Below, piece by piece: positions 1 through 48,525 of a stretch of DNA of 48,525 nucleotides. Numbering within the stretch: the stretch's first letter is position 1; every line of letters starts with the position of its first letter. Under the pieces are notes generated by a model. That model was not told the origin of the DNA, ran no database searches, and saw only the letters and a list, made by a program, of their open reading frames with translations. The translations under genes and the position numbers were made by a program. The stretch comes from a virus: positions 1 through 48,525 of the IMG/VR virus record IMGVR_UViG_3300000976_000003; one strand, given 5' to 3'.

Positions 1-49
1 CGCTGAAAAAGCTGCCGCTGAAAAAGCTGCCGCTGAAAAAGCTGCCGCT
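1..49 (+). repeat. 15-nt tandem repeat GCTGCCGCTGAAAAA (encodes AAAEK units), copy at window start
   Basis: Two full units plus partial units can be read directly. nt 1..41 are identical to nt 48485..48525. Confidence 0.9.
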
Positions 50-100
50 TCTTCTCCTAAATCTACCAAAACAGCGAAAGCTGTTAAAAATCAAAAATAA
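2..100 (+). CDS. C-terminal part of a small Ala/Lys-rich protein; same gene as 48273..48525
   Basis: This frame reads AEKAAAEKAAAEKAAASSPKSTKTAKAVKNQK and ends at TAA 98-100. It is in frame with the ORF that is still open at the window end when the 41-nt terminal overlap is merged. Confidence 0.6.
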   Translation, partial: AEKAAAEKAAAEKAAASSPKSTKTAKAVKNQK

Positions 101-285
101 TGGCGCAAGTTATTAACATCAATACAGGTAAAGCCTATGAGGTAAAAGCTAATGTTGCGAAAAACTTATTAAATCATCCGATTTATTCAAAGAAGTTTAC
201 AACAGGTGAAACACCCAATATAGCAGCAGCTCCTGAAGGCGTCAAAGCTGCCGCTGAAAAAGCTGCTAATAAAAAAGTAAAATAA
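100..285 (+). CDS. small protein (61 aa) with C-terminal EGVKAAAEKAA motif, paralogous tail to the wrap-around gene
   Basis: ATG overlaps the upstream TAA (TAATG). nt 241..266 repeat nt 48474..48499. Confidence 0.55.
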   Translation: MAQVININTGKAYEVKANVAKNLLNHPIYSKKFTTGETPNIAAAPEGVKAAAEKAANKKVK

Positions 286-318
286 CAGAATTTTCTGTTT
301 GTAAATAAACATTGAAAA

Positions 319-1203
319 ATGTTGAAATTTTTGGAGCTATTAGCGAGGCTCACAGGAATCGCTACAACGGAGTTGGAGGCACAACTCAAAGCAAATGCCT
401 CAGAAGATGGTACGCTAGACAAAGCTACTGTTACCAAAGTCCTTAATGATGCTTTTTCCGATAAATTCAAAAAAGTCGGTGAAGAACAGTTAAAAAGAGG
501 AAAACGTGAAAAAGCCGAAGCGTTGGAAAAAGAGATTTCTGACAAATACGGCGTAACTGGCGCAAAAGGAATTGATTTAGTCAAACTGGCAGTTGAAAAG
601 GCAAAACCAGCCGCAAAGACTGATGAATTGACTAAAGAAAATGCCTTAGAGAACGAGATTGTAAAAGACTTGCAGGAAGAACTTAGGACTGCCCTTAAAG
701 GTAAATACGAAGAAACTATTACAAGTTTACAAACTCAAATCAAAGACCAAGCGCAAAAAAACCACAGAGCCAAGGTGCTTGGTACTGCAAAGGATTTCTA
801 CTTGAAAAACAAAGCGAAAATCACAACTGATGGCGTTTTAGATGCAAGAAAATGGAAAACCTTAGAAGTTTTAATTACTCAACAAAAATACAAGGAGGTT
901 GATGGTGTACTTCAATTGATTGATGAAAAGGGAAATCGTGTAAACGATGAATTTCATGAACCAATCAAGTTTGAGGATCATCTTAAGGAACTCAATCCAT
1001 TTGGTTTTCACGAATTTGACCCTGATAAAAAAGGGGCAGAACCTGGCGGCAAAAAAGGCGGAGCAGGTGGTGCAGGTGGTAGCGGCAAGTTTAGTCACAT
1101 CAAAACGAAAGAAGATTTAGTCGAATATATTACGAACAGGGACACTAAAAAAGAAGATAGAGTTGCTGCGAAGGAATATTTCGAGAAACTTGAAAAAAAG
1201 TAA
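319..1203 (+). CDS. charged coiled-coil protein, scaffold-like (composition and position only)
   Basis: 294 aa, rich in K/E/A, with a Gly-rich segment GGKKGGAGGAGGSG near the C-terminus. It lies directly upstream of a 362-aa structural ORF. Confidence 0.4.
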   Translation: MLKFLELLARLTGIATTELEAQLKANASEDGTLDKATVTKVLNDAFSDKFKKVGEEQLKRGKREKAEALEKEISDKYGVTGAKGIDLVKLAVEKAKPAAKTDELTKENALENEIVKDLQEELRTALKGKYEETITSLQTQIKDQAQKNHRAKVLGTAKDFYLKNKAKITTDGVLDARKWKTLEVLITQQKYKEVDGVLQLIDEKGNRVNDEFHEPIKFEDHLKELNPFGFHEFDPDKKGAEPGGKKGGAGGAGGSGKFSHIKTKEDLVEYITNRDTKKEDRVAAKEYFEKLEKK

Positions 1204-1206
1204 TCG

Positions 1207-2295
1207 ATGTGTAATGCTTTTAACTGTGATGATGACTTCACAAATTTAATGTTGGAATTAACTGACGTCTGGGATGCAGAAGCAGTAACGGACGAGGTAG
1301 AGCAACCAGGTGCAGTTGCTCAATGCATGTTCAATGAACATGGAATGCAAGGTGTATCTGAAATTACTGAAAACGGTCAATGCCGTGCTTGGAAAATCAA
1401 CTGGTTACAAGATTGTGATTATGATGGTGTAAGTAAGGTAGCTGATTTTTCAGATACTGATTGTGATTTTGAAGCTACTCCTGTTGGTTTAGAGTGTGGT
1501 GAAGAAGAATACGAGCGTAACTGCTTTATGAAAGATAAAGGAAGGTCTTTCACGGATCAAGCTTGTACATCAAAATACATGGGCGTTAATTTCGCTGCCA
1601 ACCGTATTATGAGCGGCATTAAAGCTATGCGAAAAGCAATTGCTACTGATGCACTGGCTTTTTACACGGCTAATGCAGAAGCGATTAGTTGGACTGGCAC
1701 CTATGGCAATGTTGTAGGAAATCAATTGCAATTCACTTCTGCCGAGTTCAACATGAACTTGCTCTATCACTTGACAAATATTGCTCGACACGAAAAATGT
1801 ACGAATTATAAGTTGATTGACGATACTAACTTTTTTGAGTTGTATTTACAATCAATGGATGGTCAGTGTTGTAAAGATGGTAGTGCGAGAAATGCTTTTT
1901 CTCGATACAACTTATCTTTTGATACTTGGCTAGATGAGGCTCTTGGTCGACGTTCGACATTAATGTTTAATCCAAATAACTTTGGATTCATTAATACAAA
2001 CAGAGCGGTATCTAGTACTCCTACTCAAACATTGATGGATGGTCAAAATTCTGTTTGGGAGTGGTATGTAGATGATCCTGAATGGACAATTGCTGACATC
2101 GACAATGAAGGCCGAAGAACAATTCGACCAGTTCGTTATGATGTTGAGTATAGTAAAACTTGTTGCGGAAAAGATAAGCTTGGAAAACGACTTTACAAGC
2201 ATGTTTTTGTAGTAAGCTTTATGGGTGGGCGTTGGGTTTCTCCAACAGGTTGTAATGATAGCCGTTGTATTTATGAAATCGTAAATATCGGTTAA
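1207..2295 (+). CDS. Cys-rich virion-module protein; possible major capsid protein by position only
   Basis: 362 aa, 4 nt downstream of the scaffold-like ORF, with about 16 Cys. I recognise no diagnostic motif. Confidence 0.35.
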   Translation: MCNAFNCDDDFTNLMLELTDVWDAEAVTDEVEQPGAVAQCMFNEHGMQGVSEITENGQCRAWKINWLQDCDYDGVSKVADFSDTDCDFEATPVGLECGEEEYERNCFMKDKGRSFTDQACTSKYMGVNFAANRIMSGIKAMRKAIATDALAFYTANAEAISWTGTYGNVVGNQLQFTSAEFNMNLLYHLTNIARHEKCTNYKLIDDTNFFELYLQSMDGQCCKDGSARNAFSRYNLSFDTWLDEALGRRSTLMFNPNNFGFINTNRAVSSTPTQTLMDGQNSVWEWYVDDPEWTIADIDNEGRRTIRPVRYDVEYSKTCCGKDKLGKRLYKHVFVVSFMGGRWVSPTGCNDSRCIYEIVNIG

Positions 2296-3363
2296 TTGAA
2301 AGATTTAGATTGCTTAGATGGGCTTGTTGGGTTGACGGATATTGATTGTCCATGTATCACAGCAGACAGGCCACCAAACTACAATGAATCATCAAGTGGT
2401 TACTTTTTGACCGACATGGAATACGGTTTCCCTTTGGAAGCTGCTGTTTTTACGGTTGACGACTGCTTTAATGGAAAGAATGTTTGGGAGTTGATGCAAA
2501 AAGCCTTGGACGATGCAATCAGAGATTTCAAAGTAGACTTACGAAGTACGTTGTACAATAAGTTTGATAGTAAATATCAAGTTTTTTCGGGCGTAATCGG
2601 TAAAAAGAAGCAGAACGGGACAGAAGGCAGCGATGCCGTCGAAGTGAATCTAAAAATAACCCCTCGTGATATTCGTTCGGGTTGTTGGATTTTGAAAAAG
2701 ATTTGTCTCGGTGTTTCTTGTGATGCTACGATAGAAGTCAATATTTTTTCTAGCGAAAATCCTGATACGGCAATAGAGACTTTTACGGTCAATACGCAAG
2801 CAAATGAGTTTGTGGAACATGTATTTACTCAGCCATTGGAATTGCCGCTACACAGCGATAATTGTGATGATTTGCAGTATATATTCAAATATGAATTAAC
2901 ACCTGATTGTAAGCCTCTGAATAACAAATTGATTTGTTGCTCAGACAAGCACGAATGGAAGACTTATGTTGCTGCAAAAGGTTGTTATTTGACGCAAAAC
3001 GGCAAAGAGAAAACCTCTTCAAAGTGGGCTTATGGGTTAAGTCTCGAAGGGTATTTTTCTTGTGACAATATGGCTTGGATTTGTGAACTGGGCGAAGTCA
3101 ATGACTTTCATGTACTTGATGTAATTGCAAGACATATACAATTTCGTGCGATTTCAAAACTGATGGCAGCGGTATTGTCAAGTGGGAAAATAAACTTTTT
3201 TACGCTGTTATCCGACAAGGTGGTGATGGATAAAAAAAATAGCTTAAAAAAACACTACGACAACCATATTGCTTGGATAGTAGAGAATTTACCTGACAAT
3301 GGCATGGATTGTTTTAAATGTAAAAAAAATAAAGTAGGGAAAAAGAAATCCCTATTAGTATAA
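2296..3363 (+). CDS. Cys-rich virion-module protein; start uncertain
   Basis: The frame is open from the TTG immediately after the in-frame TAA (2293-2295) of the upstream ORF. The next in-frame ATG is at 2416. Confidence 0.5.
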   Translation: MKDLDCLDGLVGLTDIDCPCITADRPPNYNESSSGYFLTDMEYGFPLEAAVFTVDDCFNGKNVWELMQKALDDAIRDFKVDLRSTLYNKFDSKYQVFSGVIGKKKQNGTEGSDAVEVNLKITPRDIRSGCWILKKICLGVSCDATIEVNIFSSENPDTAIETFTVNTQANEFVEHVFTQPLELPLHSDNCDDLQYIFKYELTPDCKPLNNKLICCSDKHEWKTYVAAKGCYLTQNGKEKTSSKWAYGLSLEGYFSCDNMAWICELGEVNDFHVLDVIARHIQFRAISKLMAAVLSSGKINFFTLLSDKVVMDKKNSLKKHYDNHIAWIVENLPDNGMDCFKCKKNKVGKKKSLLV

Positions 3364-3374
3364 AATAAGAAATC

Positions 3375-3971
3375 ATGGTAAACGAATGGTTTGATATAAT
3401 TTGTAATAGTGCTGATGAATGCCGCATCGGATGCCCTGGTTGGGGTAAAGTAGCAATTCCCGAAGACCCTGACTGTTGCCTTGAAACAGAATTAGGACAA
3501 ATATGTGGTTTATATTTTGACCCCTGTTGTAAAAACCCTATTGGCGATTGGAGTGCAGAAAAGATATTAGCTTGGGCTTCAATAATTGATAACTCCGATA
3601 CAACTGCTACAAATGTAAAATATGTTGTTGTAGAAGGTTCTATACCAAAAGCTGAAAAAGTTACAGTATCGCTACCAAAAGGTAAAACGAAAACAGTCAA
3701 AAAGATTTATACTGTTACAGCAAAAGTAAAGTGTATCGGTGATGGTATTAATGATTTTATGCGGAATGTTGAAAAAGGGAATACTAATTTCAAATTTTGG
3801 TATGAATCATTAGGTGGTTATTTCTATGGTGGAAACAATGGTATTTCACCTACCTCAGCTGACGCAGACAAAATACATGAAGAGGATGCAACTTCTGTTT
3901 CTTATTGGGAAGTCGTATTGACTTTTGAAGCTTGTACAAATCCACCACGAATCGCTAACCCATTAGTCTAA
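3375..3971 (+). CDS. Cys-rich virion-module protein (198 aa)
   Basis: ATG-initiated ORF in the late operon, followed by an A-run/hairpin/T-run. Confidence 0.55.
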   Translation: MVNEWFDIICNSADECRIGCPGWGKVAIPEDPDCCLETELGQICGLYFDPCCKNPIGDWSAEKILAWASIIDNSDTTATNVKYVVVEGSIPKAEKVTVSLPKGKTKTVKKIYTVTAKVKCIGDGINDFMRNVEKGNTNFKFWYESLGGYFYGGNNGISPTSADADKIHEEDATSVSYWEVVLTFEACTNPPRIANPLV

Positions 3972-3973
3972 AG

Positions 3974-6280
3974 ATGGAATTAATAAATTTTACTATATCA
4001 AAAAAAGGCTTTCTCGCTGTGCTGGTGAGCCTTTTTTTTATTGCAAAAGCTTTTGGTCAACCTATTATCAAAGGGAAAGAGGTTGATTTTTACAGTAGCG
4101 GTATCCAAGCGGTTGCCGCTGGTGGTGTATTTGTCTCTGACTTGAATGAGAACGATGAGTTTTGTAATTCGGTGACGGTATGGAACTGTACAGATTCATT
4201 TTTGACAGTTGATATATTGTCGGCATTAGACGTACAAGGTCCTCAAGTGATTCCTGCAGGTCATACATTGACTATGACTTTGATTTCTGACCGATTTGAC
4301 GAATTGTCAATCACAGCCAATGGCGCTGGTGACATATTGGTTAATGGAATAAGAGACAATAGAGATATTCGAGTACCGGGTCAAAACATTATTACAACAT
4401 TAATTCCTGCAAATTGTACAGTTTTGTCAGAGCCTATTGAAATTGAAGGTACTGTTGAAGTTGATTTTTCGGAACTAATTGAATGGTTGGCAGCCAACGA
4501 ATTGATGATTGATTTTACAGCCTTGACGGACTGGTTGGCAGAGAATGACTTAAATATTGATTTTTCTGAATTAACGGACTGGTTGGCGAGCAATGAATTA
4601 ACAATTGAAGGTATTGACGAAATAATAGCTTGCCTTCAAACCCTTAAAGATATATTAAGCGGAGAGCTAGATGTAAATATCACCAATGAAAACATTGATG
4701 TTAATGTTGATTTTTCTGACCTCACAGATTGGTTGACGGATAACGAAATAGCCATTGATTTTCAAGAGTTATTGGACTGGTTGGATGATAATGAATTAAC
4801 CGTTGACTTCTCAGAATTAACGGATTGGTTGGGTAACAATACGCTCGATGTAAATGTAGATTTTGCGGAATTAACGGATTGGCTGGATGATAACGAGTTG
4901 AATGTGAATGTGACAAATGACAGCATTAAAATATATGGTAGTGTAGAAATTATATATCCTGATGATTCGATAAAAGCAATACAAAAAGTAACTATATCAG
5001 GCGCAGATACTTTGTTTCGCACAAGACCAACAAGCATCATAAAATGTTATGGTGCTAGTGGAACGAGTACTTCACAACATATTAATACAGACAACAAAAC
5101 TGATGCGACTTTTTCAAGTGGAGGTACTGGAGGAACATCTTTGAAATGGCAATACAACCAAAACGGCATCAATGCTGATGGTGTACAAGATTTTACAAAT
5201 GACGTTACAAACTGCATCGATTCAGGAGAAATAGCCTATTTAACGATTATTGATGTTGCGGGTAATATACTAAAGTTCGACGCAACAGCATGGATGCTTA
5301 ACTCTACAGATTTTATAGTTTTTACTGGTACCAGTTCAGCAAATTTTGCAGGAAAAGTATTAGAAGCATACTTGACTTGTGGAGACGATGCGACAGGTGG
5401 TGAGGCGATATATTGCGGTGATTGTGAGACTGGTGGCAAGTGGCATGATATGCTGACAGGTGCTATTGTAGACCCTTCGTCATTGTATGAATGTAACGTA
5501 ACCTGTGAAACGGAAATAGTATCTGGTACAGCATGTTTGATTGACAACCCTGACCAACCTGTAATCTTCTTTTTTAAAAGAGATTGCGAAGGGCTTGTTT
5601 TAGCTTCTAATTATGTATTACCTGATTTTACTGTTGTTGACCCGAACGATGTGACAACCGATTGTACAAACGATGTAGATTTGATAGAAGTAAAAGAATG
5701 TGTCGTAGATGCCAATGGAGTCGAATGGATTCGATATGCCCTATATCTTAACGGTACTCTACAATCAGAGTTTTTTGTCAATTCAGATGATTTATCTCAA
5801 TCTACAAGTATTGGGGAATTTACTACCTGTACAGATGGTTTGGTAGTCGCTGATGTCAATTGGGATTACTGTGTAGATGGCGAAAAAGTTAAACTGGTCA
5901 CTTATACAAACAACATTTCAATAGCTTACGATCCTTTTACGAATGCAATTATAGAAAAAAAACCGTCTTGTTGTATTTGCGAAACAACCGACACAGAATG
6001 TAGTGAAAGCATCTGGACACTATACAGTAAATTCCAACAACCTCATCCAAACGCTGCAAGCTATGGGGCTGGTTTTACATTCATAGGAACGGTTTCGAGT
6101 GGTACGCACCCTGTTTTGGATATTTCTATTGATAACTGGTCAGTATACCAAGTTTGTAGCGAAAAAACACCAACACCAAATCCTGATGATAACTTACACG
6201 AATGGATAAATAGTAGTGACTTGAGTACTGTTACATTTACTTCACCACAGCCAAACTTAAGCCCAACATGTTGTCAGTAA
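3974..6280 (+). CDS. large repeat-containing protein, fibre/adhesin-like, with hydrophobic signal-like N-terminus
   Basis: 768 aa. The N-terminus is GFLAVLVSLFFIAKAFGQ. It contains seven DFSELTDWL-type 16-18 aa repeats and a Cys-rich C-terminal half. Confidence 0.6.
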   Translation: MELINFTISKKGFLAVLVSLFFIAKAFGQPIIKGKEVDFYSSGIQAVAAGGVFVSDLNENDEFCNSVTVWNCTDSFLTVDILSALDVQGPQVIPAGHTLTMTLISDRFDELSITANGAGDILVNGIRDNRDIRVPGQNIITTLIPANCTVLSEPIEIEGTVEVDFSELIEWLAANELMIDFTALTDWLAENDLNIDFSELTDWLASNELTIEGIDEIIACLQTLKDILSGELDVNITNENIDVNVDFSDLTDWLTDNEIAIDFQELLDWLDDNELTVDFSELTDWLGNNTLDVNVDFAELTDWLDDNELNVNVTNDSIKIYGSVEIIYPDDSIKAIQKVTISGADTLFRTRPTSIIKCYGASGTSTSQHINTDNKTDATFSSGGTGGTSLKWQYNQNGINADGVQDFTNDVTNCIDSGEIAYLTIIDVAGNILKFDATAWMLNSTDFIVFTGTSSANFAGKVLEAYLTCGDDATGGEAIYCGDCETGGKWHDMLTGAIVDPSSLYECNVTCETEIVSGTACLIDNPDQPVIFFFKRDCEGLVLASNYVLPDFTVVDPNDVTTDCTNDVDLIEVKECVVDANGVEWIRYALYLNGTLQSEFFVNSDDLSQSTSIGEFTTCTDGLVVADVNWDYCVDGEKVKLVTYTNNISIAYDPFTNAIIEKKPSCCICETTDTECSESIWTLYSKFQQPHPNAASYGAGFTFIGTVSSGTHPVLDISIDNWSVYQVCSEKTPTPNPDDNLHEWINSSDLSTVTFTSPQPNLSPTCCQ
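4000..4039. terminator. terminator-like A7-hairpin-T8 structure overlapping the 5' end of ORF 3974
   Basis: AAAAAAAGGCT...AGCCTTTTTTTT. The stem is GGCT/AGCC extended by A:T pairs, with a loop of about 17 nt. Confidence 0.3.
4463..4912 (+). repeat. seven in-frame 48-54 nt repeats encoding DF(S/T/Q/A)xL(T/I/L)(D/E)WLxxN(E/D/T)Lx(I/V), in two blocks (4463..4606 and 4709..4912)
   Basis: Read directly from the translation: DFSELIEWLAANELMI, DFTALTDWLAENDLNI, DFSELTDWLASNELTI, a spacer, then DFSDLTDWLTDNEIAI, DFQELLDWLDDNELTV, DFSELTDWLGNNTLDVNV, DFAELTDWLDDNELNVNV. Confidence 0.9.
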
Positions 6281-7074
6281 TGAAATACACAAATATCATA
6301 TTATTTTTCTTCTTGTTTGCCTTGAATGTTCAAGGTCAAATCGAATTTGAAGAAAATATTAAATGCTGCGGTAAGTTGGAATGCGCAGAATTGGAAGGTC
6401 TGGCTGCTTGTATCAATGATTTAATCATACATCCACCATCTACAGACGAACAAACATTGACTAACAACGATGTGAACGGTGTTACTGAGTCGATTACGAT
6501 TAGCAATGGGAATACTATTCCAATCAATCACCCTGACGGGGTAATGATAAGTGAATGTGTTGGAAGATTCGTATACAATAACAATAGAACAGGATGGCTC
6601 TTTCCTTGGACTCAGATATATAATAATGTCGGTAATGTAGCAACAGTATTAGGTGATTGGGAACAGGTATCACAAACTTATATTACACCTGCTTGTGCAA
6701 GCGATGTAAGCGCGACTGCTAATCTTGGAAATCATTTAATTTATTCGAGACGAACGAGGTCATACTATTGGATAGATGTTCGATTGTTAGTGAATGGTGC
6801 ACCCGTGCAAACATGGACCTATAACAATTATCTATATCTAGACAAAAGAGACGATACTAATCCTGATGTGATTACACCACAATTGTACGAAATATATAAC
6901 CTCGGAGTTGCCCAGCTATATCGGCAAAACGTTCCCGCAAATGCTGTCGTAACAGTAGAAGCAAGACGGCGATATAGAACAGTTGGCTCACAGCCATCTA
7001 ACTATTTTAGGACAATTGGCGGACTGCGTTCAAACGTTTCGTTTGTGGCGCATAACCGCACAAACATAGAATAA
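6280..7074 (+). CDS. protein with Sec-type signal peptide (264 aa)
   Basis: I prefer ATG 6280, which overlaps the upstream TAA as TAATG. The N-terminus is MKYTNIILFFFLFALNVQGQ. Confidence 0.6.
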   Translation: MKYTNIILFFFLFALNVQGQIEFEENIKCCGKLECAELEGLAACINDLIIHPPSTDEQTLTNNDVNGVTESITISNGNTIPINHPDGVMISECVGRFVYNNNRTGWLFPWTQIYNNVGNVATVLGDWEQVSQTYITPACASDVSATANLGNHLIYSRRTRSYYWIDVRLLVNGAPVQTWTYNNYLYLDKRDDTNPDVITPQLYEIYNLGVAQLYRQNVPANAVVTVEARRRYRTVGSQPSNYFRTIGGLRSNVSFVAHNRTNIE

Positions 7075-7511
7075 TGAGATTGATATTACTTGTTTTCATC
7101 CTGCTATCAAGCTGTCAAGCTTATAGCCAATTTTACCTCCTTCAGGAAGAGTTAGGTTATCAAACAGGCTATGCCGAGTTTGATTATCAGATTCCCATGG
7201 GAGCGGAATTATTTGACACTCAAGAAGAGCTGGACAAAGCGATAAAAAAAGCTGACAAAAAGGTCATAGAAGCTTACGAAGCTTTTGAAAAGGAATTTTT
7301 GAATGTTATTGACGACGATATAGATGTCTTAGAACCCCTTATTAATCAATTGTATTTAAAAGGAACTTTCGCCGAGGTGAAAAAAAGAACGATTCGACAA
7401 CACAAAAAAGCACTTGATATACTAAAAATAAACTATTCGCAAGCCAAGCGTGAAGATGATTATATAAAATTGATTTTTGAAAAATTAATCCAACTCGGCT
7501 TCCGAGAATAA
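7074..7511 (+). CDS. putative lipoprotein (145 aa)
   Basis: The N-terminus MRLILLVFILLSSCQ contains a lipobox-like LSSC. The start is a TAATG overlap. Confidence 0.55.
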   Translation: MRLILLVFILLSSCQAYSQFYLLQEELGYQTGYAEFDYQIPMGAELFDTQEELDKAIKKADKKVIEAYEAFEKEFLNVIDDDIDVLEPLINQLYLKGTFAEVKKRTIRQHKKALDILKINYSQAKREDDYIKLIFEKLIQLGFRE

Positions 7512-7524
7512 AACACCATATACA

Positions 7525-8151
7525 ATGTGGCCTTTTGATTTATTAACAAATAAAACCGATTCAACAATGAACCCTAATTCAAATTCAAATTCAAATTCAG
7601 AAAATAAAACAAACTCAAATACTCCTGAAGGAACTGTAAAAACAATCGAGCAATTAGAAGGCTTGCTTGGTGATGAAAGTAAATTGACTAGAAAAGACGT
7701 TGCATATCACATGCTAGGCGATTTAGACATTAGCGATAAAAAAGTGCTTGCTTGTACTATTATAGAAGAATGTAAGGAGGAAGCAAGACTTGAAGTCAAA
7801 TCAAAATTGGATGATTTATCTGAGGAAAGAGGTGAGTTCTTAGGTCAATTGGAGGTTTGTAAAGATGAAAAAGCGGTTTTGGTTGCAGAAGTAGAAGAAG
7901 AATTTGCGGATGATGCTGGTTGGGATAAAATCAAAGGATGGAAACAAGAAATCCTTGATTTACAAGACAAAATCGACCGATGTACCAAAAAACAAAAGGC
8001 TAGACTTAAAATTAGAATTACTCAGGAAACATCAAATAAAGATAAAACTATCGCTTCTATTCAAAATAACATTGATAGAATTGATAAGTTGTCTGCTAGC
8101 TTGGAGTTGTCATATCAAGCTCCTAAAAGCGGAATTCCTTGTAAATGTTAA
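7525..8151 (+). CDS. coiled-coil protein with NSNSNSNS low-complexity N-terminus (208 aa)
   Basis: ORF in the late operon. The composition was read from the translation. Confidence 0.5.
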   Translation: MWPFDLLTNKTDSTMNPNSNSNSNSENKTNSNTPEGTVKTIEQLEGLLGDESKLTRKDVAYHMLGDLDISDKKVLACTIIEECKEEARLEVKSKLDDLSEERGEFLGQLEVCKDEKAVLVAEVEEEFADDAGWDKIKGWKQEILDLQDKIDRCTKKQKARLKIRITQETSNKDKTIASIQNNIDRIDKLSASLELSYQAPKSGIPCKC

Positions 8152-8210
8152 CAATGGCAAAAGCGTAAAATATAGTTGCTCTAATAAGAATAAAATTTAA
8201 ATAGTACAAG

Positions 8211-10475
8211 ATGAAAAATAAATTAATAGTACTTATACTTTCAATGTTGTTTCTGTCAAGCGGGATGTTTGCACAAATAATACCACCAAACCCATCTTTG
8301 GGAGGTAATCCTCCAAATGGTAATTATCCACGTATAGGCTATCATAATAAAGATTTCTTCGGTTTGCTCCGTGAAGCAATCGCCAAAGAAGAAGGTACCA
8401 GGTATACGGTTTTAAAGCTATTACCAGTTGATGTAGATGACCAAAGATATTATGATTTGGATCACGGCAAACAAGTGGATTTCAGAAATAGTGCAACCTT
8501 AAAAGCATTATTTGATTTTGACCCGCTTGATTCATTAGAATTAGCTATTCGTATCGACAAAGAATTGTTATTACAAGGGCTCGGTATCGACCCTGAGAAT
8601 GGAGATTGCGAAGATTGTAGTATTATAAATGAGTTAATCACCGATGCGTATCTTTTCGGAGACTCCTTATATATAGAAGAAGGTGGAAAGGAATGGATTG
8701 TTAATCTCAGTGACCTTATACCTGATTGTGACGACTGTGATCCCTTGAATGAGATTGATGTAATGGAAATTGACACAATGCAACAAGGCAAGATATGTTA
8801 TCGGTTGGTCGGTGCAGATTGGTTATGTTTTAATGTACCTGAAAGCACAGACTATACAGTCACAGCACAAATCAACACAATTATAGTAGACGGTCAAGAA
8901 TTACAAGAATGTTGTTTATATCAATTAGGTGTTAAAAGTAATCCAATAAAATGCGATACATTGTCTTGTGCGAACACATTCCGAGTTACACATAATCAGA
9001 TAACTATTCCACAAACTACACCAGTAATTGGTAGCGTGATTTTATCAGATACATTATTGAAAATAGCTAATTATTTTTTCTGTGATAAATTAATTTACAG
9101 GGATACTCTGCCAGAATGGAGAGAAACAACTTGTAACGGTGATTTATATTGTACATCGACTTATACCACTTTGTCTAGTTTTTCAGATCCCCAATGTTTT
9201 TTTATTAGCGAAGGGGATGTACTTACATTCTATGGGGATATCAATATTTTTGACAGCGATGGCTGCCAATCAGCGAATGACACTAATAGCGACATCATAT
9301 CTTTTAATGGTAATCCTGTTAATAGCGGAGGTGGTGTGTTAGATGTAGCTAATGGCACTTTTGCACCTAATTCTGCTAATTGGTTTTTAAATCTTGAAAA
9401 ACCATTAGGGTTTGACTTAATAATCACAAAGCTTACAGGGGGGGTAAATATGGATTTTTATGTTGAGCAATTAGATGGTGATATAGGTAAGGATGTTGTT
9501 TGTATTCCTTCTTGTAATCCTGCTACCACAAAAGCATCTGTTCTAAGCAACACAAATCCAATAACAGGAGAATCAACCATAGGTGTAAATCTGATAAAAA
9601 ACGGCGCAGCTGTAGCTCTAGGAGAATGTGGTACTATAACGGTTACGGATGGTATAACTGATTATTTAGTTATGGATAAAACAGTAGGTGAACAGTTACA
9701 AAATTTCAACAATTACAATGCTACTTATTTTCCAAACGGAACAGAGGTTTTTCAAAACGGAAGTTCTTTTACTTTCAATAAAATCGCTTTTGGAATAGAT
9801 TTCGGGTTAACGGGGGATAATGCAAAAACACTATGTCTTAGATATGGTACAGGAGGGAGTTGTAGCGACAATATGAATCCTTTATGCCCTATACCTTCAG
9901 TTTTAAATGAAAAAGCTTGTTTAGAACCTATAGTATTCACTGGGGCTGATAATCAGGGTTACTTTAAAATTGGAGAGGACGCAACTTACAATTATATCGC
10001 TCCTTTCTCAGATGATTGGGGGTGTCCTAATACGTCTCCTTTAGTCAATATTAATAATGCTACATTAGGGAATGTTGTAAGAGTTCCTAAATCTATAAGC
10101 GTTGCAGCGTGGAATAATGCACCTGTTGATGTTGCTATGGCTAATGCAATAATTACAAACCCAATCCCAACAAATACAGATGTTATAATAAAGCAAATTA
10201 ATTACACCAATGGATTAGTTAAGTATCACAATGTACTTTCTAATGATTTCAATTTTAATGGGGATTTAGCTGTTAAGATTGATGGAATAATATTAAGTAA
10301 TGTTGAAGGAGTTCCATCGAACACTATTTTTAGTTGTAATGCAATTGTTGATGTAAATGCTCAAAACAGAAATTGGTTTTATACGGGAGGTGTTTATGCT
10401 GTTGAAAGCATCTGGTTTGAAACATTGGATGGTGAATTATTTGAAATGGATTTTTTGATACAATTTATAGTTTAA
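8211..10475 (+). CDS. large protein with Sec-type signal peptide, fibre/adhesin-like (754 aa)
   Basis: The N-terminus is MKNKLIVLILSMLFLSSGMFAQ. The protein is Cys-rich and is the last gene before the terminator that precedes the lysis cassette. Confidence 0.6.
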   Translation: MKNKLIVLILSMLFLSSGMFAQIIPPNPSLGGNPPNGNYPRIGYHNKDFFGLLREAIAKEEGTRYTVLKLLPVDVDDQRYYDLDHGKQVDFRNSATLKALFDFDPLDSLELAIRIDKELLLQGLGIDPENGDCEDCSIINELITDAYLFGDSLYIEEGGKEWIVNLSDLIPDCDDCDPLNEIDVMEIDTMQQGKICYRLVGADWLCFNVPESTDYTVTAQINTIIVDGQELQECCLYQLGVKSNPIKCDTLSCANTFRVTHNQITIPQTTPVIGSVILSDTLLKIANYFFCDKLIYRDTLPEWRETTCNGDLYCTSTYTTLSSFSDPQCFFISEGDVLTFYGDINIFDSDGCQSANDTNSDIISFNGNPVNSGGGVLDVANGTFAPNSANWFLNLEKPLGFDLIITKLTGGVNMDFYVEQLDGDIGKDVVCIPSCNPATTKASVLSNTNPITGESTIGVNLIKNGAAVALGECGTITVTDGITDYLVMDKTVGEQLQNFNNYNATYFPNGTEVFQNGSSFTFNKIAFGIDFGLTGDNAKTLCLRYGTGGSCSDNMNPLCPIPSVLNEKACLEPIVFTGADNQGYFKIGEDATYNYIAPFSDDWGCPNTSPLVNINNATLGNVVRVPKSISVAAWNNAPVDVAMANAIITNPIPTNTDVIIKQINYTNGLVKYHNVLSNDFNFNGDLAVKIDGIILSNVEGVPSNTIFSCNAIVDVNAQNRNWFYTGGVYAVESIWFETLDGELFEMDFLIQFIV

Positions 10476-10537
10476 TAACAGTATAACTAACAAAAGAATA
10501 AAATTAGAACATTGTTCTAAAGAATTGGATTATAGCT

Positions 10538-10561
10538 GCAGGGCGAAAGCTCTGCTTTTTT
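10538..10561 (+). terminator. rho-independent terminator
   Basis: GCAGGGC-GAAA-GCTCTGC: a 7-bp stem with one G:T pair and a GNRA loop, followed by TTTTTT. Confidence 0.7.
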
Positions 10562-10618
10562 AAATCATTCCCATAACTCAAAAGAAAATAGTTATAGGAA
10601 ATCAAAACCGAATAAAAA

Positions 10619-10882
10619 ATGACTCAACAACAGTTAGATAACATCGTTCGTCAAGTATTGACAATTTTAGGATTTGTTTTGCCTTTATTAGGTTTACAAT
10701 TTGATTTCGCACCGATCACGGATGCTATTATTCTAGTAGCTGGAGGTATTTATCAAATTATTCTTTTCTTCTCTGCAAAAAACAACCCTATAGCTGAAGA
10801 AGAAGTACAAGTTCAATCGATTGGCTCTACTAGTAGGGCAATTGGACGTGTATTGGGAATGAAATATAAAAACGCTGCATAA
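10619..10882 (+). CDS. holin-like small membrane protein (87 aa, two hydrophobic helices)
   Basis: Hydrophobic segments VLTILGFVLPLLGL and AIILVAGGIYQIILFF. It is the first gene of the lysis cluster. Confidence 0.5.
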   Translation: MTQQQLDNIVRQVLTILGFVLPLLGLQFDFAPITDAIILVAGGIYQIILFFSAKNNPIAEEEVQVQSIGSTSRAIGRVLGMKYKNAA

Positions 10883-11949
10883 TGGATATTTCAATACCAA
10901 AAAACTTTGCACCAAAAGTTGTTCCTGAAACTGAGGCAAGAGCCATGATGTCTGAAGAAATGGGGTATTTTATTGAGAAATGGAATCTTAAAGAAATTTG
11001 GAAGCAAACCAAAGGGGACATGGTGAAAATTGCTGTACTTGATACAGGAGCACCTACCCATCATGATTCCTTAGTACATGAAATGCATAATTTCACTTCT
11101 GACAAAGGAGAAGTTGATGCTAACGGCCATGGTTCACATGTAACAGGAATTATCAATGCTCAGCACAATGGTTTTGCCATCCGAGGGATTGCTCCCAATG
11201 CTCAAATTATTTCATGTAAGGTTTTGAATAAAGATGGCGCTGGTTCCAGTTCATGGATTGAAGATGCCTTGCAAATGATTCATGATAGAGATGATATCGA
11301 TATTGTCAATATGTCTCTAGGTTCGAGTAGCTTAAAAGATTCAGTTCGTGAAATACTTGTGAAACTCCATCAAAAAGGAGTGTCGGTATTTGTAGCTGCT
11401 GGAAATTGGGGGGCTAACATGAGCAATGCATACGCTATTCCAGAAACTTTTGCGGTGGCCGCTGCTGATAAGTTTGATAAACCTGCCTCGTTTTCTTCGA
11501 ATAATACTGAAAATGATGGAACTGGCTATGGAGTCAATATACGCTCCTTTGGAGTAGGTAATGCTTTTTGGGATGCTAGTGGTACTAGTATGGCATGCCC
11601 TTCTGTAGCTGGTGTAGCTGCTTTGATAATTAGTCAATGGAAAAAATCGAATCGAAACAAAAAATTCCCTCCTAAAGAGTTGTTCCGATTACTAAGAGAA
11701 ACAGCTAAAGATATAGCAGCCCCTGGCTTTGATGACAAAACAGGATTTGGACTGATTCAGCCAATTGTAGCTTTTGATGTGATTCGAGATTTACCGCCAG
11801 AAGGCCCAATTAAGGATATCCCAATAGACAAGCCTAAAGAAACAGAACCTCCCGTAGATTCAAAAAAAAACTCTTGGCTGATTGGATTGATTATTTCGAT
11901 AGTTATTTTCGTAATCCTAGCGGCGTTAATGTCCAGCCTTCAATCTTGA
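10882..11949 (+). CDS. subtilisin-like serine protease (peptidase S8) with C-terminal transmembrane anchor
   Basis: Catalytic motifs AVLDTG (Asp), HGSHVTG (His), NMSLG (oxyanion Asn) and GTSMACP (Ser). The C-terminus is WLIGLIISIVIFVILAALM. Confidence 0.85.
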   Translation: MDISIPKNFAPKVVPETEARAMMSEEMGYFIEKWNLKEIWKQTKGDMVKIAVLDTGAPTHHDSLVHEMHNFTSDKGEVDANGHGSHVTGIINAQHNGFAIRGIAPNAQIISCKVLNKDGAGSSSWIEDALQMIHDRDDIDIVNMSLGSSSLKDSVREILVKLHQKGVSVFVAAGNWGANMSNAYAIPETFAVAAADKFDKPASFSSNNTENDGTGYGVNIRSFGVGNAFWDASGTSMACPSVAGVAALIISQWKKSNRNKKFPPKELFRLLRETAKDIAAPGFDDKTGFGLIQPIVAFDVIRDLPPEGPIKDIPIDKPKETEPPVDSKKNSWLIGLIISIVIFVILAALMSSLQS

Positions 11950-12671
11950 TAGATTTGGAAATTATACAAAATCTACTGACCAGCCGTCGCAATCGTCCAT
12001 TCCTTCGTGATTCGAAGAAATATAAATTACGAAAACTAAAAGGTATAGTAGTCCATTGGACTGCGAATACTGGTTATGGTGCTGACGATACAGCAAATCG
12101 AAACTACTTTAATCGAACAGATAGATACTGCTCTGCTCATTATATAGTCGACCACGATAGCATTACTCAAGCTATTCCAGATACAGAGGTGGCTTACCAT
12201 ACAGGCTGTGTACTACCCAACTCTCGTTCTAAGAGCAGAAAGGCTACCGATGAAGGTGTTGGTCTTGGTACTTGGGAAAATAGAAAGTGGTTGAATCCAA
12301 ACTATACTACAATAGGGATTGAAGCATGCGTGAATAAGGATGGTGATTTCAAACAAATGTACGTCAACTTAGTCAAGTTGATTGCTAAGAAATTACTTGA
12401 AAATCCTCATTTGTCAATTACAGATGTGTACAGGCATTATGATGTTTGTGGTAAGCCATGCCCGGGATTTGCTTTGGAATCAGAATATTGGAAATATTTG
12501 CTTGAAGATGTAAATAATGTCGTATTTGGGCCTGTTCAAAATCCAAATCTTGAAGAAATGGAAAATACGATGGGAAGTCAAAAACCTGAAAGCGAACCTG
12601 TAAAATCAGAAATCATTAAATTAGCTTTGATGAAATGGACTATTGATAAAAGGAAATATGTAGTAAGTTGA
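11874..12671 (+). CDS. N-acetylmuramoyl-L-alanine amidase (Amidase_2/PGRP-type endolysin); start uncertain
   Basis: Motifs VVHWTAN, SAHYIVD, AYHTG, IGIEAC and RHYDVCGKPCPG. There is no in-frame ATG, so the candidate starts are TTG 11874 or TTG 11946 (which overlaps the protease TGA). Confidence 0.8.
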   Translation: MADWIDYFDSYFRNPSGVNVQPSILIDLEIIQNLLTSRRNRPFLRDSKKYKLRKLKGIVVHWTANTGYGADDTANRNYFNRTDRYCSAHYIVDHDSITQAIPDTEVAYHTGCVLPNSRSKSRKATDEGVGLGTWENRKWLNPNYTTIGIEACVNKDGDFKQMYVNLVKLIAKKLLENPHLSITDVYRHYDVCGKPCPGFALESEYWKYLLEDVNNVVFGPVQNPNLEEMENTMGSQKPESEPVKSEIIKLALMKWTIDKRKYVVS

Positions 12672-12694
12672 TATTTAATTTGTGAAATAAATAT

Positions 12695-12732
12695 AAAAAA
12701 GCCTTTGTACTTGATTGTATAAAGGCTTTTTT
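12695..12732. terminator. bidirectional hairpin terminator between convergent genes
   Basis: AAAAAAGCCTTTGTAC-loop-GTATAAAGGCTTTTTT: the A-run pairs with the T-run and the core is GCCTTT/AAAGGC. Confidence 0.75.
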
Positions 12733-12751
12733 CTTAACTTTCTTCAGAATA

Positions 12752-13402
12752 TTATTCCTTAGTCTCAAGTTCGTCAGCAGTATCTGGAACTGGAGTCTCA
12801 GTTTCTTCTGTGTGTTTTTTGCCCTTATCTAAATCTCGTTGATTTTTCTCTATTTGCTGCTCTCTCAATTTTTCAGTTTTATACGTAGCGTAGCACCAAC
12901 CAATTAAGCCTATAAGAAAAGTGAGCCAACCGAGTGTTTTTAACAGGCATGTATATGATTTATAAGAATTGGATTGTTGTTGTAATATATCTATTGCTTT
13001 ACCTGAGTATTTTAATTTAATATTATCAATTGATAAATCTTGTCCATAATTTTTCCCCACAAGATTTTTTTCATCAAATTCAACAATTAACTTTTTACCT
13101 TCTAATTTAAGTTTTTGTATTTGAATGGTTTTTGTTGATTTTTTGATAAGTTTATTTAAACTATCCAGTTGTTTGTTTAAGTGTTGGTCCAAAGCTTTCA
13201 ATGAATTAACCTTTTTTTCTAAATCAAGTATTTTCATAGAAAGCAAAGCTTTCTCCATCTCAAACTGGTTTGTTTGAATTTCTAATTCATGTTGTTTCCT
13301 TAAAGGATAAAACATAGCAACGAAAACCATAGAAATCCCTCCAACAAAGAGGAATTTAAACAGATTATCTGAACTGGAAAATATTTTAGTGAATTCCCAC
13401 AT
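12752..13402 (-). CDS. membrane protein with one hydrophobic helix near each end flanking a long coiled coil (216 aa)
   Basis: FLFVGGISMVFVAMFYPL and LGWLTFLIGLIGWCYATY flank K/L/E/Q heptad-like sequence. The start overlaps the upstream stop (TAATG). Confidence 0.7.
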   Translation of the reverse strand: MWEFTKIFSSSDNLFKFLFVGGISMVFVAMFYPLRKQHELEIQTNQFEMEKALLSMKILDLEKKVNSLKALDQHLNKQLDSLNKLIKKSTKTIQIQKLKLEGKKLIVEFDEKNLVGKNYGQDLSIDNIKLKYSGKAIDILQQQSNSYKSYTCLLKTLGWLTFLIGLIGWCYATYKTEKLREQQIEKNQRDLDKGKKHTEETETPVPDTADELETKE

Positions 13403-14367
13403 TATCTAAAAGTATTTCTTTGACCTTGGTTAGCCCCTAGGGTGTCCAAGGTTCTGATTAATGAATCTAATTTAGTATTGTGCTGTGGATTGTTAATAAA
13501 ACCTATTGCTTCATTCTTTTCGTTATTCGGTACATTGACATCGCCTGGTTGGCATGTTACTAAAGAAACGGTCAATCCAAATAAAACTGCAACTCTGCGT
13601 GGAAATTTAAAAGAGACAGTACCTGGAGAATGAAGGGTAAGTTTTATAGTGTTTTGTTGTATATTTTCATTTAAATTAAAGTGATTGTTCAAATCATTTG
13701 TGATATCTTGAACTTCTTGCATTAATTGTAACAACGAAGATACGTTTATTTCTTCATTTGTACTGACATTTAACACATAAAACCCACTGTCACCTTTTAA
13801 ATATAGAGTATTAGTAGCGAAATCTATGTATTCACTATATTTACTAATATCACTAATAGCATGCCGATTTGATTTGATTTTATAAAACATCGGATCTAGT
13901 TCAAGCATTGTTTTTTCTTCTATCCATTTTACTCTTCTTCTTTTATTAAAAACACAGTTACCATAAGGAATATCATCAATATATATGTTGTCATCATCAA
14001 TCATTCCAAAAGAAAGCTTATCTGAATTGTAACTTGGAATAACAATAATATCTCCTCGATTTAGATCTTTGAATTTTTTTAGTTTATTAAATACACTAGT
14101 GACTTTAGATTTGCCTTTTTTTGATTGTAAGTCTAAAATGGGGTCATTATTAGCAACCCTTGACTTGTTAACTTCAACACCTATTTTGTTTTTCAATAAA
14201 TCGACATTATTTAATAGGTCTTCTATAGTTATCGTATTCCAACCAATCGCTATAAAATTATTATCTAAGTAAGCACTATAGTTTTTACCTCCATTTGTTC
14301 TGATGAAATAGTATTTCTTTTCTTCTCCAATAAAATTGACTCTGTCAAATAAGAGTTGAGTGTCCAT
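13402..14367 (-). CDS. hypothetical protein; the N-terminal domain resembles the domain fused to Mrr-type restriction/defence proteins; C-terminal half unknown (321 aa)
   Basis: The N-terminal pattern is YYFIRTNGG..Y..YLDNNFIAIGW...RGDIIVIP...FGMIDDD...RRRVKWIE. The family assignment is from memory and is unverified. Confidence 0.6.
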   Translation of the reverse strand: MDTQLLFDRVNFIGEEKKYYFIRTNGGKNYSAYLDNNFIAIGWNTITIEDLLNNVDLLKNKIGVEVNKSRVANNDPILDLQSKKGKSKVTSVFNKLKKFKDLNRGDIIVIPSYNSDKLSFGMIDDDNIYIDDIPYGNCVFNKRRRVKWIEEKTMLELDPMFYKIKSNRHAISDISKYSEYIDFATNTLYLKGDSGFYVLNVSTNEEINVSSLLQLMQEVQDITNDLNNHFNLNENIQQNTIKLTLHSPGTVSFKFPRRVAVLFGLTVSLVTCQPGDVNVPNNEKNEAIGFINNPQHNTKLDSLIRTLDTLGANQGQRNTFR

Positions 14368-14388
14368 GTGTTCTTTATTTTAAGATAG

Positions 14389-14402
14389 GTAGGCATGCCT
14401 AC
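14389..14402. promoter_or_regulatory. perfect 14-bp palindrome GTAGGCATGCCTAC, candidate operator upstream of the 14367 gene
   Basis: It is self-complementary and GC-rich in AT-rich DNA, and lies 22 nt upstream of the start codon. Confidence 0.3.
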
Positions 14403-14676
14403 AGTGATAATTACTTGATTTGATTAAATCTCCAGAAATCATAAAGTAAAAACACAATATATCAATGAAATTGATTACAAGTAAAAACAAAACAAATAGT
14501 TTTGTTTCTTAAAACAATTTGTTGTACATTTGAAGCAACAAATAAATACTATGCAGAAAGAACTGGTGACCATCTACGCTTTATTGCTCTTAACTGATGC
14601 TTTACTGCTCCAATCTACTACATTGGAACAGAATAATATTTTTGAATTTCGTGCTGAACTTCTGGAGTGGGAGTAC

Positions 14677-14784
14677 TCAATTCTGTTGTAATTTCTTTTC
14701 TCTGAGCTTTTTATTACGCTCAGACAATTCTTTATCTTTCTGTCGAAGCTTATCGTTCTTTTTCTTTAAATCCTGTTCCTTCAT
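14677..14784 (-). CDS. possible micro-ORF (35 aa, K/E/R coiled-coil peptide)
   Basis: MKEQDLKKKNDKLRQKDKELSERNKKLREKKLQQN. The ATG lies 1 nt after the stop of the upstream micro-ORF. It is below the size threshold of the ORF track. Confidence 0.25.
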   Translation of the reverse strand: MKEQDLKKKNDKLRQKDKELSERNKKLREKKLQQN

Positions 14785-14785
14785 G

Positions 14786-14929
14786 TTATAAATATGTTAT
14801 TAGTAATGTTACAATGATTGCTATTGATACTATTGTATAGAATAATATCAATTCACTCTTTGGTATTTCTTCATTTTCTTCGTAGCCCGTTAGAAATAGG
14901 CGAGCGAAGTCTTGAAGATATTGGTGCAT
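14786..14929 (-). CDS. possible micro-ORF (47 aa) with C-terminal hydrophobic helix
   Basis: MHQYLQDFARLFLTGYEENEEIPKSELILFYTIVSIAIIVTLLITYL, in the same orientation as the flanking leftward genes. Confidence 0.3.
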   Translation of the reverse strand: MHQYLQDFARLFLTGYEENEEIPKSELILFYTIVSIAIIVTLLITYL

Positions 14930-14985
14930 GTGTAAAATTGTTTAAAACTCTAATTGTATTTGTTAGTGTAGTAGAGATAGGGTGG

Positions 14986-15339
14986 TTACTTCTTCTTCAG
15001 CAGATAATGATAAACATTTTGGCTTCCTACAGTAATCACATAAGAATCTAAGAATTCATAGCCATTTTTGCCCATAAAGTTAAGGGCATCTATCATAGAA
15101 TTTAGAGTTAATGGCTTGCCATTTTCATCTTTTATGACAGTATCTTTTGCTGCTGTCCAAAACTTTGTCTCTTGGCCGAAATCTAATTGTATCGTAACTT
15201 TCTTGCTTAGCAATTTTGCTGTACCAACAATACGGACATACTCAACATCAATCTCGGACAATTCTACGCCATTAATTGTTTGAGAAAAACCAATAAAAGG
15301 TAATAAAAAAAGGAGTGAAGTGATTAAGACCTGTTTCAT
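14986..15339 (-). CDS. small secreted protein (117 aa) with signal peptide
   Basis: The N-terminus is MKQVLITSLLFLLPFIGFSQ. Confidence 0.6.
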   Translation of the reverse strand: MKQVLITSLLFLLPFIGFSQTINGVELSEIDVEYVRIVGTAKLLSKKVTIQLDFGQETKFWTAAKDTVIKDENGKPLTLNSMIDALNFMGKNGYEFLDSYVITVGSQNVYHYLLKKK

Positions 15340-15367
15340 GTTATATTTGTGTTTGGTTAAAAATCTC

Positions 15368-15547
15368 TTATGAGAATATCATCATAATTATACTATATAT
15401 AACAACTCCCCAAATCATAAAAGCTAGCAAATCGAAAAAGAAAGGGGGTAATATTTTGCCTTTCCTTTTTGCATAATGGCTACCATTTTGCTTATACTCA
15501 TCTTCCCATGAACGGGTAATGTATTTGATGATGGATTTAGTATTCAC
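15368..15547 (-). CDS. possible small membrane protein (59 aa, GTG start overlapping upstream TGA)
   Basis: I translated it by hand. The C-terminal hydrophobic segment is FFFDLLAFMIWGVVIYSIIMMIF, and the start forms a GTGA overlap with the 15544..15828 gene. Confidence 0.35.
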   Translation of the reverse strand: MNTKSIIKYITRSWEDEYKQNGSHYAKRKGKILPPFFFDLLAFMIWGVVIYSIIMMIFS

Positions 15548-15828
15548 TTATTAAACCGATGCTTGATTCTTTTATACAATTCATCGCTAATCCCATTAAA
15601 AGAAATCACGATTTTTCTATTATTGACTTCAAAATCCCAGCTAGTTTGTTTTCTTAAATCCCAACCAAGTTTAAACCACTCTTGAACCGTCTTGCAATCG
15701 TTAAGGTTTTCAGTAATGTGAGCTAGGTTGTTTTCTTCTAAAATAGATTTATTGTAATCTGGGCCTGTTTTTATGAAATACTTGAATTGTATCCCCTCGA
15801 AAGCATCGGCAGTTGTGTTTTCGTCCAT
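15544..15828 (-). CDS. hypothetical protein (94 aa)
   Basis: ATG ORF that starts 2 nt after the stop of the upstream leftward gene. Confidence 0.55.
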   Translation of the reverse strand: MDENTTADAFEGIQFKYFIKTGPDYNKSILEENNLAHITENLNDCKTVQEWFKLGWDLRKQTSWDFEVNNRKIVISFNGISDELYKRIKHRFNK

Positions 15829-15829
15829 G

Positions 15830-16243
15830 TCATTGTTTTTTTTGGGTTAATTCACGTATTCTTTTATTACGCTCACTAAGTAATCTATCTCTTTCTCGTA
15901 ATTGTTCGTTTAGAGCCTCAACCTCGGCTTCCAGTTTCTTATTTGCTTCATTTAGGTCATACAACTTCACTTTTAACTCCTTCTCTGAATCGGATACCTG
16001 GGCAGCTCGCTCTTCTTCGGTTAGAAGTTCGTTAGGATATGCTTGTTTTAATGTGTTTATCATTTCAGAAGTCACAGTACCATACCCTTTTTTCCTTAAA
16101 CTAGAAATAAACGAGGTTTTTTTACCTATAACATTCTCTATGTCCGTGTATGGAATCTTTCTCTTCTTGTCAGCTTTCAACACTTTGACAAGTTCTAAAA
16201 ATTCAGCTTGTTCTTTTGAATATTTGATAATATTTGCCACCAT
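15830..16243 (-). CDS. candidate DNA-binding regulator with C-terminal coiled coil (possible lysogeny repressor), 137 aa from ATG 16243
   Basis: It is the first gene of the leftward operon and is divergent from the rightward early genes. Direct-repeat operator-like sites lie just upstream. The C-terminal half is a leucine-zipper-like coiled coil. Confidence 0.35.
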   Translation of the reverse strand: MVANIIKYSKEQAEFLELVKVLKADKKRKIPYTDIENVIGKKTSFISSLRKKGYGTVTSEMINTLKQAYPNELLTEEERAAQVSDSEKELKVKLYDLNEANKKLEAEVEALNEQLRERDRLLSERNKRIRELTQKKQ

Positions 16244-16268
16244 TCGATATAAAATCAATAAATATTAA

Positions 16269-16305
16269 TTATTTGTCATAAAATAATTATGATTTGTCAT
16301 AAGAT
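16269..16305. promoter_or_regulatory. two direct repeats ATTTGTCATAA spaced 21 bp (16271..16281 and 16292..16302), candidate operators
   Basis: The 11-mers are exact copies with similar flanks, and they lie in the divergent intergenic region. Confidence 0.45.
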
Positions 16306-16311
16306 TCTTTG

Positions 16312-16319
16312 TATATTTG
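16312..16319 (+). promoter_or_regulatory. TATATTTG box matching the Bacteroidota -7 promoter consensus TAnnTTTG
   Basis: Exact match, 22 nt upstream of ATG 16341. The same octamer recurs at 22416, 29159 and 32683. Confidence 0.4.
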
Positions 16320-16340
16320 CAATACAATAACAATACAACG

Positions 16341-16490
16341 ATGAAGTTATCATTCACATTTACTAATGACGACGACTTTGACAAGCTGCTGAAAAAGTTC
16401 GAGCAACAACTCAAAGAATTACAAAAAACAGTTTTTCAGATTCAAAACTACAAATTTGAATCTGAAGTAGAATTAGTTGAGGAGGAGTGA
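16341..16490 (+). CDS. possible micro-ORF (49 aa, acidic)
   Basis: An ATG ORF downstream of the TATATTTG box. It overlaps the 3' end of the convergent ORF 16473..16718 by 18 nt, so one of the two may be spurious. Confidence 0.25.
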   Translation: MKLSFTFTNDDDFDKLLKKFEQQLKELQKTVFQIQNYKFESEVELVEEE

Positions 16491-16718
16491 ATTTATCTTT
16501 TCAGTAAGTTCACTAGGTAGGTTTTTGATATTCAAATCCATACCTGTCAATCCTTTTCTAAAAGTTATCTCAACTTCACCACCATGGCTTTTTATTTCAT
16601 CCATGAAGGGTTCTAGCTTGGCTAATAACTGCTGTTTTCTAAGATAAGCTCTACGCTTTCTTACTTCTTGAGTCAACTGTTCAGAGTCAAGTTTAGTGAA
16701 TGATACATTAAAGTTCAT
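16473..16718 (-). CDS. hypothetical protein (81 aa)
   Basis: ATG ORF. Only 26 nt separate its start from the divergent ORF at 16745. Confidence 0.4.
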   Translation of the reverse strand: MNFNVSFTKLDSEQLTQEVRKRRAYLRKQQLLAKLEPFMDEIKSHGGEVEITFRKGLTGMDLNIKNLPSELTEKINSLLLN

Positions 16719-16744
16719 CTACAAATGTATAAAAAATATACAAT

Positions 16745-16924
16745 ATGTCAAAAAATAACACCGTAGCGATATATCCTATACGAATTTCAGAGGACGACAT
16801 GAATCTAATACAAGAGTTACGTCTACTCTTAAAAAATAAATTAAATCTCTCTAAGATACCTACAGATGCTGAAACAATCAGGCTTTCTGTTAGGCATTCA
16901 CATAAGGATTTATCAAAAGGGTAA
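16745..16924 (+). CDS. small protein (59 aa), possibly ribbon-helix-helix-like
   Basis: MSKNNTVAIYPIRISEDDMNLIQELR... shows a beta-strand-then-helix pattern. It is below the ORF-track threshold. Confidence 0.35.
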   Translation: MSKNNTVAIYPIRISEDDMNLIQELRLLLKNKLNLSKIPTDAETIRLSVRHSHKDLSKG

Positions 16925-17000
16925 ACGGTTAAAGGAAGGTGTATCGGAGGGAGAAACAGTTACAAGATAATCATTTTTCAAACAATATCAAAACAGCAGG

Positions 17001-17177
17001 ATGTCAAAAGAAAAAGAACAACAGGAAATCGACGAACAAAAACGAGTTGAAAAAATCAGAACTGAATGTCTAGACAAGTTACTGGGAGAACGATTAGGAG
17101 GCGACATCAGTGAAGAAGAAATGACCAATTTGGTCAACCGAGCTCGACAAATGGCTGAGTTCATTATTAACGGGTAA
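17001..17177 (+). CDS. small acidic protein (58 aa)
   Basis: ATG ORF that I translated by hand. It lies in the rightward early region. Confidence 0.35.
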   Translation: MSKEKEQQEIDEQKRVEKIRTECLDKLLGERLGGDISEEEMTNLVNRARQMAEFIING

Positions 17178-17227
17178 ACCGATTACGGGATTAACAATGT
17201 CCCCTTATTTCATACTATGACTAAACA

Positions 17228-17270
17228 GAGGACGGCGCAAACATTCACCAAAACAAACTTTGCCGTCCTC
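17228..17270 (+). terminator. hairpin GAGGACGGC...GCCGTCCTC (9-bp stem, 25-nt loop), weak T tract
   Basis: The arms are perfectly complementary and are followed by ACTTTTG. Confidence 0.3.
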
Positions 17271-17319
17271 ACTTTTGAGAAAATCAATTTTTATAAACCA
17301 ATAAATTCAAAATTCAATT

Positions 17320-17781
17320 ATGGAAGATTTAAATGTAGCAGTAGCAAAAACAGAAAACCAAGCTACTCAAGAACAAGGCTTGATTGCTAAAGTGGTTGAC
17401 CTGTCTTTGATGACCAACGCCAATGACTTTCCTGAATTAAAGCAAGAAAGCGTAGTTCCTTTTGACTTAATTTCTGAGTACTGGACTCCTGAAACAGAAG
17501 GAGAAGAAAGATTGTGCGTGTTCGACAGATTAGAAGAATCCAATTGTGTAGACAATCAAACAGGAGAAGAAAAATTACTCTTGTGCGCCTTCTTCTACTA
17601 CAAAGACGATAACGGAATAATAGCTCGGTTTAGAAATGGCTCAAAAGTATTAACTGGTGAGATTGAAAACTTGTCACCAGTTTCAGGCACATGCTTCAAA
17701 ATACGCTACAACGGTAGGGTTAAAAACAAAACCAACAGCAATAGTAGCGATAGATGGTCAGTATTCGCAATTCGAGACTAA
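17320..17781 (+). CDS. hypothetical early protein (153 aa)
   Basis: ATG ORF with no recognisable motif. Confidence 0.55.
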   Translation: MEDLNVAVAKTENQATQEQGLIAKVVDLSLMTNANDFPELKQESVVPFDLISEYWTPETEGEERLCVFDRLEESNCVDNQTGEEKLLLCAFFYYKDDNGIIARFRNGSKVLTGEIENLSPVSGTCFKIRYNGRVKNKTNSNSSDRWSVFAIRD

Positions 17782-18413
17782 TGACAAAAGTGATTGATGT
17801 AAATGAAATGTCGAGGTTTTTGAACCTCGACATTTCAGAAGTAAAAATCGGCGAAGAACTTTCTAATAAAAAAGAAACGCCTCCTTCGTCAATGGATATT
17901 CTCGCAGAAAATGCAAAACGAAGAGGATTTGAGTTTTCTGAAAACATAGAGTTTCAAGGAGAATTTACACAGTTTGAAGATTTCTTGAATGATGCAACGG
18001 AGAATTTACAACACGGTACTTATCGTGTTTCTATTTACAAAGTACGAAGCTATTTGTCAAAATCACTTACAGCTTATTATTACAAATATTTGATACCGAC
18101 AATTTTTGAGCAAATCAAAAATAATTACACTGTCAACTCAATAATAGACAGTGTTAGAGACAGAAACTTTCATGACGAAATAGAATTAATTTACTACTTA
18201 GAAATCAAGATGACACCGCTTCGAATTGTTGATGAGAATGACAATATAGTACCATTACCAATGAAGTTGGAATCTACGGACAATGAAAGGTTTAAACTAA
18301 GTTTTATTGCACGTGTACAGGATTACTTCAAAAGACTTGAATTTATGGCCTACGAAGATTGGAAAAGGAGCATTAAAACTAAGAAAGGTAGGGCTAGAAA
18401 AAACTGGTATTAA
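17781..18413 (+). CDS. hypothetical early protein (210 aa from ATG 17781)
   Basis: The ATG forms a TAATG overlap with the upstream stop. Confidence 0.55.
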   Translation: MTKVIDVNEMSRFLNLDISEVKIGEELSNKKETPPSSMDILAENAKRRGFEFSENIEFQGEFTQFEDFLNDATENLQHGTYRVSIYKVRSYLSKSLTAYYYKYLIPTIFEQIKNNYTVNSIIDSVRDRNFHDEIELIYYLEIKMTPLRIVDENDNIVPLPMKLESTDNERFKLSFIARVQDYFKRLEFMAYEDWKRSIKTKKGRARKNWY

Positions 18414-18414
18414 C

Positions 18415-18648
18415 ATGAGCAGCGCAATATTCAAAATAGAAAAAGTGAATGGAAAAATGACTGATATCAGTCGTCAAATCTTCCATGATCAATACGGTAA
18501 TCTTAAAGACGGCAAATACAAAACCTATTTTGAAAGAGACAATGGCTATGTTGTCAAAACTCGATACCGATATTATTTCGATTGCATTCTAACATTAGCA
18601 TTGCCAAGGGCAGCAAAAGTATTCTACATCAATCGAAACGACAAATAA
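18415..18648 (+). CDS. hypothetical early protein (77 aa)
   Basis: ATG 18415 lies 2 nt after the upstream stop. The longer ORF-track version overlaps the previous gene. Confidence 0.45.
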   Translation: MSSAIFKIEKVNGKMTDISRQIFHDQYGNLKDGKYKTYFERDNGYVVKTRYRYYFDCILTLALPRAAKVFYINRNDK

Positions 18649-18714
18649 AGACCTATACGAAATACAACCGAACTACACGAAGTATGCAAAGCGATTTTTA
18701 ATCCAAGAGATTTA

Positions 18715-18936
18715 GTGAACACTCAGACTGGCGAAATTATTTCATCAGGAGCATCAACAACAGGATTAAGCGATCGGGATTTTATCGGCGAATACATTGT
18801 CGAGGTCATGGCCTATTTCGCTCAACCTCCTTTTAACTGTGTTTTCCCAACTCGAGAAGAATGGGCCATAGCACACAAAAAAGGGGAGTGGGATGAAATG
18901 AAAGAAGAATATACAAAAGGTACTGTAAGAAGTTAA
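18715..18936 (+). CDS. hypothetical protein (73 aa, GTG start)
   Basis: ORF only, with a non-ATG start. Confidence 0.35.
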   Translation: MNTQTGEIISSGASTTGLSDRDFIGEYIVEVMAYFAQPPFNCVFPTREEWAIAHKKGEWDEMKEEYTKGTVRS

Positions 18937-18996
18937 TATCCAGTTTCCTCCTTCGGGTGATTCAAAAGAGAATTGCCTGAAGAACTGGAAAAACAT

Positions 18997-19067
18997 TGCA
19001 GGATAGAGAAACGGTATCTTGCTGGACTCATGATCCAGAGTTGGAGGTTCGAATCCTCCTCCTGCGA
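18997..19067 (+). tRNA. tRNA with CAT anticodon (elongator Met or Ile2-type)
   Basis: I folded a cloverleaf by hand: acceptor TGCAGGA/TCCTGCG (U1:G72), D stem GAGA/TCTT, anticodon stem CTGGA/TCCAG with loop CTCATGA, and T arm GGAGG-TTCGAAT-CCTCC. Confidence 0.8.
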
Positions 19068-19178
19068 CGAAGCCCTGAAATAAATTAGCAGATAATTAAC
19101 ACGGTGGGAGACCAAACAGGGCTGCTAGACACTGGAAGCGTTTCAGACTCCAAAGCAAGGGTTGCAAACCTTGTGATT

Positions 19179-19249
19179 TTGTTGGCTAGTTTAATGGCAG
19201 AACGCATCGGCTCTACGATGAAGATAAGGTTCGATTCCTTACCAACACC
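19179..19249 (+). other. tRNA-like element with defects (possible pseudo-tRNA or tRNA-derived att fragment)
   Basis: It has a canonical T arm TAAGG-TTCGATT-CCTTA, a 6/7-bp acceptor, and a D arm GTTT-AATGGCA-GAAC. However, the anticodon stem CATCG/CGATG encloses only 6 nt (GCTCTA), and 3 nt link the acceptor to the D stem. Confidence 0.35.
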
Positions 19250-19446
19250 AAAACAACCAATCGAAGAAGAGGGTTTGGTTTTATCTCCTTTGTAGTCGGT
19301 ATTGTGGATTGACACGTGTAAACAATGCTTTCATTTTAGCTGAATGGACAAAATGATAAAATTGACAAATTCTTATTGATTTATTCAAATAAAGATGGAC
19401 AAGGCCCTCACGTTTGGTTGAAAGAATAGACTCTAGTTTTTGTTGG

Positions 19447-19497
19447 CGCTCCCTTATCCTATCGAGAGAGTATTTGAAAGGTAAGGTGAGCGTTTTT
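19447..19497 (+). terminator. rho-independent terminator after the tRNA region
   Basis: CGCTC-CCTTA ... TAAGG-T-GAGCG forms a long bulged hairpin followed by TTTTT. Confidence 0.6.
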
Positions 19498-19522
19498 CTA
19501 TCAACCAAAAAAAATATTCAAA

Positions 19523-19744
19523 ATGGCAATTCCAAAAGACATAACTATTGATTCAGAAAATGGTAATCAAGTAGCTTCATTTAATTTCAATGAAGGGAAA
19601 GAGGTCGCAAGAGAAAAAGGCTTGGTTCAAACAAGCTCTTATAGTCAAGTATACAATGGAACTGGTTTTATTATCTCTTGTGGTGATGTGATGATGAAGG
19701 TTTCGGAAACCGATTACCCTGAAATTCAGAGAAGAACTATTTAA
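19523..19744 (+). CDS. hypothetical protein (73 aa)
   Basis: ATG ORF. Confidence 0.5.
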   Translation: MAIPKDITIDSENGNQVASFNFNEGKEVAREKGLVQTSSYSQVYNGTGFIISCGDVMMKVSETDYPEIQRRTI

Positions 19745-19862
19745 TCAGAGAAACTGATTGTCTTGATTGTGAATGAAAGTGTTGGCTTCTAACCCACATT
19801 GTCACCTTCAGTAAGTGACTAGTTCGCAGTCAGGCTTTTTAATCCACAGAACAGTATCAACC

Positions 19863-19970
19863 ATGGGAATACTACCAATAGTGATTTTCATAGCACTTGC
19901 CTACTACGGGCATCGACAGGAGCAAAAGAAAATTGAACGTCAGGAGAAAATTAAGAACAAGTACAGATGA
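19863..19970 (+). CDS. possible micro-ORF (35 aa) with one hydrophobic helix
   Basis: MGILPIVIFIALAYYGHRQEQKKIERQEKIKNKYR. Its stop overlaps the next ATG (ATGA). Confidence 0.3.
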   Translation: MGILPIVIFIALAYYGHRQEQKKIERQEKIKNKYR

Positions 19971-20134
19971 CTACCCAATGTCAAGTAACAGGTGAGCCTA
20001 TCCAAATTGAATGGCTCACTGATAGCGAAATCACGGAATATTGGTATCAAAAGTGGACACGAAAGAAATCCACTCGACCGAATATTCCGATTTATATCAA
20101 CATTAATTATCAAAAATTTGATTGCTATGCCTAA
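19967..20134 (+). CDS. possible small protein (55 aa)
   Basis: MTTQCQVTGEPIQIEWLTDSEITEYWYQKW... This is an alternative to the GTG-started ORF 19992..20270, which lies in another frame. Confidence 0.3.
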   Translation: MTTQCQVTGEPIQIEWLTDSEITEYWYQKWTRKKSTRPNIPIYININYQKFDCYA

Positions 20135-20270
20135 AAAGAAATCTAAAGAACAAATCCGTCAGGAAGAAATTAAAAAAGTCCAAAAACAAGGGGCGTTTTT
20201 TATGTCCCAATTAAGTTATGACGTACCAAAAGTCACATTTCCTAAATTGTCAAAACCTAAGCAAAAATGA
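20127..20270 (+). CDS. possible small basic protein (47 aa; ATG-started part of ORF 19992..20270)
   Basis: MPKKKSKEQIRQEEIKK... Its stop overlaps ATG 20267 (ATGA). Confidence 0.3.
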   Translation: MPKKKSKEQIRQEEIKKVQKQGAFFMSQLSYDVPKVTFPKLSKPKQK

Positions 20271-20974
20271 GTGAAGTATTGATATACGACCAGCAAGGTT
20301 ATTTAATTGACCCGCATCGACCAGATCCAACACAATATTTTGTTGCTGTGATTTGCTTGATTTGTTTTTTATTCTTGGCTTTAAAGCCAGTAGATATAAA
20401 AAACACGACCTCTTTATTGGAAACCTCTACTGTATCAAATTGTACTGATACAGTTGCCAATAAACCAAGCAGTATCAAACCTAAAACAATCTTTGGTTTG
20501 CCGATTGAAAAAGCAGAAAAATTCATACAAAGGTTTAAAGATGTGGCTATTTATGAGCAACAAAAATATGGTATACCTGCAAGCATAAAACTAGCTCAGG
20601 GTTTACTCGAATCCAAATCAGGAACATCCTTGTTAGCAATTCAAAATAATAATTATTTCGGAGTTAAATGTTTTTCTAAAACATGCAAAAAGGGGCATTG
20701 TACCAATTTGTCAGATGATAGTCATAAGGATTTTTTTAAGAAATATGATTCTGCATGGCTTTCTTTCCGTGATCATTCAAAATTACTACAGAAAGAAAGG
20801 TATAAGGATTTGTATAAAAGCAAATCATACACTGCTTGGGCTTTTGGTTTGCGAAAAGCTGGGTATGCAACTGATGAAAAATACCATCGAAAGATTATCA
20901 AGATAATAGAAGATTTAGAATTGTATCAATACGATAAACACTATTCAGAAAAGAATCCATCTGTTATCAGATGA
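20267..20974 (+). CDS. membrane-anchored peptidoglycan hydrolase, glucosaminidase/GH73 (FlgJ-like) domain
   Basis: N-terminal hydrophobic helix YFVAVICLICFLFLAL. Motifs AQGLLESKSG, NNNYFGVK and AGYATDEKY. Confidence 0.7.
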   Translation: MSEVLIYDQQGYLIDPHRPDPTQYFVAVICLICFLFLALKPVDIKNTTSLLETSTVSNCTDTVANKPSSIKPKTIFGLPIEKAEKFIQRFKDVAIYEQQKYGIPASIKLAQGLLESKSGTSLLAIQNNNYFGVKCFSKTCKKGHCTNLSDDSHKDFFKKYDSAWLSFRDHSKLLQKERYKDLYKSKSYTAWAFGLRKAGYATDEKYHRKIIKIIEDLELYQYDKHYSEKNPSVIR

Positions 20975-20999
20975 TTGCTTTTTGAATTATTAGTTGGTT

Positions 21000-21024
21000 C
21001 CGTCCTACTTAGGTGGGGCGGTTT
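21000..21024 (+). terminator. hairpin CCGTCC...GGGGCGG followed by TTT
   Basis: A 6-bp GC-rich stem with one G:T pair and a 10-nt loop. Confidence 0.35.
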
Positions 21025-21026
21025 AA

Positions 21027-21097
21027 GAAGGATTGTCTGAGTGGCTAGGAAGCGGTCTGCAAAACCGTCTACAAGGGTTCGAGTCCCTTATCCTTCT
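21027..21097 (+). tRNA. tRNA-Cys (GCA)
   Basis: Acceptor GAAGGAT/ATCCTTC, anticodon stem GCGGT/ACCGT with loop CTGCAAA, and T arm AAGGG-TTCGAGT-CCCTT. Confidence 0.8.
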
Positions 21098-21117
21098 CAT
21101 AGTGTTTCATAGTGTTT

Positions 21118-21144
21118 CGGCTTGCCTACGGGTGAGCCGATTTT
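21118..21144 (+). terminator. rho-independent terminator after tRNA-Cys
   Basis: CGGCTTGCC-TACG-GGTGAGCCG forms a 9-bp stem including G:T pairs, followed by ATTTTA. It is preceded by a direct 10-mer repeat CATAGTGTTT x2 (21098..21117). Confidence 0.55.
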
Positions 21145-21231
21145 ATCGAAGCCAAAGAATCTCCATTGAGGTTTTCTCATAGTCTTATTTGCCCTCGATT
21201 AAATTCGGGGGCGTTTTTTAAAAATTGTAAA

Positions 21232-21633
21232 ATGAAATTAAAATCACTAAAACCTGTAGATTTTCCCTCTAGTGGTAGAGGGATGACAGCAAAACCATTT
21301 GTTCGATTCAGCACAAAAGGAGTAATTACTTTTAATAAAGCTGCTGTGAAATTATTGAATTTATCAGACAAGGAAAATATCTTTCTAACTCAAGACGAAG
21401 ATAAACCAGACGATTTCTATTTGTGTAAATCTCAAGAAGGGTTTGCCGTTAAAGTGAATGAAAAAGGTGGACAATTTAATAACTCAAACCTTTCTAATCA
21501 CATTCTAAATTTTTTCAATTTAAATGATGGAATTAAAACAGGTTTTCGATTCAATATTGGTGAAGGTGTTGAATACGGTAGCACAATAATGTACCCATTA
21601 ATCACTCGACCAGCTCGACAAATATCTGAATAA
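21232..21633 (+). CDS. hypothetical protein (133 aa from ATG 21232)
   Basis: I prefer the ATG start, because the longer ORF-track version begins inside the terminator region. Confidence 0.5.
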   Translation: MKLKSLKPVDFPSSGRGMTAKPFVRFSTKGVITFNKAAVKLLNLSDKENIFLTQDEDKPDDFYLCKSQEGFAVKVNEKGGQFNNSNLSNHILNFFNLNDGIKTGFRFNIGEGVEYGSTIMYPLITRPARQISE

Positions 21634-21867
21634 ATGCACAATCCTCCTACTACCGAAGAAATAAGTTTAGAAGTACAAACACATCTTGCTATTAATGACT
21701 TAGAAGCAATTAAAGCGTTTTTGAGTGCGACAGAGCCAACAGTTCAAACGATGCTCTCTATACCTCAATCACCATTTGGTGTAGGGGTTAGTAGAGCAGT
21801 CATGTTCAATAGACATAGTTTAGAAAATAGCAAGTGGGTGCATATGTTAGAAGTGTTGATTGAGTAG
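21634..21867 (+). CDS. hypothetical protein (77 aa)
   Basis: The ATG immediately follows the upstream TAA. Confidence 0.5.
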   Translation: MHNPPTTEEISLEVQTHLAINDLEAIKAFLSATEPTVQTMLSIPQSPFGVGVSRAVMFNRHSLENSKWVHMLEVLIE

Positions 21868-22005
21868 ATGCAGTTTTTTTTGGAACATTTTATTAAGGGG
21901 GATTTGATAGTTGCTCCTGGTAAGTGGAAGATTGGATTTTGGGTAAAGGTAGGGGTGAAACTGTTTGGAGTGGTTCGGGATGTGATTGGGATTATTAGAA
22001 AGTAA
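21868..22005 (+). CDS. possible micro-ORF (45 aa, G/V/K/I-rich) in a C-depleted stretch
   Basis: The ATG immediately follows the upstream TAG. The peptide is MQFFLEHFIKGDLIVAPGKWKIGFWVKVGVKLFGVVRDVIGIIRK. Confidence 0.25.
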   Translation: MQFFLEHFIKGDLIVAPGKWKIGFWVKVGVKLFGVVRDVIGIIRK

Positions 22006-22064
22006 ATATTTATAAAGTCAACAAAAGAGTTGACGAAATTAAAATGATTTGAAAATTTGAAAGA

Positions 22065-22391
22065 ATGAATAAATTTAAAGATATTGGGGATTCGGCGGGT
22101 ACAAACCGCATTTGTGGTAATACTAAAGATGTGTTGACACCTTCTTTAGTACCCGCCGTTCTTCACTATCCTTTTGAAATGGAATTAAAAGAAGCATTAG
22201 AGACGCTTTTTAAATCGCAACAGTTCTACGACCTAGCGAAGTTAAAAAATAAGCGTGGCAGCACATTAAGGGCAGCTAAAAGCAGATATGAAAGAGGTAT
22301 CTTAGGAGTTAAATCCGCATTATCGCTTTTAGAAGATTTTGGTTATACTTATACAATACAGAAACCGAAAGAAATAAAGCCTAAAAAATAA
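22065..22391 (+). CDS. hypothetical protein (108 aa)
   Basis: ATG ORF. Confidence 0.5.
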   Translation: MNKFKDIGDSAGTNRICGNTKDVLTPSLVPAVLHYPFEMELKEALETLFKSQQFYDLAKLKNKRGSTLRAAKSRYERGILGVKSALSLLEDFGYTYTIQKPKEIKPKK

Positions 22392-22415
22392 GTGCGTCAA
22401 AACTTTGCACTTTAA

Positions 22416-22423
22416 TATATTTG
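22416..22423 (+). promoter_or_regulatory. TATATTTG (-7 box-like) upstream of ATG 22474
   Basis: Exact TAnnTTTG match, 50 nt upstream of the start. Confidence 0.35.
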
Positions 22424-22473
22424 TCTTATATTTACACTGTCAACACATTTACAGTATTATAAATATAATTCAA

Positions 22474-22806
22474 ATGCAAAATTCAATTTCAAAATCTATC
22501 ATCTTCAAAACTGCATGGCAGTTGTTCAAATCTTCAATTTATTCAACATTTTCAGAAGCCTTAAAAGCTGCATGGAAAGAAATTAAGCTACGAGCTTCTT
22601 TGAAGTCTAAAAAAGTAGCAATCACTTTCCGTAAAGCATCAGGCGAAATCACAACACGAATAGCGACATTATCAGACAAATTCTTTGATTACAAATCAAG
22701 TTCAAAAGGAACGCAAAAAGCTGGCTTAATTAAGTTTTTCTCAATCACAGACAACGGATTCCGTGCCTGTCGAATAGAACGACTTATTTCATTTAAAACG
22801 GCTTAA
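22474..22806 (+). CDS. hypothetical protein (110 aa from ATG 22474)
   Basis: I prefer the ATG start over TTG 22405. Confidence 0.5.
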   Translation: MQNSISKSIIFKTAWQLFKSSIYSTFSEALKAAWKEIKLRASLKSKKVAITFRKASGEITTRIATLSDKFFDYKSSSKGTQKAGLIKFFSITDNGFRACRIERLISFKTA

Positions 22807-22816
22807 AACCAACAAA

Positions 22817-22838
22817 AAAGAGAGCTTCGGCTCTCTTT
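22817..22838 (+). terminator. hairpin AAAGAGAGC-TTCG-GCTCTCTTT
   Basis: A perfect stem with a UUCG tetraloop. The T tract is short. Confidence 0.5.
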
Positions 22839-22865
22839 CCTCCTAACCTTTTAAACTTGATAATT

Positions 22866-23117
22866 ATGAAATTCAGCATAGAATTTTACGATAAACTATT
22901 GAATACATCCGACGACCTTCTTTTCCTATCAAGAGAGGCAAGAGCGAATGAAAACCTTGTAGAAGCTGCTCAATGCATCGAGACAGCAGAGGCACTTACA
23001 AAGACAGCGAGTTTTTTCGCAGTCAAAGAAATGAAAGAAAGTACAAAAAAGAGCAATTGTTGTGATGCGAAGGTTTTATGGGGTATTTGCTCCGATTGCA
23101 GAGAACATTGCGAGTAA
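22866..23117 (+). CDS. small protein (83 aa) with C-terminal Cys cluster CCDAKVLWGICSDCREHC
   Basis: ATG ORF. The Cys motif suggests Zn binding, but that is inference. Confidence 0.45.
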   Translation: MKFSIEFYDKLLNTSDDLLFLSREARANENLVEAAQCIETAEALTKTASFFAVKEMKESTKKSNCCDAKVLWGICSDCREHCE

Positions 23118-23188
23118 GATATATTCACAGTAAGTATGGCAAGCTCCTTAGCGATTCGTCGCTGAGGAGTTTTAAAAACGAATTGAAA

Positions 23189-23890
23189 ATGAAGAAATTT
23201 TATGAGGAAGATTTAGAGGATTTGATTTGGGAGCAAATGCAGACAAAAGAAGGGAGGCATAAACTAAGAATTAGAGGTTTACACATTGTTGAAAGAGCAT
23301 TGTATAAAAGACAACCAAAACTTAGTGTTTATGGTGTTCCTGATATTGTAGTTGTATCAGCCAATCGACTTCCTACCACAAAAGAACATCTAAGTAAAGA
23401 GAAGTCGGTTTATCATCAAGGATTTAAGCCTTTAATTCAGATAATAGAGCTAAAGACTGTACCTATAAACAATGATCATATACAGCAAGTTCTCAGATAC
23501 AAAACAGCTATGCTTGAGTATTACAGCAAAGTGGTAGACTTATATCACAACTCTAGAGACAGTGATATAAATATATATGACCCAGTAATAGAATGTGTGC
23601 TAATTGGGCCTAGTTTCGATTCAGATAAATCGTGCTTCATATATAACGAATTGACTGAGCTGGAAATAATGACGTTTGATTTTGATTTTTCCTACGGGTT
23701 GACTTTTAAAACCGTAAGTAAAGATTGGATAAGACCTAATTTCAACCTAGACAATACAAGCATCAACCCTAATGAAATAGTGGGTTGCATACACACCGAA
23801 GTTGAACATATTTTCCATCATTATAATATCCGTAAAAATGGCGAACCTAGCAGGGATTTGGATACCGATAGACCTTTGGAGAATAACTAA
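23189..23890 (+). CDS. putative PD-(D/E)XK-type nuclease (233 aa from ATG 23189)
   Basis: GVPDIVVV followed by IQIIELK fits the PD...ExK signature. Only these motifs support the call. Confidence 0.4.
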   Translation: MKKFYEEDLEDLIWEQMQTKEGRHKLRIRGLHIVERALYKRQPKLSVYGVPDIVVVSANRLPTTKEHLSKEKSVYHQGFKPLIQIIELKTVPINNDHIQQVLRYKTAMLEYYSKVVDLYHNSRDSDINIYDPVIECVLIGPSFDSDKSCFIYNELTELEIMTFDFDFSYGLTFKTVSKDWIRPNFNLDNTSINPNEIVGCIHTEVEHIFHHYNIRKNGEPSRDLDTDRPLENN

Positions 23891-24644
23891 TTTAAGCCTA
23901 ATAGAAAAGATATTCTTAGCACGGATAGTCTATCTACAAGGACAGGAAGGATGTTTCGCCTCAAACGCTTATTTCGCTGATTTTTTTCAAGTTTCAAGAA
24001 GTAGATGTACTCAAATTTTGAAATCATTAGAAGAAAAGAAATGTGTAAAAATAACACTTGAGAGAAAAGGTAAAATGGTAGTAAGAAGGACGATAAAAAT
24101 ACTTAATGCAACTATTTATGAAGACGAAAACAAGGTGGTGAGAATACTAAACAACCCTGTTTACTTTTCTAAACAAGGTGGTGAAAATACTAAACAACCC
24201 GTGGTAAATATTCTAAACAACCTATTTAATATTCTAAAAGATAAGAATAGAATAGGAAGAATAGATAAAAAGGAAGATAGAAAAAAAGATAGAGAGCCGC
24301 TCACTCACGATGATTTGAAATACTCAACTTTAATTAATTTTTTACCATTTCGTGATACAGCCCTAAATAGCAAAATTGTTCACGAAGGTTTGAAAATGAG
24401 TTTTGAAACAAAAGGGTTTACTCTTGAAAAACTACCAAACTTGCTTGAAAGATTCGCTATGGCTCAAATGACAAAAAACCATGCAGGTTGGCGAGACTTC
24501 CAAGGTTTCTCGAAACACTTTCAAAGTTGGTTGAATTACGAATTAAATGCTCAGACTAAAAATAAGCAATTTTCGTCTAGCCAGTCAAAAACAGAAAAAG
24601 AACAAGACGCTGAAATTTTAAAAGCATTAGAAAATTACCAATGA
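23838..24644 (+). CDS. putative replication organiser / winged-helix DNA-binding protein containing iterons
   Basis: An HTH-like N-terminus (FFQVSRSRCTQILKSLEEKKCV) and iteron-like DNA repeats inside the gene. Confidence 0.4.
   Translation: MANLAGIWIPIDLWRITNLSLIEKIFLARIVYLQGQEGCFASNAYFADFFQVSRSRCTQILKSLEEKKCVKITLERKGKMVVRRTIKILNATIYEDENKVVRILNNPVYFSKQGGENTKQPVVNILNNLFNILKDKNRIGRIDKKEDRKKDREPLTHDDLKYSTLINFLPFRDTALNSKIVHEGLKMSFETKGFTLEKLPNLLERFAMAQMTKNHAGWRDFQGFSKHFQSWLNYELNAQTKNKQFSSSQSKTEKEQDAEILKALENYQ
24131..24240 (+). repeat. iteron-like direct repeats (candidate replication origin)
   Basis: CAAGGTGGTGA(G/A)AATACTAAACAACCC at 24131 and 24174, the related GTGGTAAATATTCTAAACAACC at 24201, and AATATTCTAAAAG at 24228. 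Confidence 0.55.
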
Positions 24645-25450
24645 TAAAAAATATGGAAAGTGTAGCAACCATCACATCATCAGACTCGAAAATTATGAAT
24701 AAGGTTTGTCAATTACTGATTGGAGAATTTCCAAACGATTTTGTAGAAAGTTGTATCGAATCTTATTCTCGTAGAATCCTCTTACTGGATAAAGCGAAAG
24801 TCAAAGAACAATTGTTAACTGAGCTTCGCTTGATTTGTAAAACCTATGGAGTACGAAAAGAGATTCCTACGGAAGTGTACTTGGAGTGTATCAAACTGAT
24901 TATGGAAAAATTCAGTTTTCTAGCAATCCACGAAATCAAAACTGCATACCGACAATTTGCAGCTGGCGAAATACAATCCCCCGGTGGGGTCATGTACGGT
25001 GGACATTTTTCAACAGCGAACCTTGGAGCGGTATTGAGGGCTTATTCAAAAAAACGAAATCGAGTGATTAGAACGTATTTGCAAGAGAAAACCAATCAAG
25101 TCCAAATAGGAAAAGAGTTGTCCAAAAAACAACTTCTACAACAAAAATTCGATACCGATTTCCCAAAGATGCTTCAGCAAGCAAAAAAAGGAATGACCGA
25201 TTGGCGAAAAATACCGCACTTTTGGTATGGGGCCTGTGAGAATAGAAATTTGATTAAAGTAACGCCTCGAGAGAAACGAGAGGTAATGAAATTGGCAGAA
25301 CAATTCCTTGGAACTATACTCAAAGAAAGAAATGAGTTGAAGCAAATTATAGAACCTACTAGTCCACAAGAAATAATCATTGCTAATGCAAAACGATTGT
25401 TGGTTTGGAGTAAGGTACTTGGGAAAGAATTACCGAAAATACAAAACTAA
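24641..25450 (+). CDS. hypothetical protein (269 aa), replication-module position
   Basis: The ATGA overlap with the upstream gene suggests translational coupling. Confidence 0.5.
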   Translation: MIKNMESVATITSSDSKIMNKVCQLLIGEFPNDFVESCIESYSRRILLLDKAKVKEQLLTELRLICKTYGVRKEIPTEVYLECIKLIMEKFSFLAIHEIKTAYRQFAAGEIQSPGGVMYGGHFSTANLGAVLRAYSKKRNRVIRTYLQEKTNQVQIGKELSKKQLLQQKFDTDFPKMLQQAKKGMTDWRKIPHFWYGACENRNLIKVTPREKREVMKLAEQFLGTILKERNELKQIIEPTSPQEIIIANAKRLLVWSKVLGKELPKIQN

Positions 25451-25465
25451 TAAAGAAGATTTAAT

Positions 25466-26020
25466 ATGAACCTCGGATTTAAAAGACATTTCAAAGACGG
25501 TACACCAACTCTTTTTGTTGAGAAAATTTGGACGGGATGGCCAGTAGCTTTCGTAGATGGTATTCATGACGACATACAAAGCAACTACGAAAAAGTATAT
25601 TACGAAAAATTCGGATATCCTGATAAGCCACTAATGCCCTATCAAAAGATTCATTCAATTCGACTGGATAGAGCCAATCGATGGAAGATAGGTAATAAAA
25701 TTCATTTTGTAGTTGGTCTTAGGACAAAGGATAGGTTTCAGTTTGCGCCAATTTTGAAGGTAAAAACTATCCAAAAGATTGAAATTAAGCATTACACAGG
25801 CATAATCCAAGTGAAAATTGATGATAAACTTTCAGAGGTTTATCACCATGGGGCTTTGGATTCGATTTATGAGATAAATGGTTTTCTTAATTTGGATAAA
25901 CATGAGCCAGAATCATGTTTTTGGAAAAACGACGGATTTGATTCAATAGAACAATTCTTCGAATGGTTTTCCGAAGATTTTACAGGTAAACTCATTCATT
26001 GGACGGATAAAACATACTGA
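25466..26020 (+). CDS. hypothetical protein, possibly ASCH/PUA-like (184 aa)
   Basis: The pattern KIHSIRLDRANRWKIGNKIHFVVG resembles ASCH-type phage proteins. This is from memory and is unverified. Confidence 0.3.
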   Translation: MNLGFKRHFKDGTPTLFVEKIWTGWPVAFVDGIHDDIQSNYEKVYYEKFGYPDKPLMPYQKIHSIRLDRANRWKIGNKIHFVVGLRTKDRFQFAPILKVKTIQKIEIKHYTGIIQVKIDDKLSEVYHHGALDSIYEINGFLNLDKHEPESCFWKNDGFDSIEQFFEWFSEDFTGKLIHWTDKTY

Positions 26021-26022
26021 AA

Positions 26023-26196
26023 ATGACCAAAGAACAATTCGCTCAAAAAGTCAAAGCAATGCGTGATGCTCAAAAAGCATATTTCGCAAATAGGACTAGA
26101 AGCAACTTGAATAAATCAATTGTACTAGAGAAAGATATTGATAAGCAGGTGGACAAAATATTAGCGTATCAAGATAAACAGCAAACTTTGTTTTAA
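26023..26196 (+). CDS. small protein (57 aa)
   Basis: ATG ORF that I translated by hand. It is below the ORF-track threshold. Confidence 0.35.
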   Translation: MTKEQFAQKVKAMRDAQKAYFANRTRSNLNKSIVLEKDIDKQVDKILAYQDKQQTLF

Positions 26197-26481
26197 TGAA
26201 ATACATCGCTAAGTTTTCCAATTTCAGGGGGCGTATTTGTGGTGTGTCATACCTTAGGATTTGTAAATCCTTGGTGCTAAAAATGTATGTTCTTGTCTTG
26301 AAAGATAATTTATTTTACAAAACCCCAATTATTAAAAGTTGCATTGCAACGAAGAGAAACAAAGCAAAAAAGCTATATAATTTCAATTGATAAACCAATC
26401 ACCCCGCCGCCAAACCGGAACGCTAACGACCACAGCGGTTGCACACGCTACGATTTGGAGGTGGGTTTGATAAACATAATT

Positions 26482-28047
26482 ATGCCGAGAAAAAATTCAT
26501 ATTTAACAGCAACTGACCAATTTTGTGGAGCTGGAGGAAGTAGTTCAGGAGCAAAAGCAGCTGGTGTCGAAGTTAAGATGGCTCTGAATCATTGGGAATT
26601 AGCTATTGAAACTCATAATACCAATCATCCAGAGGTCGACCATGATTGTACAGATGTACAAGCATGTGACCCAAGGCGATATCCGTCAACTGACATTTTG
26701 ATAACTTCACCTGAGTGCACCAACCATTCATTGGCAAAAGGAAGAAAGCGAAAATTCCAAAACCAATATGAGATGTTCGGTAAAGTGGATATTAAGCCTG
26801 AAGAAGAAAGAAGTCGAGCGACAATGTGGGATGTACCAAGGTTTGCTGAATTTCACGATTACAATATCATTATTGTTGAAAATGTTGTTGATGCAAGGTA
26901 CTGGCGGTTATGGGATGCTTGGTTGATGGCAATGCACTCGTTAGGATACAAACATAAATGTTGCTATCTGAATTCTATGTTTTTTCATCCATGTCCTCAG
27001 TCCAGAGATCGCATGTATGTGGTTTTTTGGAAAAAGGGAAATCCCTCTCCAAATTTAGATTATACTCCAACTGCACATTGCCCTAAATGTGCAAAAGACA
27101 TCCAAGCGGTACAAGTTTGGAAAAAGCCTGATAAAAAATGGGGAAAGTATAAGCAACAATATTTATATCGTTGTCCGAATGATGGAGAAATAGTAACCCC
27201 TTACTATTATGCAGCTTTCAATTGTATAGACTGGACCATGCCGGGTCAAAGAATTGGAGACCGCAAAAAACCGTTAGCAGAAAAGACTATTGCACGGATT
27301 GAGTATGGTCTTGAAAAATATGGAGATGAACCAATAGTAATCACTAATCGATATACTAGTGGTATGAATTGCCGTGTCAAACCATCGATATCAAATCCTT
27401 TACCTACACAACCAGGAGACCAATCACATTCTATTCTAATGCCGTTTTTTGTCAATAGCGAACACGCACAGAAAGAACGTAGCCGTTCAGGAGCGGATAC
27501 CCTTTGGACACAAACAACTGCTCAAACAACAGGTTTTGTGCTTCCATACATTTTATGCGGAAACTACACACCTGGTTGGGTTAAAAATATGGCTCAGCCT
27601 ATAGGAGTAGTTACTACATCTGACCATCATTCTCTTTTGAGTGTACCTCTAGTAATAGAAAATTATGGGAAAAGCATGTCAAAACCTTCAAGTGCACCCA
27701 TTGGAGCAATCACTACGAGTACTGTGCATGGTGTTTTGGCAACAGAAAAAGTAAGTGCTTTTCTTTCATATTATTATTCTGCATCCAAAGGAGCAAGTGG
27801 AATTAAAGCAGCAATCAATACAATTTGTGCAAGAGAAGGGGTGAGTTTGGTAACTTCTAAGAATTTGAAAATAGAGGATTGTCATTATCGAATGTTGAAA
27901 CCTCACGAAATACAGGCAGCAATGGCTTTTGCGGATGATTACATTGTAATAGGGAATAGTAGACAGAAAACGAAACAATTAGGCAATGCAGTAACTCCTC
28001 CAGTAATGGAATGGTTGGTAAAGCAATGTGTTGAAACTCTAAACTAA
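26482..28047 (+). CDS. DNA (cytosine-5) methyltransferase (521 aa from ATG 26482)
   Basis: Motif I DQFCGAGGSS, motif IV SPECTNHS (catalytic Cys), motif VI IVENV and motif X QLGNAVTPPV. Confidence 0.85.
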   Translation: MPRKNSYLTATDQFCGAGGSSSGAKAAGVEVKMALNHWELAIETHNTNHPEVDHDCTDVQACDPRRYPSTDILITSPECTNHSLAKGRKRKFQNQYEMFGKVDIKPEEERSRATMWDVPRFAEFHDYNIIIVENVVDARYWRLWDAWLMAMHSLGYKHKCCYLNSMFFHPCPQSRDRMYVVFWKKGNPSPNLDYTPTAHCPKCAKDIQAVQVWKKPDKKWGKYKQQYLYRCPNDGEIVTPYYYAAFNCIDWTMPGQRIGDRKKPLAEKTIARIEYGLEKYGDEPIVITNRYTSGMNCRVKPSISNPLPTQPGDQSHSILMPFFVNSEHAQKERSRSGADTLWTQTTAQTTGFVLPYILCGNYTPGWVKNMAQPIGVVTTSDHHSLLSVPLVIENYGKSMSKPSSAPIGAITTSTVHGVLATEKVSAFLSYYYSASKGASGIKAAINTICAREGVSLVTSKNLKIEDCHYRMLKPHEIQAAMAFADDYIVIGNSRQKTKQLGNAVTPPVMEWLVKQCVETLN

Positions 28048-28051
28048 AACC

Positions 28052-28336
28052 ATGAGACGAGCAGCCCGTACAGACGGCAATCAAAAGAAAATAGTTGAAG
28101 CGTTACGCCGTGTAGGTGCCGTTGTGTTACCAATACATCAGCTTAAAAATTGCTTTGATATCCTAGTAGCTTTCCGTGGGCGAATGTTCGCTATGGAAAT
28201 TAAGGATCCTGCACAACCACCATCCAAACGAAAGTTGACTGAAGGCGAAGCTGAATTTAAAAGAAAACTAGAGACCACAGGCAACAAATACCATGTAGTA
28301 GAAACCATTGACCAAGCAATTGAAATAATTAAGTAG
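28052..28336 (+). CDS. VRR-NUC-like nuclease (94 aa)
   Basis: FDILVAFRGRMFAMEIK fits the D...ExK core, and the alpha/beta pattern is typical of VRR-NUC. Confidence 0.5.
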   Translation: MRRAARTDGNQKKIVEALRRVGAVVLPIHQLKNCFDILVAFRGRMFAMEIKDPAQPPSKRKLTEGEAEFKRKLETTGNKYHVVETIDQAIEIIK

Positions 28337-28630
28337 ATGCCGATAAATTACACATTAGAAGGTAAAGCTTTCACATTGCGTTATCAAGAATTAAAAGAGC
28401 ACTATGTACGATTCTGCGAGATGTCTGATGAAGAATTTATAACAAATTTACATGATGCTTTACATATAGCTTGTATAATTTGTTTTCTGAAAGAAGTACC
28501 AACTTATGTTTGCCTAAGCGATGCAGGAATTGTTCACGAGTTGGTTCATCTACTTGATAAAAAATATGCAAACGAATTCAGAATACAGGAGGCAAGAAAA
28601 TTATTTGAGTTGACTTTAAAGTTAGCATAA
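28337..28630 (+). CDS. small protein (97 aa) with HExxH motif (HELVH)
   Basis: The motif is read directly. The gene lies just upstream of the integrase. Confidence 0.5.
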   Translation: MPINYTLEGKAFTLRYQELKEHYVRFCEMSDEEFITNLHDALHIACIICFLKEVPTYVCLSDAGIVHELVHLLDKKYANEFRIQEARKLFELTLKLA

Positions 28631-28659
28631 AGACATAAAATCTAAGAAAATACAATACC

Positions 28660-28950
28660 ATGACTCAATTACAATTAAAAGAACTGGAAGGGATGAGAGC
28701 CATTGACATAACTGCTGGTCAGCTTGCTACCCTACTCGCTGCAAAACTATCTACAAAAACAATTGAACTTGAATATGTAGACAAGGAAACCAGAAATAAG
28801 ATATTGTACACCAAAAAAGATGGCGCTGCAAGCTTGATATTAAAATGGGGGGACAGTAATGGTTATAAAGTTAGGAAATCAGGAAGGTTTTTTTGGAATA
28901 AAAAAGACTTAGAAAATTTAAGTTCTGCATACCACGAGTCAAAGCGTTAA
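28660..28950 (+). CDS. hypothetical protein (96 aa), possibly an excision/recombination directionality factor by position
   Basis: ATG ORF adjacent to int. Only the position supports the functional guess. Confidence 0.4.
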   Translation: MTQLQLKELEGMRAIDITAGQLATLLAAKLSTKTIELEYVDKETRNKILYTKKDGAASLILKWGDSNGYKVRKSGRFFWNKKDLENLSSAYHESKR

Positions 28951-29158
28951 AATGCTTATTTTTACAATATTGTTGTGTTCTTGTTTTGTCAACCAACTTT
29001 CAAAATCATCTAAAAACCTGTATATCAACACTTTAAATAAAATACCGTGCACTTTCGATTTAATGTTTAGATACTTTTTGTTTGAACTAATTAGCTTTAA
29101 ACGGTATACTTTAACTTATTTCGCATCATTTCAACCTACATCATTCTATAAAAGTAGT

Positions 29159-29200
29159 TATATTTGTTTTGTTAAAACATTTTGTAAACAAAACAAATAT
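29159..29200 (+). promoter_or_regulatory. TATATTTG box (29159..29166) overlapping a 13-bp near-perfect inverted repeat ATTTGTTTTGTTA/TAAACAAAACAAAT upstream of int
   Basis: Read directly. It sits in a 250-nt AT-rich non-coding stretch (28951..29206) that is also a candidate attP. Confidence 0.35.
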
Positions 29201-29206
29201 GCTACT

Positions 29207-30412
29207 ATGAAGATTTCTACATACTTTGTGCTGAACGACAGGCATAAAAGTAAAAGTGAGCTTTGCTCCATCTCTCTACGAATCGGTTATAACCGAAAAT
29301 ACGCTTTCCAAGATACTGGGATTGAAATCCTAGCCAATCAATTTGATTCAAAAACTGCCAAAAAAGGACAATGGAGTGTTGTAAAAAAACATCCTAGACA
29401 AGACATGTATAATCAACAGCTCAAAGCTTTGATGGATAAGGTTTTTGAAATTTCTCACGAACTAAAAATGTCTGATGAATCCTTCACTGCTAGAACTATA
29501 AAATCAAGAATCAAAACCGTTGGTGAAAAAGCTGTTAGTGTTTTTTATAGAATCCTTAAGGAGGATCGTAGTATTAAGATCAATACAAAAAAAGCTATCT
29601 CATCCATGATAACTCGTCTATCAGAGTTTTCACCAGACATACTGATTAATGAAATAGATTATCAATTTGCAAAACGTTTCGAGTCATGGCTTCTCTCGCG
29701 CCCTAGTCGATATAATGCTACGTTAAGCATTAATACAACAAATAAATATCTACGAGACCTATCACGAATGCTTACAAGGTCAATTAAGTATGAAATCATT
29801 GATAATAATCGCCTTATTGGTTATGATTTCATCAAAGAACCTCGTCAACCAAAGAAAACAAAACACCTAACATTTGATGATTTACAAACAATTGAGCAAG
29901 TTGATTTGTCAGAATTTTTTACTGGACAAAAGTTACAATCTGTAGAATATACAAAAGATGCCTTTTTATTTGCTTGCTATACTGGTCTTAGGATTTCAGA
30001 TTTACTTACCGTTGCTCCAAATCATTATAAAGATAGAATCTTAGTGGTTGACACTAAAAAAGGCGAAGAAACTGTACTCTTACCAATCAAAGACCTCTTC
30101 AAAGGAAAACCCTATAAATTATTCAAATCTTATTCCCAATTAAGAATAGGCTCAAAGCCATTGTTTGGTGATAAAAAACGTGTTACGCATCAATCTAATA
30201 TAGGAATCATTCGTGCCGTTTTATTTCCAAAGAGAAAAGTTAGTTTCCATACGGCTCGGCATACTTTTGATACTCTTCTTAGTGAATTAGGAGTTGACCC
30301 ACATACCAGACAACGATTATTGGGGCATAAGAAAGTTGAAACTACTATGAATGTTTATGATCATCATGGGTGGTCGAAAGAACACAATGAGATTAAGCAA
30401 AAATTTGGGTAA
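29207..30412 (+). CDS. int: tyrosine recombinase / phage integrase (401 aa from ATG 29207)
   Basis: YTGLRISDL (Arg), HTARHTF (His-x-x-Arg) and LLGHKKVETTMNVYDH (His...Tyr). The N-terminus MKISTYFVLN...SISLRI is typical of Bacteroidota integrases. Confidence 0.85.
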   Translation: MKISTYFVLNDRHKSKSELCSISLRIGYNRKYAFQDTGIEILANQFDSKTAKKGQWSVVKKHPRQDMYNQQLKALMDKVFEISHELKMSDESFTARTIKSRIKTVGEKAVSVFYRILKEDRSIKINTKKAISSMITRLSEFSPDILINEIDYQFAKRFESWLLSRPSRYNATLSINTTNKYLRDLSRMLTRSIKYEIIDNNRLIGYDFIKEPRQPKKTKHLTFDDLQTIEQVDLSEFFTGQKLQSVEYTKDAFLFACYTGLRISDLLTVAPNHYKDRILVVDTKKGEETVLLPIKDLFKGKPYKLFKSYSQLRIGSKPLFGDKKRVTHQSNIGIIRAVLFPKRKVSFHTARHTFDTLLSELGVDPHTRQRLLGHKKVETTMNVYDHHGWSKEHNEIKQKFG

Positions 30413-30505
30413 CGCTGTATGTATGTGGCGTTGCCAATTGCGGTTGGTTTGTGGGATTGGGTCGTTATTGGCAATGAACATATACGACTTGTTACAGGTC
30501 AGACC
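30407..30505 (+). repeat. imperfect-palindrome intergenic element, copy A
   Basis: GGGTAACGC...TTGCCAAT(28 nt)ATTGGCAA...GTTACAGGTCAGACC. Confidence 0.7.
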
Positions 30506-30521
30506 AAGATACTGCTTTGAT

Positions 30522-30602
30522 AACGAGAATACGAGTGGCGAACTAGCAGCCACGTAAAACTTTGCTAGTGTGATTTTAAAAACTTATTGAAAACCCTTTG
30601 CT
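30522..30602 (+). repeat. duplicated upstream leader, copy 1 (about 85% identical to 31210..31287)
   Basis: AACGAGAATACGAGTGGCGAACTAGCAGCCACGT...GCTAGTGTGATTTTAAAAACTTATTGAAAACC, ending at the ATG. Confidence 0.8.
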
Positions 30603-31094
30603 ATGAGCAAAATACCAATCATTGATTCAAACGATGAAGATTTTAAAGAAAAGTTTGACTTTAATTTATGGTCAACGCAGTCTAATTCTGATTACAGAAA
30701 TGACAAGGAACGCCCTTATAATGGGCAGCCACATACAAGTAATGGTATTCGTGGCAAGCAGGTGGTTTCTGGTATTACGATGAGAGATTTAAGAGACTGT
30801 CTAATACAAGCGTTTCTTGTTTCTTCTAGTGATGAAGAATTACAAAAAAAAGTCTTTGAAATTTCAGACGACCCCGATATAGGCAAAGGAACAAAATATG
30901 CAGCAAAAGGTAATTGGCGACCACAAGATGTCTATGAGATAGATTTTGACGATATTGACCCAATTGCTGTAGCTCAAAACTTAACTTGTTTCGTGGAGCA
31001 TTATATGGGTATATTCCCGAATCTTAATTTAAAAGGCATTCCTTCGACCAAAGAACTTATAGAGGACTTGACTAATTCAGAACCTAATCAATAG
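30603..31094 (+). CDS. hypothetical protein (163 aa), cassette 1
   Basis: ATG ORF flanked by element copies A and B. Confidence 0.6.
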   Translation: MSKIPIIDSNDEDFKEKFDFNLWSTQSNSDYRNDKERPYNGQPHTSNGIRGKQVVSGITMRDLRDCLIQAFLVSSSDEELQKKVFEISDDPDIGKGTKYAAKGNWRPQDVYEIDFDDIDPIAVAQNLTCFVEHYMGIFPNLNLKGIPSTKELIEDLTNSEPNQ

Positions 31095-31113
31095 AGTGAA
31101 AAAATATTTTATA

Positions 31114-31194
31114 GGTTGCCTGTAACGCCCTTGGCTAAACGGCGGTTGCCCGCATAGGGCAAATGACCGTTTTAGCTGTTGTTACAGGCATACC
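31114..31194 (+). repeat. imperfect-palindrome intergenic element, copy B
   Basis: GGTTGCCTGTAACGC...GTTACAGGCATACC. Three stacked stems: GCCTGTAAC/GTTACAGGC, GCTAAACGG/CCGTTTTAGC and TTGCCC/GGGCAA. Confidence 0.8.
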
Positions 31195-31209
31195 ACGATG
31201 TGTGCCGAA

Positions 31210-31287
31210 AACGAGGATACGAGTGGCGAACTAGCACCACGTTAAATATGCTAGTACGATTTTAAAAACTTATTTAAAACCTTTTTT
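31210..31287 (+). repeat. duplicated upstream leader, copy 2
   Basis: AACGAGGATACGAGTGGCGAACTAGCACCACGT...GCTAGTACGATTTTAAAAACTTATTTAAAACC, ending at the ATG. Confidence 0.8.
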
Positions 31288-31893
31288 ATGACTAGAACTG
31301 AACACGAATTTCAGATTTTAAAAGATAATGTAAGTGACCCAATAATAGCTCCATTTGAAAAGGAGATTACTGATTTAGTGCATAAATTTATGAAATCAGG
31401 ACAAAGCGGTGGTTCTGCTCCAATGACCGCTTCTGCTATAAGTCAGGCTGTTGAAAATCTATGCAACCATAAACCTTTATACGGAATAACGGGCGAAGAT
31501 GCTGAATGGTCAAACAGTATAAGCAGGGACGACACGTATCAAAATAATAGGTTGTCATCTGTTTTTAAAAAAGGTGTCAAAGGGAAAGCCTACTACCTGA
31601 ATGCTATTGTTTTTTGTGGTCAAAATGGAAGCCAATTCACATCAAACGGAAGCGTAAAAGATTCAAAAGGTAATAACGTACGAAGTAGCCACTATATTAA
31701 GTCCTTGCCATTTAAGCCCAAAACATTCTACATTGATGTTATTGAAACAGAATGGCATAAAGACAAAGAAACAGGAGAATTGACAAAGCAAGAAGGCGGT
31801 GGCTGGTGGACATCTGTTTTAAAAGATGACTCTCAGTTAGATGAAGTTTGGGAATATTACGAAAGATTTGATTCGGCAGAGTCGGTCGAGTAG
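31288..31893 (+). CDS. hypothetical protein (201 aa), cassette 2
   Basis: ATG ORF flanked by element copies B and C. Confidence 0.6.
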   Translation: MTRTEHEFQILKDNVSDPIIAPFEKEITDLVHKFMKSGQSGGSAPMTASAISQAVENLCNHKPLYGITGEDAEWSNSISRDDTYQNNRLSSVFKKGVKGKAYYLNAIVFCGQNGSQFTSNGSVKDSKGNNVRSSHYIKSLPFKPKTFYIDVIETEWHKDKETGELTKQEGGGWWTSVLKDDSQLDEVWEYYERFDSAESVE

Positions 31894-31904
31894 AAACCTT
31901 TTTC

Positions 31905-32013
31905 GGTTGCCTGTAACGCTCTAAATAGCTGCATACTGCGAGTGCGTGTTGGCTTTGAGTGATTTGGGTAGTTACTCGTAGTTGACAGCTATGAGTTTGT
32001 TATACATCATACC
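31905..32013 (+). repeat. imperfect-palindrome intergenic element, copy C (more diverged)
   Basis: GGTTGCCTGTAACGC...ATAGCTG(54 nt)CAGCTAT...GTTATACATCATACC. Confidence 0.65.
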
Positions 32014-32067
32014 AAAATTCCGCTCGAAAAACGTCAAGCGACGATAGGAGCGATAAAACTTAAAATT

Positions 32068-32469
32068 ATGACTGACAATAAAGAATTAAAGACCTCAGAG
32101 CTTTTTTGGCTGTTTGTTGTTAATATTGCAACAGTTGGCTTGTGGTTTGTCCATCCAAGCTTGGTTTTTATGACTCAAATTGCATTTTTTGTTATAGGAA
32201 TTTCTAACGACCAAAAAAAATGGAGGATTGGGTTTTTTATGCCCTTTTTTTTATGTGTTTTGATATATTCAATATTTGAATCAATCAATGATTTTTTAGA
32301 TGATACAGACTTTTCAAAGATGTATTCTAAACGATTCAATAAATCAGAATTTCAAGTTGTCCAAAAATACCTTAAACACAAAGCTGGGTATTATGATAAC
32401 AAGGATAAATCAAAAAGTGAAAAGATACTTATAGTTTTAGATATAATTGAGAAAGAAGATATTGATTAA
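32068..32469 (+). CDS. small integral membrane protein (133 aa, about 3 hydrophobic helices), cassette 3
   Basis: Hydrophobic segments LFWLFVVNIATVGLWFV, FMTQIAFFVIGI and FFMPFFLCVLIYSIF. Confidence 0.6.
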   Translation: MTDNKELKTSELFWLFVVNIATVGLWFVHPSLVFMTQIAFFVIGISNDQKKWRIGFFMPFFLCVLIYSIFESINDFLDDTDFSKMYSKRFNKSEFQVVQKYLKHKAGYYDNKDKSKSEKILIVLDIIEKEDID

Positions 32470-32504
32470 CGACGAATACAATGGAGCAGAAAACGATTTT
32501 TAAA

Positions 32505-32602
32505 GGTTGTGTATAACAAGTGTGTAAATGCACTTTCAGAAAAGCCTATTTGGAAAAGTCAAATATGCTTTTGTATTGGCAATCAATAGGTTGAGTCATA
32601 CC
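32505..32602 (+). repeat. imperfect-palindrome intergenic element, copy D (diverged)
   Basis: GGTTGTGTATAAC...GAAAAGCCTATTTGG/TCAAATATGCTTTTG...GGTTGAGTCATACC. Confidence 0.55.
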
Positions 32603-32622
32603 TAGTCGTTTGAAAACGACTA
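32603..32622 (+). other. perfect hairpin TAGTCGTT-TGAA-AACGACTA
   Basis: An 8-bp stem with a tetraloop. Confidence 0.6.
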
Positions 32623-32682
32623 CAATTACTTAAACATAAAACAATTCATGTTAAAATAATTCCATATACCACAATTTCTCCT

Positions 32683-32690
32683 TATATTTG
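32683..32690 (+). promoter_or_regulatory. TATATTTG box; candidate late promoter -7 element
   Basis: Exact TAnnTTTG match. It lies in the 3' arm of hairpin ATACCACAA...TTGTGGTAT (32666..32696). Confidence 0.35.
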
Positions 32691-32698
32691 TGGTATTC

Positions 32699-32750
32699 AA
32701 AAAAGCAATTATCTGTAACGGAACAACCGTTTACATTTAATTGCTTTTTT
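32699..32750 (+). terminator. strong hairpin terminator immediately downstream of the candidate late promoter
   Basis: AAAAAAGCAATTA...TAATTGCTTTTTT forms a 13-bp outer stem, with an inner stem GTAACGG/CCGTTTAC. Confidence 0.65.
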
Positions 32751-32796
32751 GTTGAATCCAAGTAACCTCAAAGGTTTTTGGAAACGAAATCAATAG

Positions 32797-32838
32797 AAGG
32801 GTTTGTTTTGTACACGGGTACAAGACAAACCCTTTTCT
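32797..32838 (+). terminator. 17-bp hairpin AAGGGTTTGTTTTGTAC-ACGG-GTACAAGACAAACCCTT plus TTCT, 14 nt before ATG 32852
   Basis: The arms are complementary with one T:G pair. Confidence 0.5.
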
Positions 32839-32851
32839 AGTTTATAGAGGA

Positions 32852-33520
32852 ATGAGAAAAAACGGAGAAAATAAACCTTGTGATAATTGTGGTGTCAGTA
32901 TTTATTTACCCAAATCAAGGTTAAAAAGAGCAAAAAACACATTTTGTTCAAAAGATTGCTACGATAAGCATCAATCAAGAAATAAGATAGTTTTTGATTG
33001 TAAAATTTGTGGTGAAAAATTTAGCCTCTCCAAAGGCGAAGTAGAGAAGGCGACAAAGAGGGGACATAAAAAACTATACTGTTCTTTAGTCTGTCGAAAT
33101 AATGATAAGCATCGAATGACGGAAAAGGCGCAGGCGATGAATGAAGTCCAAAGGAATAAAACAGGCCCTAATAAACTAGAATTGGCTGGACGGCATTGGT
33201 TGACCGAATCACTTGGATTTATCAAAGATGTTGATTTCAAAGAACAAGTATTAATGTTTGATAAATTCTGTGTCGATGTGGCTTTTGTGAATATCAAACT
33301 TATAGTCCAGTTCGATGGAGAATATTGGCATCAAAAGCCAAAAAGAAAGAAGTTAGACGAAAGTCAAGACGCATATTTGAATAAATGTGGCTATACGGTG
33401 TTTCGGGTGACAGACAAGGAAATGTATTGTAAGGATGGATATTTGAACGAAGAGATAATATTGGGTTTTACGAGTAGATATTCAGAATGCGTTCTTCAAA
33501 ACGTAATGTTAAGTAAATAA
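32852..33520 (+). CDS. Zn-finger protein with C-terminal DUF559/Vsr-like endonuclease-type domain (possible homing or packaging-associated nuclease)
   Basis: Two CxxC...CxxC clusters. The C-terminus CVDVAFVNIKLIVQFDGEYWH...GYTVFRV resembles DUF559-type nucleases. The gene lies directly upstream of terS. Confidence 0.45.
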   Translation: MRKNGENKPCDNCGVSIYLPKSRLKRAKNTFCSKDCYDKHQSRNKIVFDCKICGEKFSLSKGEVEKATKRGHKKLYCSLVCRNNDKHRMTEKAQAMNEVQRNKTGPNKLELAGRHWLTESLGFIKDVDFKEQVLMFDKFCVDVAFVNIKLIVQFDGEYWHQKPKRKKLDESQDAYLNKCGYTVFRVTDKEMYCKDGYLNEEIILGFTSRYSECVLQNVMLSK

Positions 33521-33530
33521 ATAAATAATA

Positions 33531-33971
33531 ATGCCAGCACCTAAAGGAAATAAATATTGGCAATTAAGAAGTAGGCATGGTAAGCCAAAAATCTACACTC
33601 CTTCAAGTCTTTGGAAAAAGGCTTGTGAATACTTCCAATGGATAGACGAAAACCCAATAGAGGAGATAGAAACTAAAACTAACGGGGATAACAAAACCAT
33701 TAAAATCACTAAACACGCCAAACCTTATACTGAATCAGGAATGTGTGTTTTTATGAATATAAATACCGACACATGGACAGATTACTGTTCAAATAAAAAT
33801 GGTTATGAAGATTATTCCGTAGTCTCTATGACAATAAAAAATATCATTAAAACTCAAAAATTTGAGGGAGCTGCTACAGGATTGTTTAATGCCAGTATAA
33901 TTGCAAGAGATATTGGCTTATCAGAAAAAATTGAGCATAAACATAACATCTTAGAAATAGACTGGACTTAA
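33531..33971 (+). CDS. terS: terminase small subunit
   Basis: The N-terminus PAPKGNKYWQLRSRHGKPKIYTPSSLWKKACEYFQWIDENP is typical of phage small terminase/DNA-packaging proteins. It lies upstream of terL. Confidence 0.6.
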   Translation: MPAPKGNKYWQLRSRHGKPKIYTPSSLWKKACEYFQWIDENPIEEIETKTNGDNKTIKITKHAKPYTESGMCVFMNINTDTWTDYCSNKNGYEDYSVVSMTIKNIIKTQKFEGAATGLFNASIIARDIGLSEKIEHKHNILEIDWT

Positions 33972-34213
33972 TGAGGTTAAAAAAAGGTACAGGTATAGTC
34001 GCATTTGCAAATCATAGTTCTATATCTCTTCTCGCTTTTGGAGATATACGGAGAAGTGTAACTAACGGTAGTACTTTAAATTCTGCAATTAGAGATTTCA
34101 TGCAATTGTATGGATTAACAGATGATGATGTAGACCTTGAATCATTAAGAGTTTTCTATTATAGATTCTTGAAAAATGTAATTGGCGATGAGAATAAAAA
34201 TAAAGAAACCTAA
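33971..34213 (+). CDS. hypothetical protein (80 aa)
   Basis: The start is a TAATG overlap. The gene overlaps the terL start region. Confidence 0.4.
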   Translation: MRLKKGTGIVAFANHSSISLLAFGDIRRSVTNGSTLNSAIRDFMQLYGLTDDDVDLESLRVFYYRFLKNVIGDENKNKET

Positions 34214-35501
34214 TCTAGCCAATTACCAAAAACAAATAATTTACTGTGAAAAAAGATTCACGGTTACCGAAGCATCAACAAAAACAGGAAAAACATTTTC
34301 CCATTTGTTTTGGCTTTTTGAAATGGCGCATGGAAATAATAAGCAGTATTATTCCAATGATATAAAAGAAGGAATGGAATTTTGGTGGGTAGCTCCTATC
34401 TATACACAAGCTAAAATAGCATTCAATCGTATGAAGCTGAGGCTTAAAGGAGCAACTTCATATAAAATCAATGAATCTGATTTGTACATAGAAACGCCAT
34501 TGGGTTCAATAATACGGTTTAAAAGTGCGGACAAACCCGATGGGCTTTATGGAGAAGATGTTTATGCGGTTGTTTTCGATGAGTTCACAAGAGCAAAAGA
34601 AACAGCATGGCATGCTATCAGGTCGACCATTACTGCAACTAAGGCACCATGTAAGTTTATAGGTAATTACAAAGGAAAAAGTAATTGGGGACATAAATTA
34701 GGAAAGAAAGCTTTAACAGATGACAACTATGCTTATTTCAAAATTACAGCTTATGATGCTGTAGAAGCGGGTATACTTGATTTGCAAGAAGTTGAAGACG
34801 CTAAAAGTGATTTACCGAAAGCGGTTTTTGATGCTTTATATTTAGCTGAAGGTGATATTGATGATGGTTTATTATTTATGGATGATGACATCCAAAATGC
34901 CTTTACCAACAATTTTATTAAGCCTAACGAAAAGAACAAATTTCTTACATGCGATATCGCTGCTTATGGTTCAGATAGATTTGTTTGTACATATTGGGAA
35001 GGATGGGTTATTCAAAAAATATATGTTTTCTCAAAGCTTGAGCCTGACCAGGTAGAACAGAAAATACGGGAATTAGCAAAACATCATGGCGTTGCACGCT
35101 CCAATATAATTTATGATGCTGATGGATTGGGGACATATTTAAGAGGATACCTTAAAGGCGCAAAACATTTTATCAATGGTGCAAAGCCAATAAAAGTTGA
35201 AGGTAAGGATGAAAACTATAAGCACTTGAAGGCTCAATGTTGGTATATGTTATCTCATATATTCTCAAGCAATGAAATATTTATCAATGATGAAACCTAT
35301 AAAGAAGACATAGTATCAGAATTAGGAGTAATAAAAAGATTGATTAGTGAAGGGAAATTAACAATCATCCCTAAAAAGAAGATTACTCAAATACTAGGAT
35401 ATTCTCCAGACATAGCTGATACATTGATGATGAGAGTTTACGGTGATATATCAAAGAAAAAATCAAAATACGGAATAGCGAACATTAAACGCAACCAATG
35501 A
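34188..35501 (+). CDS. terL: terminase large subunit
   Basis: Walker A ASTKTGKT and Walker B YAVVFDEF. The C-terminal nuclease-like acidic motif is CDIAAYGSD. The gene lies upstream of the portal gene. Confidence 0.8.
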   Translation: MRIKIKKPNLANYQKQIIYCEKRFTVTEASTKTGKTFSHLFWLFEMAHGNNKQYYSNDIKEGMEFWWVAPIYTQAKIAFNRMKLRLKGATSYKINESDLYIETPLGSIIRFKSADKPDGLYGEDVYAVVFDEFTRAKETAWHAIRSTITATKAPCKFIGNYKGKSNWGHKLGKKALTDDNYAYFKITAYDAVEAGILDLQEVEDAKSDLPKAVFDALYLAEGDIDDGLLFMDDDIQNAFTNNFIKPNEKNKFLTCDIAAYGSDRFVCTYWEGWVIQKIYVFSKLEPDQVEQKIRELAKHHGVARSNIIYDADGLGTYLRGYLKGAKHFINGAKPIKVEGKDENYKHLKAQCWYMLSHIFSSNEIFINDETYKEDIVSELGVIKRLISEGKLTIIPKKKITQILGYSPDIADTLMMRVYGDISKKKSKYGIANIKRNQ

Positions 35502-37354
35502 CAGTAGAAGAAGCAAGACAATTATTAATTGAATTAATCGGCAAAGATGAAAGACATCCTTGTTATGACCGAACGATTGAGGTGAAGAAATTCGCTAAGC
35601 AGGTCATGACAGGTAAAGGTCAGGACGAACTAATTGTGTCTGTGAAACTTCGTGAGTCGGATGAATTACAAAAACAGCGTATTCGGTTGACGAATAGCTA
35701 TACAAGTATTGTTGGAAATCAAGTGTTATCGGTGTTTAAGAAAGTGCGACGTACAGACTCTGTGAAAAAAGAATTTTCTGCTGACAATCAAAAACGGATT
35801 GCGGATATTAACAACAAACTTAAAACATTCTACTCTAAGCAAAACTATGAATCATATTTGCATGAAGAACTTCTAAGAGCAAATTTTTATGACCCCAATT
35901 CGATATTAATATTCGAAAGGAAAGATACCAGAGGAGATGAGAACGAGGTCAAAGACATCAACATGTATCCTTTTGAAGTGCCTTGTGAGCAAGTGTACAA
36001 CTTCCAAGAAAAGAACGGTTGCTTGGATTGGGTGTTAGTTTGTCAGAAGGAAGAAGTACAAGTCAAAGATAAAAAGACATCTAGTAACAGCTATGTTCCT
36101 GAAGATGTCCAAAAAATGGCTGATTCGACTAAGAAAATTGAGTTATGCACATTTTTCCTCTATGCAGATGAATTTTACATCAAATTAGAAGAATATGATA
36201 AAGATACTATCCCTGATAATGAATTTGAACGATTTGAAATAAGTTTAAAAAACAGTAAAAAGAAAAGAACCTTCATCTATTCCATATACCAAGCTGGTAA
36301 CAAGCAAATTCAAGCAATAAGAGTGGGTTTTACTCCTGACCCCGAGACAGATAGCAAAACTTTTGTAACGCCGCTTTACCCTGCCGAAAATGTGATTTTG
36401 GATTTGATTCGGGATAAATCATATTTAGATATTACCAAAGCACTCCATACTTTCTTACAGAAATATGTCTATGCAGAGAAATGTGATTTCGAGCATGAAG
36501 AAAAAGGAGAATGTGTATCAGGATGTTTAGGAGGTCAAGAAGAGCATAAATGCCCTCAATGTAATGGAAGTGGTCATTTATACCACACAACTGACCAAGA
36601 GGTTGTCGCCATCAATTTTCCTGAAGATGAAAAACCAGTACCATTATCAACATTAGCACATTATGTAACCCTCCCTCACGAAACACCAGTTTTTCAGCGT
36701 GAAGAACTAGAACGAGAAATGCGACTTGTAATAACCGCCATCTTCAATACAGAAATCTTTGAAACGCCACAATTGGCAGCCACGGCCACAGCAAGTATTA
36801 TTGAATACGAAAAGATATATGATGTACTGCTTCCGTTCGCTCAAAAATATTCAGAGGTATGGAAACTTGGGCTGAATACCTTTTGTGATTATCTCGAAAT
36901 TGAAGAGCGAACGGTTGAGCATCAATTTCCACTCGACTTCAAAATGAAGCGACTGAATGAATTGATTGCGGAATATGAAGCTGCTGTAAAGGCTGGCGTA
37001 TCTTATGAAGTGCTTTGGTCTATTGAATGTGATATAATTGCAAAGCAGTATGCTAATGACAGGAAAATGGTTGCGGGCATCAAGTCTAAACAGTTTTTTA
37101 AGCCGTTTCAAGATAAGACATCAGAAGAGATAGTTTTCATTTTAATGAAACGAAAACCAACTGATTTTGACAGAGTGTTGTATGAGAATTTTGCACGTGT
37201 ATTCAATGAGATTGAACGAGAGCAACAGGAAGATAGCAATCCGTCTTTTTCTGAATTGAGTTACGACAGGCAGAAAGAGCTGGTAAAAGAGAAGGTTAAT
37301 GAATTAATCGAGGGGATTGAGTATGAAGGGGTTGAGCAAATAGATGTATTATAG
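35498..37354 (+). CDS. portal protein (by position and size), carrying a CxxCxGxG Cys cluster
   Basis: 618 aa, with an ATGA overlap with terL. It is followed by a MuF-like gene. Confidence 0.6.
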   Translation: MTVEEARQLLIELIGKDERHPCYDRTIEVKKFAKQVMTGKGQDELIVSVKLRESDELQKQRIRLTNSYTSIVGNQVLSVFKKVRRTDSVKKEFSADNQKRIADINNKLKTFYSKQNYESYLHEELLRANFYDPNSILIFERKDTRGDENEVKDINMYPFEVPCEQVYNFQEKNGCLDWVLVCQKEEVQVKDKKTSSNSYVPEDVQKMADSTKKIELCTFFLYADEFYIKLEEYDKDTIPDNEFERFEISLKNSKKKRTFIYSIYQAGNKQIQAIRVGFTPDPETDSKTFVTPLYPAENVILDLIRDKSYLDITKALHTFLQKYVYAEKCDFEHEEKGECVSGCLGGQEEHKCPQCNGSGHLYHTTDQEVVAINFPEDEKPVPLSTLAHYVTLPHETPVFQREELEREMRLVITAIFNTEIFETPQLAATATASIIEYEKIYDVLLPFAQKYSEVWKLGLNTFCDYLEIEERTVEHQFPLDFKMKRLNELIAEYEAAVKAGVSYEVLWSIECDIIAKQYANDRKMVAGIKSKQFFKPFQDKTSEEIVFILMKRKPTDFDRVLYENFARVFNEIEREQQEDSNPSFSELSYDRQKELVKEKVNELIEGIEYEGVEQIDVL

Positions 37355-37356
37355 AT

Positions 37357-37605
37357 ATGGGATGCAGTAAAACCAAAGGAATACCACCATTACCTGATTT
37401 TGACACATGCAGCGAAAGTGATTCGTTAGAAGCGGTGTGGGTTTTCTCAATAAAAGGTGAATTTTTACTGAGAAATAATCAGGTATATGCTAGGATTATT
37501 GATGTCAAAGAAGATAAAGGGCAAGTGCATTTAACTCTAGAAAATAATTCTAACAATAGATTTCTTAATGGTCAGATTAGTACCGCAACACTTGTAGTTA
37601 AATAA
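37357..37605 (+). CDS. hypothetical protein (82 aa)
   Basis: ATG ORF in the head module. Confidence 0.5.
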   Translation: MGCSKTKGIPPLPDFDTCSESDSLEAVWVFSIKGEFLLRNNQVYARIIDVKEDKGQVHLTLENNSNNRFLNGQISTATLVVK

Positions 37606-38483
37606 TGAGGTCACGGTCACAATTCGGCAAAGAACGCAACCGCTTCATTCGAGAGAAAGAAGAACTCCTTTTCGCAAGAGTGCGAGGGGCGCAAAGTCAT
37701 TTGTATAGTTTGTTGATTGAGTTGATAAGCGATTTTGATACGGACGAGGACAAGAACATCAAGTTCACGGCACGGAATATCAGTAAGCGGACTGCTTTGA
37801 ATCAAATAATTACAGCTTTTAACAAATCTCGTGCTGTCAGTATCGCAAAATGGGTCGTTGAACGAGTCCGAGAACTAATTGGGTTAAATAAAGGTTATTT
37901 CAAGCACCTTGATTCAGATGCGAAAGTAGACGACCGAGTTAGAAAAAGAATAATGACTCGATTGGGATATGACGAGGTTAAGAAAAAGATTATCAAAAAT
38001 AGTTTCCTTGACAGGATAACTAATACAACGAGCTTGGCGGAGGAGATTGGGCAAGATTTCAATCGTGGGATAGAAAGTAAGATGTCTCTGAGTCAGTTTA
38101 GAAAGCAGTTCAAAGCAAAATTTACCAACCCTGATGGACTGGGAATGGTTGAACGTAATTTCTACAGAACGACCAACGATATTTTTGCAAGCTACGACCG
38201 AGCCATTGCGCTTGATTATGCGGACGAATTGGAATTGAATCATGCTATTTATGCAGGAACAGAAAAGAATAATACTAGAGACTTCTGTAAAGAGCGATTG
38301 AACAAATTATACACTAGAGAAGAAATAAGAAACTGGGCAAATCTTGACTTTCAAGGTAAACCAAAAATATACAATCCTGAAACAGATTGCGGTGGCTATA
38401 ATTGCCGACATAGTTTGAATTGGATTAGCGACGAATTAGCAAAACGACTTATCCCAAGATTGGGGCTTAATCAATATAATTAA
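37605..38483 (+). CDS. minor head protein, Mu F / SPP1 gp7-like
   Basis: The C-terminal signature is RDFCKERLNKLYT...CGGYNCRHSLNWIS. The gene lies after the portal gene. Confidence 0.65.
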   Translation: MRSRSQFGKERNRFIREKEELLFARVRGAQSHLYSLLIELISDFDTDEDKNIKFTARNISKRTALNQIITAFNKSRAVSIAKWVVERVRELIGLNKGYFKHLDSDAKVDDRVRKRIMTRLGYDEVKKKIIKNSFLDRITNTTSLAEEIGQDFNRGIESKMSLSQFRKQFKAKFTNPDGLGMVERNFYRTTNDIFASYDRAIALDYADELELNHAIYAGTEKNNTRDFCKERLNKLYTREEIRNWANLDFQGKPKIYNPETDCGGYNCRHSLNWISDELAKRLIPRLGLNQYN

Positions 38484-38485
38484 AA

Positions 38486-38743
38486 ATGACTAAAAAGAAA
38501 TTACAAAAAATGCCAACTTTCGGTGCAGCGGCAGTCCGTAACAAAGAACAACAAGAACAGGAAGCAAAGCAAAAGCGTAATCAAGTAATTATGGCGCAAG
38601 AGAAAATCGCTTCAACGATTCGTAATTACAAGGTCAAATGTATCGAATCTTGTGATAGTAATTTAAAGCTAGCCAAAGAAATGTTTGATTGGGTGATGCA
38701 AAAAGAAGAAGGCATCTTGGAAGTGCCAAAATTTGAGGAATAG
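38486..38743 (+). CDS. small K/E/Q-rich protein (85 aa)
   Basis: ATG ORF. Confidence 0.5.
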   Translation: MTKKKLQKMPTFGAAAVRNKEQQEQEAKQKRNQVIMAQEKIASTIRNYKVKCIESCDSNLKLAKEMFDWVMQKEEGILEVPKFEE

Positions 38744-38745
38744 AA

Positions 38746-40515
38746 ATGATTTACGATAAATACTCCATACACGTTGATTTCGGTAGTGGTTACGAACAAG
38801 TAACTCCTATCAATGATGATTTTGTTTTTTCTAATCAGAAAAACAAGGAATGGGGGTATTATCGTAGATTATTAGATACAGTTCTTGATTTTTGTAAAGA
38901 GGATTATCAAAAACTACTGGCATTAGAAAAAAGTTGTAATCGTTGTGATAAAATACCGATTCGGATAGATGCTTGTGATGAAATCGCTTTTTATGAAGGT
39001 TATTTGAACTTAAATAAAGGTAATTGGGATGAGGATAATTGTAATGTGTTGATTAAGCCAACAATTGACGATGAATACTCATGCTTGTTCGAGAATTGGA
39101 AGGTAAAGCGTAATATCTTACGAGGCACAGATAAAGTAACTGTGAACCAATTGATAGGAGAAATTGAATGCTTGGAGTGTGAAGACGGTAGTAGTTTTGG
39201 AACATCGCAAAATACGCCAGCCATAACTGGAGGTGTTTTAGTTGGTGACTTTATTGCTGCTAACGATTGCCTTCCTGACCCAAATGCATGGACATGTACA
39301 GGCAATGAAGTTCGATATTTCAGCGAGTACGAAACGGTTGGAGGATTGCAGCCGCCAAAACAAACTTACTCTAAGGCTACTTGGTGTAGAGAAAAATATA
39401 CCGGGACAACGCCGCCGCCTGGTACTTGGATTCAAATCAGCGGTAATGGATGGGTACGGGAATTAGATTTGGGTTGTGATGTTCAATATGAGTTAATCGC
39501 AACTACTTATCATTTCACAGCACCACCTGCAAACAATCGTTATTCTGTATCGACTTATTTATTTGAATGTCCTGTACCCGAATTACCAGTTGAATTCGAC
39601 AATGGAGTTACACTAGGAGATATATTTGATGCTTTCCTACAGGCATGTGAGATTGATGTTTGTTCAGATTTTTTCAATATCAATCCTGACAATACTGCAC
39701 CTTCCAATATACCGTATATGTGTGCTGGTGCCGACTTGATGAATTTGGTGTTATTCCAGAAAACAGATATTAAAAACGCTGATGCCTTTCAAAACGCTAG
39801 TATAGGGAAGTTATCTTTTGAAGATTTTTTCAAGATTTTGGCAATGTTCAATATTGAATTTTGGATTGAGGACGGAAAGTTAAGAATAGAACATGTTTCG
39901 TACAAGGAGTCTTTTGAAGAAAACGGAATTGACTTGGTAGCCGATTACTTAAAATGTATTGAAGGATTCAATCAGTATAGCTATGATTCGTTTGAAATAC
40001 CGCAAATCGAATCTTTTAGTTGGATGGACGATGTTAGACCATACTTTGAAGGTGAAGATATTTTGTACGAAGGTGGTTGTGTAGAAATCGGCGAAGAAGA
40101 AGCATACAATTTTACAAATGTTAGTACTGATGTGAATTATATCGCTAATAATGAAGCGATTAATAATGATGGATTTGTATTGATGTCAACGATTGATTTT
40201 AACGGACAATTATACTTAAATAATAACAACACACCATTAAGCTGGACAGAACTACACGAATGTTATTGGCGACATAATCGACCGCAATTTGATGGCAATA
40301 TGAACGAACAAGATACTTGTTTTGAGTCGGCAGAACGCCTAAAAACTCAAAAGGGTATTGAATTTCCTCTATGTTGTGAAGATTTCATTGACTTTAATCC
40401 GCAATTGTTGATTAATACACAAGTTGGCTGGGGAGAAATAGAACAATACAGTTACTCTGCAAAAACAGGATATATTACTGTTGATTTAAGACACGAACAA
40501 GAAAAATGTTGTTAA
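38746..40515 (+). CDS. Cys-rich virion-module protein (589 aa)
   Basis: A large ORF in the late operon that ends in EKCC. Confidence 0.55.
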   Translation: MIYDKYSIHVDFGSGYEQVTPINDDFVFSNQKNKEWGYYRRLLDTVLDFCKEDYQKLLALEKSCNRCDKIPIRIDACDEIAFYEGYLNLNKGNWDEDNCNVLIKPTIDDEYSCLFENWKVKRNILRGTDKVTVNQLIGEIECLECEDGSSFGTSQNTPAITGGVLVGDFIAANDCLPDPNAWTCTGNEVRYFSEYETVGGLQPPKQTYSKATWCREKYTGTTPPPGTWIQISGNGWVRELDLGCDVQYELIATTYHFTAPPANNRYSVSTYLFECPVPELPVEFDNGVTLGDIFDAFLQACEIDVCSDFFNINPDNTAPSNIPYMCAGADLMNLVLFQKTDIKNADAFQNASIGKLSFEDFFKILAMFNIEFWIEDGKLRIEHVSYKESFEENGIDLVADYLKCIEGFNQYSYDSFEIPQIESFSWMDDVRPYFEGEDILYEGGCVEIGEEEAYNFTNVSTDVNYIANNEAINNDGFVLMSTIDFNGQLYLNNNNTPLSWTELHECYWRHNRPQFDGNMNEQDTCFESAERLKTQKGIEFPLCCEDFIDFNPQLLINTQVGWGEIEQYSYSAKTGYITVDLRHEQEKCC

Positions 40516-43197
40516 ATGAATATCGCAATCAATAAAGGTCAAGCCCTGCCCTTCTACACAAGTATTCAAGAACGATGCTCATGTGCTGATGGTATATTGG
40601 TTGCCACGGATTCGTTACCACCTTTTCAAATCTTAGGCGAGAGTGTCGGGGGTATTCAACTGGTTGACTGCAATGGAAATCAAACAAGTCTTAGTTCTAA
40701 TATAATTTCAGGATACATTGACGAAAATGGTGTAAATTTCGTTGAATACAACGGCTCTGCGGTTTCTTTGCCTGCTGGTTTGTATCATATATTCATTACT
40801 ATTGATGGCAACAGATATTGGTCTGATTGGATTCGCATCTGTGGGCCTACTGGTGGTTGTATTGAGGATAAAGCAATTGAATTAGAATGGTGGAATGATT
40901 GTCAAATCAAAGATGTAGCGTATTACCAAACTGGATTTAAGCAACGCTTGAAACTTGACGCCATATTTGATACTCCAATATCCTTGGAGACTGAAACACT
41001 TAAAGAAAACGGTTTTGGAAAACAAACGATAAAGTATAGACGAGTACAAGAAAGACACGTTTTTGAATTTTGCAATGTGACAGATGGGCAATTATTATCT
41101 TTTAATTTAATTCGTTCTCATTCAAATGTAATTATTCGATTTGACGGAATAGATTATGAAGTTGAGAATGTAAGTTTTGAATCAAGGTCAGACGGACATT
41201 GTAGCAACATTGGGCGGTTGAGTTTTGAGATTTGTTGTATACAGGTGACAGGTTGCTGTGATGACGTTGATGTGGATGATATTGACGACCCTTGTGGTGC
41301 AATTGCTTCGACAATTTCAGCACTGGGAGATACAGCGATTTGTAAGGATGATACACCTCCTCAGATATTGGTCAACGGAGGGACTGGTACAAATAGTACT
41401 TTTATTGTCGTTGATAGTAATGATGTGATAGTATTAATCACTTCTAGCAATCCTGTTGATTACAGCGATTTGCCTAGTGGTAATTATACAATATACCACG
41501 TTAATTATGACGGCACTACAACTGGGCTACAAGAAAACAATCCAATTGATTCACTTGGGGGTTGCTTTGCTTTGTCAAATGAGATAGACGTGTCAGTGGC
41601 AGAGGAATGTTGCGAAATAACTATAAATAACCCTGACCCTGTAGCCTGTACACTTGTTAATGTTACTTCTTCGGGTGTGGTCATGACCAGTCCTTCAGGA
41701 GGTACATTAAGTTACCATGCTAGTCAATCTGATGCAGACAACAATGTCAATCCTTTGACTGGAACAGCAATAACGGCAGTAGGCGTAACAAGTACTATCT
41801 ATGTTCGCTATGAATCCTTTAATTGTGTAGTATTTGGTGAAATACAAGTAACAATCGAAAATCCTCAGGCAGGTGATATTTTCACAGATTCAGATGTGCT
41901 TTTCTGTAATGATATTGGGGATATTGTCATAGAAGAAAATATACCTTGCAACGGCACAAATACAATCTATGTAGTGACTGACTTAAATGACACGCTACTG
42001 CACAACCAAACCAGTCCGAATATACCAAGTAGTGTTTTTGTGGGTTTTGGTGTTGGTGAATATTTGATATATCAAATTTGTTACGGTTCTGACCCGATTG
42101 TTATTGGGCAGGATATTAACAATACGACTGGGTGTCACGATATTAGTAATAGTATTGGAATTGAAGTGGAAGCATGTTTGTCGTGTAATGCTTCTACAGG
42201 CACACTCAATGTTGATGACGTTTGCGAGGGTGAATCAATACCTGCAAGTGTAACAGGGAATAATACTAGTCCATTATATTCACAAGTCATACTATTGGCA
42301 GACTCAGCAGGAACAATTATACAGTCTATAATTGGTAATTCTGGTTCTTTTACGCCAGTACCTATAGGTACGTATGAGGTAGCTGGCTATAATTACGAAA
42401 CTAATAATGGCTGTGGATTGCCTATAATTGGAATCCCTTTACAGTTTATAGATTGTGCATTTGGAGGGTGTGGGGATTTAATGTCAACAACTATAGAGGT
42501 TACTAATTGTTCACAATGTTCTAAATTCTTCTTTTGTGAAGCAAACGAATTCTGTATACCTAATAACTTTTTCTCAGGTACATTTCAGAGCATCACAACA
42601 ACAAACGGAGTGTTTAACTTTAATGTACAAATAGGGTCTCCAACATCAGGAGGAACATGGCAGGATATTATAACCGCTATAAACGCAAACACTAGCTTCA
42701 ATGCTTATTGTGACGCTAATGGAGATTTTATTGTCGACAGTTCAGTTGGGTCAGTGACTTCAATACAAATCCAAGCGGGCTTCATAAACCCAAACAATGT
42801 AGAGCTTTTGTTTTATCCCTGTAATTTCGGGCTTTCTTGTAGAGAGGTGTGTGAAGGAGTTAGTACATCATCGAATCCAACGATGTTTTTTGATACATCT
42901 GTTTTTTGTGATGATTCTTGGAATACAGGATTACCTGTGCCAAATGGCACCATAGATGAAATAAATGTTTTTGAAAGTGCAACGGGGTCAACGTTTAATG
43001 TATTACAAAATCCTCTTGTATTATTCAACGGAGGCAGTGTAATAAGTGCAATAACATTTAACACTACATCTTGTTTTCTCGGTTGTAATTCAAATAACTT
43101 TTTATCTTTCTCTCAGTACCCCTTAGGGTTTGCCCTACTTAATATAGTTTACACCATAGATGGTGTTCAGTATAAATCAGACTTTTGTGTTTGTTAA
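40516..43197 (+). CDS. Cys-rich fibre/adhesin-like protein (893 aa) with three roughly 100-aa internal repeats
   Basis: Repeated pattern C..D.....I...G..T...Y.VTD.ND........LP.G.Y.IY...Y......G.C...SN.I.V.V, seen three times between about 41287 and 42496. Confidence 0.55.
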   Translation: MNIAINKGQALPFYTSIQERCSCADGILVATDSLPPFQILGESVGGIQLVDCNGNQTSLSSNIISGYIDENGVNFVEYNGSAVSLPAGLYHIFITIDGNRYWSDWIRICGPTGGCIEDKAIELEWWNDCQIKDVAYYQTGFKQRLKLDAIFDTPISLETETLKENGFGKQTIKYRRVQERHVFEFCNVTDGQLLSFNLIRSHSNVIIRFDGIDYEVENVSFESRSDGHCSNIGRLSFEICCIQVTGCCDDVDVDDIDDPCGAIASTISALGDTAICKDDTPPQILVNGGTGTNSTFIVVDSNDVIVLITSSNPVDYSDLPSGNYTIYHVNYDGTTTGLQENNPIDSLGGCFALSNEIDVSVAEECCEITINNPDPVACTLVNVTSSGVVMTSPSGGTLSYHASQSDADNNVNPLTGTAITAVGVTSTIYVRYESFNCVVFGEIQVTIENPQAGDIFTDSDVLFCNDIGDIVIEENIPCNGTNTIYVVTDLNDTLLHNQTSPNIPSSVFVGFGVGEYLIYQICYGSDPIVIGQDINNTTGCHDISNSIGIEVEACLSCNASTGTLNVDDVCEGESIPASVTGNNTSPLYSQVILLADSAGTIIQSIIGNSGSFTPVPIGTYEVAGYNYETNNGCGLPIIGIPLQFIDCAFGGCGDLMSTTIEVTNCSQCSKFFFCEANEFCIPNNFFSGTFQSITTTNGVFNFNVQIGSPTSGGTWQDIITAINANTSFNAYCDANGDFIVDSSVGSVTSIQIQAGFINPNNVELLFYPCNFGLSCREVCEGVSTSSNPTMFFDTSVFCDDSWNTGLPVPNGTIDEINVFESATGSTFNVLQNPLVLFNGGSVISAITFNTTSCFLGCNSNNFLSFSQYPLGFALLNIVYTIDGVQYKSDFCVC

Positions 43198-43658
43198 TGC
43201 CAACATTCAACTCCATATCATCCTACATCGTCGAACTAAAACGACGAAAAGCATTATTGCAAGCCAATAGAAGAAAGGAGTGTGAAAAGATGATTCTGGA
43301 CGCTAAAGCATTAGTGCAGTTAAGGATACAAACAGCAGGTGAGGATGCAAATGGCAATCAGTTTGATGATTATAATCCTATTTATGGTCGTCGAAAAAGG
43401 ATAGATTTTCCTAAAAATAAGTTCTTTGATTTTACAAGGACTGGGGAAGCTTGGCGTAGTATGATACCTATAACGGTCGAAGAGACAGCGACGACGATAC
43501 AAATTGACTTATTGCCTCGTGACCAGAAAAACAGGGATAAACTAAACGGACAATTTAAGAAACGAGGGAATATATTATTATTGAGTGCAGAAGAAATTAG
43601 AATTTTACAAGAAGCAAATTTAGAACGAATATTAAAATATATGAACCCCAATGGCTAA
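43197..43658 (+). CDS. virion morphogenesis/head-tail module protein (153 aa)
   Basis: The start is a TAATG overlap. Only the position supports the call. Confidence 0.45.
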   Translation: MPTFNSISSYIVELKRRKALLQANRRKECEKMILDAKALVQLRIQTAGEDANGNQFDDYNPIYGRRKRIDFPKNKFFDFTRTGEAWRSMIPITVEETATTIQIDLLPRDQKNRDKLNGQFKKRGNILLLSAEEIRILQEANLERILKYMNPNG

Positions 43659-44031
43659 GAAATATAAAATTACAAAAGGAAAATTGAAACTAGACATTTT
43701 CCGTGCTGTGTTAGAAATAATTATTTGCAGTGATTTGGATTATGCTAATAATAAATTGAAGAGAGTCGATTGTGAAAAAGACTTTTTTAAAGGAACTGCG
43801 GGTTCTACTTTTGATTTTGACAATCAAGGATGGAGTTTGATTATGCTTAAGTCAAATGTAGGTATTAATGAAGTAACTCACGAAGCAAACCATTTTATTA
43901 ACTACTTGTTCTTAAAAATTGGATATAAACCAAAAACAAAGAACGATGAAATCCAAAGCTATTTACTCGGTTACGTATCGGAAAAAATAGAAAAAATACT
44001 CAATAAGCACAAAAAGAAAATTAATGCTTAA
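43651..44031 (+). CDS. head-tail module protein (126 aa)
   Basis: ORF whose 5' end overlaps the upstream gene. Confidence 0.45.
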   Translation: MAKKYKITKGKLKLDIFRAVLEIIICSDLDYANNKLKRVDCEKDFFKGTAGSTFDFDNQGWSLIMLKSNVGINEVTHEANHFINYLFLKIGYKPKTKNDEIQSYLLGYVSEKIEKILNKHKKKINA

Positions 44032-44668
44032 CCAAATAATCACTTCTATATCCCCTCTAATACAATCCCTACCATTCGTAGAACGGTACGGTGGATTAGT
44101 ACAAGTGATAGAGAAAAAACAACTTGTAAGCGAAGAATTGCAGATATACGAAACGATTAAGTTTCCCATCACCTGCAATGCGGATGCGACTTGCTTTCAT
44201 GCAAATATGTATGCTCCGATTGTTCCCAATTCGATGTACAAAAGTGTGTTTTACTTTGAGGAATTACAATCTATGCGATATACAGAAACAGAAGGCCCAA
44301 AAAATTCTGTTGTTTGCTATGAAGGTAAAATCAGGCTAGTTGGTTGGTTAAATCTCCAAAAACTAGGTATTGAAGGCTGTCAATATGCTTGTGATGCGTA
44401 TGCCTGCATCTTAGCAAAGCAATTTGGATTGATTGGAATGCATGATATGCCATTGCCTTACGAAAAGGCAAAATTCGCAATCGGATACCCGAATATCGTA
44501 CCGAAAACACCTGCGATATTCTCAAAATATAGTTACAACGATATTATTAAGTGTTTGATATATCCTTACGATTACTTTGCGCTTGACTTTCCCGTAAAGG
44601 TCAAAATTGCTGTGAATTGTATTGATTGTGTTGAGCCAAATGAACCAATAGAATGTTTAACAGTATGA
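44024..44668 (+). CDS. tail module protein (214 aa), possible tail tube by position
   Basis: It lies two genes upstream of the chaperone/tape-measure pair. Confidence 0.35.
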   Translation: MLNQIITSISPLIQSLPFVERYGGLVQVIEKKQLVSEELQIYETIKFPITCNADATCFHANMYAPIVPNSMYKSVFYFEELQSMRYTETEGPKNSVVCYEGKIRLVGWLNLQKLGIEGCQYACDAYACILAKQFGLIGMHDMPLPYEKAKFAIGYPNIVPKTPAIFSKYSYNDIIKCLIYPYDYFALDFPVKVKIAVNCIDCVEPNEPIECLTV

Positions 44669-45000
44669 CATTACCAATTATCATAGGTCTTTGGGGCTGG
44701 CTCTACTGCTCCAAGTTAACCGATTCAGAGCAAGTATTTTCTTTTATGCCTTCAGTAAGTAACTGGTTAGCATCATTGGGGAAAAGTACTTATACAGATT
44801 GGGAGAAAAATTATTTCCAAAACGCAATATGTAAGTGGGGTTATGGCTGTGGTGTTTGCCATGCTGGGATGGTAGCATTAATGGTATATCTAGTTAAAAA
44901 CTGGCAACAATATTCCTTTGAAAACCACTTCGTTTTCATCGTTATATCCTTATCGATGTCTTATTCACTTGAAATCATTCAAAACTACCTAGAACAATGA
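44653..45000 (+). CDS. hydrophobic small protein (115 aa)
   Basis: It contains several hydrophobic segments and has an ATGA overlap with the next gene. Confidence 0.4.
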   Translation: MFNSMTLPIIIGLWGWLYCSKLTDSEQVFSFMPSVSNWLASLGKSTYTDWEKNYFQNAICKWGYGCGVCHAGMVALMVYLVKNWQQYSFENHFVFIVISLSMSYSLEIIQNYLEQ

Positions 45001-45539
45001 CTAAAATTAAGAAACTACCTCGAAACGACCAGGGGCAAATACTTCGGGAGTTCAATGCCAACGGAAAAAAGTATACTATCCGTTCTTCAGAAGAAGGAAT
45101 CGGTATATATCGTTTTTCTGAACTCCAAAAGATGGGCCTTGTGATTGGTTATAATGCTACATTTCAGCAATTTGATGATAATTTATTAGCAATAGAAAAT
45201 CTACAATTGTCGGATGAACCAAGTGCATCCATAAAAAAGAAAACAATGCTACATACTCAGGCAATGCGAGAAGGTATTGTAAAAGTAGCTAAGACGAGGT
45301 ATCAGAAGGCGTTCTATATGTGTACGCTTTTTATTGTTAGGGAAGGGGAAGATGAAACGCAGTTTAACTCAGACGAAGCACAATCTAAAATTGATGATTG
45401 GAATACAGAAGGTTATGATGCTGGGGATTTTTTAGCACTTGCGCTGAATTCAATTCCAAATTTTTTGCACTCTTACAAGGAAGTGAATCAGCGCATTCTG
45501 GACATGAATCTGAACATGACAGCGATGCAGGTGTCGTAA
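44997..45539 (+). CDS. tail assembly chaperone (gpG-like)
   Basis: It lies immediately upstream of the tape measure and contains slippery heptamers that lead into an open -1 frame. Confidence 0.6.
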   Translation: MTKIKKLPRNDQGQILREFNANGKKYTIRSSEEGIGIYRFSELQKMGLVIGYNATFQQFDDNLLAIENLQLSDEPSASIKKKTMLHTQAMREGIVKVAKTRYQKAFYMCTLFIVREGEDETQFNSDEAQSKIDDWNTEGYDAGDFLALALNSIPNFLHSYKEVNQRILDMNLNMTAMQVS

Positions 45540-45724
45540 TACAAACAGAAAAAGAAATCGACGAAGGAATTAGACGAAGTATTCATTTTATCAAAGCTAT
45601 TTTGGGATATAGCTATGAAAGTATAATAAGTGTTAGCGTTGTTCGGTTTTTTGAATGGTTGGCAGATGCAAATGAGATTCAAAGGAAGCAAATTGAAGTA
45701 CAGAAAAAGATAAGTAATGGATGA
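45428..45724 (+). other. programmed -1 frameshift window producing a gpGT-like extended chaperone (product 44997..45724)
   Basis: T_TTT_TTA at 45428..45434 and T_TTT_TTG at 45461..45467 are both in the zero frame. The -1 frame is open from 45419 to TGA 45722..45724, which overlaps the tape-measure ATG. Confidence 0.55.
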
Positions 45725-48191
45725 TATTAAATTAAGTTTTGATTTTGATGATGGTAATTTGGTCGAAGGAATTGATAAAGGAACGAATAAACTAGGTGAA
45801 TTTGAAAAGAAACTAAAATCAATATCAAAGGATAGTGGTTTCGATGATATTAGGGATGATGTTCAGAAATTTGAAAAGGGGCTAGAATCAAGTACAAAAA
45901 AAGTAGTTACTGCTGAGAAGGAACATAAAAAACTTACTGATGAAACTAAAAAGTACTCTAAGTCCTTGAAAGATACCATCAAAGATCAAAAGGTTTTTGG
46001 CATTTCGGTTAACGATGTAACGGCAAAATACGGAGAGAAAAAGAAAGCACTATCATCAGTAGTTGGTTCTCTAAAAAGTGGAACAAATGCATTAAAATTA
46101 TTCCGTGTAGCATTGGCTGCTACTGGTATAGGTGTCATCGTTATTGCATTAGGGTCGTTAGTTGCATTATTGACGAAAACACAACAAGGATTAGATTTTG
46201 TTAGTCGAATTACTGCAGGTGCAAGTGCAGCATTTGATGTGTTGATTGATAGAGGTATAACAGCGGGTCAAGCCTTATTAGCTCTTTTTTCAGGAGATTT
46301 TGAGGGCGCAGCTAATCTGGCAAAGCAAGCTGTATCAGGTGTTCCTGATGAACTTATAAGGGAATCACAAGCTGCGTCAGAATTAGAACGTAGAACACAA
46401 TCTCTTAGAGATTCAAGACGTGAATTGAATGTTGAATATGCGAAAACTCAATCACAAATTGAAGATTTACGAAACTTGTCAAGAGATGAGACTAAATCAC
46501 TAGCAGAACGTGAAGCTGCCATAAAAAAAGCGGTACGATTAGAAACAGAATTAGAAACTAAGCGAGTTGCACAGGCTAAGGAAAAACTGGCAATTACGAA
46601 AGAGCAAAATGCACTTGGTACATCATTAGCTGACGACCTTGAAGCTGAGGCACAAGCAGAAATAGACCTTTTCAATATTCAAGCTGAAACTAGCCGAAAG
46701 CAACGAAGAGATTTACAACAAATACAAGCAATTAGGAAACAAGCTGCCGCAGAAGCCAAAGCACAACAAGAAGCGGAACAAGCGCGAATCAAAGCTGTCA
46801 ATGACGAACTAGAAAAACAAATCGAATTACTCCAAGGCAATGTCGCAAAAATTGAATTCGAAGGACTTAACGAATTTGAAAAATTAGCCAAAGAAAGGGA
46901 ACTCGCCATTGCAGAAGTAGAGAAACTTCGAAATACGATATTAGAAACTGCCGAAGCTTCAGGCAAACAAGTTGACATTACGGATGACATTCAAATCTTA
47001 TTTGAAGCAATTGAAAAGGAGTATAGAGACGGTTTTAATAAATTGTCTTCATTATCAGAATTGGAAAGTGTAAGTATTAACCCTATTGACTTTTCATCTT
47101 CTGAACAAGATGTAATTCTGCCACCAATCCCAGTACCCGTTTCGGCGGATATACAAATTGATGATACATTTATTGACAAATTACAACGTCTAAAAAACAA
47201 TGTAATTGAACAGCTTGGAATATCAGGAGAAGATTTAGCAGTTATCGAGGAAGGAATTAAAACAGTTTTTAATAAAATAACGGAAGGAATTTTATCAAAT
47301 ACTGACCAACAAATCACAGAACAAGACCAATTAATTGAATCACTCAATTCAAAAGTTGAAGCAACTGAAGATGCATTAAATCGAGAACTCGAATTGAAAA
47401 AGGCGGGATACGCCAACGATTTTGATTTACTCAAAAATCAATTATCAGAAGAACAAGCGGAAAGGGATGCCGCAACCAAGAAACGATTAGAACTTGAAAA
47501 AAAGGCAGCTAGACAGCGATTACAGATTGAAGCTATACAACAAGGTTCTGCATTAGTCGGATCAGTGGCAAATATACTATTGAGTTCTTCCAAATTTGGT
47601 TTAGCAGGTATCATAACGGCAGCAACTGGGATTGCCTCATTATTTGCTACCTTCCGAAAATTTAAAGCTTTGGCTCAATCACAGGCAACCATACCAACAT
47701 TGCGTAAAGGGTTAAATCCTTACCAGTCGAGGGGTAAAGGTTTAGTTATACAAGGCCCTACACATGAAAATGGTGGAGTACCACTTGTTCACGGAAACCG
47801 ATTGTATGAAGCCGAAGGTACTGAAATACTTGTCGGAACTGATGCTAGTCGGGAGCATCATAAATTTCTTGGTGATTTATCAGCAGGGAAATACAAGGGT
47901 GTGAACTTCGCAGAGTTGGCACGGCAGAGCCGAAATCGTTTGACTGGAACTGTTACTCAAATGGAATCCAATCAAGCTAAAATCATTGAAATTCGCAATA
48001 ATCGAGAAACACAAGCGATTATCAATGGTCAAAAACTGGCGGCGATGGAAGCAGCAAAATACATTGTTAATGGAAACCGTCAAAATTCCAACAAGAGACA
48101 AGATAAATATATCCTTCCAGATGGCTCTATCCTTATCGAGCGATATAACGAAAAAGGAGACCTTATCTATCAAGGTAAACTTGCTTCTTGA
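45717..48191 (+). CDS. tail tape measure protein
   Basis: 824 aa with hydrophobic segments (ALAATGIGVIVIALGSLVALL) and very long coiled coils. It is preceded by the frameshifted chaperone pair. Confidence 0.75.
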   Translation: MDDIKLSFDFDDGNLVEGIDKGTNKLGEFEKKLKSISKDSGFDDIRDDVQKFEKGLESSTKKVVTAEKEHKKLTDETKKYSKSLKDTIKDQKVFGISVNDVTAKYGEKKKALSSVVGSLKSGTNALKLFRVALAATGIGVIVIALGSLVALLTKTQQGLDFVSRITAGASAAFDVLIDRGITAGQALLALFSGDFEGAANLAKQAVSGVPDELIRESQAASELERRTQSLRDSRRELNVEYAKTQSQIEDLRNLSRDETKSLAEREAAIKKAVRLETELETKRVAQAKEKLAITKEQNALGTSLADDLEAEAQAEIDLFNIQAETSRKQRRDLQQIQAIRKQAAAEAKAQQEAEQARIKAVNDELEKQIELLQGNVAKIEFEGLNEFEKLAKERELAIAEVEKLRNTILETAEASGKQVDITDDIQILFEAIEKEYRDGFNKLSSLSELESVSINPIDFSSSEQDVILPPIPVPVSADIQIDDTFIDKLQRLKNNVIEQLGISGEDLAVIEEGIKTVFNKITEGILSNTDQQITEQDQLIESLNSKVEATEDALNRELELKKAGYANDFDLLKNQLSEEQAERDAATKKRLELEKKAARQRLQIEAIQQGSALVGSVANILLSSSKFGLAGIITAATGIASLFATFRKFKALAQSQATIPTLRKGLNPYQSRGKGLVIQGPTHENGGVPLVHGNRLYEAEGTEILVGTDASREHHKFLGDLSAGKYKGVNFAELARQSRNRLTGTVTQMESNQAKIIEIRNNRETQAIINGQKLAAMEAAKYIVNGNRQNSNKRQDKYILPDGSILIERYNEKGDLIYQGKLAS

Positions 48192-48272
48192 TATTTGTAA
48201 CATTTTGTTATAGTTTTTCTTGTAATATGATTTGATATTTGTGTCGAACAAGTTTTGATACAAATACCAATT

Positions 48273-48525
48273 ATGACAAAGGAAGAATATCTTGATAAAT
48301 TTAAATCTCAATTAAAAGCAGGTGGTGTGCTATTTAAGCACAAAACACGTAAGGACGCTCAAGGCGATTCTTTACATGCTGTATTTCCAAACTCAAAATT
48401 GGCTTTAGCTGCTGCTAAAGAAGGGGGGTATACAAAAACCTCTGTTGAGCCAACAGCTAAAAAACTTGAAGGCGTCAAAGCTGCCGCTGAAAAAGCTGCC
48501 GCTGAAAAAGCTGCCGCTGAAAAAG
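48273..48525 (+). CDS. N-terminal part of a small Ala/Lys-rich protein; continues at 2..100
   Basis: From ATG 48273 the ORF is still open at the window end and reads ...KLEGVKAAAEKAAAEKAAAEK. Confidence 0.6.
   Translation, partial: MTKEEYLDKFKSQLKAGGVLFKHKTRKDAQGDSLHAVFPNSKLALAAAKEGGYTKTSVEPTAKKLEGVKAAAEKAAAEKAAAEK
48480..48525 (+). repeat. 15-nt tandem repeat GCTGCCGCTGAAAAA x3, copy at window end
   Basis: Read directly. It overlaps nt 1..41 of the window. Confidence 0.9.

Follow-up and report, generated by a model that had tools for sequence, protein, structure and literature searches.

A two-gene cassette in a temperate phage encodes a predicted membrane-anchored DUF8426 protein and a two-transmembrane partner and is a candidate anti-phage defence system

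The window analysed here, a 48,525-nt stretch of viral DNA, is from a temperate phage with a Bacteroidota-type host. Two minus-strand genes, termed A and B, lie head-on to the plus-strand late genes, the last of which (11874-12671) encodes an amidase endolysin (PHROG endolysin families, E 1e-30) and ends 80 nt from the cassette (Table 1). An earlier note on this DNA had described the two ORFs, their lengths, their head-on placement and the coupling of A's stop codon to B's start codon, and each of these was confirmed, the overlap by direct reading of the sequence. Among the 53 phage genes, those of the cassette have the third and fourth lowest GC contents. Since the integrase gene (28952-30412) is 14.5 kb away and no repressor was recognisable among the leftward genes neighbouring the cassette, the note's further proposal of a location beside the lysogeny module, with a repressor-like orientation, is not supported. 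Leftward genes near the cassette encode small secreted or membrane proteins. Comparison with GenBank phages showed zero DNA similarity to either the cassette or the terminase-portal region, scans of IMG/VR with A and with the endolysin gave no matches, and an Rfam search over positions 12000-17500 was likewise negative.

Downstream of the cassette, the hairpin reported in the earlier note proved to be a real, strong and bidirectional terminator, with a 16-nt stem of 94% complementarity, a 6-nt loop, and a flanking A-run and T-run. There were 8 terminator-like sites in the region versus an expected 2.2, and this one is the strongest of them. Upstream of A, the palindrome is perfect over 14 bp and unique in the window as described, although it lies one nucleotide closer to the start codon than the 22 nt previously given. 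Since it does not precede any of the 23 other cassettes, the palindrome is a trait of this phage and not of the system; it may serve as an operator specific to this phage or form a short hairpin in the 5'-UTR. Promoters of Bacteroidota have a consensus other than the sigma-70-like TTGATA/TATGAT type, and sigma-70-like matches were in total no more numerous than in shuffled sequence; the match upstream of the palindrome thus constitutes weak evidence for a promoter. The Bacteroidota -7 motif, TAnnTTTG, did not occur upstream of A.

Table 1. Features of the A-B cassette and its flanks (window coordinates).
Feature	Position (nt)	Strand	Extent in protein	Basis or remark
Bidirectional intrinsic terminator	12695..12732	both		Between convergent endolysin gene and gene B
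Gene B	12752..13402	-	216 aa	ORF; predicted two-transmembrane helical hairpin
A-B stop/start overlap	13400..13404	-		TAATG: TAA of A and ATG of B
Gene A	13402..14367	-	321 aa	ORF; DUF8426/PHROG 10226 member, predicted membrane-anchored sensor-like protein
A acidic helical tail	13405..13548	-	residues 274-321	Predicted to lie outside the cytoplasm
A hydrophobic helix, RVAVLFGLTVSLVTCQP	13549..13599	-	residues ~257-273	Predicted anchor; hydropathy and model
A alpha/beta middle domain	13600..13902	-	residues ~156-256	Secondary structure of model; ends in invariant (N/L)xQSPG
A N-terminal YTH/PUA-like domain	13903..14340	-	residues ~10-155	Foldseek, PADLOC, alignment
Perfect 14-bp palindrome, GTAGGCATGCCTAC	14389..14402			Single occurrence in window; 21 nt before ATG of A
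Sigma-70-like promoter match, TTGATA-16-TATGAT	14438..14465	-		36 nt upstream of palindrome

Protein A belongs to DUF8426, as seen from a precomputed PF28530 match on protein P0001, which is 100% identical to A and is encoded by the same contig of 48,525 nt. PHROG 10226 matched residues 9-253 (profile positions 12-249 of 369, E 1.5e-40), and DUF8426 relatives aligned with A over almost its full length; the C-terminal half of A, in which the earlier note had recognised nothing, thus does have relatives. Both DUF8426 and PHROG 10226 are catalogue entries without an assigned function, and they record neither a B partner nor a fold nor a membrane anchor. The AlphaFold model of A was confident (pLDDT 89.6, pTM 0.85) and shows a modelled architecture that comprises, from N to C terminus, a YTH/PUA-like domain, an alpha/beta domain, the invariant QSPG motif, a hydrophobic helix and a short helical tail.

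When the model was compared to the PDB with Foldseek, YTH domains filled ranks 1-11 (prob 0.90-0.99, E 7.5e-3 to 5e-2), with TM scores normalised to the target of ~0.42-0.53, i.e., a modest similarity. The predicted N-domain can therefore be placed in the YTH/PUA-like fold class with modest strength. Alignment of the family showed Y19, R23, G42, D106, P111, G121, K142, R143 and W148 to be invariant in this domain. Searches of A against the Pfam models YTH, EVE, ASCH and PUA gave no match, and 24 N-domains from the family produced only sub-threshold Pfam hits (E 0.03-0.04), namely two to UPF0113 PUA, one to EVE and one to PUA_3. PDB sequence searches with A or with the family profile returned nothing relevant. 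A homologue search with the N-domain profile recovered only seven short fragments and revealed no other domain fusions, while tblastn of the N-domain against plasmids found further DUF8426 proteins only. In one DUF8426 relative, the N-domain region also matched the middle part of a type II restriction-enzyme model.

The N-terminal motif of A had been likened in the earlier note to that of a domain fused to Mrr-type nucleases and other defence proteins. The link to Mrr as such was not confirmed. Mrr_N of Pfam gave no match at E <= 1 for A or for any of the 24 family N-domains, and the predicted fold is YTH/PUA-like; however, homology was found to the N-terminal third of PDC-S02, a single-gene defence candidate of PADLOC. 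The shared region comprises the N-terminal 125-160 residues (A residues 18-153, E 2.2e-14), and PDC-S02 N-domain matches extended across DUF8426 with E values of 2e-14 to 8e-29. The C-terminal halves of the two families differ. A covered only positions 3-125 of the 324-position PDC-S02 profile and so failed as a full-length member, and in 10 diverse relatives the matches ended by ~180 (mostly <160) of profiles with 299-346 positions. One PDC-S02 representative, challenged in E. coli B with T4, T5 and T7, was reported to be non-protective (bioRxiv 10.1101/2024.09.26.614923).

The predicted middle domain of A ends in the QSPG motif, of which S247, P248 and G249 are invariant in the family. Foldseek gave weak ferredoxin-like and ACT matches for this domain, and residues 171-234 had a sub-threshold match to the Pfam model PCDH15_12th. 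We regard the latter, along with weak matches to Tetraspanin, Cas6_N, FtsL, a response regulator and a CBASS 2TM protein, as noise or at most as hints of fold. The hydrophobic helix follows directly (residues 257-271 in the model), and when 150 family representatives were compared, almost every full-length protein had its hydropathy maximum there. The helix of the window's copy, with a Kyte-Doolittle value of 1.47 over 19 residues, lies at the limit for a membrane span. Charges on its two sides are biased in a way that fits an N-in/C-out topology, with a D/E-rich, K/R-poor flank following it, and the tail forms three helices in the model (281-292, 294-309 and 313-320). In the window's clade the helix often ends in a lipoprotein-like Cys (C272 in A), and 9 of the 24 copies have a strict lipobox core, while one copy with a canonical lipobox reads LSLVSC; the tail in the window's subclade is shorter than in the rest of DUF8426. 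Since the hydrophobic helix is a family-wide trait, A is probably membrane-anchored and not free in the cytoplasm. The previous description of A as a cytoplasmic sensor is consequently not supported: A has a conserved, predicted membrane helix of its own, and most of the family does without B.

Protein B is a predicted two-transmembrane helical hairpin or coiled-coil protein. Hydrophobic helices were located at residues ~14-32 (TM1, nt 13307-13363) and ~152-172 (TM2, nt 12887-12949), which agrees with the earlier description of a hydrophobic helix near each end of the 216-aa product and a coiled coil between. The alignment resolves B into a conserved N-terminal motif, SDNLFKFLF..G, with TM1, a helical hairpin of ~120 aa, TM2 and a charged tail. 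AlphaFold placed helices at 11-88, 92-122 and 134-200 in a model of low confidence (pTM 0.33), and fold matches to this model were to generic coiled coils only. No HAD or other domain was detected in B with Pfam and NCBIfam, and analysis by the positive-inside rule yielded no orientation. Four homologues of B (P0006-P0009) share 44-49% identity with it, and the three whose context was read (P0006-P0008) are each encoded immediately 3' of a DUF8426 gene.

The linkage between the two genes was examined by hmmsearch synteny at 53 loci, comprising 24 in the window's mostly Bacteroidota clade and 29 others. Every one of the 24 clade loci has B directly downstream of A, whereas none of the 29 others does; hence, B is obligatorily linked to A within the clade. 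The junction between the genes ranges from -17 to +12 nt in all other clade loci, and among the A-B loci are one on a chromosome beside pth and one beside a tyrosine integrase. These data bear out the view of A-B as an autonomous, translationally coupled unit that travels as a block. A different partner, a distinct small two-transmembrane protein of 71 aa, was found in two loci. DUF8426 as a whole comprises at least 743 clusters at 50% identity and occurs in Bacteroidota and Bacillota as well as on the phages, satellites and plasmids of both. Restriction-modification systems of types I, II, IIG and III were found near A-B among 16 chromosomal loci, as were AbiEi/AbiEii, PDC-M23, NsnA, AriAB, HamB, HEC-09 and integrases; several chromosomal copies have housekeeping neighbours. 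Single-gene relatives occur between repressor and integrase in Streptococcus and Staphylococcus prophages, as well as in satellites and in one plasmid-borne element. At the single-gene loci (n=28), adjoining genes encode HTH_3 (9), integrase (7), PemK (5) and ImmA (4) proteins.

Several known systems resemble the cassette in part. YTH, EVE and ASCH (PUA-like) domains are readers of modified bases that occur fused to type IV restriction nucleases. The N-domain of A is predicted to share their fold class and bears conserved aromatic, acidic and basic residues; however, it is attached to a putative membrane anchor instead of a nuclease. In the Metis system, the PUA-like pocket of MisA senses a modified mononucleotide, m6dAMP; type I consists of MisA/MisB, and in type II (MisC/MisB) a membrane-spanning effector is triggered (bioRxiv 10.1101/2025.11.05.686725). 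Given the similar two-gene layout, PUA-like sensor and membrane effector, Metis serves as our working analogy for A-B. Homology to MisA was considered and rejected (an hhalign N-domain alignment against three MisA N-termini gave a probability of 0.4%, and hmmsearch E was >= 0.4), the HAD-phosphatase MisB has no counterpart in B, the cassette likewise encodes no metallophosphatase, and MisC differs from A-B in having three membrane helices and another kind of cytoplasmic pocket.

A parallel to lambda RexA/RexB, raised in the earlier note, survives as a broad scheme, sensor with membrane protein, in that both are prophage-borne two-gene units encoding a larger protein and a membrane protein. Kinship does not, since PADLOC, PHROGs, Pfam and NCBIfam gave no Rex-named match for A or B. 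Four membrane helices are present in RexB, against two hydrophobic helices in B; RexA is soluble, whereas A bears a predicted membrane helix of its own, and most relatives of A are without a partner. A CBASS/Pycsar 2TM effector was also rejected as an identity for B, whose only such match (PDLC00713, E 0.0018) is confined to TM2 (131-177). No cyclase family was present among the 25 most frequent Pfam/PADLOC neighbour families listed for 16 related loci.

The explanation that we favour, at about even confidence, is that A-B is a mobile accessory cassette, or "moron," of the temperate phage that most likely shields the lysogen from other phages. A defence function is what we infer from the company that the family keeps. 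Of the overall interpretation offered earlier, the coupled two-gene unit, the two-transmembrane B, the N-domain shared with PDC-S02, and the relatives in defence islands and prophage slots were retained, while Rex kinship, a soluble A, Mrr_N and placement with the lysogeny genes were not. Under the favoured explanation, the N-terminal 255 residues of A would face the cytoplasm, and a PUA-like pocket, putatively built from the invariant Tyr, Trp, Asp, Arg and Lys-Arg, would bind a nucleic-acid-derived cue appearing on infection. Candidate cues are modified bases within DNA or RNA and, by analogy with Metis MisA, modified mononucleotides. The signal may then pass via the QSPG hinge to the membrane helix, whereupon A with B would oligomerise and damage or depolarise the inner membrane, aborting the infection. 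Because most of the family occurs without B, A is probably both sensor and minimal effector, and B might act with it as a co-effector peculiar to the clade or restrain it as a regulator.

An unlikely alternative is superinfection exclusion at the envelope, in which A and B in the inner membrane would block entry of incoming phage DNA without killing the cell, as Sie2009, Ltp or SieA do; the putative nucleic-acid-binding domain of A in the cytoplasm could trap or mis-route DNA at the entry site, with the tail of A and the hairpin of B disturbing the injection channel. In related dairy phages, sie and ltp sit in the repressor-integrase slot, which is the very slot filled by single-gene relatives in Streptococcus and Staphylococcus prophages. 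Ltp is a lipoprotein, and the frequent lipoprotein-like Cys at the end of A's helix (including the 9 of 24 strict lipobox cores) would fit such a role, as would the predicted membrane location of both A and B and the small secreted or membrane proteins likewise encoded by the leftward neighbours. To our knowledge, however, no Sie protein has a cytoplasmic reader-like domain of ~250 aa such as A's, chromosomal copies are located among intracellular defence systems, and neither PHROGs nor PADLOC showed sequence similarity to a Sie family. A housekeeping or regulatory role outside of conflict, e.g., with A reading methylated RNA or DNA from its membrane tether or acting as a regulator released from the membrane, seems to us improbable. 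It would be compatible with the YTH-like fold, with the lack of conserved catalytic residues in the A family alignment, and with the chromosomal copy that directly follows prs, an L25 ribosomal protein gene and pth; yet the distribution of the family is patchy and linked to mobile elements, its genomic position differs between loci, its neighbours are enriched in defence and prophage genes, and the GC content of the cassette is below that of the rest of the phage.

We hold it very unlikely that A-B is an addiction or toxin-antitoxin-like module that stabilises mobile elements and has no direct anti-phage role, with either A or B as a membrane toxin and its partner as the restraint. Tight coupling of two genes that always move together, their occurrence on phages, integrative elements and plasmids, and the PemK and HicB modules frequently found beside the single-gene clade would all be expected of one. 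At 29 of 53 loci, the majority, the gene stands without a partner, which fits a toxin-antitoxin pair poorly; A and B match no known toxin or antitoxin family, and a conserved reader-like domain points to the sensing of a ligand. Least credible, with hardly any chance of being right, is an accessory role in lysis, in which B would assist the neighbouring endolysin after the fashion of a spanin, holin or antiholin. That the endolysin gene ends only 80 nt away, and that B had matches to Rz-like spanins in PHROGs, might suggest it; but these matches (E 0.04-0.05) were not significant, the cassette is on the opposite strand with the terminator between, B bears two predicted membrane helices, and in chromosomes B is always paired with DUF8426 with no lysis genes nearby.

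A bolder reading, which we consider unlikely, concerns the family as a whole. DUF8426 proteins could be undescribed, membrane-tethered readers of modified nucleotides or nucleic acids, in which a YTH/PUA-like pocket is coupled directly to a membrane helix that kills or blocks. A dedicated hairpin partner with two transmembrane helices would be an addition of the Bacteroidota branch, in many members of which an internal lipoprotein-type signal would turn the tail into a lipid-anchored periplasmic peptide. The cue might be a by-product of phage attack, e.g., methylated mononucleotides, sensed independently of Metis.

If the cassette does protect lysogens, then a widespread family would join the known anti-phage repertoire, and its layout would be new, i.e., a sensor of reader fold anchored directly in the membrane, with membrane partners being optional. 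The strict linkage of A to B in one clade, versus single genes elsewhere, provides a natural experiment on what a partner contributes to a sensor-effector. A protective role would also explain what a common accessory gene is doing between the repressor and the integrase of streptococcal and staphylococcal prophages.

The two minus-strand ORFs of the cassette were found at the coordinates that the earlier note had read for them, as were their TAATG overlap (the TAA stop of gene A, which encodes a DUF8426 protein, with the ATG of gene B, its two-transmembrane partner), their convergence on the last gene of the plus-strand late block, an amidase endolysin, and the intervening hairpin. No other site of the region looks as strongly terminator-like as this hairpin; 8 such sites were found there, compared with 2.2 expected. 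The palindrome reported before A is also present, at a spacing of 21 nt from its ATG rather than the 22 nt claimed. Since nothing comparable was found upstream of the other 23 copies of the cassette, it would be part of the regulation of this phage, if it has a role at all, rather than of the system. The GC contents of the two genes (29.7% and 30.0%) are the third and fourth lowest among 53 phage genes, against a gene mean of 35.2% (SD 3.0). Within the late block, the protease and endolysin ORFs overlap by 76 nt when the latter is counted from a TTG start, and the endolysin may actually start farther downstream.

Features of the cassette, its predicted proteins and the phage genome (window coordinates unless another locus or residues are named)
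Feature	Position	Strand	Remarks
Gene A	13402-14367	-	ORF, 321 aa
Gene B	12752-13402	-	ORF, 216 aa
Protein A, model parts	residues ~10-155; 156-256; 257-271; to C-terminus		N-domain; alpha/beta domain; helix; three short helices
Lipoprotein-like helix of A	13549-13599		A residues 257-273; also in A of loci L004, L013, L017, L019, L022, L023, L027-L029
Alternative 71-aa ORF	L032 6649-6864; L034 6987-7202		two hydrophobic helices; overlaps 329-aa DUF8426 gene, in B's place
Palindrome GTAGGCATGCCTAC	14389-14402		one occurrence in window
Terminator-like hairpin	12695-12732		between the two convergent stops; 16-nt stem, 6-nt loop, flanking A-run and T-run
Amidase endolysin	11874-12671	+	PHROG endolysin families, E 1e-30
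S8-type (subtilisin-like) protease	10882-11949		directly before endolysin; C-terminal hydrophobic helix
Small leftward genes	14786-15547	-	adjoin cassette
tRNA genes (ARAGORN)	18997-19068, 19179-19249, 21027-21098		early region; Met (CAT), Cys (GCA), one with abnormal two-base anticodon call
Second cell-wall hydrolase-like gene	20267-20974	+	PHROG endolysin and tail-endopeptidase families, E 2e-33
C5-cytosine DNA methyltransferase	26344-28047		567 aa; PF00145, E 5e-28; just upstream of integrase
Tyrosine integrase	28952-30412		Arm-DNA-bind_5 and SAM_5 domains
Imperfect 48-nt tandem repeats	4461-4832		within 768-aa structural gene (3974-6280)
21/43-nt repeats	24128-24238		within an early gene
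Contig ends	1-49; 48477-48525		each with 3.3 copies of one 15-nt unit (CGCTGAAAAAGCTGC)

Searches of Pfam and NCBIfam profile libraries lacking PF28530 returned nothing significant for A; a database protein identical to it is annotated with this newer Pfam model (DUF8426), and PHROG 10226, of unknown function, matches residues 9-253 (E 1.5e-40). An exhaustive, profile-free search recovered a family of 743 clusters (50% identity, E <= 1e-3), and members among the 150 clusters listed are mostly 300-370 aa long. In an alignment of 25 diverse members, Y19, R23, G42, D106, P111, G121, K142, R143 and W148 were invariant, as were S247 and G249 of a QSPG motif. The AlphaFold2 model built with the family alignment was confident (pLDDT 89.6, pTM 0.85), and its Foldseek matches in the PDB at ranks 1-11 were all eukaryotic YTH domains (probability 0.90-0.99, E 7.5e-3 to 5e-2, TM ~0.5 on the target). 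Since YTH domains fill these ranks, the N-domain of A is predicted to have a PUA-like fold of the YTH/EVE/ASCH class. Sequence profiles run on 24 family N-domains gave PUA-clan models below threshold only. Models of PDC-S02, a single-gene phage defence candidate of PADLOC, also match the N-domain (E 2.2e-14; profile positions 3-125 of 324), and one relative shows, for this region, a further match to the middle part of a type II restriction-enzyme model. These matches uphold in spirit the comparison made in the earlier note with a domain that is attached to restriction nucleases and other defence proteins; as Mrr_N it did not hold, with no match among the 24 N-domains. We rejected A as a PDC-S02 protein, since in A and ten diverse relatives the match covers at most about the first half of the profile.

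In nearly all full-length members among the 150 listed, hydropathy peaks at ~240-275, directly after QSPG. In distant members this helix is an unmistakable membrane span (Kyte-Doolittle 2.2-3.3), and that of the window (RVAVLFGLTVSLVTC) is weaker, at 1.47 over 19 residues and 1.95 over 15. K/R are richer before the helix and D/E after it, consistent with the N-terminus being cytoplasmic and the tail external. In the B-bearing clade, this internal helix, lying 250 residues into the chain, resembles the signal peptide of a lipoprotein, with K/R, a hydrophobic run and L-x-[SAG]-C in that order. The strict PROSITE lipobox core occurred in 9/24 A proteins with B versus 0/29 without, and a looser test for Cys after the helix gave 46/57 versus 8/74; the LVTC of the window's A does not meet the strict pattern.

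The two hydrophobic helices noticed earlier in B, with a long helical stretch between them, were recovered: the strongly conserved N-terminus (MWEFTKIFSSSDNLFKFLFVGG…PL) takes in TM1 and is followed by ~120 helical residues, TM2 with invariant G158, G165 and W169, and a charged tail. AlphaFold placed helices at 11-88, 92-122 and 134-200 with low confidence (pLDDT 69, pTM 0.33), suggesting a long helical hairpin between two membrane helices; fold matches of this model were generic coiled coils, and K/R counts (5.0 vs 4.9) do not discriminate the side of the membrane on which the hairpin lies. The closest homologues of B (44-49% identity) directly follow a DUF8426 gene in all three loci read (P0006-P0008). 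When profiles of A and B were searched against all ORFs of 58 fetched loci, B followed A in 24/24 distinct loci of the window's clade, overlapping or <=12 nt apart, and was found in 0/29 others. A measures about 300-333 aa in the B-bearing loci, where Bacteroidota predominate among the named genomes (Saprospiraceae, Mucilaginibacter, Pedobacter, Flavobacterium, Chitinophaga, Rapidithrix and others). In the 29 B-less loci, most of them from Bacillota, it is for the most part about 330-395 aa long and its tail is longer. In two Bacteroidota loci, B is replaced by a 71-aa protein (65% identity between the two). Therefore, A is the constant element of the pair, whose membrane partner is optional and exchangeable.

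The contig is complete and circularly closed. Its ends overlap by 41 nt inside a 15-mer tandem repeat, so that it is either a closed circle or a complete genome with terminal redundancy; the block of late genes runs on across the ends. The phage is temperate and carries a tyrosine integrase, 14.5 kb from the cassette; no repressor was identifiable among the other leftward genes (14.9-16.7 kb). Those adjoining the cassette code for small proteins that are secreted or membrane-bound: one of 117 aa whose signal peptide (MKQVLITSLLFLLPFIGFSQ) is of Bacteroidota style, one of 59 aa with a hydrophobic helix at its C-terminus, and the product of a 47-aa ORF with a hydrophobic tail. They had no match in PHROG or Pfam, and may be further lysogenic-conversion or exclusion genes. 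A C5-cytosine methyltransferase and A, with its predicted reader fold, coexist in this phage, and no link was found between them. The second hydrolase-like gene lies in the early region, distant from the lysis genes.

Among 104 ORFs scanned around A-B pairs at 16 chromosomal loci, we found N6 methylases (3), MmeI-type IIG enzymes (2), an MvaI/BcnI endonuclease, a C5 methylase, ResIII/DEAD helicases, AbiEii with DUF6088, DUF4411, two integrases and ordinary metabolic genes. PADLOC called components of type I, II, IIG and III restriction-modification, AbiEi/AbiEii, PDC-M23A/B, NsnA, AriAB, HamB and HEC-09. One copy directly follows prs, an L25 gene and pth, and another adjoins a Bacteroidota-type integrase. 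Single-gene relatives occupy the interval between a cI-like repressor and an integrase in Streptococcus phage IPP63, Staphylococcus phage SP276, a prophage from a metagenome and an element carried by a Levilactobacillus plasmid; in satellite Javan462 the gene is found a short distance upstream of the integrase. The commonest neighbours at 28 loci of the single-gene clade were HTH_3 (9), phage integrase (7), PemK toxins (5) and ImmA/IrrE peptidase (4); phage terminase, RusA, dUTPase and Abi_2 also occurred. Judged by guilt by association, these contexts and the low GC content probably mark an accessory conflict gene that spreads horizontally.

The best-supported reading of the cassette, which rests on this association, is that of a defence or exclusion system, and we give defence itself about even odds. 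A would be tethered to the inner face of the membrane and recognize, through its PUA-like pocket, a modified base, in nucleic acid or as a free nucleotide. The QSPG junction would relay the change to the membrane helix, and A, together with B in the window's clade, would then compromise the membrane. The Metis defence system provides a precedent for both halves of this proposal, as MisA senses m6dAMP in an N-terminal PUA-like pocket and MisC, the type II effector and a membrane protein, is triggered by this nucleotide too (10.1101/2025.11.05.686725). The resemblance is one of logic only: B is not a MisB phosphatase, and comparison with MisA N-termini (Supplementary table 3 of 10.1101/2025.11.05.686725) gave no homology for the N-domain of A (hhalign probability 0.4%). 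Against the defence reading, the one PDC-S02 representative examined by others did not protect E. coli B against T4, T5 or T7 (10.1101/2024.09.26.614923); it has only the N-domain in common with A, and the host was foreign. Superinfection exclusion at the envelope, which is related to the defence reading, is a serious rival of rather low probability, favored by the prophage slot of the relatives and by the membrane location. Less likely still are roles as an addiction module, in housekeeping or as a lysis accessory.

The finding is not categorically new, the family being already catalogued as a DUF and as a PHROG of unknown function, with its N-domain in a PADLOC candidate. Full-text literature searches on DUF8426, PDC-S02 and PUA-like anti-phage transmembrane proteins returned nothing relevant beyond Metis. 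Four features appear to be undescribed: the YTH/PUA-like fold predicted for the N-domain, the membrane anchor conserved across the family, the strict pairing of two genes in the subtype with a predicted hairpin two-transmembrane partner, and the alternative 71-aa partner. Cassettes of the A-B kind are best regarded as candidates for defence by a sensor plus a membrane effector.

Follow-up and report, generated by a model that had tools for sequence, protein, structure and literature searches.

Which kind of system accounts for four related imperfect palindromes that follow the integrase gene of a phage and each of its next three ORFs? The window analyzed here, a stretch of 48,525 nucleotides, holds the circular 48.5-kb genome of a temperate phage. 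The preliminary description had placed four elements of 80 to 110 nt (A to D) 3' of int and of these ORFs, and re-reading of the sequence bore out their coordinates and boxes, the 3' boxes reading exactly as it had given them (Table 1). We tentatively favor the view that the elements are attC-type hairpin junctions of the phage-borne attC/CALIN class and that the int-terS region is an array of three single-gene cassettes, a view that we consider plausible rather than probable.

Table 1. Features of the int-terS region (positions in the window)
Feature	Position	Strand	Description
int	29207..30412	+	Tyrosine integrase: Arm-DNA-bind_5, SAM_5 and catalytic domain (Pfam, PHROG)
element A	30407..30505	+	Long hairpin; interior homologous to C; fold z -2.7
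leader 1	30506..30602	+	Promoter-like segment, conserved with leader 2
g1	30603..31094	+	163-aa acidic protein; widespread phage accessory family, function not assigned
element B	31114..31194	+	attC-type hairpin; -43.7 kcal/mol, z -5.35 (strong)
leader 2	31195..31287	+	Homologous to leader 1
g2	31288..31893	+	Tad3-family protein; Pfam PF25185, E 1.5e-21
element C	31905..32013	+	Long hairpin; 5' box identical to that of B; z -1.6
leader 3	32014..32067	+	Shortened version of leaders 1 and 2 (by eye)
g3	32068..32469	+	133-aa hydrophobic ORFan; 28% G+C
element D	32505..32602	+	Degenerate copy; AT-rich, weak fold, z -1.4
terminator-like hairpins with T-runs (two)	32698..32836	+	32698-32751 and 32795-32836; close the array

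B (31114) and C (31905) carry exact copies of the 5' box GGTTGCCTGTAACGC, which has no other occurrence in the window even with up to three mismatches allowed. D carries GGTTGTGTATAAC at this place; in A, the box is reduced to GGGTAAC, with only GGGTAACGC present, and overlaps the int stop codon TAA (30410-30412). The 3' box reads TTGTTACAGGTCAGACC in A and TTGTTATACATCATACC in C. A gapped pattern linking both boxes matched B and C and had 0 matches in 100 shuffles. The circular genome contains no further copy of the elements, and Rfam 15 gave no match overlapping A to D, either at the gathering score or at E values up to 10. Judged by RNA fold energies with z scores, A, B, and C form good hairpins, rich in G+C (44 to 54% versus 35.7% in the genome), and D is degenerate, its right half retaining TATTGGCAATCAA (12/13 with A) and GTCATACC. 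In all four elements the + strand folds better than the - strand (-34.0 versus -19.4 kcal/mol in A, -33.1 versus -24.4 in C), mismatches in the basal stem making the overall fold of C weaker. Extrahelical bases on one arm and one better-folding strand are the asymmetry expected of attC sites.

The copies are related to one another in a piecemeal manner. A and C are homologous hairpins (58/82) with equal arm lengths; 23 positions are paired in both, and 11 of these have changed on both sides with pairing kept, so that the A/C stems have been maintained through 11 double changes, which speaks for the attC-array reading. The repeat unit extends beyond the palindrome, a feature missed by the preliminary description: A and B have about 100 nt in common from TTGTTAC to the next ATG (93/112 identical), a stretch of about 28 nt 5' of the 5' box is common to B and D, and GAWAACGA occurs 9 to 14 nt past the 3' box in all four elements. 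Different pairs of copies thus share different segments and form a mosaic. The A-B homology begins exactly at TTGTTAC, a clean breakpoint inside the window that also favors an attC array.

Internal evidence also comes from the boxes. They had been described as mutually complementary; the C 3' box and the D 5' box pair with each other across g3 and not within their own elements. The C 3' box pairs with the D 5' box with a score of 12 (-15.2 kcal/mol) but with its own 5' box with a score of 5 (-7.2 kcal/mol), and the D 5' and D 3' boxes pair poorly (score 5). Across g3, three substitutions are exactly compensated between these boxes, an event whose chance probability we estimate at 1e-4 to 4e-3. 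When pairing scores are summed, neighbor-to-neighbor pairing reaches 33.5 versus 21.5 within elements, and every gene has on its two sides inverted boxes whose 5- to 6-nt centers match. In the Pseudoalteromonas phage PH101, the ATATAAC of e3 likewise matches the GTTATAT of e2 at 7/7 positions and not its own GTTATCC. Integron cassettes bear this signature at their junctions, where the outer box bases complement the neighboring site across the gene, as they do at C/D.

Element B also resembles published attC sites. We built two covariance models, R1 from the bottom strands of five published attC sites (that of aadA7 and four carried by phages) and R2 from 20 outside sequences; both are proxies made here and distinct from the IntegronFinder and HattCI models, and window sequences were kept out of their training. 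With both strands scanned, B ranked first in the whole window with R1 (21.7 bits, E 0.0097), and it ranked first again with R2 (33.1 bits, E 1.4e-4), the next match reaching 12 bits. Detection was confined to the + strand, the - strand of B scoring below 4.3 bits with R1, and in 790 kb of other phage DNA the sole match of R1 was a held-out published site, P12002L_attC1 (21.1 bits). B aligns to the attC model over its full length, the match taking in the AAC/GTT box as well as the second stem, and the unpaired base of its 3' arm falls where the model has its bulge; its L-like stem, GGCTAAACGG / CCGTT(T)TAGC, has an extrahelical T on the 3' arm. Direct comparison of B gave z 6.7 with PH101_attC2 and z 6.9 with P12002L_attC1, with none of 300 shuffles as good, and B shares with both sites the arrangement TAACGCC..TTGGCTAAACGG...CCGTTTTAGC..TTGTTA. 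By these sequence comparisons, B is a member of a published family of hairpins, the phage-borne attC sites, whose carriers include PH101, Polaribacter phage P12002L, and Tetrasphaera phage TJE1 (Qi et al. 2023, PMC9892861). Four of the five R1 sites were recombined by IntI1, a precedent for an attC array. The attC relatives from PH101 and TJE1 were recombined; P12002L_attC1, the closest published relative of B, is the one site that failed (PMC9892861), a point against.

The attC resemblance noted in the preliminary description therefore finds support in B, detected by outside models on the + strand only; A, C, and D scored about 5 bits or less with R1 and R2 and were missed by both. The proxy models detect a single site; A and C share the boxes of B and not its inner stem. 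Against the attC site definition that we used (R box RYYYAAC / GTTRRRY, 57 to 141 nt; PMC5027507), A, B, and C have AAC and GTT and lengths of 81 to 109 nt, and two of the four degenerate positions disagree in the R-like boxes of B (CTGTAAC and GTTACAG). The helix of B moreover runs about 6 bp outward past the R-like box through an extension, GGTTG / CATACC, unlike attC. Both the missed elements and this extension count against an attC array.

Relatives of B in other viral contigs place the same hairpin at points of exchange. At 21 IMG/VR loci, a near-invariant B-type hairpin is accompanied by variable outer box bases and flanks. In three pairs of loci, the core and 70 nt downstream are common (90 to 100%) and the 60 nt upstream are unrelated (22 to 30%), so that the change of sequence falls at xTAAC, and the B-type core travels with the downstream gene. 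The suggestion that the elements act as cassette junctions has thus gained ground from two sides, the box complementarity across genes and the position of B relatives exactly where flanks change. As with the phage-borne attC sites, placement is 19 to 26 nt past a stop codon and 30 to 100 nt before the next ATG, with the same polarity relative to genes as in PH101 and P12002L, and an integron integrase is lacking, in the window as near the 21 loci. This absence weighs against an attC array, as does the lack of such flanking elements around g1 and g2 homologues in other phages. Exact-pattern scans of viral, metagenome, and genome collections did not find the phage's own type of box a second time, which likewise counts against. 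Differences from the published phage-borne sites are that the array here abuts a phage integrase in a temperate phage, that the stems have an extra outer extension, that two long variants (about 100 nt) are missed by the models, and that the cargo includes a Tad3-family gene where theirs are DNA methyltransferases.

Repeats at replacement junctions between related phages, as in our three pairs, are also known from the promoter-early stem-loops (PeSLs) of T4-type phages (Arbiol et al. 2010, PMC2839356; Comeau et al. 2014, PMC4122927), composites of stem-loop and promoter that flank non-essential single ORFs in a plastic region and exchange at the repeats, with a proposed mini-circle intermediate. 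The elements could accordingly be PeSL-like regulatory cassettes, each a sense-strand RNA hairpin with a promoter-like leader, whose likeness to attC is convergent. The hairpin would then insulate transcripts, serve as a site of processing, or stabilize 3' ends, the repeats would be needed to express individually regulated accessory genes (morons), and genes would be shuffled by ordinary homologous recombination between repeats. We regard this main rival reading, for which the T4-type PeSLs are a documented precedent, mini-circles included, as possible but unlikely. It would accommodate the reach of the repeat unit into the A/B common leader, the mosaic of segments, which is typical of recombining repeats, and the movement of the B-type core with its downstream gene; PH101 also duplicates its hairpin with a 55-nt leader before two different genes, and, by eye, leaders 1 and 2 contain a motif like TAGTACGGATTTAAAAAC that also stands 3' of the hairpin in several further contigs. 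It would also suit the failure of P12002L_attC1 as an IntI1 substrate (PMC9892861), the lack of any tyrosine recombinase in the stretches examined around the 21 B-type hairpins, and the much better folding of the sense strand (A and C; 25 G.U pairs in total versus 5 in the antisense fold), although the G.T excess counted in the arms only (12 versus 5, p 0.14) is not significant. Homologous recombination, however, does not predict a 3' box that covaries with the 5' box beyond the next gene, nor was the strand-specific choice of B by models trained on IntI1-validated sites to be expected. PeSLs are short, have a clear sigma-70 promoter, act as real terminators, recombine by homology, and show no box covariation across genes; the hairpins here are 80 to 110 nt long and lack T-runs, so that they are not canonical terminators, and the leaders have no sigma-70-type or recognizable Bacteroidota promoter assigned.

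The absence of T-runs bears equally on the terminator alternative raised in the preliminary description, here taken to include mRNA-stabilizing hairpins: plain diverged copies would have been multiplied by local duplication and would take no part in gene exchange. The long, stable stems that begin 12 to 36 nt past stop codons, or in A on the stop itself, would fit it, and attC sites are themselves thought to be weak terminators (PMC9892861). None of A to D was reported as a whole-element terminator, the 3' boxes being followed by ACGATG, AAGATA, AAAATT, and TAGTCG; other terminators of this phage consist of a short G+C stem and a T-run, two ordinary terminators with T-runs close the array, and the hairpin of P12002L-type contigs comes after a terminator-like T-run. 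The alternative accounts neither for covariation across genes nor for the exchange of flanks at the boxes; weakened by these observations, it appears improbable. RNase III processing hairpins lie between T7 early genes, and lambda sib lies downstream of int. They resemble the present elements as long imperfect sense-strand hairpins between co-oriented genes, one directly after an integrase. Such precedents offer no explanation for boxes that are complementary across genes or for the exchange of flanks.

The preliminary description had hinted at a role for the neighboring tyrosine recombinase, which our results do not support. Int as an integron integrase (IntI) is ruled out: it scored 30.5 bits against NCBIfam TIGR02249 (cut-off 265), with 44 residues matched only, and a tblastn search of the window with IntI1 retrieved only 39 aa, the catalytic motif of int. 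A complete integron has an IntI with the family-specific insertion, attI and Pc, and a usually divergent intI. Here IntI is absent, no attI-like site was recognized, and int, which terminates within A, points in the same direction as the cassettes. A new integron-like system run by this IntDOT-type integrase, the strong version of the earlier suggestion, including shufflon- or inverton-type inversion of genes flanked by inverted repeats, might still be imagined, as the array begins exactly at the integrase stop codon within the first AAC box (TAA/C), each gene lies between inverted boxes with matching centers, and distant relatives of int include Bacteroides DNA invertases. Such a system is quite doubtful: the arm-binding architecture of int is the one normal for integrases of phages and ICEs, and a probable attP-like region is present upstream; the five closest relatives of int (about 50% identity) had no such elements in the four contexts examined; no integrase is encoded near the hairpin in carriers of the family, the lytic phages PH101 and P12002L among them; and palindromic interiors would be purposeless in an inversion switch. 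Int most likely only integrates the phage and, as an ordinary phage integrase, probably plays no part in the array.

Terminal inverted repeats and the near-identical 55-nt hairpin found in many unrelated contexts in other contigs would be in keeping with MITE- or REP-like selfish palindromes inserted between genes. This origin is very improbable, as by eye no target-site duplications directly abut the boxes, the interiors of the window copies are unrelated or strongly diverged, and there is no transposase.

Our attC-type reading leads to a working model drawn from integron chemistry. One DNA strand, here the gene-sense strand, would fold, and its paired AAC/GTT box would be cut and exchanged by an integron-type tyrosine recombinase supplied in trans; cassettes would leave as circles and re-insert at another box. 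This mechanism, the kind of enzyme, and the working of A and C in the manner of B are what we infer. Each cassette would begin with the C of an AAC box and end with the AA of the box that follows, with predicted borders at 30412/13, 31125/26, 31916/17, and 32516/17 and sizes of 713, 791, and 600 bp. It would be made up of a hairpin, its promoter-like leader, a single gene, and the outer portion of the following box. The hairpins, transcribed in their best-folding sense, probably also insulate or stabilize individual transcripts. Compared with the classical intI1-attI-aadA7-attC arrangement of plasmid CP082444.1, the region likewise has single-gene cassettes (600 to 790 bp) separated by imperfect palindromes with AAC/GTT boxes, outer box bases that belong to the neighboring cassette, and a tyrosine recombinase gene at one end. 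It differs in that its recombinase, which is not IntI, has the same orientation as the cassettes, in that neither attI nor Pc was recognized, in matching RYYYAAC/GTTRRRY only at AAC/GTT and two of the four degenerate positions, and in that the attC-bottom-like strand is the coding strand, the reverse of the aadA7 cassette, which argues against an attC array. Classical integron cassettes are promoterless. Those here appear to carry their own leaders of 55 to 98 nt, two of them homologous, a further point against.

Leader 1 contains ATACGAGTGGCGAACTAGCA, the inverted repeat ACTAGCA..TGCTAGT, and GATTTTAAAAACTTATT, and from its sequence may function as a promoter; leader 2 includes GCTAGTACGATTTTAAAAAC, which by eye resembles the motif 3' of the hairpin in other viral contigs. 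Sigma-70-type sites did not exceed shuffle expectation (22 found versus 24.8 expected), and no Bacteroidota -7 box convinced by eye. That the array carries self-promoted accessory genes, one of the anti-defense Tad3 family among them, is part of the attC-type reading and is put forward with the same reserve. The product of g3 had no homologue but itself among 1.84 billion representatives and no family match in Pfam, PHROG, or NCBIfam; its earlier reading as a three-transmembrane protein was inspected by eye only. For g1, 323 homologues were found, with no Pfam, PHROG, or NCBIfam match, and its AF2 model (pLDDT 70.7) gave no PDB fold match. All 841 homologues of g2 contain PF25185; Tad3 binds ThsB (PMC13402655), and g2 is, from its sequence, a candidate inhibitor of type I Thoeris.

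Four related imperfect palindromes, elements A to D, follow the tyrosine integrase gene int and the three small co-oriented genes g1, g2, and g3 that lie between int and the endonuclease/terS/terL genes, at the places and with the conserved 5' and 3' boxes given in the preliminary description. The window is one entire JGI metagenome contig, int being recorded on a contig of the same 48,525 bp. The phage is AT-rich (35.7% G+C), and its ends repeat over 41 nt (1-41 and 48485-48525), so that the assembly is probably a complete genome, circular or terminally redundant. A DNA search with the region matched no GenBank phage, the terminase has distant relatives only, and the collections searched yielded no phage closely related to this one. 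B and C have the 15-nt 5' box in exact form, and it is found in no other place in the window; a gapped pattern of the two boxes matches B and C and nothing in shuffled sequences, and no similar element was found elsewhere in the window.

Coordinates of the elements, of the genes around them, and of two related hairpins in other contigs
Feature	Coordinates	Remarks
int, tyrosine integrase	29207-30412	left neighbor of the region
Element A	30407-30505	after int
g1	30603-31094	family of 323 homologs, mostly phage-borne
Element B	31114-31194	after g1
g2	31288-31893	Pfam Tad3 family, E 1.5e-21, residues 6-119; 841 homologs
Element C	31905-32013	after g2
g3	32068-32469	hydrophobic ORFan; no family by homology search; transmembrane nature judged by eye
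Element D	32505-32602	after g3
DUF559/Vsr-like endonuclease, then terS, terL	32852 onward	right neighbor of the region
This endonuclease by itself (N-terminal zinc ribbons, DUF559/Vsr-like nuclease domain)	32852-33520	directly before terS
55-nt hairpin, contig L143	11202-11255
55-nt hairpin, contig L154	1406-1459

A, B, and C stand out from the genome as G+C-rich (44-54%). B folds very stably (z -5.35) and A clearly (z -2.7), with C weakened at its base and D folding poorly. The arms of A and C are equally long; with pairs counted by register, as a MAFFT alignment of the copies put the stems out of register for RNAalifold, both sides differ and still pair at 11 of the 23 co-paired positions, and a single side differs at only 1, which argues that the hairpin itself is maintained. 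Their apical loops are G/T-rich and ∼81% identical. The notion that the elements are plain terminators spread by duplication, which the preliminary description had kept as an alternative, fared poorly and is in our opinion quite unlikely, since none of the four has a T-run after it; at the end of the array stand two canonical terminators that do (32698-32836).

The copies have segments in common beyond their boxes. A and B agree at 93 of 112 nt from TTGTTAC, where the homology starts exactly, to the next start codon; the interior is common to A and C, the 5' box to B and C, and ∼28 nt upstream of the 5' box to B and D, and GAWAACGA stands shortly after the 3' box in all four. The repeat thus extends beyond the palindrome itself. 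MITE-like elements, as an account of these copies, strike us as extremely improbable. We also rejected an origin or pac site, as ORFs stand between the copies; a retron, as there is no reverse transcriptase; a tRNA-like element, ARAGORN tRNAs being found only at 19-21 kb; and an inverton, as the interiors are themselves palindromic and flipping would change little. The elements had no match in Rfam.

When every 5' box was compared with every 3' box of A to D, the box pairs were found to co-vary across the gene and not across the hairpin. The 3' box of C (GTTATACATCATACC) complements the 5' box of D (GGTTGTGTATAAC) with a score of 12 (-15.2 kcal/mol) and pairs weakly with its own 5' box (score 5, -7.2 kcal/mol), the three substitutions that distinguish the D 5' box from those of B and C being exactly compensated in the C 3' box; the two boxes of D do not pair (score 5). 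In A and B, the 3' boxes fit the 5' boxes found in B and C, and the odd half-sites are the two outermost, the A 5' box and the D 3' box. Integron cassette arrays show such co-variation across the gene because strands are exchanged within the box, whose outer bases stay with the neighboring cassette. It was seen a second time in phage PH101, where the 5' box of hairpin element e3 fits the 3' box of the preceding element at 7 of 7 positions, rather than its own.

The elements also have a polarity. In aadA7 of a real class 1 integron, the coding strand reads ...TAAC-AATTC...CAAGC-GTTA... and the bottom strand TAAC-GCTTG...AATT-GTTA. A, B, and C carry the bottom-strand-like version (TAAC-GC...TT-GTTA) on the coding strand, as do the sites of phages PH101 and P12002L, whereas the TJE1 site has the classical arrangement. 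In all four elements the plus strand folds better than the minus strand (RNA folding, -34.0 versus -19.4 kcal/mol for A and -33.1 versus -24.4 kcal/mol for C), and DNA parameters give the same direction; a count of G.T versus A.C in the arms alone was not significant. The classical reaction cleaves the bottom-strand AAC between A and C (PMC5027507). With classical chemistry, the cassette borders would fall at 30412|13, 31125|26, 31916|17, and 32516|17, the leftmost coinciding with the integrase stop codon, and each cassette would comprise a hairpin, a leader (the segment between the hairpin and the next ATG), and a gene.

Phages, among them the marine PH101 and P12002L, have been described as carrying attC clusters that lack an integrase, and IntI1 recombined five of the six sites tested (Qi et al. 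2023, PMC9892861). Compared with the site sequences from the supplementary primer table of that study (PMC9892861), B reached z 6.7 against PH101_attC2 and z 6.9 against P12002L_attC1, and none of 300 shuffles was as good. A proxy covariance model built from five published sites, none from the window (R1), was run over the whole window and both strands and had the full length of B as its best match, with an unpaired 3'-arm base at the bulge position of the model; the opposite strand of B stayed below 4.3 bits, and the sole match in 790 kb of other phage loci was the held-out P12002L_attC1. B scored 21.7 bits (E about 0.01) with R1 and 33.1 bits (E 1.4e-4; next match, 12 bits) with R2, a broader model of 20 outside sequences, the E-values being rough because calibration of both models was short. 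A, C, and D, with boxes as in B and an inner stem that is not, were detected by neither model. By these proxy models, the resemblance to attC sites put forward in the preliminary description is supported for one of the four elements, B, with no model match in the other three.

We tentatively read the region as an attC-type cassette array, giving this a little less than an even chance. Such a reading accounts for the membership of B, the strand asymmetry, the co-variation across genes in both phages, and the odd outer half-sites. If it holds, a temperate phage stores accessory and anti-defense genes as integron-type cassettes, a concrete route to rapid exchange of counter-defense genes.

A pattern for the core of B, P12002L, and PH101, scanned in IMG/VR, gave 21 loci, all on AT-rich contigs and with PH101 and P12002L among them; R1 scored 21-34 bits on these loci and picked up more hairpins of this class, whose interiors differ. 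The loci carry a near-invariant 55-nt hairpin (TAACGSTTAGGCTAAACGGTCGTTTTAATGCCGTTTTAGCCATTGTTA) with variable outer box bases and flanks; it recurs in about 19-20 uncultivated viral contigs, at points where the flanks are exchanged, and is often followed by a TTAGTACGGATTTAAAAAC-like sequence resembling the leaders after A and B. In three pairs (L143/L154, L147/L148, and elements e1/e3 of PH101), the core is identical, the downstream sequence is 90-100% identical, and the upstream sequence is unrelated. The change falls at xTAAC, so that for the family of B the search proposed earlier, for the same element beside different genes with junctions at the boxes, succeeded. Other searches were negative: 67 matches of an exact 15-mer in IMG/VR were all due to chance, two gapped box patterns gave none or chance matches in metagenome, genome, and viral collections (for example, within a carbamoyl-phosphate-synthase-like ORF and other coding genes), a leader 20-mer gave none, and BLAST of B against phages and plasmids (E up to 10) gave chance matches only; a Vibrio replicon match to B was rejected as coding sequence.

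In PH101 (L129), the published attC2 and its 55-nt leader are duplicated before two different genes (2598-2715 and 4001-4114), and a segment of 80 nt upstream of attC1 likewise occurs twice (3125-3205 and 4530-4610), which makes the published sites parts of larger repeated intergenic modules.

The main rival holds that the elements are regulatory cassettes like the promoter-early stem-loops (PeSLs) of T4-type phages, which are exchanged by homologous recombination (PMC2839356, PMC4122927). This explanation, which we consider possible if rather doubtful, would account for the conserved leaders (whose putative promoter was judged by eye), the duplication of hairpin and leader in the window and in PH101, the sense-strand folding, the core traveling with its downstream gene, the absence of any recombinase, and the negative result of the IntI1 assay with P12002L_attC1, but it does not predict the complementarity of boxes across genes. 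Were it right, the region would be a neat but unremarkable example of regulatory modules repeated around morons. The attC-type and PeSL-like readings are compatible, and the hairpins may have originated as recombination sites and be used as transcript insulators. Since PH101, P12002L, and the window share the coding-strand polarity and a conserved leader, the literatures on CALINs and on PeSL-type regulatory cassettes meet on the same objects.

The neighboring int has arm-binding, SAM-like, and catalytic domains, as in phage and ICE integrases. It is the sole IntI1-similar sequence in the window, with similarity confined to the catalytic motif, and it does not pass as an integron integrase (30.5 versus 265 bits on an integron-integrase model). 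Its closest relatives (∼50% identity) had no such elements in the four contexts read, the relatives P0004, P0005, and P0006 (L068-L071) have a different small terminator in their place, and the stretches fetched for the 21 related loci contained no tyrosine recombinase. A system run by the phage integrase appears highly unlikely to us, and the adjacency of int to the array is best seen as coincidence, because the int/attP end of temperate phages is a common collecting place for accessory genes. A further and rather unlikely scenario is that phages of marine, AT-rich hosts, probably Bacteroidota, keep their own integron-like cassette system, in which attC-type hairpins of coding-strand recombinogenic polarity, each fused to a promoter-bearing leader, would move anti-defense genes such as Tad3 and other accessory genes between phages through a host integron integrase or an unrecognized recombinase, possibly the IntDOT-type int. 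This would be a phage-side mirror of integrons as defense-gene libraries.

As for the cassette genes, g2 matches the Pfam family Tad3 of type I Thoeris inhibitors, and the family also conserves its 80 C-terminal residues, which lie beyond the Pfam model. Tad3 proteins bind ThsB and thereby inhibit Thoeris (PMC13402655). Structure prediction of g1 followed by a PDB fold search gave no match. The contexts of g1 and g2 homologs (L072-L107, L126, and L127) held no elements of the window type. L126, with a 71%-identical g1 homolog, has different junction repeats without significant hairpins: a tandem duplication (661-726, 33 bp x 2) covers the last codons and 18 nt more, and TTGTGCGGTGAATAAAT reappears before another small gene (1820-1836). 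Small genes here form another cassette-like run, with junction repeats of a different kind. In L072, a dense tRNA gene array of ∼2.5 kb (6100-8560) lies on the opposite strand directly after the g1 homolog. In L105, whose terS/terL/portal module is related to that of the window, a Tad3 homolog (66% identity) sits among the structural genes, with an ordinary terminator after it (6001-6690); the same gene is thus found at different sites in related phages.

Elsewhere in the genome, the zinc-ribbon protein before terS could be a homing-type or packaging-associated endonuclease. Of three tRNA genes (18997-21098), one is for Met and one for Cys; the third has an irregular anticodon loop and is left unnamed by ARAGORN. 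The noncoding stretch upstream of int (28951-29206), probably attP, an arm-site region, or an int control region, holds a perfect 14-bp inverted repeat (29160-29173/29187-29200) and TTGTTGTGTT-like repeats, similar ones being found upstream of the int homolog in L068 (8054-8303). The large C-5 cytosine DNA methyltransferase encoded a few genes before int (26344-28047) is likely another anti-restriction function at the same end of the genome.
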